From: Acidobacteriota bacterium
Lineage (GTDB): Bacteria > Acidobacteriota > UBA6911 > JACQTF01
Reading direction: 5' to 3'
Assembly (NCBI GenBank): GCA_016210925.1
Contig: JACQTF010000082.1
Coordinates: 10,002-34,001, forward strand
Length of the DNA stretch: 24,000 nucleotides
Part shown: piece after piece, positions 1 to 24,000 of the stretch
How the letters are laid out: every line of letters begins with the position of its first letter
How positions within the stretch are numbered: the first letter of the stretch is position 1
The notes under the pieces: generated by a model
Database searches by the model: none
The model's input: the letters and a program-made list of their open reading frames with translations, nothing else
Told to the model about the DNA's origin: nothing
Translations under genes and position numbers: made by a program

Positions 1-200
1 AGCCAACAACCTGACCCCAACCTGGAACCGGGCCGACGGACCGAAGCAGACCGCATCAGGCTGAAACTTCCGTCGCTCAGGAGCCTCCAGGACCATCTGC
101 TCACCAGCAATCTCCACCCGATGACATCCCAGAAGTCCCCCTGCGAAGTGGCTGTCCCGCACGGCGAGTCTTTCCCTGAACGAGTCCGCCCTGGACGGCT
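1..200 (+). pseudogene. Usp-domain-like remnant, or the 3' end of an upstream gene, with no in-frame stop before otsA
   Basis: Frame 1 is open from nt 1. Its translation ...KLPSLRSLQDHLLTSNLHPMTSQKSPCEVAVPHGE parallels ...KHPSFLERFFSSVIDSVIQRSPCEVAVLHGD in the first Usp domain of the permease at 11456..13750. Nt 137-189 align colinearly with 13237-13289, about 39/53 identical by hand count (26/30 in the core). The frame then runs out of frame into otsA, giving the junk Arg/Gly-rich ORF 121..627. Confidence 0.35.
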
Positions 201-241
201 CATGCACCATAGTCTTGCGTACAGTATGGTATCCTCCAACC

Positions 242-1726
242 ATGAGAGCTGCCGTGGGACGCGCCCAGGGGCGTCGGGGACTGATCGTGGCTTCGTTCCG
301 AAGCCCGTACAACTTTCGCCTCACGGCCGGCGGATGGGTGTCCGAACGAACTGTCGGAGGGTTGGTTTCGGCCCTGGAACCGGTGCTCAAACAATGGGGT
401 GGAACGTGGGTTGCGGTTCGCAGCAGCGAGCACGCCGACCTGCCGGCGCACCTGGACGTTCCGCTGGAGCAGCCTTCCTTTCGTCTGGTCTGGGTGGGTC
501 TGAAGGAACGAGAAGTCAGCCATTTCTACCACGGGTTCTCCAATCGGGTGCTCTGGCCCCTGTGTCACGATTTCTGGGAGCGGTGCCACTTTCGGCAGGA
601 TTACTGGCGAGATTATCTGGGGGCTAACGCCCGCATGGCTCAGTCCCTGGGAAAGGCCTCAGCGCCGGGCGATTGGATCTGGGTCCACGATTACCATCTG
701 GCGCTGGTGCCCCACATGCTGAGAAAGCTTTTGCCCAAATCCCGCGTGGCGCTCTTCTGGCACATTCCGTTTCCTCCGGCGGAGATTTTCGGTCTGCTGC
801 CCTGGCGGCGGCATCTCCTGCGAGGACTTCTGGGAGCGGATGGGGTCGCCTTTCACGTTCCGCTCTGGAAGAATCATTTCCTGGAGACGGTGTCGCGATA
901 CTTGCCGGGTGCGGAAGTCGACCCGGATGCCGGACGAGTCCTTTATGAGGGGCGGCAGACCTGGGTGGAAGCCATCCCCATCGGGATCGATGTGCAAAGC
1001 TATCAGCCCACGGCGGAACACGTGCGTCGCTCGCTGCAGCTCCGCCGGGGGCTCCGGAAGCGCCAGGTCATCCTGGGGGTGGACCGGCTGGATTACACCA
1101 AGGGCATTGTTCAGCGACTGGAGGCGTTCGGTCGGTTTCTGCAGTTGTATCCGGAGTTCAAGCGTCGCGTGGTTTTTGTCCAAATTGCCGTCCCCAGCAG
1201 AACGAGGGTCCCCGAGTACGTGGAGATGACCCGCTCCATCGAGGGAACGGTGGGGCGGATCAACGGGCAGTTCACCACCGAGGATTGGGTTCCGATTCGC
1301 TACATCTATCGCAGCCTGCCCACCTCCGAGCTGATTCCCTATTATCTGGTGGCCGACGTGGCCCTGGTCTCACCCCTCCGGGATGGCATGAACCTGGTGG
1401 CCAAGGAATATGTGGCCGCCAACGCTGAAGGGAAGGGAGTCCTCATCCTGAGCGAGTTTGCAGGTGCTGCCCAGGACTTGAAGGAGGCCCTGCTGGTCAA
1501 TCCCCTCAACGTGGAGGAGGTGGCCCACACGTTGGGGCTGGCTCTCCGGATGAAGCTGGCCGAGAAGGCGGAGCGGATGGCGCGCCTTCGGGAACGGGTC
1601 CTGAGGCGCGATGTTTTCTGGTGGGTGGAGCAGAACCTCGGGTTGCTGTCCCGGGAAGGAAGAAGCGCAGCCTCGGCCCCCGTTCCACGAGGTGCCGCCG
1701 ATGGTAGCCCATCTAGGGGGGCATGA
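242..1726 (+). CDS. otsA: Alpha,alpha-trehalose-phosphate synthase (GT20 family, OtsA)
   Basis: GT20 signature stretches are present: RVLWPLCHD, WVHDYHLALVP, FWHIPFP, LGVDRLDYTKGI, SPLRDGMNLVAKEY. The ORF track starts at TTG 215; I prefer ATG 242 (MRAAVGRAQGRRGLIVASFRSPY). The stop TGA 1724-1726 overlaps the otsB ATG (ATGA). Confidence 0.92.
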   Translation: MRAAVGRAQGRRGLIVASFRSPYNFRLTAGGWVSERTVGGLVSALEPVLKQWGGTWVAVRSSEHADLPAHLDVPLEQPSFRLVWVGLKEREVSHFYHGFSNRVLWPLCHDFWERCHFRQDYWRDYLGANARMAQSLGKASAPGDWIWVHDYHLALVPHMLRKLLPKSRVALFWHIPFPPAEIFGLLPWRRHLLRGLLGADGVAFHVPLWKNHFLETVSRYLPGAEVDPDAGRVLYEGRQTWVEAIPIGIDVQSYQPTAEHVRRSLQLRRGLRKRQVILGVDRLDYTKGIVQRLEAFGRFLQLYPEFKRRVVFVQIAVPSRTRVPEYVEMTRSIEGTVGRINGQFTTEDWVPIRYIYRSLPTSELIPYYLVADVALVSPLRDGMNLVAKEYVAANAEGKGVLILSEFAGAAQDLKEALLVNPLNVEEVAHTLGLALRMKLAEKAERMARLRERVLRRDVFWWVEQNLGLLSREGRSAASAPVPRGAADGSPSRGA

Positions 1727-2526
1727 GAGGGCGAGCCATGGATCCCTCCCAAGGACCGCGTGGGCAACTGATGGCTCCTGAGGTCCTGGCGGGCGCCTTG
1801 AAGGCACGGCGGCTTTTTTTGTTTCTGGACTATGATGGGACGTTGATGCCCTTTTCCGGCGATCCGGGTCGCGTGGTTCCCGACGGCGAACTCTTGGGGT
1901 TGTTGGCAGCACTTCTCCAGAAGCCTGGCTGGAAAGTCGGTATCGTCAGCGGGCGCGCTCTCGAGGACCTCCGGCGCCTGTTTCCGGTTTCGGGATTTTT
2001 CCTGGTGGGGTCGCACGGGGCAGAGATTCAAGACGGGCAGGGCCAGGTCTTGCGCTCGGATGATCCAGCAGAGTTCCGACGGTTGCTGGGTGGGATTCGG
2101 GAGGCCCTGAAGGACGTGGATCTGGGCGAAGGGGTCTTGCTGGAAGAGAAGCCTTACGCCCTGGCGCTTCACTATCGTCAGGCTCCGGAGGGGTTGCCAT
2201 CAGAATCCCTGGACGCATTTCGCCGGGCGTGCCAGCCAGCGGTGGAGAGGGGGATTCTTCAGTGGCTCTGGGGTGATCAGGTGGTGGAGGTGCGGACCGC
2301 CCGTGCCCACAAGGGAACGGCGGTGGATCAGATCCTGGCGCAGCAGCCACCGGGCGTTCACCCGGTGTACCTGGGCGACGACGCCACGGACGAGGATGCC
2401 TTTCGAGCCCTTCAGGGAAGGGGAACCACTGTGCGGGTGGGGGCCGAAGATCGGGCCACGCAGGCCCGATACCAGTTTCGAAATGTCTCCGAGGTGCGTC
2501 GATTCTTGAAGGCCGTGGTGGATTGA
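1723..2526 (+). CDS. otsB: Trehalose-6-phosphate phosphatase (HAD-IIB, OtsB)
   Basis: HAD motif I is LFLDYDGTLMPF, motif II GIVSGR, motif IV YLGDDATDEDAF. There is an ATGA overlap with otsA, and the gene order is the classical otsA-otsB order. Confidence 0.9.
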   Translation: MRGRAMDPSQGPRGQLMAPEVLAGALKARRLFLFLDYDGTLMPFSGDPGRVVPDGELLGLLAALLQKPGWKVGIVSGRALEDLRRLFPVSGFFLVGSHGAEIQDGQGQVLRSDDPAEFRRLLGGIREALKDVDLGEGVLLEEKPYALALHYRQAPEGLPSESLDAFRRACQPAVERGILQWLWGDQVVEVRTARAHKGTAVDQILAQQPPGVHPVYLGDDATDEDAFRALQGRGTTVRVGAEDRATQARYQFRNVSEVRRFLKAVVD

Positions 2527-3230
2527 TGGGGTACTCCGGGGCCGCTGTTCCGCTGCCATGGGAGAGGAGGATGGAGACCAGGTTCGTCTTCTACGGTGAG
2601 GCCGGGCTTCCCGTGTACGCCAATTTCCGAGCTGACGGTCTCCGCTCGCTTCTGAAGGGAATCGAGACGGTGAGCGGATCGTCCATCTATTATCATTTCC
2701 ACCACGCGCTGTTTCGCCGGCACTTCATCACTTCGGACTACCTGAACGATTTTGCCCGGTGGGTTTGGCTCCATCTCAACGAGCCCAGCCTGGCGGAAAA
2801 ACTCGCCAGTCTCGATCCCGTCGACTATGGCACCGTTCGAGAAGCTCGTGAGGCATTGTGGCGACTGATTCGGGAGGCCGTGGGCGCCAGCGAGTCGGTC
2901 TTCCGGGTCCCCGAGGGTGAGGAATTCTATTTCTCGGAGCTCAGGAGCTTCGTTTACCCCGTGGGGTTGGAGGCCACAGACCTGGAGAGCTTCGGCCGTG
3001 TCCTGGACCAGGTGCCCGACGGGTCCCTCTTGTATCACTTCATTGCAGCAGCGGCGCGCCTGGGTCACCCTCGCAACGATTTCTCTCTGTGGTTGGAATT
3101 CTTGGGGGAAGAGGAGCTGGCCAGGCAGTTCGATCGCGTAAGCCCTTACGCGTACAACCTCCATCAGCTCCGTGCCCGAATGGTGGAGCTGATCCGGGCC
3201 AGGTTGGACCATGTCCGCGACGCTGGGTGA
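2526..3230 (+). CDS. Conserved hypothetical protein built from two tandem homologous ~100-aa halves, function unknown
   Basis: The reading frame is clean and non-repetitive. ATG 2526 shares one nt with the otsB stop (TGATG). An alternative start is ATG 2571, directly after GGAGAGGAGG. The 3' end overlaps the next gene by 20 nt. The internal duplication is visible by eye (details in findings). It may correspond to a catalogued DUF family, which I cannot verify here. Confidence 0.7.
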   Translation: MGYSGAAVPLPWERRMETRFVFYGEAGLPVYANFRADGLRSLLKGIETVSGSSIYYHFHHALFRRHFITSDYLNDFARWVWLHLNEPSLAEKLASLDPVDYGTVREAREALWRLIREAVGASESVFRVPEGEEFYFSELRSFVYPVGLEATDLESFGRVLDQVPDGSLLYHFIAAAARLGHPRNDFSLWLEFLGEEELARQFDRVSPYAYNLHQLRARMVELIRARLDHVRDAG

Positions 3231-4449
3231 CTACGTCGAGTGGCTGGGTCAAGGGGAGATCCGGGAGATCGAGCGCCTCGCGGGATTTCTCGGACCGCTG
3301 CGGGTCCAGCACATCAACTCCACCGCGGAAGGCGGTGGCGTGGCGGAGATCCTTCACCGGCTCATCCCTCTCAAGAAAGAAGTGGGCCTGCACCCCCAGT
3401 GGACCGTCATAGAAGGAGAGCAGGCCTTCTTCGACGCCACCAAGGCGTTTCACAACGCCCTCCACGGGCGCCGCACCGAAATCTCTCGGGAGGCGTTCCA
3501 TGTGTTCCGGGAGACGGGGAAGAAGAACCTGAACAAAGTCCAGCGGGATGCGGACGTGGTGGTGATCCACGACCCCCAGCCGCTGCCCCTGGTGGAGGCC
3601 CGGGACCAAACCCGGGCGCGGTGGGTCTGGCGCTGCCACATCGATCTCTCCGAAGCAGATCCCCGGGTCTGGGGGTTTTTGCGGGGTTTTGTGGAGCGTT
3701 TTGACGCCGCCATCTTTCACCTGCCCGAATATACCCAGCACGTGGGGATCGACCAGTACTTGCTCATGCCGGCCATCGACCCTCTGAGCGAAAAGAATCG
3801 AGACCTTCCCTCGGGGGAAGTTCAAAAGGTGCTGGAGCGCTTTTCCGTCGATCCCGAGCGACCGATCCTCCTCCAGGTTTCCCGCTTCGACTACCTGAAA
3901 GATCCGCTGGGCGTTCTGGAAGCCTACCGAAAGGTGAAGCGGTGGGCGGATTGCCAGCTGGTCCTGGCCGGCGGCGGGGCCAGCGATGACCCCGAGGGGG
4001 AGCGCGTCTACCGGGAGGTACTGTCGCGGGTCGATGATGCTGACGTGCACGTGCTCCAGCTTCCGCCCGACAGCCATCGGGAGATCAACGCCCTGCAGCG
4101 GGCGGCCACCATCGTCATTCAGAAGTCCATCAAGGAAGGATTCGGCCTGGTAGTGACGGAAGCCATGTGGAAGGGAAAACCGGTTATCGGTGGCAATGTG
4201 GGAGGGATCCGACGGCAGGTTCTGCACGGTGTCACGGGGTTCCTTGTGAATACGGTGGAAGGTGCCGCCTTTCGGATTCGCCAATTGCTCAGCGATCCGG
4301 TGCTTCGCCAGCGGATGGGAGAACAGGCGCGCGAACTGGTTCGCAGTCGGTTCTTGCTGCCCCACTACCTCCGCAACTGGCTCCTGGTGCTCCTGGCCCT
4401 GCGCAACCCGGGGCGGGGCGTCTTTCGCCTGGGCCTGCCCGCCGACTGA
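3211..4449 (+). CDS. GT4-family glycosyltransferase of the TreT / trehalose synthase-like subgroup
   Basis: The N-terminal region DYVEWLG...LRVQHINSTAEGGGVAEILHRLIPL...FFDATKAFHNALHG matches my recollection of archaeal and bacterial TreT-type enzymes. The C-terminal GT-B motif is SIKEGFGLVVTEAMWKGKPVIGGNVGGI. The start overlaps the preceding gene. Confidence 0.85.
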   Translation: MSATLGDYVEWLGQGEIREIERLAGFLGPLRVQHINSTAEGGGVAEILHRLIPLKKEVGLHPQWTVIEGEQAFFDATKAFHNALHGRRTEISREAFHVFRETGKKNLNKVQRDADVVVIHDPQPLPLVEARDQTRARWVWRCHIDLSEADPRVWGFLRGFVERFDAAIFHLPEYTQHVGIDQYLLMPAIDPLSEKNRDLPSGEVQKVLERFSVDPERPILLQVSRFDYLKDPLGVLEAYRKVKRWADCQLVLAGGGASDDPEGERVYREVLSRVDDADVHVLQLPPDSHREINALQRAATIVIQKSIKEGFGLVVTEAMWKGKPVIGGNVGGIRRQVLHGVTGFLVNTVEGAAFRIRQLLSDPVLRQRMGEQARELVRSRFLLPHYLRNWLLVLLALRNPGRGVFRLGLPAD

Positions 4450-4496
4450 TGGGTGGCGCTGATCCGGCCATCCACCAGCTGCTGGCCGCGGCTTCG

Positions 4497-4895
4497 CTAG
4501 AAAACCACGTGACCCTGGAGAGGTTGCTGGTGCCGGCCGTTCTGGCGGTGGCGGCAGCTTTTCACCTTCCAGTGCAATAGTCCCTGACGCATATACTTCG
4601 GATTGAGCCCTAAAGCTGTGCAGATATTTTGGAAGGAAAACGGCCAACGGCTGTTCTCCTCCAGGATCCAGTCCTCTGCGTCACGAAACATCCTTTTCCC
4701 TGCGTCGGTTCGAGCGTGAATATGCTTCTGGAAACACGCAACGGCATCTTCCAACACTGCTAACATGAGTCTCTTTTCCGGCTCTGTGTGATCGTCTCTG
4801 CGAAAGGTCTCAATCTGCCGTGCAGCAAGGAGGTTGCCCACATGCAAAATGGAAGCGACCTTCGCGCCTCTGAGGCTTGCCAAGGCTTTAGCCAC
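4497..4895 (-). CDS. Small hypothetical protein (133 aa) in a lower-GC islet
   Basis: The minus-strand ORF is 4497..4937. The best start is GTG at 4895, preceded by AAAGGAGGG with a 6-nt spacer. The core EKRLMLAVLEDAVACFQKHIH...AEDWILEENSRWPFSFQNICTALGLNPKYMRQGLLHW looks like a genuine folded small protein. I recognise no family. The gene is convergent with the GT4 gene. Confidence 0.5.
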   Translation of the reverse strand: MAKALASLRGAKVASILHVGNLLAARQIETFRRDDHTEPEKRLMLAVLEDAVACFQKHIHARTDAGKRMFRDAEDWILEENSRWPFSFQNICTALGLNPKYMRQGLLHWKVKSCRHRQNGRHQQPLQGHVVF

Positions 4896-5274
4896 ATCTA
4901 CCCTCCTTTCGGGTGCGGACCAAGTCAGGCAACACATCCGACCCTAGAACAAAAGACGCCGCAACGCAGAGTTTGTTTCAGAATTTCAGCTCCCCGGTCA
5001 CGTCTCAGGCGGCCGGGTCGCATGCTCCGCGAAATAGCCGTTTCTGGAAGGTCTCCTGCGGCTGCTACACTCTGACGTGTGCGTGCCACGATGGATGGGC
5101 GCGCGAGTCGGGCCGAGGTCCAGTAGTATCCAGGATGGGAGGCGATCGAGAATCGGCGTACGGGTCTCCGGGGGGGGTGGCTCCGCGCTGTCCGCCCTGG
5201 GCTGGACTGGACTCCGGCACGGTCCTCTGGAACAATGAAGGCTCCCGGTCGGTGGTCATCGAGGCCTGAAACGG

Positions 5275-5530
5275 CACGGAAAGCCCTGGGTGCGGATCCC
5301 GGCAGCAGCGGGAGTGGCTCGCGTCTCCGATGTTGGGCTCGTCACGCGGACGCTGTCGCGGGTGGGTGCCTGGGAGCCGTCTCAATGATGCCATCGAAGC
5401 CAGCTTCTGTCCAAAGGAGATCTAGTCCAGGTCCGGTAGCGGGAGTTGCACATCGGATCGGCCAATGGATGGACCTGCGCGCTCTCCCAGGTCTCGATGC
5501 CGAACATGGGCGCCGGGCGGCAGGGAGACG
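5275..5530 (+). pseudogene. Decayed copy of the 3' third of an MscS-family gene, paralogous to 8096..8482
   Basis: Nucleotide similarity to 8096-8475 is clear. The first 25 nt, cacggaaagccctgggtgcggatcc, are identical, and identity is about 70% over the next ~80 nt by hand. Translations match in pieces: GKPWVRIPAAAGVARVSDVGLVTRTL vs GKPWVRIRVPVGVAYGTDVQLVTRTL; SRLNDAIEASF vs SRLNYAIEASF; LHIGSANGWTCALSQVS vs LHIKSADGLAGALSHVS. These pieces lie in different frames with in-frame stops, and about 120 nt are deleted relative to ~8191-8310. Weaker similarity may extend upstream to ~5130. Confidence 0.75.
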
Positions 5531-5586
5531 CCCAGGTGGGTTACTATGCAAGAAGATCCGCGCCCGGGATCGCGGGAGGAAATGGC

Positions 5587-7356
5587 ATGACGTTGGAGAT
5601 TCTGCTGGTGCTGGTTCTTCTGGCCGTGGTCGCCACCCTGTTCGCGCTGGAGTGGCTTTCCGTGGACGTGGTGACGCTGTTGCTCCTGGTGGTGCTGGTG
5701 ATCTCGGGCGTCCTCACCCCTGAAGAGGCGTTTTCCGGGTTTGCCAACGACATCATCATCATCCTGGCCTCGGTCTTCGTCCTGTCCGGCGCCTTCGTGA
5801 AAACCGGCGTCATGGACTGGCTCGGCACGGCCATCAACGAATGGTCCGGGGGCAGTCGGGCCAAGGTCTTGCTGTTTGTGATGACGATCACCGCCGCCGT
5901 CTCCGCTTTCATGAACAACACCACCACCACGGCCATCTTTATGCCAGCCGTGTTCGGGCTGTGCAAGAGGAGTCACCTCCGTGCCAGCCAGTTGCTCATC
6001 CCTCTGGCCTTTGCCTCCATGTTGGGAGGAAGCTGTACGCTGATTGGAACCTCGACCAACGTGGCGGCCAGCGGCTTTCTCCACCGGAGCAAACTTCAGC
6101 CGTTCTCCTTGTTTGAGTTCCTTCCCGTGGGCTTGACGGTGGTCGTGGCCGGGACCATCTACATGTCTCTGTTGGGTTATCGGCTGCTGCCAAAGATGAG
6201 AGAAGCCAGCTACACGGACGACTATCAGATCAGGGAGTATCTCTCCGAGATTTTGATTCCCGAGGGCTCTGCCGTGGCGGGAGAAGTGATTGAAGACACG
6301 CCGCTGGCGAAAATGGATCTCGCGGTGCTGGAGATCATCCGGGGGGACCTCAGGCTCTACCCCGAGCCCGACACGCCCCTGAGAGAGGGAGACATCCTGA
6401 TTGTGGAGGGCACTCGAGACAGTTTGCTGCGGGTGAAGGAAGTTTCAGGCATTGAGATCAAGGCGGATGTCCAGTTGGGGGACAAGGATTTGATCACCGA
6501 CACCATCAAGGTCGCGGAAGCCATCGTCATGCCGCAGTCCAACCTGATCGACAGGACCTTGAAGGAGCTCAGTTTCCGGCAACGGTTTGGAGTCTCGGTG
6601 CTGGCCATCTACCGGAAGGGGCATGCCCTGGCTGCCAAGCTGGCAAGCCTGCGCTTGCGGGTGGGGGATGTCCTGTTGCTGCAGGGGCGCGCAAAACAGT
6701 TCGAGTCTATTGCGGGCAATCCCGACTTGTGGGTCCTCGAGGAGATGGTTCACGTGCCCTTCCGGAGGCAAAAGGGCGTCTATGCCATTGTGGTGCTGTT
6801 GATGGCAGTCACGGCGGGAGGGTTCAAGCTGCTCCCGTTGTCCATTGCCTTTCTGTTGGCTGCCCTGGCTGCCGTGCTGTGGAAGTGCATCACCACGGAG
6901 GAGGCCTATGGTTTTGTGGACTGGCGCCTGCTGATCTTGATCGGAGGGATGACGACCTTTGGCCTGGCCATGGAAAAAACCAAAGCGGCCGAATTTGTGG
7001 CGAGCTGGATCCTCCATTGGACACTGCCCTTTGGCGTCTACTTCATTCTGGCGGGTTTCTTTCTCATGACCGTCCTGCTCACCCAACCCATGTCCAACGC
7101 GGCCGCAGTCCTGGTGATCCTGCCGGTGGCTCTCAGCACCGCCCGTCAGCTGGATGTGAATCCTCGCACCTTTGCCGTTTTGGTGACCCTTGCCGCGTCC
7201 CTGTCTTTCATCACGCCCTTCGAGCCCGCCCTCCTGTTGGTCTACGGGCCCGGCAAGTACCGGTTTCGCGACTTCGTCATCAACGGCTTGCCGTTGACCC
7301 TGATCGCGTTCGTCATCGTGATGGTGATCGTGCCCCTGTGGTGGCCGTTGAGGTGA
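5587..7356 (+). CDS. SLC13/DASS-family anion permease with two central TrkA-C (RCK_C) domains
   Basis: The N-terminal segment EWLSVDVVTLLLLVVLVISGVLTPEEAFSGFANDIIIILASVFVLSGA is typical. Two TrkA-C-like segments are present: EILIPEGSAVAGEVIEDTPLA...GDILIVEGTRDSL and AEAIVMPQSNLIDRTLKEL...VGDVLLLQGRAKQF. A C-terminal transporter repeat follows. I chose ATG 5587 (GGGAGG 8 nt upstream) over the track start at 5446, because the upstream in-frame extension is the tail of the MscS remnant. Confidence 0.9.
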   Translation: MTLEILLVLVLLAVVATLFALEWLSVDVVTLLLLVVLVISGVLTPEEAFSGFANDIIIILASVFVLSGAFVKTGVMDWLGTAINEWSGGSRAKVLLFVMTITAAVSAFMNNTTTTAIFMPAVFGLCKRSHLRASQLLIPLAFASMLGGSCTLIGTSTNVAASGFLHRSKLQPFSLFEFLPVGLTVVVAGTIYMSLLGYRLLPKMREASYTDDYQIREYLSEILIPEGSAVAGEVIEDTPLAKMDLAVLEIIRGDLRLYPEPDTPLREGDILIVEGTRDSLLRVKEVSGIEIKADVQLGDKDLITDTIKVAEAIVMPQSNLIDRTLKELSFRQRFGVSVLAIYRKGHALAAKLASLRLRVGDVLLLQGRAKQFESIAGNPDLWVLEEMVHVPFRRQKGVYAIVVLLMAVTAGGFKLLPLSIAFLLAALAAVLWKCITTEEAYGFVDWRLLILIGGMTTFGLAMEKTKAAEFVASWILHWTLPFGVYFILAGFFLMTVLLTQPMSNAAAVLVILPVALSTARQLDVNPRTFAVLVTLAASLSFITPFEPALLLVYGPGKYRFRDFVINGLPLTLIAFVIVMVIVPLWWPLR

Positions 7357-7386
7357 CCGGCGAGGCAAGACCATCGCTGGGCAACG

Positions 7387-7530
7387 CTAGGCGATGGGAT
7401 GGGTTGGGCCGTGGCTTTGGATTCTCGCATCGGGTGCCAGCAGGACCTTGTACCATTCCTTGGAGAACTCCTGCGCCAAGCGGGATCGGAACGGTTCCGA
7501 ATCTTGGACGAAACGTACCTTTTCAGCCAT
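7387..7530 (-). CDS. Possible small protein (47 aa) divergent from the mscS gene
   Basis: ATG at 7530 is preceded by GGAGG with a 5-nt spacer. The product is MAEKVRFVQDSEPFRSRLAQEFSKEWYKVLLAPDARIQSHGPTHPIA. By hand count 32 of 47 codons end in G or C. It occupies the 214-nt gap between the permease and mscS. No family is recognised. Confidence 0.3.
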   Translation of the reverse strand: MAEKVRFVQDSEPFRSRLAQEFSKEWYKVLLAPDARIQSHGPTHPIA

Positions 7531-7570
7531 GGTTCCTCCGTGGCCGGTCAAGAGGAGTGAGGGAAGAGTC

Positions 7571-8482
7571 ATGACTTGGGTGGGTCGCTTGGAACGTGTC
7601 TTGTATTTTCGCCTCTTTGACATCGGTGGTCAGGCCATTACCCCGGTCCAGCTGTTGATCTTGGGCCTGGCCCTGGTGGTCACCCTGTACCTGGCGCGGT
7701 GGGTGGGGCGGCTGTCGGAGCAGCGATTGCTGCGCCAGATCGATGTCGGTCCTCGATACACCATCGTCCGATTGACCCAGTACGCCATCTGGGCCATGGG
7801 GATCCTGGTGGCGTTGAAACTGCTCAACATCGACCTGACGGCGCTTGCGGTGGTGGCCGGCGCCTTGGGCGTGGGCATCGGCTTTGGCTTGCAAAACGTG
7901 GTGGCCAATTTCGTCGCGGGTCTCGTTCTGCTTTTTGAGCGGCCCATCAAGGTGAACGATCGGGTGACCATTGAGAATGTGGAGGGGAATGTGGTGGCCA
8001 TCAACTTTCGCTCCACCACCATTGAGACCAACGATAATATCGCCATCATCGTGCCCAACTCGGATTTCATCAATCGCACGGTGATCAACTGGTCGCACGG
8101 AAAGCCCTGGGTGCGGATCCGGGTGCCGGTGGGAGTGGCTTACGGGACCGATGTCCAACTGGTGACGCGCACGCTGCTGGAAGTGGGTGCCGAGACCGAG
8201 GGCGTGATGAAGGAGCCTGCTCCCAAAGTACGATTCAAAGAGTTCGGCGACTCATCGCTCCAATTCGAGCTGCTCGTGTGGACGGATGAGCTGGCACGCC
8301 ACCAGCGGCTGCGGAGCCGCCTCAACTATGCCATTGAAGCCAGCTTCCGGCGCACGGGGATCCAGATCCCGTTTCCGCAGCGGGATCTGCACATCAAATC
8401 GGCCGACGGATTGGCTGGGGCGCTCTCGCACGTCTCAGTGTCGCCAACAGCGCCTCCAGGCAGTGGAAAGGCGACGAGCTGA
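7571..8482 (+). CDS. Small-conductance mechanosensitive channel (MscS family)
   Basis: The MS_channel core is GIGFGLQNVVANFVAGLVLLFERPIKVNDRVTIENVEGNVVAINFRSTTIETNDNIAIIVPNSDFINRTVINW, followed by a C-terminal alpha/beta domain. I chose ATG 7571 (GAGGAG/GAGGGA upstream) because the track start at 7394 adds non-membrane junk. Confidence 0.9.
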   Translation: MTWVGRLERVLYFRLFDIGGQAITPVQLLILGLALVVTLYLARWVGRLSEQRLLRQIDVGPRYTIVRLTQYAIWAMGILVALKLLNIDLTALAVVAGALGVGIGFGLQNVVANFVAGLVLLFERPIKVNDRVTIENVEGNVVAINFRSTTIETNDNIAIIVPNSDFINRTVINWSHGKPWVRIRVPVGVAYGTDVQLVTRTLLEVGAETEGVMKEPAPKVRFKEFGDSSLQFELLVWTDELARHQRLRSRLNYAIEASFRRTGIQIPFPQRDLHIKSADGLAGALSHVSVSPTAPPGSGKATS

Positions 8483-8571
8483 GTTGCTACGAAAATACAC
8501 GCAGCCCCTTGGGGCACGCTCCCGACGAGTTACTCAGGACAAGGCGACCCCCGGAGGTTGAAGGGTGGGCC

Positions 8572-9158
8572 ATGAAGAGCCCTGCTTGGAAGGTGGTCGA
8601 CTGGCTTCAGGGGCAATCCCAAGTGCTCTTGATCGCACTTGGATTCGTCCAGGTGGCAACTATCGGGGTAGTTGACTACTTCACGGGCGCGGAGATTGTT
8701 CTCTCGGTTTTTTATTTAGTCCCCGTTTCTTTGGTCGTCTGGTTTACAGGGAGCTGGCCCGGCGCCGTGATGTCTGCCGCCAGTTGTGCAGCCTGGTTCC
8801 TGGCCGATTCGGTGGGGGGAGCAAGGTTTTCATCAGCTTTTGTTCCTTACTGGAATGCTGGCGTGAGACTGGGGTTTTTCTTGATTGTGACGGTGATGAA
8901 TTCGCTATCCTGCTGCCGGAGATGGGACCTGAGACGGCCCGGCTGGCGATTGACAAGGTTCAGAGGAACCTTTTAGAGGTGATGGAAAAGAACGAATGGC
9001 CCGTCACCTTCAGCATTGGCGTTGTCACGTTCACTGTGCCGCCAGGTTCCGTGGATGAAATGATCCAACGGGCAGATGCTGCGATGTATGGTGCAAAGAA
9101 CCGGGGCAAAAACGGGATTCGGCAGGTGGTGTGGGAGGGATTGCGGCCCACCGCATGA
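8572..9158 (+). pseudogene. Membrane-anchored diguanylate cyclase (GGDEF) gene disrupted by an internal frame-shifting deletion
   Basis: Frame 1 (8572..~8890) encodes a membrane sensor-type N-terminus: VDYFTGAEIVLSVFYLVPVSLVVWFTGSWPGAVMSAASCAAWFLAD. Frame 3 from ~8889 encodes only the distal half of a GGDEF domain: DGDEFAILLPEMGPETARLAIDKV...TFSIGVV...ADAAMYGAKNRGKNGI. The linker and the proximal half of the domain are absent. The junction is near 8888-8892. Confidence 0.7.
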
Positions 9159-9213
9159 AGGGTCATCGCGCTTGGCACAAGGACCCGTGGTTCGGCCCGG
9201 GTCGGGGCCACGG

Positions 9214-9897
9214 CTACGGTTTTCCAAATCGCGGATCACGCCAGGCATAGTCCTCGGGTTTTGCCACCGCCTCGTTGATCCATTCGATCACTGCCGCAAA
9301 CCCCAGGCTTTCCAGGTCGTGGCGCAGGTAGTCGGGCACCACGGCCAGGACACGGAAGCCGCGCTTGAGCTGGAAAGACAGGGTGGGATCGGAGAGTTCC
9401 TCGTTGACGACCTTGATCACGTAGTCTTCGGCGCTCATCTGGTGGACGTATCGATGATAGCCTCGCAGCCGCGCCCCTGAGCGGATTCGCAGCAGTCCCA
9501 GGCGCTCCGCCAGGCCTCGCCGGGCTTCGTACAGCTTTGTGCCGATGCCTCTCTGCTGTCGCGACGGCGGTACCATCACATCGGCTCCATAGAGCGTGCG
9601 CCCCCGCTCTGGGTCATGGTTAGTGAACATGCCGTGGTCCGTGAAGTCGCGCCAGCTTGCCTTCAGGTCGTAGTCATCCCACAGGACCATCAGGCTGGCC
9701 GCCATTCCCACAACCCGCTGCGAGACCGACTCCACGGCGACGAACTGTCCTTCCGGAAACACCCTCAAGTGAGAAGCCAGCTGTTCTGCGGTCCAGGGAC
9801 GGGCCATGGGATAGATCTGGCGGCTCATGTCGATGATGGCGGAAAAATCCTCTGGCCGAGTGTTGCGAGCCGCGATTTTGGAACGGGCTCCGGTCAT
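9214..9897 (-). CDS. GNAT-family N-acetyltransferase
   Basis: The acetyl-CoA binding motif is PPSRQQRGIGTKLYEA (Q/RxxGxG/A type) within a GNAT-length fold. The ATG overlaps the stop of the upstream hydrolase gene (ATGA at 9894-9897). Confidence 0.85.
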   Translation of the reverse strand: MTGARSKIAARNTRPEDFSAIIDMSRQIYPMARPWTAEQLASHLRVFPEGQFVAVESVSQRVVGMAASLMVLWDDYDLKASWRDFTDHGMFTNHDPERGRTLYGADVMVPPSRQQRGIGTKLYEARRGLAERLGLLRIRSGARLRGYHRYVHQMSAEDYVIKVVNEELSDPTLSFQLKRGFRVLAVVPDYLRHDLESLGFAAVIEWINEAVAKPEDYAWRDPRFGKP

Positions 9898-10781
9898 ACG
9901 GGAACCACCTCCAGCCGGGACACGATCTCGGCGGTGCGGCGGCTCTCCAGCAAGGGCAGCACGGTGCCTGAGGAGCGGCTCTCCGCGATCGTTTTCAAGT
10001 TGAGTTCGCCGATGACCATCATTTCCTGGTTGGGGTTTCCCTCGGCGAGGATGCCGTCACGCGAGAAAGCGAAATCGCTGGGTGTGACAATGGAAGCCTG
10101 GCCGTAGTTCAAAGAGACGGCCGGCACCATGGGCAGGGATCCCACGGTGGTGGAGTGGATCACGTACATCTGATTTTCGATCGCCCGGGAATGGGCACAG
10201 TAACGAACCCGCAGGAAGCTTTGGCGGTCGTCGGTGCAGCTGGGCACGGCCAGGATGTGGGCGCCCTCCCGCGCTCCGGCCCGGGCAATTTCCGGGAATT
10301 CCACGTCATAACAGATGGCGATCGCCACCTTTCCGAAGTCGGTCTCAAAAACCCGCAGGACGGAGCGCGGCGAGACTTTCCACTCCTCGGTCTCAAAGCG
10401 GGTCATGTGCAGCTTGCCCTGGATGCCGACGTTGCCCGAGGGACCGAAGAAGAAAGAGTCGTTGTAGATCAAGTCCGCGCCGTCGTCCATGACCGGAATG
10501 GTGCCAGCCACGATATAGAGGCGATTCTTTCTGGCCAATTCCCGCATCAGCTCCAGGAAGCGCGGCACCTGTTTGGCCAGATCCCGGATCTGCTCGTTGA
10601 TCGGCCTCTTGACGTTCCCCAGGGTCAACAGCTGGACTGTGAAGTACTCCGGGAACACCAGCAAGTGACACTTGTAGTCCGCCGCCGTGTCGACCAGCGC
10701 TTCCACCTGATCGCGGAACTGATCGAACGTCTGCACCGGCCGGATGAAGTACTGCAGCGAGGCAACACGAATGCGCTCCAT
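9894..10781 (-). CDS. Carbon-nitrogen hydrolase (nitrilase superfamily) protein
   Basis: The Glu-Lys-Cys triad contexts are LLVFPEYF, GKLHMTRFE and VAIAICYDVEFPE. The length of 295 aa fits the family. It is translationally coupled to the GNAT gene. Confidence 0.9.
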   Translation of the reverse strand: MERIRVASLQYFIRPVQTFDQFRDQVEALVDTAADYKCHLLVFPEYFTVQLLTLGNVKRPINEQIRDLAKQVPRFLELMRELARKNRLYIVAGTIPVMDDGADLIYNDSFFFGPSGNVGIQGKLHMTRFETEEWKVSPRSVLRVFETDFGKVAIAICYDVEFPEIARAGAREGAHILAVPSCTDDRQSFLRVRYCAHSRAIENQMYVIHSTTVGSLPMVPAVSLNYGQASIVTPSDFAFSRDGILAEGNPNQEMMVIGELNLKTIAESRSSGTVLPLLESRRTAEIVSRLEVVPV

Positions 10782-11078
10782 GACCTCCCCCTTGCTCGCT
10801 GAATGGTTTGTGTTCGTAACAGGGCCTAAGGTGAAATAATATGGCGAAGGCTGAGTCTTTCCGTTTCGAGCGAGTGTTGGAAGGGTTTGGCTTCGTTCGC
10901 CAGGCCCACTTGCTGTTCCATTCGTTCCGTTCAGAGTCCTTACGGTACCTCAGAGATCTTCCAAAGTCCAGGCCTTGGCTGCCCGGGTCTGCCCGGGTGG
11001 CGTCAAGCTGGAGCCTGTTGCCCAAGTGCCCTTCTGACGTGGGTCGCCCCGGGCGCGGGACCCAGCCGGGCACCAGGT

Positions 11079-11102
11079 TCCCGTTGGGGCGGCCCAACGG
11101 GA
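11079..11102. terminator. GC-rich hairpin just downstream of the small minus-strand ORF
   Basis: CCCGTTGGG-GCGG-CCCAACGGG forms a perfect 9-bp stem, or 10 bp with the flanking T/A pair. It lies 12 nt 3' of the stop at 11114-11116 on the minus strand. A T-rich run (tctttctt) follows only on the plus strand. Confidence 0.3.
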
Positions 11103-11113
11103 TCACCTCTTTC

Positions 11114-11254
11114 TTAGAAGTTGAAATTGGTGCGCAAAGTAGGAATCCACTGCAAGAGGGGCAACCGTTCCTGCGCCGGACGGTCTCGTGCTGTGAGTTT
11201 TCCGCAGGCGAACAACAGGGTGACGGCCACCCTCAGGAGCCTCTTTTGCTTCAT
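11114..11254 (-). CDS. Possible 46-aa lipoprotein
   Basis: ATG at 11254 is preceded by GAGGAGGAAGCC. The product is MKQKRLLRVAVTLLFACGKLTARDRPAQERLPLLQWIPTLRTNFNF, with a basic n-region, a hydrophobic core and a lipobox-like LFAC. A hairpin follows the stop. Confidence 0.35.
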   Translation of the reverse strand: MKQKRLLRVAVTLLFACGKLTARDRPAQERLPLLQWIPTLRTNFNF

Positions 11255-11372
11255 GGCTTCCTCCTCTCCGTTTCGCCTTCGGCCTCGACTCGTCCCCGGG
11301 CGGTTTGGACCCGCCTTTGGGCCGCGTGCGCTCGGACGGAGGGCGGACGTTGCTTGCAGCACCCCCAATGAG

Positions 11373-11400
11373 GGCCTTAGAATGTGTCAAGGCCTTAGAA
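11373..11400 (+). promoter_or_regulatory. Direct repeat GGCCTTAGAA-N8-GGCCTTAGAA upstream of the permease gene
   Basis: Exact 10-nt copies lie at 11373-11382 and 11391-11400, 56-83 nt upstream of ATG 11456, in a locally AT-richer stretch. It is a candidate operator or promoter element. Confidence 0.25.
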
Positions 11401-11455
11401 GTCAGGACGGAGTGAAAGCTTAGCATCTAACCCGGAGGGCAGCGGAACTCTTTTC

Positions 11456-13750
11456 ATGAAAAAGTTCGAGACGGAAGTTCGTTTAAGCCGTGAGATGACC
11501 TTGATGGACGTGACGCTCATTGGCGTCGGTGCCATGATCGGGGCCGGCATTTTCGTCCTGACAGGCATCGCCGCCGGCGTGGCCGGTCCGGCCCTCATCC
11601 TGGCGTTTGCACTCAATGGATTCGTTACTCTCTTCACCGCCATGGCCTACGCCGAGTTGGGGTCCTGCTTCCACGACGCCGGCGGCGGCTATCTGTGGGT
11701 GAAAGAAGGGCTGCCCAAGTGGAACGGATTTCTGGCGGGCTGGATGAGCTGGTTCGCCCACGCCGTGGCGTGCAGTCTGTATGCGCTGGGGTTCGGGGCC
11801 TACTTTGGTCATGTGCTCCAGGAGCTGGGAATCTCGGTGCCTCAGTGGGGATTTCTGTCGCCCCAGAAGATTCTGGCGGCGGCCGTCGCCGTGATCTTTG
11901 CCTATGTCAACTTCAGGGGAGCCTCCGAGACCGGTAAAGTGGGCAACCTGGTGACCGTGGCCAAGATTGTGATCCTGGCCATTTTTATCGGTTTCGGCCT
12001 GGAATTACTGTTCGGTCGAGGGGACTGGAAACAAGCGTTTACCCCCTTCATGCCCAACGGTTGGGGCGGTGTCTTCAGCGCCATGGGGCTGACCTTCATC
12101 GCCTTCGAGGGATACGAGATCATCTCCCAATGCTCCGAGGAAGTCAGGGACCCGAAGAGGAACATCCCCAGGGCGGTCTTTCTCTCCATCCTGATCGTCA
12201 TTCCCATCTATCTTCTGGTGGTGGTCACCGCCCTGGGGGCGGTCCAGCCGGAAAACACGACCCCCTGGGATTACCTGGCCTTGCACAAGGAGCTGGCCCT
12301 GGTGCGGGTGGCCGAAACTTTCTTCGTGGGCGGGGGCCTGATGATCCTGGTGGGCGGCCTGGTCTCCACCATGTCGGCCTTGAATGCCACCATCTATTCT
12401 TCCTCCAGGGTGGCCTTTGCCATGGGGCGAGATCGGAACTTCCCCACCCTCTTCAGCCGGGTCCACCGCAAACAATTTACGCCTCACTGGGCCATCTTGG
12501 TCTCACTGGCGATCATCCTGTTGATGGCCTTCTCTCTGCCCATCGAGGACGTGGCCAGCGCCGCCGACATCATGTTCTTGCTTCTGTTTCTGCAAGTCAA
12601 CGCCGCCTTGATTCCTCTTCGGAAGAAGAGACTGGACCTGGACCGGGGATTTGTGACGCCCTGGTTGCCGTGGATCCCCATCGTGGGGATCGCCACCCAG
12701 TTGGCGCTGGCCCTTTACATGTTCAAGTACAGCCCGACGGCGTGGGTGGTCACCGCGGGATGGATCGCCCTGGGGCTGGTGATCTACAAGCAATACGCTT
12801 CGGGCAGAGAAATCGAACACGCGCGAAAGGTGAGGGCGCTGGAGCGCCTCGAGGAACGCCAGTATCGGATCCTGGTCTGCGCCTCGAAACCTGGGACGAT
12901 GCGAAGTCTGACCAGCGTCGCCATGGCGGTGGCGAAAAAGTTCCGGGGAGAGATCATCTTCTTGCATGTCATCGAGGTCAAGGAGGGCCAGCCGCTCATG
13001 GCCGGTCTCACTGAGACGACCCGCGTCCAACCCCTTTTCGAGGAAGCCCAGTCCCTGGTGGAGGAATCGGGGATATCCTCTCGCTCTCTTCTCAAGGTGT
13101 CCCATCGCATCTCCCAGGGCATCGTGGAGACCGCCCGCGAAGAAGAGTGCAACTTCCTCATCATGGGGAGGCAGAAGCATCCCTCGTTTCTGGAGAGATT
13201 TTTTTCCTCCGTGATCGACAGCGTGATTCAGAGATCTCCCTGCGAGGTGGCGGTCCTGCACGGCGACCTGTTGCGCGACGGCGTCCGCCAGATCTTCATT
13301 CCCTTTGGCGAGAACATCCACACGCGCCTGGCCCTGGAGATGGCGCCGACCTTGGTCGCCTACTTCCAGTGCCGGCTCAGGGTGGCCATGGTCCTGGATC
13401 CCGATCTGTCCCCTGCCCACAAGGAGCGAATGCGGGCGGGCGTCAAAGCACTCCTGGAGAAGAACGCCGTCCCTGCCCAACTGGAGGTCGTGGAAGACAC
13501 CGACGTGCTGCGGGCCGTGGTGCAGCGGTCGAGGGACGCCGATTTGATTCTCATGGGTGGACGATCGGGCGATTTTCTGGAGCTGTTCCTGGGATCCTCC
13601 TTGACCCAGGAGATCACGGAGCGGACAGCGAGTCCCGTATTGTGGCTCCGAGAGTACCAGGAACGAGGATCTTTTTGGGCTTCTCTTTTGAGGGCGCCCA
13701 GGCAGGAGGAAAACCAACATGGACAGCGCGATGAAGGAAGTGTTGATTAA
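11456..13750 (+). CDS. APC-superfamily amino acid permease fused to two C-terminal universal stress protein (Usp) domains
   Basis: The N-terminus LMDVTLIGVGAMIGAGIFVLTGIAAGVAGPALILAFALNG is typical of APC permeases, and about 12 TM segments follow. Two Usp-like units come next: YRILVCASKP...NFLIMGRQKH...SPCEVAVLHG and RQIFIPFGEN...ADLILMGGRSG...ASPVLWL. Confidence 0.92.
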   Translation: MKKFETEVRLSREMTLMDVTLIGVGAMIGAGIFVLTGIAAGVAGPALILAFALNGFVTLFTAMAYAELGSCFHDAGGGYLWVKEGLPKWNGFLAGWMSWFAHAVACSLYALGFGAYFGHVLQELGISVPQWGFLSPQKILAAAVAVIFAYVNFRGASETGKVGNLVTVAKIVILAIFIGFGLELLFGRGDWKQAFTPFMPNGWGGVFSAMGLTFIAFEGYEIISQCSEEVRDPKRNIPRAVFLSILIVIPIYLLVVVTALGAVQPENTTPWDYLALHKELALVRVAETFFVGGGLMILVGGLVSTMSALNATIYSSSRVAFAMGRDRNFPTLFSRVHRKQFTPHWAILVSLAIILLMAFSLPIEDVASAADIMFLLLFLQVNAALIPLRKKRLDLDRGFVTPWLPWIPIVGIATQLALALYMFKYSPTAWVVTAGWIALGLVIYKQYASGREIEHARKVRALERLEERQYRILVCASKPGTMRSLTSVAMAVAKKFRGEIIFLHVIEVKEGQPLMAGLTETTRVQPLFEEAQSLVEESGISSRSLLKVSHRISQGIVETAREEECNFLIMGRQKHPSFLERFFSSVIDSVIQRSPCEVAVLHGDLLRDGVRQIFIPFGENIHTRLALEMAPTLVAYFQCRLRVAMVLDPDLSPAHKERMRAGVKALLEKNAVPAQLEVVEDTDVLRAVVQRSRDADLILMGGRSGDFLELFLGSSLTQEITERTASPVLWLREYQERGSFWASLLRAPRQEENQHGQRDEGSVD

Positions 13751-14375
13751 TGTGACCAGAGCCCTGGTGGGCTATTTGCCCAATCTGTTCGTGGGCCTGG
13801 TGTTGATTGCCATCGGCTGGCTGATGGCATGGGTGGTGAAACGGGTCGTGGTCCAACTGTCCAGAATTCTGAGGGTGGACCGTTTTTTCAGGAGATTTGG
13901 CTGGCGGGAGGGCCTAGCCAAGGCCGATGTTCGGTACGCGCTTTACAATTTCTTCGGAAGCATTGCGTTCGTGGTGGTGTTCGCGATCTTTCTCATCGAT
14001 GCCCTTCGGGCCATGAAACTCGCCATGGTCTCCAGCCTCTTGGAAAAGGGCGTCTTCTTCCTGCCCAGTTTGATCGCATCGCTGATCATCTTTGGAGTGG
14101 GATGGCTCATCTCGTGGCGCGCCGCCCTGGCCATGCAACGGATTCTCATGAGGGAGGAGATCCCGCGGCCCACCTTGATCGCGCGTTTCATCCAGGTGTT
14201 GTTGCTGCTCTTTTTCTCCGCCATGGCCCTGGTGGAGCTCTCCATCGCTCGGGAGATCGTGATCATCGGGTTTACCACCGCCTTCCTGACCATCGGGGTG
14301 CTGACCATTGTGTTGACTGCCCGAGGAGGCAAGGCGTTCGTCGCTGCTCTCTCCAGGTCCCGGGAGGAGGAATAG
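13719..14375 (+). CDS. Small membrane protein with repeated conserved TM-helix motif (MscS-N-terminal-like TM_helix repeat protein)
   Basis: AGGAGGA lies 9 nt before ATG 13719. The gene overlaps the permease 3' end by 32 nt. An internal repeat is visible: YLPNLFVGLVLIAIGWLMAWVVKRVV vs FLPSLIASLIIFGVGWLISWRAALAM. It is a paralogue of 20992..21696. Confidence 0.75.
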   Translation: MDSAMKEVLINVTRALVGYLPNLFVGLVLIAIGWLMAWVVKRVVVQLSRILRVDRFFRRFGWREGLAKADVRYALYNFFGSIAFVVVFAIFLIDALRAMKLAMVSSLLEKGVFFLPSLIASLIIFGVGWLISWRAALAMQRILMREEIPRPTLIARFIQVLLLLFFSAMALVELSIAREIVIIGFTTAFLTIGVLTIVLTARGGKAFVAALSRSREEE

Positions 14376-15028
14376 ACCCGCCGATCCTCCTCAGGTGACG
14401 GGAGCGCGGCCGGGCCGCCGTGGGGACGGGTCTGTGTGTGGGAGGCTTGCCGGCGCTGCCAGTGGCTCCGGCCACTCGCCCAGCGACGGGACCTTTCCTT
14501 GCGTGACCAGACGCCCGCCGCTGGCGGTTCATTGTCCTTGCTGCTCCATCGGTTCCTCCCAACGCCGGCTTGTCGCCGATAGCCGACATCCCTGGTGGAA
14601 TTTCTGCTTGGCAGTGTCATGGACCGCCCCGAGGTGGTGGCTTTCTGACGGGTCTGTTGCGGCACCTGGCGGCCCTGGCGATCGCCTGGGATGGCCTGGC
14701 GCGCCAGCGCGGAGGCATCGCCCTCCTGCCTGGTTGGGGTCCTGGACAACTGTTGGGGTGCGCGACAAATTTGTGCGTAGGTCCCGACCTGCAGATCGCA
14801 ACTGAGCGGCATGGAGCCCAAGCTTGGCAAAGGAGGCTCATCGTCAAGGCGAAGGCTGGCAGTGACCGAACACTCAAGGAGCACAAAAGCAGCTTGCGGT
14901 GACAGGCGCTGTCGGATAAAATCCAATCATCCTCTAAATGCAGGTGGCAGCTGATTCCGGTTTCGAGAATTCTCTGGTTCACTTTCTTCGCGCAATTGAG
15001 ATAGAGGCGCTGCAATGCCACCGGACGG

Positions 15029-15865
15029 GTGGCTCGTCAAATGAGCGAACTGGGAACTGACAGCGTGAGCTCGTCGCTGAGAAATGCCATGGAGGAAGTC
15101 AGGCGACTGAGATCTCTTGTGAACCGCACGCTGCCGTTGCTGGACGCAGCGCGTCGCGGGCGACTTCTGGAAGCGGCCTCCCTGATCCGAAAGAATCCCA
15201 GGGTGCTTCAAGAGATGCACCAAGGGCTTAAGCGCTTGGTGGACGCCCGGAGCATGCCGCGCGCAGAGCAGGACATCAAGGAAGCCATCGCGGAGGCCAA
15301 GCTCAAATACAAGGATGCTCTCGAGAGAGCTTTCGCGAAGGCCGGGATCTCCTTTACCGGCGTCTGGCCTACTTATTTGCTTTGGGATGCCTTGGAGCTG
15401 CAGGTTGATCTGGACAGAGAGCGAGTTCGGATCGTCACGGGACGGTTGCCCTCCCTCGACATCCCGCAGATCGTCAGGACAAGCCGTCGACTCCTGGAGG
15501 AGTTGCTGGCCCGGCCTTTTGATCCAGCGGCGTTTGCAACGATCCTGGCGGGGGCCTACAGGAGGGCTCTGGACGCCCAGGGAGGCGACTGGGGCGACTA
15601 TGTGGAGATCCGGAAGCTTTTTCAAAAGCTGGCCCAACGGTGCGGGCCCAGCTACACGATCCGCTACTTCGCCATCGATCTGTTCCGTCTCTTCCGAGCC
15701 TCGTGTGCAGAAAGCGTGCCCGTGGTGGTGGAGCTAAGACCGGCAGGCGCCCCTGCTTCGGGGATCTTCGTGGCGACATCGTGCGGCGGCTACATCGGCG
15801 GCGTTGCAATTCGCCCGTTGACAACCATGGTGCAGTTGGGGGTTCCAGCCCCGAACGGCGTCTGA
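15029..15865 (+). CDS. Hypothetical protein (helical N-terminal half, unrecognised C-terminal domain)
   Basis: This is the only protein-like ORF in this region. The start is GTG 15029 or ATG 15041. Composition is balanced (e.g. YVEIRKLFQKLAQRCGPSYTIRYFAIDLFRLF). I recognise no motif. Confidence 0.55.
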   Translation: MARQMSELGTDSVSSSLRNAMEEVRRLRSLVNRTLPLLDAARRGRLLEAASLIRKNPRVLQEMHQGLKRLVDARSMPRAEQDIKEAIAEAKLKYKDALERAFAKAGISFTGVWPTYLLWDALELQVDLDRERVRIVTGRLPSLDIPQIVRTSRRLLEELLARPFDPAAFATILAGAYRRALDAQGGDWGDYVEIRKLFQKLAQRCGPSYTIRYFAIDLFRLFRASCAESVPVVVELRPAGAPASGIFVATSCGGYIGGVAIRPLTTMVQLGVPAPNGV

Positions 15866-15869
15866 GGCG

Positions 15870-16130
15870 TTGGGACCGCGACGCGTCTCGACGTTGCCAG
15901 ATCCGTCGTCCCCTGAGATAGCAGAGATCGTTGCAGATGATTTCGCTGCCAATGGCGAGATGATCGGATCCCTCGGTCTTCCCACGCTCATTATCCAGGA
16001 AGGTGGATACGACAACCGGGTTCTCGGGTTAAACGTCCTCAAATTTCTTCAGGGAGTGTGGTCGAGCGCCTTCCGGTTCGACAAACGTTCTGCACATGAA
16101 TGTGCAGATTCTGCGCGTGTGGTATACTGA
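15870..16130 (+). pseudogene. C-terminal fragment of a histone deacetylase / acetylpolyamine amidohydrolase-family gene
   Basis: DPSSPEIAEIVADDFAANGEMIGSLGLPTLIIQEGGYDNRVLGLNVLKFLQGV matches the terminal DP(I)S...GLP.L.VQEGGY...LG.N...FL.G block of HDAC-family enzymes. The catalytic N-terminal ~250 aa are absent. The fragment begins 4 nt after the stop of the preceding hypothetical gene. Confidence 0.6.
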
Positions 16131-16491
16131 TCACTTCAGTTGGGGGTATCGCGGACCCAGGAGGGCCTGGTCTCCAAGCTCTTAGGGATCTCGCCTTCGG
16201 TGGGAAGATAGAGGCGGGCCTCGGGCCATCGGATCCTGGTCCACGATCATCCTCTGGCCCTGTGGTTACACCGACCGGGAAGCCTTGCGGCGATCCTGGG
16301 TGGCGCGCCCGCGTCTCGCTCCCTTTCCCTGATAGGGGATCTTCGCACTTCCGGCTGGCCAGGGCATGGCCCTGTGAGCCGCCTGGGGACGGCTGGAGGA
16401 TGGGTTTTCGGCACCCATTCGGGACGGAGAGCTGCGGGGGGGTGCCTCGCCGAAGGGCCACCTGGATGGTTCTCGAAAGGAGGTGAAGGGG

Positions 16492-17571
16492 ATGACCGAA
16501 ATTCTCGGATGGCAGATCCCGCTGAGGCCGCTGCTGGCGGTCCCGTTGGTGGCGGCGATCGTGGCTGGGATTGGGCTGTTTTTGCGCAAGTTTGCGCTGG
16601 GCTTTCTGCGGCGGTGGTCCCAGCGAACGGCGACTGATTTCGATGATCTGCTCGTTGCCTTTCTAGAGAAGCTTGCATCGCCCCTGGCGGTCCTCGCGGT
16701 GATTTTCGTTTTGTTGAACTCCTTTGCTCTGCCGGCCAAAATCGTCCGTCCGGGGAACCGAATTCTGCAGGCGGTGACGTTGGGCTTAGCCCTCTTCTTC
16801 TTCGCCAAGTTGGTGATCCTTTACGTCCAGCGGCTGGCTCAGCGCAAGGAGGCGATGCGCAACATCGCGGGTCCCCTCCAGGGGGTGACCAAGGTGGTGT
16901 TTGCCCTGGTGGGGGTCCTGGTGGTTTTTGAAAACCTGGGCGTCTCCATGACGGCCCTGTGGACCACCCTGGGTGTGGGCAGCGTGGCCATTGCCCTGGC
17001 ACTGCAGGACACGCTGAGCAATTTTTTTGCCGGCCTCTACATCCTGGTGGACAGCCCCATTCGGCTGGACGACTACGTGAAGCTGGAGACCGGGGAGGAA
17101 GGCTATGTGCAGCGAATTGGATGGCGATCGACCCGTATTCGAACCCTGCCCAATAACGTGGTGGTGGTTCCCAATGCGCGGCTGTCCCAGGCCATCGTGA
17201 CCAATTATTTCCTCCCCGAGAAGCGGATGTCGCTTTTGATCCCCATCGGGGTGAGTTACGAAAGCGATCCAGTGAAGGTGGAGCGCCTGTTGGTCGAGGA
17301 GACGAAGAAAGCCGCGGGGGAGATTCCAGGCCTCCTGGCGGAGCCCGCGCCCTTCGTTCGCTTCATCCCCGGCTTTGGAGATTCTTCCCTGAACTTCACC
17401 TTGATTTGCCAGGTAGCGGAGTTCGTGGATCAGTACCTGGTCCAGCACGAACTCCGAAAGCGCATTTTCGCCCGGTTCCAGAGGGAAGGCATCGAAATTC
17501 CGTTCCCCATCCGGACGGTCTACTTGAGGACAAAGGAAGAAGCCGGCGGAACTCAACAAGCTGCGACTTAG
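16492..17571 (+). CDS. Small-conductance mechanosensitive channel (MscS family), second copy
   Basis: The MS_channel core is ALALQDTLSNFFAGLYILVDSPIRLDDYVKLETGEEGYVQRIGWRSTRIRTLPNNVVVVPNARLSQAIVTNY. ATG 16492 lies 8 nt after GAAAGGAGG; the track start GTG 16483 sits inside the SD. Confidence 0.9.
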   Translation: MTEILGWQIPLRPLLAVPLVAAIVAGIGLFLRKFALGFLRRWSQRTATDFDDLLVAFLEKLASPLAVLAVIFVLLNSFALPAKIVRPGNRILQAVTLGLALFFFAKLVILYVQRLAQRKEAMRNIAGPLQGVTKVVFALVGVLVVFENLGVSMTALWTTLGVGSVAIALALQDTLSNFFAGLYILVDSPIRLDDYVKLETGEEGYVQRIGWRSTRIRTLPNNVVVVPNARLSQAIVTNYFLPEKRMSLLIPIGVSYESDPVKVERLLVEETKKAAGEIPGLLAEPAPFVRFIPGFGDSSLNFTLICQVAEFVDQYLVQHELRKRIFARFQREGIEIPFPIRTVYLRTKEEAGGTQQAAT

Positions 17572-17629
17572 GCCATCGGTGGCTACCGGGAGGGGGGAAG
17601 GAGGGGGGTAGTTTCAGCGGAGAAACATC

Positions 17630-18853
17630 ATGGCGGATTTCTACCAGACCGGGGTGGTTGCCACCTTGCATCGCCTCGTCAGGACGGGGCACGAGGCCCT
17701 GGAGCGGGGACTGCTGAAGTATTCGGCCCAGCGGCCCATCGCCCTGGTGCTGCCGGCTCTGTACAGCGAATTTGAGGGCGAGGCCATGCCCAGGATCATC
17801 CAGGAGTTGAAGCACGTGAAATATCTTCGGCAGATCGTGGTCACCATGGACGGAGCGGACCCCGCCCAATATGCCCGCGCCCGCCGCATGATGTCGGGTC
17901 TGCCGCAAGGAGTGAAGTTTGTTTGGAACAACGGACCTCGCGTTCAGGCCTTGTACGACAAACTTCAGGAGAATGACCTTCCGGTGGGTGGGAGCGGGAA
18001 GGGGCGTTCTTGCTGGATGGCGTATGGCTACGTGCTGGCCAGCCGTGAGAGCGACGTCATCGTGCTTCATGACTGCGACATCCTCACCTACGATCGAGAA
18101 CTGCTGGCCCGACTCTGCTACCCTGTGGCCAATCCGGACATCAACTTCGAATTCTGCAAGGGGTACTATGCCCGCGTGACGGACCGCATGCATGGCCGGG
18201 TGACGCGATTGCTGGTCACGCCCCTCATCCGCTCCCTGGAGAAGATATTCGGTCATCTTCCCTTCCTGGTGTTCCTGGACAGCTTCCGTTATCCCCTGGC
18301 GGGCGAGTTCTCCATGAGGGCGGACCTGGCGCGGTCCAATCGCATTCCGGCCGACTGGGGCCTGGAAGTGGGTGTCCTGGCAGAGATCTATCGCAACTGC
18401 GCCATCAAACGGGTCTGCCAGGCTGAACTCTGCGACAACTACGAGCACAAGCACCAACCCCTGTGTCAGGGCGACCCATCCAAAGGCCTGATGAAGATGG
18501 CGGTGGACATCACCAAGACGCTGTTCCGAACCCTGTCGGCGGAGGGTGTGGTGTTTACCTCCGGCGCGTTCCGCACGATGCAATCCGCCTACGTCCGAAC
18601 GGCGGAGGATACCATCACGCGCTATCACGCTGACGCTTTGATCGACGGCCTCTACTTTGACCGTCATGAGGAGGAGGTCGCCGTCGAGACCTTCGTTCAG
18701 GCCATTCGGTTGGCTGCCGAGTCTTTCACGGAGGATCCGCTGGGCGCTCCCCTCATCCCCAACTGGAACCGGATCACGGCGGCGCTGCCCGGGTTCTTGG
18801 ATGAGCTGAAAGAGGCGGTGGAGTTGGACAACGCCGAGGGAGCCGCTGGTTGA
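17630..18853 (+). CDS. gpgS: Glucosyl-3-phosphoglycerate synthase-type glycosyltransferase (GpgS/MpgS family, GT-A fold)
   Basis: The N-terminus MADFYQTGVVATLHRL, the DxD context VIVLHDCDILTY, the ~400-aa length and the immediately coupled MpgP-family phosphatase match my recollection of the archaeal, Persephonella and cyanobacterial GpgS type. The sugar donor (Glc vs Man) cannot be read from the sequence. Confidence 0.7.
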   Translation: MADFYQTGVVATLHRLVRTGHEALERGLLKYSAQRPIALVLPALYSEFEGEAMPRIIQELKHVKYLRQIVVTMDGADPAQYARARRMMSGLPQGVKFVWNNGPRVQALYDKLQENDLPVGGSGKGRSCWMAYGYVLASRESDVIVLHDCDILTYDRELLARLCYPVANPDINFEFCKGYYARVTDRMHGRVTRLLVTPLIRSLEKIFGHLPFLVFLDSFRYPLAGEFSMRADLARSNRIPADWGLEVGVLAEIYRNCAIKRVCQAELCDNYEHKHQPLCQGDPSKGLMKMAVDITKTLFRTLSAEGVVFTSGAFRTMQSAYVRTAEDTITRYHADALIDGLYFDRHEEEVAVETFVQAIRLAAESFTEDPLGAPLIPNWNRITAALPGFLDELKEAVELDNAEGAAG

Positions 18854-19689
18854 GATCGTCTGGGAAGTTGATCATCTACACCGATCTGGACGGGACGTTC
18901 CTGGACCACGAGACCTATTCGTGTTCTGCGGCCTTGCCTGCCCTCCGGGCCGCCACCGCCAGAGCCATTCCCGTCGTCTTCTGTTCCAGCAAGACGCTGG
19001 CCGAGACGGAGGTCATTCGGAAGCAGGTAGGGGCGCGGGATCCCTTCATTGTGGAGAACGGCGGCGCGGTCTACGTGCCCCGGAATTACTTTCCCTTCGG
19101 CATTCGCCGGAGCGTTCAGCGTGGCGACTTTGAGGTGGTGGAGTTGGGAACGCCCTACCCAAGGTTGGTCGAGGCACTTCGGCGCCTGCGGGAGGACCTT
19201 CCCTGCCGCTTTCTGGGGTTCCACGACATGACGGAAGAAGAGGTGGCGGCCGATGCCGGCTTGACTTTGGCTGAAGCGCAGCGGGCCAAGGAGCGGGAAT
19301 ACGATGAGGCATTCAAGATCGTCGGCGCGGATCCCGCGGTGGTGGGGGTGGTCCTGGCAAGGATCGAAGAAGCCGGTTTACGGTACACCAGGGGTGGGCG
19401 ATACTATCATCTGCTGGGTGACCATGACAAAGGGCGCGCCGTCCGCATTCTCAACGACCTGTTTAGGAGGGCCCACGGCTCCATTGTCACGGTTGGTCTG
19501 GGTGACACCTTAAACGATTTGCCCATGCTGGAGGCCGTGGATCTGCCGGTCGTGGTGAAAAAGGCGGATGGCGACCACGACCGGTCCGTTATCGGGCGTT
19601 TGCCACAGGTACGGCTGGCCCCTGGGGTTGGCCCTCGAGGCTGGGAGGCGGCCGTGAGGGAGATCCTGGCGGAAAGGGTTGGCGCCTAG
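18850..19689 (+). CDS. HAD-IIB phosphatase of the mannosyl-3-phosphoglycerate phosphatase (MpgP/YedP) family
   Basis: LIIYTDLDGTFLDHETYS...IPVVFCSSKTLAE...FIVENGGAVY...GLGDTLNDLPMLEAVD closely resembles YedP/MpgP. Only TTG starts are available (18850 overlapping the gpgS stop as TTGA, or 18868). GAGGGAG lies 8 nt before 18850. Confidence 0.85.
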   Translation: MRSSGKLIIYTDLDGTFLDHETYSCSAALPALRAATARAIPVVFCSSKTLAETEVIRKQVGARDPFIVENGGAVYVPRNYFPFGIRRSVQRGDFEVVELGTPYPRLVEALRRLREDLPCRFLGFHDMTEEEVAADAGLTLAEAQRAKEREYDEAFKIVGADPAVVGVVLARIEEAGLRYTRGGRYYHLLGDHDKGRAVRILNDLFRRAHGSIVTVGLGDTLNDLPMLEAVDLPVVVKKADGDHDRSVIGRLPQVRLAPGVGPRGWEAAVREILAERVGA

Positions 19690-19710
19690 CACGGACTCTC
19701 TGCAGGCACG

Positions 19711-20976
19711 ATGGCTGGTGAATCGCTGCTACCGGACGAGGTTCAACGGCGCATTCGAGAGATCGGTCGCGTTGACGTCGTGGTGGGGATCCCCAGCTAC
19801 AACAGCGCCCGCACCATCTCCCACGTGGTGCGGGCGGTCCACGCGGGTTTTGCCAAATATTTTCCCCACCAGCAGGCCCTGCTGGTCAACTCCGACGGCG
19901 GGTCCGGCGACGGCACGCCGGATCTGGTTCGGCAGCCGGCCATCAGCGACTATCGCACGCTGCTGACTGCCCATCCGCTCCACGCCCTCCACAAGATCGT
20001 CACGCCCTATCATGGGATTCCCGGGAAGGGCAGTGCGCTGCGGACGGTTTTCAAAATCGCCGCTGAGCTTGGGGCGAAGGCCTGCGCGGTGGTCGATGCG
20101 GATCTCCGCAGCATTACGCCCGAGTGGGTGGACCTCCTCGTGAGCCCCGTCTTAAAGGAAGGATTTGACTTCGTTGCGCCACTCTATCACCGGCACAAGT
20201 ATGACGGCACCATCACCAACAGCATCGTGTACCCCCTCACACGGGCGCTCTACGGCCAGCGCGTCCGACAGCCCATTGGCGGGGACTTCGGCCTCTCGGG
20301 CCGTCTGGCTGAGCATTATGTGTCGCAGGACGTGTGGCACACGGACGTCGCTCGCTTTGGCATAGACATCTGGATGACCACCACGGCCATCACAGGGGGC
20401 TTCAGGATCTGCCAGTCTTTTCTGGGGGCCAAGATCCACGATGTCAAAGACCCGGCTGTAGATTTGAGCGCCATGCTCACACAAGTGGTCAGCTCGGTCT
20501 TCGGATTGATGGAAACCTACGAGGCCCATTGGACCAAGGTCCGCGGCTCGACCTCAGTGCCGGTCTTTGGATTCGAATACACCGTGGGCCTGGAACCCAT
20601 CCGGGTCAATGTGGAGCGGATGATCCACAGCTTTCACGCCGGCCTGCGAGACTTGGTGCCCCTGTGGGAAGGGATTCTGGCCAGGGAGACCCTGGAGGGG
20701 ATCCGGCGGGTGGGTAGCCTCTCGGGAGAGACGTTTCGGTTTCCCCCTGACCTGTGGGTTCGGACGGTGTACGACTTTGCGATCGCCTACCACAAACGTG
20801 TGATCAACCGCGAGCACTTGCTCAGGTCCCTCACGCCCCTCTATCTGGCGCGCACCGGCTCCTTCGTCCTGGAGACGCCCGAGGCCACCGCGGGAGAAGT
20901 GGACGAGATCTTGGAAAAGCTTTGTCAGGAGTACGAATCTTTCAAACCCGATCTCATTGAACGCTGGCAATCCTGA
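19711..20976 (+). CDS. GT-A fold (GT2-like) glycosyltransferase with a long helical C-terminal extension; candidate second glycosyl transfer onto glycosyl-(phospho)glycerate
   Basis: Evidence includes VVVGIPSYNSARTISHVV near the N-terminus, the DxD context AVVDADLRSITPEW, and the 421-aa length. The gene lies 21 nt after the phosphatase gene. Confidence 0.85.
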   Translation: MAGESLLPDEVQRRIREIGRVDVVVGIPSYNSARTISHVVRAVHAGFAKYFPHQQALLVNSDGGSGDGTPDLVRQPAISDYRTLLTAHPLHALHKIVTPYHGIPGKGSALRTVFKIAAELGAKACAVVDADLRSITPEWVDLLVSPVLKEGFDFVAPLYHRHKYDGTITNSIVYPLTRALYGQRVRQPIGGDFGLSGRLAEHYVSQDVWHTDVARFGIDIWMTTTAITGGFRICQSFLGAKIHDVKDPAVDLSAMLTQVVSSVFGLMETYEAHWTKVRGSTSVPVFGFEYTVGLEPIRVNVERMIHSFHAGLRDLVPLWEGILARETLEGIRRVGSLSGETFRFPPDLWVRTVYDFAIAYHKRVINREHLLRSLTPLYLARTGSFVLETPEATAGEVDEILEKLCQEYESFKPDLIERWQS

Positions 20977-20991
20977 GGAAGGAGGTGAAGG

Positions 20992-21696
20992 ATGGAAAGT
21001 GCGTTCACGGAAGCATTGTTGACGACCTTGAAAAGGTTCTACGAGGGAGCGATGCAATTTCTGCCCAGTCTTCTGGCCGCCTTGGTCATCATCGTTGCTG
21101 GCTGGGCCATGGCCTGGGCATCCAAGTTGGTCGTCCGTCGCGCCCTCCTGATCGCCAAATTCGACCACTTCTGCGCCAACGCTGGCGCCAGCCAAGTGCT
21201 GAGCCGGGCCGACATCCACGCCCCTCCTTCCACAGTGGTGGGCCGGTCGGTCTTCTGGCTGGTGTGGGTTGTCTTTCTCATGACGGGAGTGAGCGCCCTG
21301 GGCTTGGAGGTGTTCAACCGGCTCATCTCTGAATTTTTTCTGTACTTGCCCCAGGCCTTCGCCGCAGTGTTGATTCTCCTGCTGGGATTCTTGATCGGCA
21401 ATTTTCTTTCCCGGGCGGCGCTGCTGGCGGCGGTGAACGCCCAGGTCGCTTCGCCTCGCATCATCAGCAGCATGGTGAGATTCCTGATTACCATCCTGGC
21501 CTCCGCCATGGCCCTGGAGCAGCTTCACATTGCCAGAAACATCGTCGTGGCTGCCTTTGCCATCGCTTTTGGCGCCGTCATGCTGGGACTGGCCATCGCC
21601 TTCGGGCTGGGCGGACGGGAGGTGGCGCGGCACGTGCTCGAGCAGCGCTTCCTGCAAAAGAAAGGGGAAGAGCCGGACGAATTTTCGCACATTTGA
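20992..21696 (+). CDS. Small membrane protein with repeated conserved TM-helix motif, paralogue of 13719..14375
   Basis: GGAAGGAGG precedes ATG 20992, 15 nt after the glycosyltransferase stop. The repeats are FLPSLLAALVIIVAGWAMAWASKLVVRRAL and YLPQAFAAVLILLLGFLIGNFLSRAALLAAV. It has the same length class and topology as 13719..14375. Confidence 0.75.
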   Translation: MESAFTEALLTTLKRFYEGAMQFLPSLLAALVIIVAGWAMAWASKLVVRRALLIAKFDHFCANAGASQVLSRADIHAPPSTVVGRSVFWLVWVVFLMTGVSALGLEVFNRLISEFFLYLPQAFAAVLILLLGFLIGNFLSRAALLAAVNAQVASPRIISSMVRFLITILASAMALEQLHIARNIVVAAFAIAFGAVMLGLAIAFGLGGREVARHVLEQRFLQKKGEEPDEFSHI

Positions 21697-21842
21697 GCCA
21701 GCGGTCAGAGGATGATCGACAGCGCCCTGTTCCGGTTCTCCCGACCCTAGTGTCACACCGTTCGGATTTGGGTGGATCATGGAGGCCGGGGATGAATGGA
21801 GGGGATTTGTGATGCGCGACAGGCCTTGGGGGGAAAGGGTCC

Positions 21843-22916
21843 ATGGCTGAGGTGGCGGTGGAAGAGCTCTACAAGATTTTCCCCGACCACGTGGTGGCGG
21901 TGGATGGTGTGAGCTTTCACGTGAGAGACCGGGGGTTCCTCACCCTTCTCGGTCCTTCCGGATGCGGCAAGTCCACCATCTTGCGCCTGATCGCAGGATT
22001 GGAGAAGCCCAGCTCCGGCAAGGTCTACGTGGACGGCAGGCTCGTCAACGACCAGCATCCCGCCGACAGAGACGTCGCCATGGTGTTTCAGAGCTATGCC
22101 CTGTACCCTCACATGAACTGCTTCGACAATATGGCGGTCCACTTGAAACTGCGGAAGGTCCCCAGGGAGGAGATCCAAAGGAGGACGAGGGAAACGGCTC
22201 GGTTGTTGGGAATCGAGAACCTGTTGCACAGGAAGCCCAAAGCGCTCAGCGGAGGCCAGCGCCAGCGAGTGGCGCTGGGGCGTGCCATCGTAAGACAACC
22301 CAAGGCGTTCCTCTTGGATGAGCCCCTAAGCAACTTGGACGCCATCCTCCGGGAGCGAATGCGGGGGGATCTGAAGGCACTGTTTTCCGCCATGGGGGCC
22401 ACCGTCATCTACGTGACCCACGATCAGGTCGAAGCCATGACCATGTCCGACACCATCGCCGTCGTGAGGGCAGGCAAGATCCAGCAGATTGGCTCGCCAG
22501 CGGAGATCTATCATAATCCTGCCAACGTGTTCGTCGCTCAGTTCGTGGGGAGCCCGCGCATGAATTTTCTCCGCTGCACGATCGAGAGCGGAAGGCTAAC
22601 CTTCGGCCGTCACGACCTTCCCCTTCCCCGTGCCGTGGTGAGTACAGTGGGCCTGCCTGCAAACGTCCTGTTGGGTATTCGACCTGAGCACCTGACAGTC
22701 TTGCGGGAAGCAACGCCGGGCGCCCTGGAAGCTCAGGCTGATCTGTGCGAACCTCTGGGTGCCTTTACCATTCTACATTTGAGATTGGGAGAAAATGCGA
22801 TCGCGGCTCTGGTTACGCCGGAGGATGCCCAGATGGGAGGAAGGAGGTGGGTCGAGTTCCATGGGGGAAAAATCCATCTTTTCGATCCGGCGACCGAAGA
22901 ACGGTTGAAGTATTAA
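21843..22916 (+). CDS. ABC transporter ATP-binding protein, MalK/UgpC/MsmX sugar-importer type
   Basis: Walker A is GPSGCGKST, the Q-loop MVFQSYALYPH, the signature LSGGQRQRVALGRA, Walker B FLLDEPLSNLD and the H-loop YVTHDQ. A C-terminal regulatory (TOBE-like) extension is present. Confidence 0.93.
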   Translation: MAEVAVEELYKIFPDHVVAVDGVSFHVRDRGFLTLLGPSGCGKSTILRLIAGLEKPSSGKVYVDGRLVNDQHPADRDVAMVFQSYALYPHMNCFDNMAVHLKLRKVPREEIQRRTRETARLLGIENLLHRKPKALSGGQRQRVALGRAIVRQPKAFLLDEPLSNLDAILRERMRGDLKALFSAMGATVIYVTHDQVEAMTMSDTIAVVRAGKIQQIGSPAEIYHNPANVFVAQFVGSPRMNFLRCTIESGRLTFGRHDLPLPRAVVSTVGLPANVLLGIRPEHLTVLREATPGALEAQADLCEPLGAFTILHLRLGENAIAALVTPEDAQMGGRRWVEFHGGKIHLFDPATEERLKY

Positions 22917-22938
22917 GGGTCGGGAGGTCATTCGCACG

Positions 22939-24000
22939 GTGAAGCTCAGGACGTTTTTTTATGGCATGGGCATAGGAGCCCTGGTCATTGCCGCTGCTGC
23001 GATGGGTTGGACGTTTCTGGCGGGACCAGGGGCGCGGGAGGGGGGAAGGGCGGGGCAGAAGGTGGTCATCTCGGCCCTGATGCACGTGGACATTACGGGT
23101 GCCTGGCACGAACTGGTGGCGCGGTTTAACGAAGAAAATCCCGACGTCGAGATGCATTACATCGAGGGGCCGTGGTCGACCGATACCAGGGAGGCGCTCT
23201 ATACGACATCCTTTCTGGCGGGCGAGTCTCCCTATGACATGGTCTTCATGGACGTGATCTGGGTCCCCAAATTTGCGGCAGCCGGGTGGTTGGAAGATTT
23301 GACCGATTGGTTGCCTCCCGAGCAGTGGAAGGAATTTCTGCCTGGCGACCTGGAAGGGAGCAAGCATCAGGGGAGGATCTATCGGGTGCCGATGTATTCC
23401 GACGTGGGCATGCTCTTCTATCGCCGGGACCTCTTGGAGGCGGCTGGGCTGGAACCACCCACGACCTGGCAGGACTTGATCGTGATGGCACAGAAGCTGC
23501 AAAAGCCGCCCCAGCTCTGGGGTTATGTTTGGCAGGGGAAGCAGTACGAGGGGTTGAGCTGTAACCTGCTGGAGGTCTTGCAGGGCTTCGGAGGATCTTG
23601 GGTGGATCCGGTCACCCAAGAGGTCGGACTTGATCAGCCCGAAGCCGCAGCGGCCTTGCAGTTGATGCACGACCTGATCCACAAACACAAGATATCGCCT
23701 CCCGGGGTCACTACGTATCAAGAAGAGGAAGCAAGACAAATCTTTCAAAGCGGGAACGCCGTCTTTCAGCGAAACTGGCCTTATGCTTGGGTATTGGCTC
23801 ACCAGGAACAATCTCCCGTAAAAGGGAAAGTAGGAATGGCTCCCATGGTGAGCCAAAAGGGACAAGACGGTTCAGGGGCCCAAGGCGGATCAGGCTTCGG
23901 AATTTACAAGTACAGCAAACACAAACGGGCGGCGTGGAGGTTCATTGTGTTCGCCACGAGTTCCAGGGCCCAGAAGTTCCTTCACCTCCAGGAGGGGCGG
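22939..24000 (+). CDS. Extracellular solute-binding protein (family 1, sugar type), 3'-truncated by the window end
   Basis: It is absent from the ORF track because it has no stop in the window. My hand translation in frame 1 from GTG 22939 (GGGAGG 11 nt upstream; alternative ATG 22966) gives VKLRTFFYGMGIGALVIAAAAMGW (signal/anchor) ...DMVFMDVIWVPKFAAAGWLEDLT...RVPMYSDVGMLFYRRDLLEAAGL...WQGKQYEGLSCNLLEVL...NWPYAW. The frame is open to nt 24000. Confidence 0.85.
   Translation, partial: MKLRTFFYGMGIGALVIAAAAMGWTFLAGPGAREGGRAGQKVVISALMHVDITGAWHELVARFNEENPDVEMHYIEGPWSTDTREALYTTSFLAGESPYDMVFMDVIWVPKFAAAGWLEDLTDWLPPEQWKEFLPGDLEGSKHQGRIYRVPMYSDVGMLFYRRDLLEAAGLEPPTTWQDLIVMAQKLQKPPQLWGYVWQGKQYEGLSCNLLEVLQGFGGSWVDPVTQEVGLDQPEAAAALQLMHDLIHKHKISPPGVTTYQEEEARQIFQSGNAVFQRNWPYAWVLAHQEQSPVKGKVGMAPMVSQKGQDGSGAQGGSGFGIYKYSKHKRAAWRFIVFATSSRAQKFLHLQEGR

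Follow-up and report, generated by a model that had tools for sequence, protein, structure and literature searches.

The DNA analysed here, a bacterial stretch of 24,000 nucleotides (the window), raises the question of what a small protein encoded among genes for trehalose synthesis contributes to that synthesis. Trehalose is a major stress protectant. Four ORFs on the plus strand, otsA, otsB, orfY and treT, can be read directly from the window DNA. An earlier note had identified them as a trehalose-6-phosphate synthase, its phosphatase, a 25-kDa protein and a TreT-like GT4 glycosyltransferase, and profile searches confirm these identities. The same note singled out the third protein as the likeliest novel component. 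It is indeed the interesting part of the locus, but it is not unclassified: it belongs to the Pfam family DUF5752 and is a homologue of OrfY from Thermoproteus tenax, whose structure has been solved (PDB 4CSO).

OtsA (242..1726) contains a GT20 domain (PF00982, 442.3 bits against a cut-off of 32.5, E = 2.7e-132) and scores 489.6 bits against TIGR02400, for which the equivalog cut-off is 564.85. OtsB (1738..2526), a HAD-IIB phosphatase, exceeds the equivalog cut-off of TIGR00685 (139.8 versus 68.05 bits) and matches PF02358 with 112.8 bits (E = 1.8e-32). The two proteins are encoded by separate ORFs, and the otsA stop codon occupies 1724-1726. An alternative start for otsA is a TTG at 215.

The cluster had been described as a chain of three stop-start overlaps, of which one proves robust. 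The strings ATGA (1723-1726, otsA/otsB) and TGATG (2524-2528, otsB/orfY) are both present in the DNA, but the overlaps that they imply hold only if the furthest-upstream start codon is taken for otsB and orfY. The public gene call on identical DNA begins otsB at ATG 1738 (262 amino acids) and orfY at ATG 2571 (219 amino acids), which puts them 11 and 44 nt, respectively, after the preceding stop codons. The nearest OrfY homologues are 214-219 amino acids long and have their N-terminus exactly at M16 ('METRF') of the longer ORF, and the sequence GGGAGAGGAGG precedes ATG 2571. The start of orfY at ATG 2526 has no homologue support, and ATG 1738 is the likely start of otsB; the alternative, ATG 1723, is the one that gives the ATGA overlap with otsA. 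We place orfY at 2571..3230. The third junction is different. The ATG of treT at 3211, a start backed by N-terminal alignment with other TreTs, lies 20 nt ahead of the end of the orfY TGA (3228-3230), giving an overlap of 20 nt (3211..3230) by direct reading of the sequence. Operons often contain short stop/start overlaps, so that such a chain is unremarkable in itself; the remarkable feature is that the orfY/treT overlap is conserved across phyla, as described below.

Two readings had been offered for the GT4 protein (3211..4449): a TreT route to trehalose and a non-catalytic activator resembling that of T. tenax. The evidence favours the first. The protein matches the TreT-specific N-terminal domain PF21269 with 184.2 bits (cut-off 27, E = 1.4e-54) and the GT-B C-terminal domain PF00534 with 100.6 bits. 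It is 53% identical to the crystallised Thermoproteus TreT 6ZJ4 (E = 8e-132, 443 bits), and matches the P. horikoshii enzyme 2X6Q with E = 1.9e-105. An alignment of the window protein with TreTs of P. horikoshii, Pyrobaculum, Saccharolobus and bacteria, in which identity to the P. horikoshii enzyme is 46%, shows the catalytic and donor motifs intact (E-x7-E, an R/K pair, GGGVAE, HDPQP and WRCHID). The invariant residues are E309, E317, R225, K230, G41-E46, H120-P124 and W140-D145, with E309 aligned to E326 of the P. horikoshii enzyme. The score against NCBIfam NF041139 (TreT_Thcocales), a model trained on Thermococcales, is 395.8 bits, under its cut-off of 775. Judged by its sequence, the GT4 protein is a true TreT, predicted to form trehalose from NDP-glucose and glucose.

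OrfY covers positions 2-207 of the 208 in Pfam PF19027 (201.9 bits, cut-off 23, E = 9.7e-60). A profile built on it finds the T. tenax structure with E = 1.1e-50, and the single sequence does so with E = 1.7e-29. Predicting the structure of the protein alone, a check that had been proposed earlier, gave a confident AF2 model (pLDDT 90.2, pTM 0.82), although of a fold already solved: Foldseek aligns it to 4CSO with E = 5e-16, a TM score of 0.78-0.84 and 34% identity, and the next match has E = 0.33. No other structural match, and no known sugar-binding or hydrolase fold, emerged from this Foldseek search, and the Pfam and NCBIfam searches returned nothing other than DUF5752. The family is large (1,501 representatives when clustered at 50% identity, at least 4,525 clusters at 90%), and we found no described function for it in the searchable literature, though a structure is available. 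OrfY is a two-repeat protein (internal repeat E = 3e-5), each repeat consisting of a beta-hairpin followed by helices and carrying a near-invariant H, (N)DF and W. In the numbering of the window protein these are H42, D60, F61 and W64 in repeat 1 and H156, D170, F171 and W174 in repeat 2. They belong to a family-wide set, completed by F5, F7, A21, F119, F121 and A135, that is entirely present in the window protein and is conserved in at least 90% of 166 non-redundant members, except A135 (87%).

A survey of gene neighbourhoods, proposed earlier as a check on whether homologues of the third protein accompany TreT-like GT4 or OtsAB genes, was strongly positive for TreT specifically and not for OtsAB. 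Among 46 usable GTDB loci, which span more than 12 phyla, the next gene downstream of orfY is treT in all but one (45), and 69 of the 70 metagenome loci retrieved with TreT patterns have orfY as the immediate upstream neighbour of treT. The two frames overlap in 36 of the 46 related loci, in 31 of these by 14, 17 or 20 nt; at locus L041 the overlap is about 20 nt. The median distance is -14 nt, and the maximum is +9 nt apart from one pseudogene locus. Most loci also have a purine-rich, Shine-Dalgarno-like run within the 3' end of orfY. Overlaps of 4 nt join the two genes in Pyrobaculum, in Saccharolobus and on a contig bearing an OrfY identical to that of T. tenax; the TreT beside the latter is 83% identical to 6ZJ4. 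By comparison, otsB and orfY are anywhere from -20 to +786 nt apart in the related loci, and OtsA, OtsB and MscS shift position or are missing while orfY-treT stays contiguous. Pairwise protein distances for OrfY and TreT are correlated over 50 loci (r = 0.85), and remain so when OtsA and OtsB are controlled for (partial r = 0.67); the partial r for OrfY and OtsA is -0.10. Thus orfY and treT form a near-obligate, overlapping pair in Bacteria and Crenarchaeota. Co-transfer of a gene pair whose products make no physical contact can likewise yield conserved adjacency and correlated protein distances.

These neighbourhoods bear on the alternative that the GT4 protein is a non-catalytic activator of OtsA, as the T. 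tenax glycosyltransferase is of its TPSP, with all four proteins in one trehalose synthase complex. The precedent is real: a trehalose synthase complex is formed from the msc-gt-tpsp operon of T. tenax (Zaparty et al. 2013, PMC3634074), and in that operon, as in the window, genes for TPS and TPP functions lie close to those for a GT4 protein and a mechanosensitive channel. Among well-flanked loci, OtsA adjoins orfY-treT in 18 of 25 and OtsB in 17 of 28, and MscS genes are frequently adjacent. However, the activator of T. tenax (TTX_1305, 387 amino acids, no activity of its own reported) is a PimA-like GT4 that acts on, and requires, a fused TPSP (PMC3634074), whereas OtsA and OtsB are separate here and the window GT4 is an orthologue of TreT with every catalytic motif conserved; TTX_1305 is set apart from it by description. 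Furthermore, the orfY-treT pair occurs without OtsA or OtsB in Crenarchaeota and in several bacterial loci, and OtsA and OtsB have no conserved order with respect to it. We therefore regard an activator role for the GT4 protein as very improbable. The T. tenax operon also differs in having no OrfY and in holding its channel gene within the operon, while that of the window lies outside. Zaparty et al. 2013 (PMC3634074) state that TPS/TPP genes elsewhere in archaea and bacteria lack a comparable operon; the bacterial mscS-(yggT)-otsA-otsB-orfY-treT clusters are comparable in theme, with different parts, and may share with the T. tenax complex the idea of a regulated trehalose-making complex linked to osmostress.

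The closer parallel is the orfY-treT pair of T. tenax and its relatives, which consists of the same two families in the same order. That pair is archaeal and overlaps by 4 nt, while the pair in the window is bacterial, overlaps by 20 nt, stands directly behind otsA-otsB in one operon and has an MscS gene and further osmostress genes nearby. In T. tenax the two genes are reportedly co-transcribed, and TreT is reported to provide a 'unidirectional pathway' (Kouril et al. 2008). The TreTs of Thermococcales (T. litoralis; P. horikoshii 2X6Q) share enzyme family and catalytic residues with that of the window, which is nevertheless closer to Thermoproteus TreT (443 bits, against 395.8 for the Thermococcales model). 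The treT gene of Thermococcales lies in a trehalose/maltose ABC-transporter cluster that is not known to contain orfY. Recombinant TreTs of T. tenax, Thermoproteus uzoniensis, P. horikoshii and T. litoralis are all active alone. Given this activity, and the occurrence of treT without orfY, OrfY is not required for catalysis. The Thermococcales enzymes are reversible and that of T. tenax is not (PMC13597711).

Natural fusions provide further clues to the function of OrfY. MscS-OrfY fusions, in which the transmembrane region and beta-domain of the channel precede OrfY, are found at L102, L127 and L129 and make up 14 of the best 150 OrfY representatives at 50% identity; in these proteins, from some bacteria, OrfY stands in place of the C-terminal cage domain of the channel. 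At L137 and L138 treT begins 9 nt after such a fusion. In another case a maltokinase-OrfY fusion precedes TreT, and the two frames overlap by 4 nt. The two kinds of fusion, each followed by TreT, are new observations. The channel fusions resemble the cyclic-nucleotide-binding bCNG channels in keeping the transmembrane region and beta-domain and carrying another cytoplasmic module at the C-terminus, but here the appended module is OrfY, which unlike that of bCNG has no known ligand.

The depositors of 4CSO named the molecule 'ORFY PROTEIN, TRANSCRIPTION FACTOR', and a regulator encoded by the first gene of its own operon is a common arrangement, so that OrfY could be conceived as autoregulating orfY-treT. 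The fusions disfavour this label, since OrfY forms the C-terminal part of heptameric membrane channels in one case and of a kinase in the other. Nor did Pfam, profile-versus-PDB or Foldseek searches find an HTH, wHTH, RHH or other DNA-binding family or fold in OrfY, and its median pI of 6.4 is near neutral. Both the protein and the junction are conserved in Archaea and Bacteria despite their differing transcription machineries, and a regulator would have no need of stoichiometric translational coupling to an enzyme. A DNA-binding role is unlikely, and autoregulation of this operon in particular seems to us quite improbable.

The reading that we prefer, and hold with middling confidence on the basis of sequence comparison, is that OrfY would be a non-catalytic regulatory or adaptor module dedicated to TreT, joining trehalose synthesis to osmosensing. 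We take the region to be an operon for osmoprotection with two routes to trehalose: OtsA and OtsB would convert NDP-glucose and glucose-6-phosphate to trehalose-6-phosphate and then to trehalose, and TreT would join NDP-glucose and glucose. OrfY and TreT would probably be produced in a fixed ratio, since treT has its start codon, and in most cases its ribosome-binding site, within the 3' end of orfY. As a cytoplasmic partner OrfY may bind TreT as a sensor module and couple trehalose synthesis to osmosensing hardware, MscS-type channels in particular. We infer that OrfY physically binds TreT, that it regulates and does not catalyse, and that it is connected with the sensing of membrane tension or osmolytes.

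An alternative is that the conserved H/D/W sets of OrfY belong to a site that is catalytic or binds a small molecule. OrfY might then be an accessory acting on a metabolite and not on TreT, either as a sensor of trehalose or glucose or as an enzyme supplying free glucose, and the symmetric disaccharide might occupy its two pseudo-symmetric H/(N)D/W sites. Near-invariant polar and aromatic residues duplicated across both repeats are in keeping with such a role, and association with three trehalose-related partners (a channel, a kinase and the neighbouring TreT) is usual for ligand-sensing modules. On the other hand, the fold is unlike known sugar-binding or hydrolase folds and DUF5752 is the sole Pfam or NCBIfam match, while the strict position 5' of treT, the overlapping frames and the selective co-evolution of OrfY with TreT all point to TreT as the target. 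We consider a metabolite-directed OrfY rather unlikely. It overlaps in part with a TreT-partner role, as a ligand-sensing subunit of TreT would fit both. A more specific form of the adaptor reading, which we put forward as a speculation and judge doubtful, is that OrfY senses osmolyte or tension state and docks TreT onto MscS-type channels, being fused to the channel in some organisms and free-standing here, with trehalose possibly bound at the double site.

The analysis yields three testable leads: the coupled orfY-treT pair across two domains of life, the mscS-(yggT)-otsA-otsB setting, and the channel and maltokinase fusions. The fusions point to a direct link, at the protein level, between compatible-solute synthesis and osmosensing. 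If OrfY does dock TreT onto MscS-type channels, the state of this emergency release valve would directly switch trehalose synthesis, and OrfY would represent a new class of regulatory domain common to Archaea and Bacteria. The OrfY of the window is a typical free-standing member that adds no new principle and is suited to experiments.

The setting of the window conforms in part to the pattern seen elsewhere. An mscS-(yggT)-otsA-otsB cluster is the usual bacterial setting of orfY-treT, and MscS genes recur by otsA-otsB-orfY-treT clusters, directly adjacent to them in many related loci. In the window the nearest MscS gene, encoding a full-length channel (7394..8482, plus strand; PF21088, PF00924 and PF21082), lies outside the operon, about 2.9-3 kb downstream, past an antisense ORF and a transporter gene. 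The latter (5446..7356, plus strand) encodes a CitMHS/DASS-type permease with two TrkA-C (RCK-C) domains (PF03600, E = 1.1e-84; PF02080, E = 1.2e-23). In the window itself the MscS genes are unfused and of ordinary type.

The four genes of the operon, otsA, otsB, orfY and treT, lie on the same strand, and all of them were recovered in an ORF scan: otsA at 215/242-1726, otsB at 1723-2526 (likely start 1738), orfY at 2523/2526-3230 (likely start 2571) and treT at 3211-4449. The earlier note had read them as an unbroken chain of overlaps, and the three junctions it relied on are present in the window DNA: ATGA at 1723-1726 between otsA and otsB, TGATG at 2524-2528 between otsB and orfY, and the treT ATG at 3211, which is 20 nt ahead of the orfY TGA at 3228-3230. 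The orfY/treT overlap is robust, and the treT start is backed by N-terminal alignment with other TreTs. The other two overlaps are doubtful, since they depend on the most upstream start codons, against both the public gene calls and the N-termini of homologues. In the public assembly of identical DNA (locus L001), otsB is called as 262 aa from ATG 1738, 11 nt past the otsA stop, and orfY as 219 aa from ATG 2571, 44 nt past the otsB stop. The sequence GGGAGAGGAGG precedes the orfY ATG at 2571, and the closest OrfY homologues are 214-219 aa long with N-termini that coincide exactly with the METRF of the window protein. The otsA/otsB and otsB/orfY junctions are thus probably short gaps, and less probably overlaps. 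Short overlaps are common among operon genes and have little meaning on their own. A promoter and terminator scan of positions 1-5600 was uninformative: the only promoter-like site was weak and lay on the minus strand, and the terminator-like sites were all intragenic.

The product of the first gene is a GT20 trehalose-6-phosphate synthase (PF00982, E 2.7e-132) and that of the second is a trehalose-6-phosphate phosphatase (TIGR00685, 139.8 bits against a cut-off of 68). The fourth protein has the TreT-specific N-terminal domain PF21269 (E 1.4e-54) followed by a GT-B C-domain. Its best solved relative is the Thermoproteus-type TreT 6ZJ4 (E 8e-132, 53% identity), and it also matches the Pyrococcus horikoshii TreT 2X6Q (E 1.9e-105). 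Invariant across an alignment of this protein with TreTs from archaea and bacteria are the E-x7-E pair (E309 and E317, the former aligned with P. horikoshii E326), R225, K230 and the GGGVAE, HDPQP and WRCHID motifs. On the strength of this domain, these solved relatives and these catalytic motifs, the fourth gene appears to encode an active TreT, which is the first of two readings that had been offered for this GT4 glycosyltransferase. The second, that it activates OtsA as a GT4 does in the Thermoproteus tenax msc-gt-tpsp complex, is poorly supported, since the T. tenax activator is of a different kind: a PimA-like protein of 387 aa that acts only on a fused TPSP (PMC3634074). A second TreT-like GT4, 41% identical to the window TreT, is found in another of the related loci that we collected (L005, 6023-7177, minus strand); it lies divergently beside otsB-otsA and lacks an OrfY, and the same locus contains a normal orfY-treT pair.

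The third protein is a full-length member of the DUF5752 family (Pfam, 201.9 bits). A profile of 41 homologues matches a single PDB entry, 4CSO (E 1.1e-50), titled 'The structure of OrfY from Thermoproteus tenax'. The AlphaFold2 model of the window protein is confident (pLDDT 90.2) and superimposes on 4CSO with TM scores of 0.78-0.84; no other PDB fold matches this model, the next match having an E value of 0.33. The protein is an internal duplication (half versus half, E 3e-5), each half consisting of a beta-hairpin and then four or five helices. Near-invariant residues are F5, F7, A21, H42, D60, F61 and W64 in the first half, F119, F121, A135, H156, D170, F171 and W174 in the second, and also E76 and R93; among 166 non-redundant members all of these positions are at least 90% conserved except A135 (87%). 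The family is large, with 1,501 representatives when clustered at 50% identity and no fewer than 4,525 clusters at 90%, and the closest named relative of the window OrfY, from an Acidobacteria MAG, is 54% identical to it. No paper naming DUF5752, or linking OrfY with trehalose, was found in the literature searched by full text, nor anything relevant on 4CSO or 6ZJ4. The suggestion that this 25-kDa protein is a novel component holds as regards function, no description of one having been found in that literature, but not as regards the family, which is known and has a solved structure.

The neighbourhoods of orfY were examined in two sets of loci, both retrieved by pattern and hence biased samples. 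The first comprises 49 loci from GTDB genomes, retrieved from a narrow 8-sequence alignment via the pattern GSSIYYHx[HF][HR], which favours one section of the family and leaves out the clades with fusions. These loci come from Omnitrophota, Elusimicrobiota, Planctomycetota, Dehalococcoidia, Thermodesulfobacteriota, Aminicenantes, Ignavibacteria, Kiritimatiellae, Lentisphaerae, Methylomirabilis, Goldbacteria, Clostridia and others. TreT is encoded directly 3' of orfY in 45 of the 46 loci whose downstream sequence could be used; the sole exception is a frameshifted orfY pseudogene (L050, 2745-3364) with TreT 1.8 kb away. The median distance from orfY stop to treT start in these 46 loci is -14 nt. 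The genes overlap in 36 of them, by 14, 17 or 20 nt in 31 of the 36 (about 20 nt in L041, for example), and apart from the pseudogene the distance never exceeds +9 nt. Most loci have a purine-rich, SD-like run within the 3' end of orfY, 8-15 nt ahead of the treT ATG. The second set consists of the 80 metagenome sequences that best match the window TreT, and so speaks for its TreT clade rather than for all TreTs; orfY is directly 5' of TreT in 69 of the 70 with enough upstream DNA. In the Crenarchaeota, orfY-treT pairs with a 4-nt overlap occur in Pyrobaculum ferrireducens and Saccharolobus caldissimus, and also on a contig encoding a protein identical to the crystallised T. tenax OrfY, where the TreT is 83% identical to 6ZJ4. 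In the P. ferrireducens locus (L052) orfY-treT is flanked closely on its 5' side by an oppositely oriented MscS-type gene (4621-5643), with a 75-aa gene between, and on its 3' side by the genes of an ABC transporter for sugar (7961-12062; binding protein, two permeases and ATPase), a layout reminiscent of the channel link as well as of the TreT-transporter cluster of Thermococcales.

The association with OtsA and OtsB is looser. Among loci with good flanks, both are encoded no more than 4 kb away in 18 of the 25 from GTDB and 17 of the 28 from metagenomes, in the orders otsA-otsB-orfY-treT, otsA-orfY-treT-otsB or orfY-treT-otsA-otsB, and they are absent from the vicinity of orfY-treT in several bacterial loci and in the archaeal loci. 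An mscS gene lies 5' of otsA in many loci. In 12 of them, labelled Omnitrophota or Planctomycetia, a YggT-family gene lies between mscS and otsA; its product is a membrane protein of 100 aa (PF02325, E 2.1e-23; L013 7331-7633, L014 7351-7653 and 10 further loci). Across 50 loci the pairwise distances of OrfY and TreT are correlated with r = 0.85, and with partial r of 0.67 when OtsA and OtsB are controlled for, compared with -0.10 for OrfY and OtsA, these pairs being non-independent and the values carrying no p-value. On the basis of this adjacency, the variable or absent OtsAB and the selective co-evolution, the invariant unit is orfY followed by treT, and the OtsAB link is frequent and secondary. 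The expected linkage of the third gene to trehalose genes is therefore strong; it is near-obligate for TreT, but for OtsAB frequent, with variable order and absence from several loci.

Natural fusions extend this picture, and those of OrfY to MscS and to maltokinase are new here. In three metagenome loci (L102, L127 and L129) a complete OrfY domain directly follows an MscS-like transmembrane region and beta-domain (PF00924), giving proteins of 457-463 aa in which OrfY stands where the MscS C-terminal alpha/beta domain normally is; OtsA and OtsB are encoded 5' and TreT 3' of the fusion. This architecture is present in 14 of the 150 best family representatives, and in L137 and L138 TreT starts 9 nt past the end of the fused gene. 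Maltokinase-OrfY fusions were found in the family representatives P0244, P0263 and, in part, P0247, the maltokinase portion matching 4O7O (E 3.5e-49). In one such locus (L136, an ENA contig of 9978 nt) a TreS-like alpha-amylase gene and a GT4/5 gene lie upstream and TreT follows with a 4-nt overlap; beyond TreT lie genes for a GT2 and an MS_channel_1st_1 protein, then a second orfY that is not fused, and last a gene truncated where the contig ends. This layout suggests that the orfY-TreT pair is tied to the trehalose-to-maltose-1-phosphate (GlgE) route. Whatever is fused to the OrfY N-terminus, TreT is encoded immediately after its C-terminus; no OrfY-TreT fusion was seen in the top 120 or the top 150 members of the family.

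Several other candidates were rejected. P0327, a seeming OrfY-TreT fusion, looks like a frameshift-riddled read-through from maltokinase-OrfY into TreT, and the extra length of the OrfY ORFs in L072 and L131 represents stop-free upstream frames in high-GC DNA. A T6PP-OrfY protein (P0323, 485 aa) is doubtful and perhaps the product of a frameshift: its linker is low-complexity, and profile positions 1-53 are missing from its OrfY part. At L049 (120-1532), whose contig was binned as Woesearchaeota, an Omnitrophota-type OrfY cut off after ~150 residues continues in frame into GT9-like sequence; this is probably a chimera or decayed gene. The idea that OrfY completes in trans a cluster MscS lacking its C-terminal domain was ruled out; these channels are ~350 aa and align through that domain.

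We propose that the operon would supply trehalose by two routes, OtsA/OtsB and TreT, and that OrfY may be a non-catalytic regulatory or adaptor module dedicated to TreT and made together with it via translational coupling. OrfY would bind TreT, regulate rather than catalyse, and tie TreT to osmosensing. TreT enzymes are active alone in vitro, and thus OrfY could only modulate. By Rosetta-stone logic, the MscS-OrfY fusions predict a functional or physical link between OrfY and MscS where the two are separate, including in the window, which carries three MscS-type genes. The molecule name in 4CSO, 'ORFY PROTEIN, TRANSCRIPTION FACTOR', implies instead a transcription factor, which is hard to reconcile with the attachment of OrfY to the C-terminal ends of heptameric channels and of a kinase, with its median pI of 6.4 and with a gene architecture that is the same in Archaea as in Bacteria. 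A serious rival is a purely ligand-binding or enzymatic OrfY that makes no contact with TreT. Support for OrfY as a TreT partner comes from adjacency, conserved overlap, selective co-evolution, fusions and the lack of a DNA-binding or enzyme-like match.

Among known systems the closest is the orfY-treT pair of Thermoproteus, whose two proteins have each been solved structurally on their own; the two genes are reportedly co-transcribed in T. tenax, a finding attributed to Kouril et al. in 2008. The T. tenax msc-gt-tpsp complex is analogous to the window operon in theme but is built of different parts. The paper describing it found no comparable operon elsewhere (PMC3634074); the bacterial mscS-(yggT)-otsA-otsB-orfY-treT clusters are comparable in theme. 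The window operon is a typical, unfused example of an arrangement that is widespread and uncharacterised. What is added at the level of the family is the near-obligate orfY-treT coupling, the conserved overlap and the MscS and maltokinase fusions, which together turn the 'unknown function' of OrfY into a testable hypothesis.

The window as a whole (~61% GC) has the appearance of an osmostress island. A CitMHS/DASS permease carrying two TrkA-C domains is encoded at 5446-7356, MscS channels at 7394-8482 and 16483-17571, an amino-acid permease with a fused universal stress protein domain at 11456-13750, and a protein containing the MS-channel conserved TM helix at 13719-14375. A search of the whole window against Rfam produced no matches. 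The region 4497-5445 separates treT from the transporter gene; it contains a minus-strand ORF of 146 aa (4497-4937; 132 aa in the public assembly) that belongs to no Pfam or NCBIfam family, followed by ~500 nt without a gene up to 5445.

Follow-up and report, generated by a model that had tools for sequence, protein, structure and literature searches.

A probable dual-route glucosylglycerate cluster with a PF05552-only membrane protein in an Acidobacteria MAG

Genes of the cluster

The window, by which we mean the whole 24,000-nucleotide stretch of DNA that was analyzed, comes from an Acidobacteria MAG. Its ORF list contains five plus-strand ORFs between positions 16483/16492 and 21696 that an earlier note on the same DNA had grouped as one unit. 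These are given here together with the two ORFs that follow them.

16492..17571, plus strand: MscS-family mechanosensitive channel (PF21088, PF00924, PF21082)
17630..18853, plus strand: predicted glucosyl-3-phosphoglycerate synthase (GpgS), 407 aa (NF040724)
18850..19689, plus strand: predicted MpgP/GpgP-family HAD-IIB phosphatase, 279 aa, TTG start (TIGR01486)
19711..20976, plus strand: putative Ggs/MGS-type synthase, 421 aa, with a GT-A domain and a C-terminal helical domain (PF21969 MGS_GT, fold)
20992..21696, plus strand: PF05552 small membrane protein, 234 aa (PF05552 in two stretches)
21843..22916, plus strand: UgpC/MalK-type ABC ATPase of a sugar (CUT1) importer (NF008653, ABC_tran, OB_MalK, TOBE_2)
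22939..24000, plus strand: solute-binding protein of an ABC importer, start near 22939, cut at the window end (SBP_bac_1, SBP_bac_8)

Direct reading of the window agrees with the earlier note on the five ORFs and on their tight junctions. The MscS and GpgS genes are separated by a 58-nt gap, the TTG start of the phosphatase overlaps the GpgS stop as a 4-nt TTGA, and gaps of 21 nt and 15 nt follow. The MscS ORF opens at a GTG at 16483, although the ATG at 16492, with GGAGG ahead of it, is the likelier start. No promoter or terminator signals above chance were found in the window sequence to delimit a transcription unit; the genes are presumably co-transcribed. The pair formed by the GT-A and PF05552 genes, and also GpgS and a HAD phosphatase beside the GT-A gene, recur in dozens of unrelated genomes, and the arrangement is therefore more than chance.

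The protein encoded at 17630..18853 matches NF040724 (GpgS_Meth) with an E-value of 1.4e-107, its residues 3-402 falling on profile positions 2-400 of 402, at a score of 360 bits that lies under the equivalog cut-off of 700. Its PDB matches are GT81 GpgS and MpgS, with mycobacterial GpgS the best by sequence, and the Pfam search gave no GT55 (Osmo_MPGsynth) match, so that the choice between GT81 and GT55 posed by the earlier note falls to the GT81 type. The motifs GKG, HDCD and R...GRVT are visible in the translation, and orthologs that are 55-67% identical adjoin the GT-A gene in many loci. We regard the protein as a predicted GT81-like GpgS of the Methanococcoides/Persephonella type. The product of 18850..19689 exceeds the cut-off of TIGR01486 (231 bits against 164.75), scores just below that of TIGR02461 (240.1 bits against 244.35) and carries the HAD motifs DLDGT and GDTLND, as befits the MpgP-type enzyme proposed before; it is a probable HAD-IIB phosphatase of the MpgP/GpgP family. 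Together, the GT81-type synthase and this phosphatase bear out the view that the genes form a tightly packed glycosyl-glycerate solute cluster.

The second glycosyltransferase

The protein encoded at 19711..20976 matches Pfam family PF21969 (MGS_GT) at 32.7 bits, above the gathering cut-off of 27, and its AF2 model has a pLDDT of 85.7. When this model was compared with the PDB by Foldseek, the top matches were the mannosylglycerate synthase (MGS) structures 2y4k and 2bo4 (E 1.5e-16, about 400 aligned columns, TM 0.70/0.76). The MGS match covers the full length of the model, including the GT-A domain and the C-terminal helical domain, whereas GpgS and MpgS structures match the GT-A part only, at about 1e-9. 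Profile alignment places K106, D129/D131, R161, T169, D219 and H243 on K76, D100/D102, R131, T139, D192 and H217 of MGS, with a numbering that is consistent with the aligned MGS sequence, and these residues do not vary in any clade of the family, across about 87 sequences of many phyla. In MGS, the DXD motif and the His presumably bind the metal and the Arg/Thr pair the glycerate carboxylate at the catalytic centre. Thus, the protein is like the Rhodothermus marinus MGS (GT78; PDB 2bo4, 2y4k) in its two-domain architecture and in its DXD, His, Lys and Arg/Thr residues, but unlike it in sharing only 18-19% identity and in having the family-invariant basic residues R133, H162, K163 and R186 at positions occupied by T, A, S and E in MGS. 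These extra basic residues could reflect an acceptor that is more anionic than glycerate.

The earlier note had described this protein as a second, unrelated 421-aa GT-A enzyme with a helical tail. The GT-A domain and the helical C-terminal domain are indeed present, but the protein is not unrelated: PRK13915 matches it with an E-value of 3.8e-13, and it is a distant relative of GpgS within the GT81/GT78 group. The family is broad, with core motifs in at least 599 species genomes and 752 clusters at 50% identity (E 1e-30 or better). Homologs that are about 70% identical bear the JGI name 'glucosylglycerate synthase', one family member is entered at NCBI as 'MAG: glucosylglycerate synthase [Thermococcaceae]', and a GT81 'Glucosylglycerate synthase' is listed in a Thermococcus genome paper (PMC8790579). 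The putative orthology of the 19711 enzyme to Ggs rests on these source names, on fold and on context.

Two further observations concern the family as a whole. Thermococcales carry a gene of this family and, to our knowledge, glucosylglycerate accumulation has not been reported for them, which counts against reading the family as Ggs. In addition, three cluster representatives are fusions of the GT-A with a genuine GpgS of the PRK13915 type, in which either domain can come first, and some of these fusions also carry Usp or TrkA_N regulatory domains. Fused domains more often belong to consecutive steps than to parallel routes, and such fusions count against a parallel-route reading.

A comparison with MggA, a GT4 (GT-B) enzyme (PMC3736172), and with other glycosyltransferase families had been recommended earlier, and it yields an MGS-type GT-A instead. 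Pfam and NCBIfam profile searches gave no GT4/Glycos_transf_1 match for the 19711 protein, and NF041101, the MggS model, does not match it. We therefore reject its identification as MggA, given a GT-A fold of MGS build against the GT4 GT-B of MggA, and its identification as MggS, given the missing NF041101 match.

Gene neighborhoods of related loci

Neighbors were taken within 8 kb of the GT-A gene in 86 related loci. The GT-A gene is linked to two different GpgS types in shuffled gene orders. About half of the loci in the close clade have the pair of GT-A and membrane protein genes but no GpgS or phosphatase within this distance, and the enzyme is therefore independent of an adjacent GpgS. 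Among the more distant clades, a GT4 that matches NF041101 over its full length adjoins the GT-A gene in 15 of 45 loci. Thermotogota, a Petrotogales MAG among them, have neighbors with scores of up to 438 bits, and there the MggS-like GT4 lies one gene away from the GT-A relative. In Thermotogota, Chloroflexota and similar loci, the GT-A relatives have MggS-like GT4 enzymes and glycerate 2-kinase as neighbors (the latter present in 11 of all 86 loci), and the relatives beside an MggS-like GT4 have an active site identical to that of the 19711 enzyme.

These loci recall the non-phosphorylating route of Petrotoga mobilis. There, GgS couples the glucose of ADP-glucose to D-glycerate, and the glucosylglycerate so formed receives mannose through MggS (PMC3736172); the Thermotogota relatives of the 19711 enzyme that lie near an MggS-like GT4 would correspond to GgS supplying MggS. 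In the window, by contrast, no GT4 resembling MggS or MggA adjoins the cluster, and hence there is no indication of a second sugar. The sole GT4 of the window is a TreT-like gene (3211-4449) that lies 15 kb upstream of the cluster and does not match NF041101. Nothing found here points toward a di-hexosyl solute.

The membrane protein encoded at 20992..21696 is a much closer companion of the synthase. Its gene starts 15 nt after the GT-A gene, with AGGAGG ahead, and a PF05552 gene lies directly downstream of the GT-A gene in about 35 of the 38 loci of the clade defined by at least 55% identity, whether or not GpgS is nearby, compared with 1 of 43 loci outside this clade. Hence the protein is a near-obligate genomic partner of the synthase in a large clade. 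It matches PF05552 at 47.8 bits in two stretches, which upholds the earlier description of a protein resembling the MscS N terminus, and it matches NF033912 ('msc') in three stretches at 72 bits, under the cut-off of 100. Hydropathy suggests about five TM helices, and the only MscS-type features are 'conserved TM helix' repeats; PF00924 and PF21082 were absent in the Pfam search, and the protein thus falls short of a full MscS. Its predicted structure is of low confidence (pLDDT 49).

The two other transport functions that had been assigned to the unit have a different standing. The upstream channel is a genuine MscS, with PF21088, PF00924 and PF21082 (TM2/3 helices, beta domain and C-terminal domain) all above their cut-offs and with MscK/MscS NCBIfam models matching at E 1e-20 to 1e-29, but it is not a conserved partner, as an MscS occurs near the GT-A gene in just 3 of the 86 loci. 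Likewise, a sugar ABC importer does follow the membrane protein gene, after a gap of 146 nt, to the extent that an ATPase (NF008653, E 1.6e-125) and a binding protein (SBP_bac_1, E 1.2e-53; SBP_bac_8, 1.6e-25) are found. However, no permease genes are visible up to the window end, where the binding-protein gene is cut, and the importer is not a conserved neighbor, a similar ATPase lying near the GT-A gene in about 14 of the 86 loci and at varying positions. Both the MscS and the importer appear to be lineage-specific additions, in keeping with the remainder of the window, an apparent osmoadaptation island.

Routes to glucosylglycerate and their alternatives

We propose, with a probability of roughly two in three, that this is a compatible-solute cluster with both known routes to glucosylglycerate, or to a closely related hexosyl-glycerate, namely GpgS/GpgP and Ggs. 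In the first route, GpgS (17630) would join NDP-glucose to 3-phosphoglycerate, and the MpgP-family phosphatase (18850) would then strip the phosphate. In the second, the Ggs/MGS-type enzyme (19711) would move the sugar straight onto free D-glycerate, with the metal bound by the DXD motif and His and the glycerate carboxylate held by the Arg/Thr pair. On this reading, in which the cluster carries both known synthesis routes, the 19711 enzyme is most likely a one-step synthase that makes glucosylglycerate from NDP-glucose and D-glycerate, rather than a second-sugar enzyme, with glucose the probable sugar and glycerate the probable acceptor. The premise of the earlier note, that a synthase and a phosphatase would leave a third enzyme without a role, overlooked the single-step Ggs route.

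Persephonella marina reportedly has a gpgS-gpgP-ggs operon-like cluster, which is said to have been described, with the activities of recombinant Ggs, by Costa in 2007 and by Fernandes in 2007 and 2010. It reportedly combines a GpgS of the Methanococcoides type and an MpgP-like HAD phosphatase with a Ggs that uses ADP-glucose and D-glycerate in a single step. The unit in the window corresponds to it in its three predicted enzyme types. Whereas P. marina is an Aquificota thermophile, the window belongs to an Acidobacteria MAG. The window also contains a PF05552 gene right after the synthase, MscS upstream and ABC genes downstream.

It is also conceivable that the 19711 enzyme acts on glucosyl-3-phosphoglycerate or glucosylglycerate and attaches a second hexose, giving glucosyl-glucosylglycerate or mannosylglucosylglycerate. 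We know of no gene assigned to the second transfer in glucosyl-glucosylglycerate synthesis. The tight and repeated linkage of the GT-A with two GpgS types in shuffled orders, the fusions in both domain orders and the extra invariant basic residues, which lie near the acceptor loop, would suit such a role, and accumulation of glucosyl-glucosylglycerate by P. marina is cited in PMC5381378. Nevertheless, we consider this transfer unlikely. The analogy with MggA that suggested it fails, because MggA and MggS, the enzymes known to add a second sugar, belong to GT4 (PMC3736172; NF041101), whereas the GT-A encoded at 19711 has the two-domain build of MGS and keeps the Arg/Thr pair, which suits glycerate or 3-phosphoglycerate as the acceptor but not a glycoside. 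Moreover, relatives with an identical active site have a separate GT4 beside them for the second transfer, and the GT-A often occurs without GpgS or phosphatase. Family members from two organisms have reportedly been assayed as glucosylglycerate synthases, which also counts against a second hexose.

The basic residues could equally bind phosphate if the enzyme were a second phosphorylating, MpgS-like synthase that transfers another sugar, such as mannose, to 3-phosphoglycerate and shares the phosphatase, so that two mono-hexosyl-glycerates result. Sharing would be feasible for phosphatases of the MpgP and GpgP kinds, which accept both substrates (PMC3240985, Table 3), and both the best single-sequence PDB match of the protein, the Rubrobacter mannosyl-3-phosphoglycerate synthase, and its weak similarity to an actinobacterial GpgS model lean the same way. 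This proposal is quite improbable, however, when set against a full-length fold that matches the non-phosphorylating MGS about seven orders of magnitude better than GpgS or MpgS, the many GT-A loci without a HAD phosphatase nearby, and the glycerate 2-kinase and MggS neighbors (the latter a user of unphosphorylated glucosylglycerate), which point to free glycerate chemistry. We give very little credence to a role mainly in activating GpgS or serving it as a scaffold, of the kind played by the glycosyltransferase that activates the Thermoproteus tenax trehalose synthase/phosphatase. That precedent does come from a solute-synthesis operon with a mechanosensitive channel (PMC3634074), and the fusions with GpgS, some with regulatory domains, are in keeping with it, but the catalytic and metal-binding residues are all invariant across the family and the gene is frequently found without GpgS nearby.

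Within the dual-route cluster that we favor, the 234-aa protein is a putative tension-gated valve or membrane regulator: it might act at the membrane as a small valve for solute release, or feed membrane tension to the synthase. Solute-synthesis operons with a mechanosensitive channel include ectABCD-mscS of Nitrosopumilus maritimus. The tpsp-GT-MSC operon of T. tenax is of the same kind (PMC3634074). Pairing of a PF05552-only membrane protein with the synthase gene, by comparison, appears to be an unreported feature. Our cluster is like the T. tenax operon and that of N. maritimus in having a channel-type membrane protein gene packed with solute-synthesis genes, and unlike them in that the conserved partner is a PF05552-only protein of 234 aa, without the pore-lining helix/beta domain (PF00924) or the vestibule (PF21082). 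A more speculative idea, which we regard as less likely than not, is that the synthase and the stand-alone PF05552 protein form a two-gene module, in which the latter would serve as a minimal valve, gated by tension and reserved for the solute, or as a membrane-tension sensor that switches the synthase. The clade with the pair spans Acidobacteriota, Nitrospirota, Desulfobacterota, Aminicenantes, Zixibacteria and Nitrospinota. In a less likely variant, the physiological acceptor of the synthase would be glucosyl-3-phosphoglycerate, and the enzyme would be the missing second-transfer enzyme for glucosyl-glucosylglycerate.

For annotation, a third glycosyltransferase in a GpgS/GpgP cluster need not mean a di-hexosyl solute, tempting as that assignment may be. 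The Ggs-type enzyme is widespread, and single-step glucosylglycerate synthesis may extend far beyond the two characterized cases. The near-obligate PF05552-only partner gives access to a little-understood protein family and to the question of how cells couple synthesis and release of a charged solute. If the two-gene module is real, it would link solute synthesis to membrane state in a way that has not been described.

Cluster layout and the predicted two-step enzymes

Five plus-strand genes form the cluster, and genes of an ABC importer follow it:

16483/16492-17571, plus strand: MscS (ORF list)
17630-18853, plus strand: synthase of 407 aa (ORF list, GpgS model)
18850-19689, plus strand: phosphatase of 279 aa (ORF list, HAD-IIB model)
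19711-20976, plus strand: glycosyltransferase of 421 aa (ORF list, MGS-like fold)
20992-21696, plus strand: membrane protein of 234 aa (ORF list, PF05552 repeats)
21843-22916, plus strand: UgpC/MalK-type ABC ATPase, downstream of the membrane protein
After the ABC ATPase, running past the window end: SBP_bac_1 binding protein

The ORF list and the sequence at the junctions confirm the five ORFs and their spacing as previously described. The MscS gene is separated by 58 nt from the 17630 gene, which overlaps the phosphatase gene at TTGA; gaps of 21 nt and then 15 nt precede the last two genes. A consensus scan across the unit for promoters and terminators gave counts at chance level, with none at gene junctions, and the window had no match in Rfam or tRNA scans. 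A protein identical to the 421-aa enzyme is on record from an Acidobacteria MAG.

The 17630 protein was rightly called GpgS-type. The Methanococcoides-type GpgS model covers it end to end (E 1.4e-107), with a score below the narrow equivalog cut-off, and among solved structures its relatives are GT81 GpgS and MpgS only, with no GT55 signature in a Pfam scan. Similarly, the MpgP-type family call for the 18850 phosphatase holds: the protein scores above the cut-off of the MpgP-family HAD-IIB model, narrowly misses the osmo-MPG phosphatase equivalog, and has legible HAD motifs in its translation. MpgP-type enzymes are known to serve as GpgP (PMC3240985, Table 3). Judged from sequence, the predicted products of 17630 and 18850 are sufficient for a two-step glucosylglycerate route.

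Fold and likely role of the 421-aa enzyme

Although the 421-aa enzyme (hereafter the synthase) had been described as unrelated to GpgS, a weak match to the actinobacterial GpgS model and a sequence match to Rubrobacter MpgS contradict this. A structure model built from 43 homologs (pLDDT 85.7) aligns with the Rhodothermus enzyme mannosylglycerate synthase (MGS) across some 400 columns (E 1.5e-16, TM 0.70/0.76), and GpgS and MpgS structures align to its GT-A part alone (about 1e-9). Because the MGS match extends this far, the previously noted long helical tail, which is indeed present, can be identified through the fold match of the predicted model as the MGS C-terminal domain. In a profile alignment, the invariant residues K106, D129/D131, R161, T169, D219 and H243 align to MGS K76, D100/D102, R131, T139, D192 and H217. 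These MGS residues, whose numbering agrees with the aligned sequence, are reportedly its nucleotide-sugar, metal and glycerate-carboxylate ligands.

The simplest reading of the cluster is a dual route to glucosylglycerate, in which GpgS/GpgP would be accompanied by a single-step glucosylglycerate synthase (Ggs), the enzyme activities being predicted. Persephonella marina reportedly has this same arrangement. Several homologs about 70% identical to the synthase carry the JGI label "glucosylglycerate synthase", an NCBI MAG record gives this name to a Thermococcaceae member of the family, and a GT81 "Glucosylglycerate synthase" is listed in a Thermococcus genome paper (PMC8790579). A cell-wall GT2, the generic name in source records, is ruled out by the fold, the gene context and the active site.

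The earlier note had proposed instead that the synthase adds a second hexose and that the cluster makes a di-hexosyl-glycerate, which now appears improbable. Such a role would be in keeping with the fusion of the synthase to a genuine GpgS of the PRK13915 type in three cluster representatives, in both domain orders and once with a Usp domain as well, and with the basic residues R133, H162, K163 and R186, which are invariant in the family and correspond to T, A, S and E in MGS. In addition, P. marina accumulates glucosyl-glucosylglycerate (cited in PMC5381378). However, the analogy drawn with MggA, a second-sugar enzyme of Petrotoga, is not supported, as MggA is a GT4 (PMC3736172) of a different fold, and an MggA- or MggS-like identity is excluded by fold and family. 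The active-site positions of the synthase, moreover, are common to all clades, including those that possess a separate MggS-like GT4. In related systems the second sugar is, by their gene content, apparently added by such a separate GT4, and none adjoins the window cluster; together with the MGS-like fold, this speaks against the di-hexosyl proposal. We know of no gene assigned to the second-transfer step of glucosyl-glucosylglycerate synthesis.

The synthase family and its gene neighbourhoods

The family comprises 752 clusters at 50% identity (E 1e-30 or better), and its two core motifs occur in at least 599 species genomes. Comparison of 86 non-redundant loci and a rough NJ tree gave two broad groups. 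The window's clade (at least 55% identity) spans Acidobacteriota, Nitrospirota, Desulfobacterota, Aminicenantes, Zixibacteria and Nitrospinota, and the distant clades, from Thermotogota, Chloroflexota, Armatimonadota-like lineages and KSB1, share 38-48% identity with the window protein. Among positions not covered by the two search motifs, K106, D129, D131, R133, T169, N170, D219, K241, H243, K246 and D247 are invariant across all clades, and there is therefore no sign of altered chemistry in the window's clade. A profile search from low-GC members returned mainly Aminicenantes, a search from a Thermococci member returned Thermococcales, and one relative (P0230) has only housekeeping genes as neighbours.

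Pyrococcus furiosus, P. abyssi, and Thermococcus and Palaeococcus species each carry a family member, with 74-80% mutual identity. We know of no report of glucosylglycerate as a Thermococcales solute, and the neighbours at the P. furiosus locus (L091 7001-8158) give no functional clue. Fusion proteins also occur among the relatives (P0126, P0131, P0174 and P0136). In some the partner is a GpgS of the actinobacterial type, in either domain order and once with an inserted Usp domain; in one it is a TrkA_N domain.

An MggS-like GT4 adjoins the synthase in 15 of 45 distant-clade loci, matching the mannosylglucosylglycerate synthase model NF041101 at full length (402-438 bits for Thermotogota neighbours, a Petrotogales MAG included). 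These loci often also contain a glycerate 2-kinase, a GH38 MngB-like hydrolase and an RpiR regulator. In the non-phosphorylating route of Petrotoga, GgS joins ADP-glucose and D-glycerate before mannose is added by MggS (PMC3736172); the distant-clade loci, unlike the window, have the layout expected of this route. No strong MggS-like GT4 was found in loci of the window's clade. The sole GT4 in the window (3211-4449) was rejected as a hidden second-sugar enzyme, being TreT-like and part of an OtsA-OtsB-DUF5752 group 15 kb upstream.

Within the window's clade, GpgS lies at most 3 kb from the synthase in 18 of 41 loci, gene orders are shuffled (GpgS-HAD-GT-TM, GpgS-GT-TM-HAD and others), and about half of the loci lack both GpgS and phosphatase within 8 kb. 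Blastocatellia GCA_033579395.1 is an example of a genome in which only the synthase and membrane-protein genes were seen together. The window GpgS shares 60-67% identity with GpgS of loci in which the synthase is no more than 55-63% identical, but only 43-46% with GpgS of loci with the closest synthases (comparison of L008-L010 with L021-L030, L050 and L080). Since GpgS identity is thus out of step with synthase identity, these sequences suggest that a GpgS/phosphatase module has joined a synthase/membrane-protein module on more than one occasion.

The MscS and importer genes had been viewed, along with the enzymes, as a set for synthesis, release and re-uptake. Such a set is plausible for this genome, but it is not a conserved unit, because a full MscS lies near the synthase in 3 of 86 loci and a MalK-type ATPase, at varying positions, in about 14 of 86.

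The PF05552 membrane protein and its setting

The 234-aa protein contains PF05552 "MscS conserved TM helix" repeats only. It has about five hydrophobic helices, and its acidic C-terminus is conserved and ends in H-[LI]. Its gene follows the synthase on the same strand (-60 to +450 nt) in about 35 of the 38 clade loci with enough downstream sequence to judge; 31 of these came from an HMM search of ORFs, and a further four (L009, L010, L040 and L044) from tblastn. It does so with or without GpgS, and stands between synthase and phosphatase in the GpgS-GT-TM-HAD order. Outside the clade it occurs in one of 43 loci. In the nearest Acidobacteria loci, the synthase (66-72% identity) and the membrane protein (49-66%) are better conserved than GpgS (43-46%) and the phosphatase (30-32%), and the pair therefore looks like a stable module.

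In seven loci (L036, L053, L055, L056, L070, L075 and L081), from Nitrospirota, Thermodesulfovibrionales and one Syntrophorhabdaceae MAG (L053), a TreY-like maltooligosyl-trehalose synthase directly precedes the pair, and in four of these a GH57 gene is also present upstream, at a distance of about 3 kb, so that the pair again lies amid compatible-solute or glucan genes.

Other genes and ORFs of the window are the following:

215-4449, plus strand: trehalose block of OtsA (GT20), OtsB, DUF5752 and TreT-like GT4 (NF041139 396 bits, below cut-off), frames overlapping at every junction
5446-8482, plus strand: CitMHS/DASS-type anion transporter with two TrkA_C domains, then after 38 nt the window's second MscS (7394-8482); the island's second pairing of a transporter with a channel
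9214-10781, minus strand: GNAT acetyltransferase overlapping a carbon-nitrogen hydrolase, the only minus-strand genes annotated in the window
11456-14375, plus strand: amino-acid permease-Usp fusion gene, its end overlapped by 32 nt by a paralog of the 234-aa protein (13719-14375, 31% identical), the window's second case of a small PF05552-type protein coupled to an osmo-related gene
8509-8976, 10841-11371 and 15029-15865, plus strand: ORFs with no Pfam match, the first and last also with no match in an NCBIfam scan; the last (278 aa), just upstream of the cluster, has no counterpart in related loci L001-L090

The trehalose block, known here from its genes, resembles the T. tenax TPSP-GT complex in joining trehalose synthase/phosphatase with an extra glycosyltransferase (PMC3634074).

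A literature search on PF05552-only proteins yielded nothing relevant, and a model of the 234-aa protein from a two-sequence alignment was unusable (pLDDT 49). The analogous tpsp-GT-MSC operon in T. tenax (PMC3634074) leads us to favor a role as a putative solute release valve or tension-sensing regulator. What appears new in the cluster is this one accessory, and the system itself is of a known kind.
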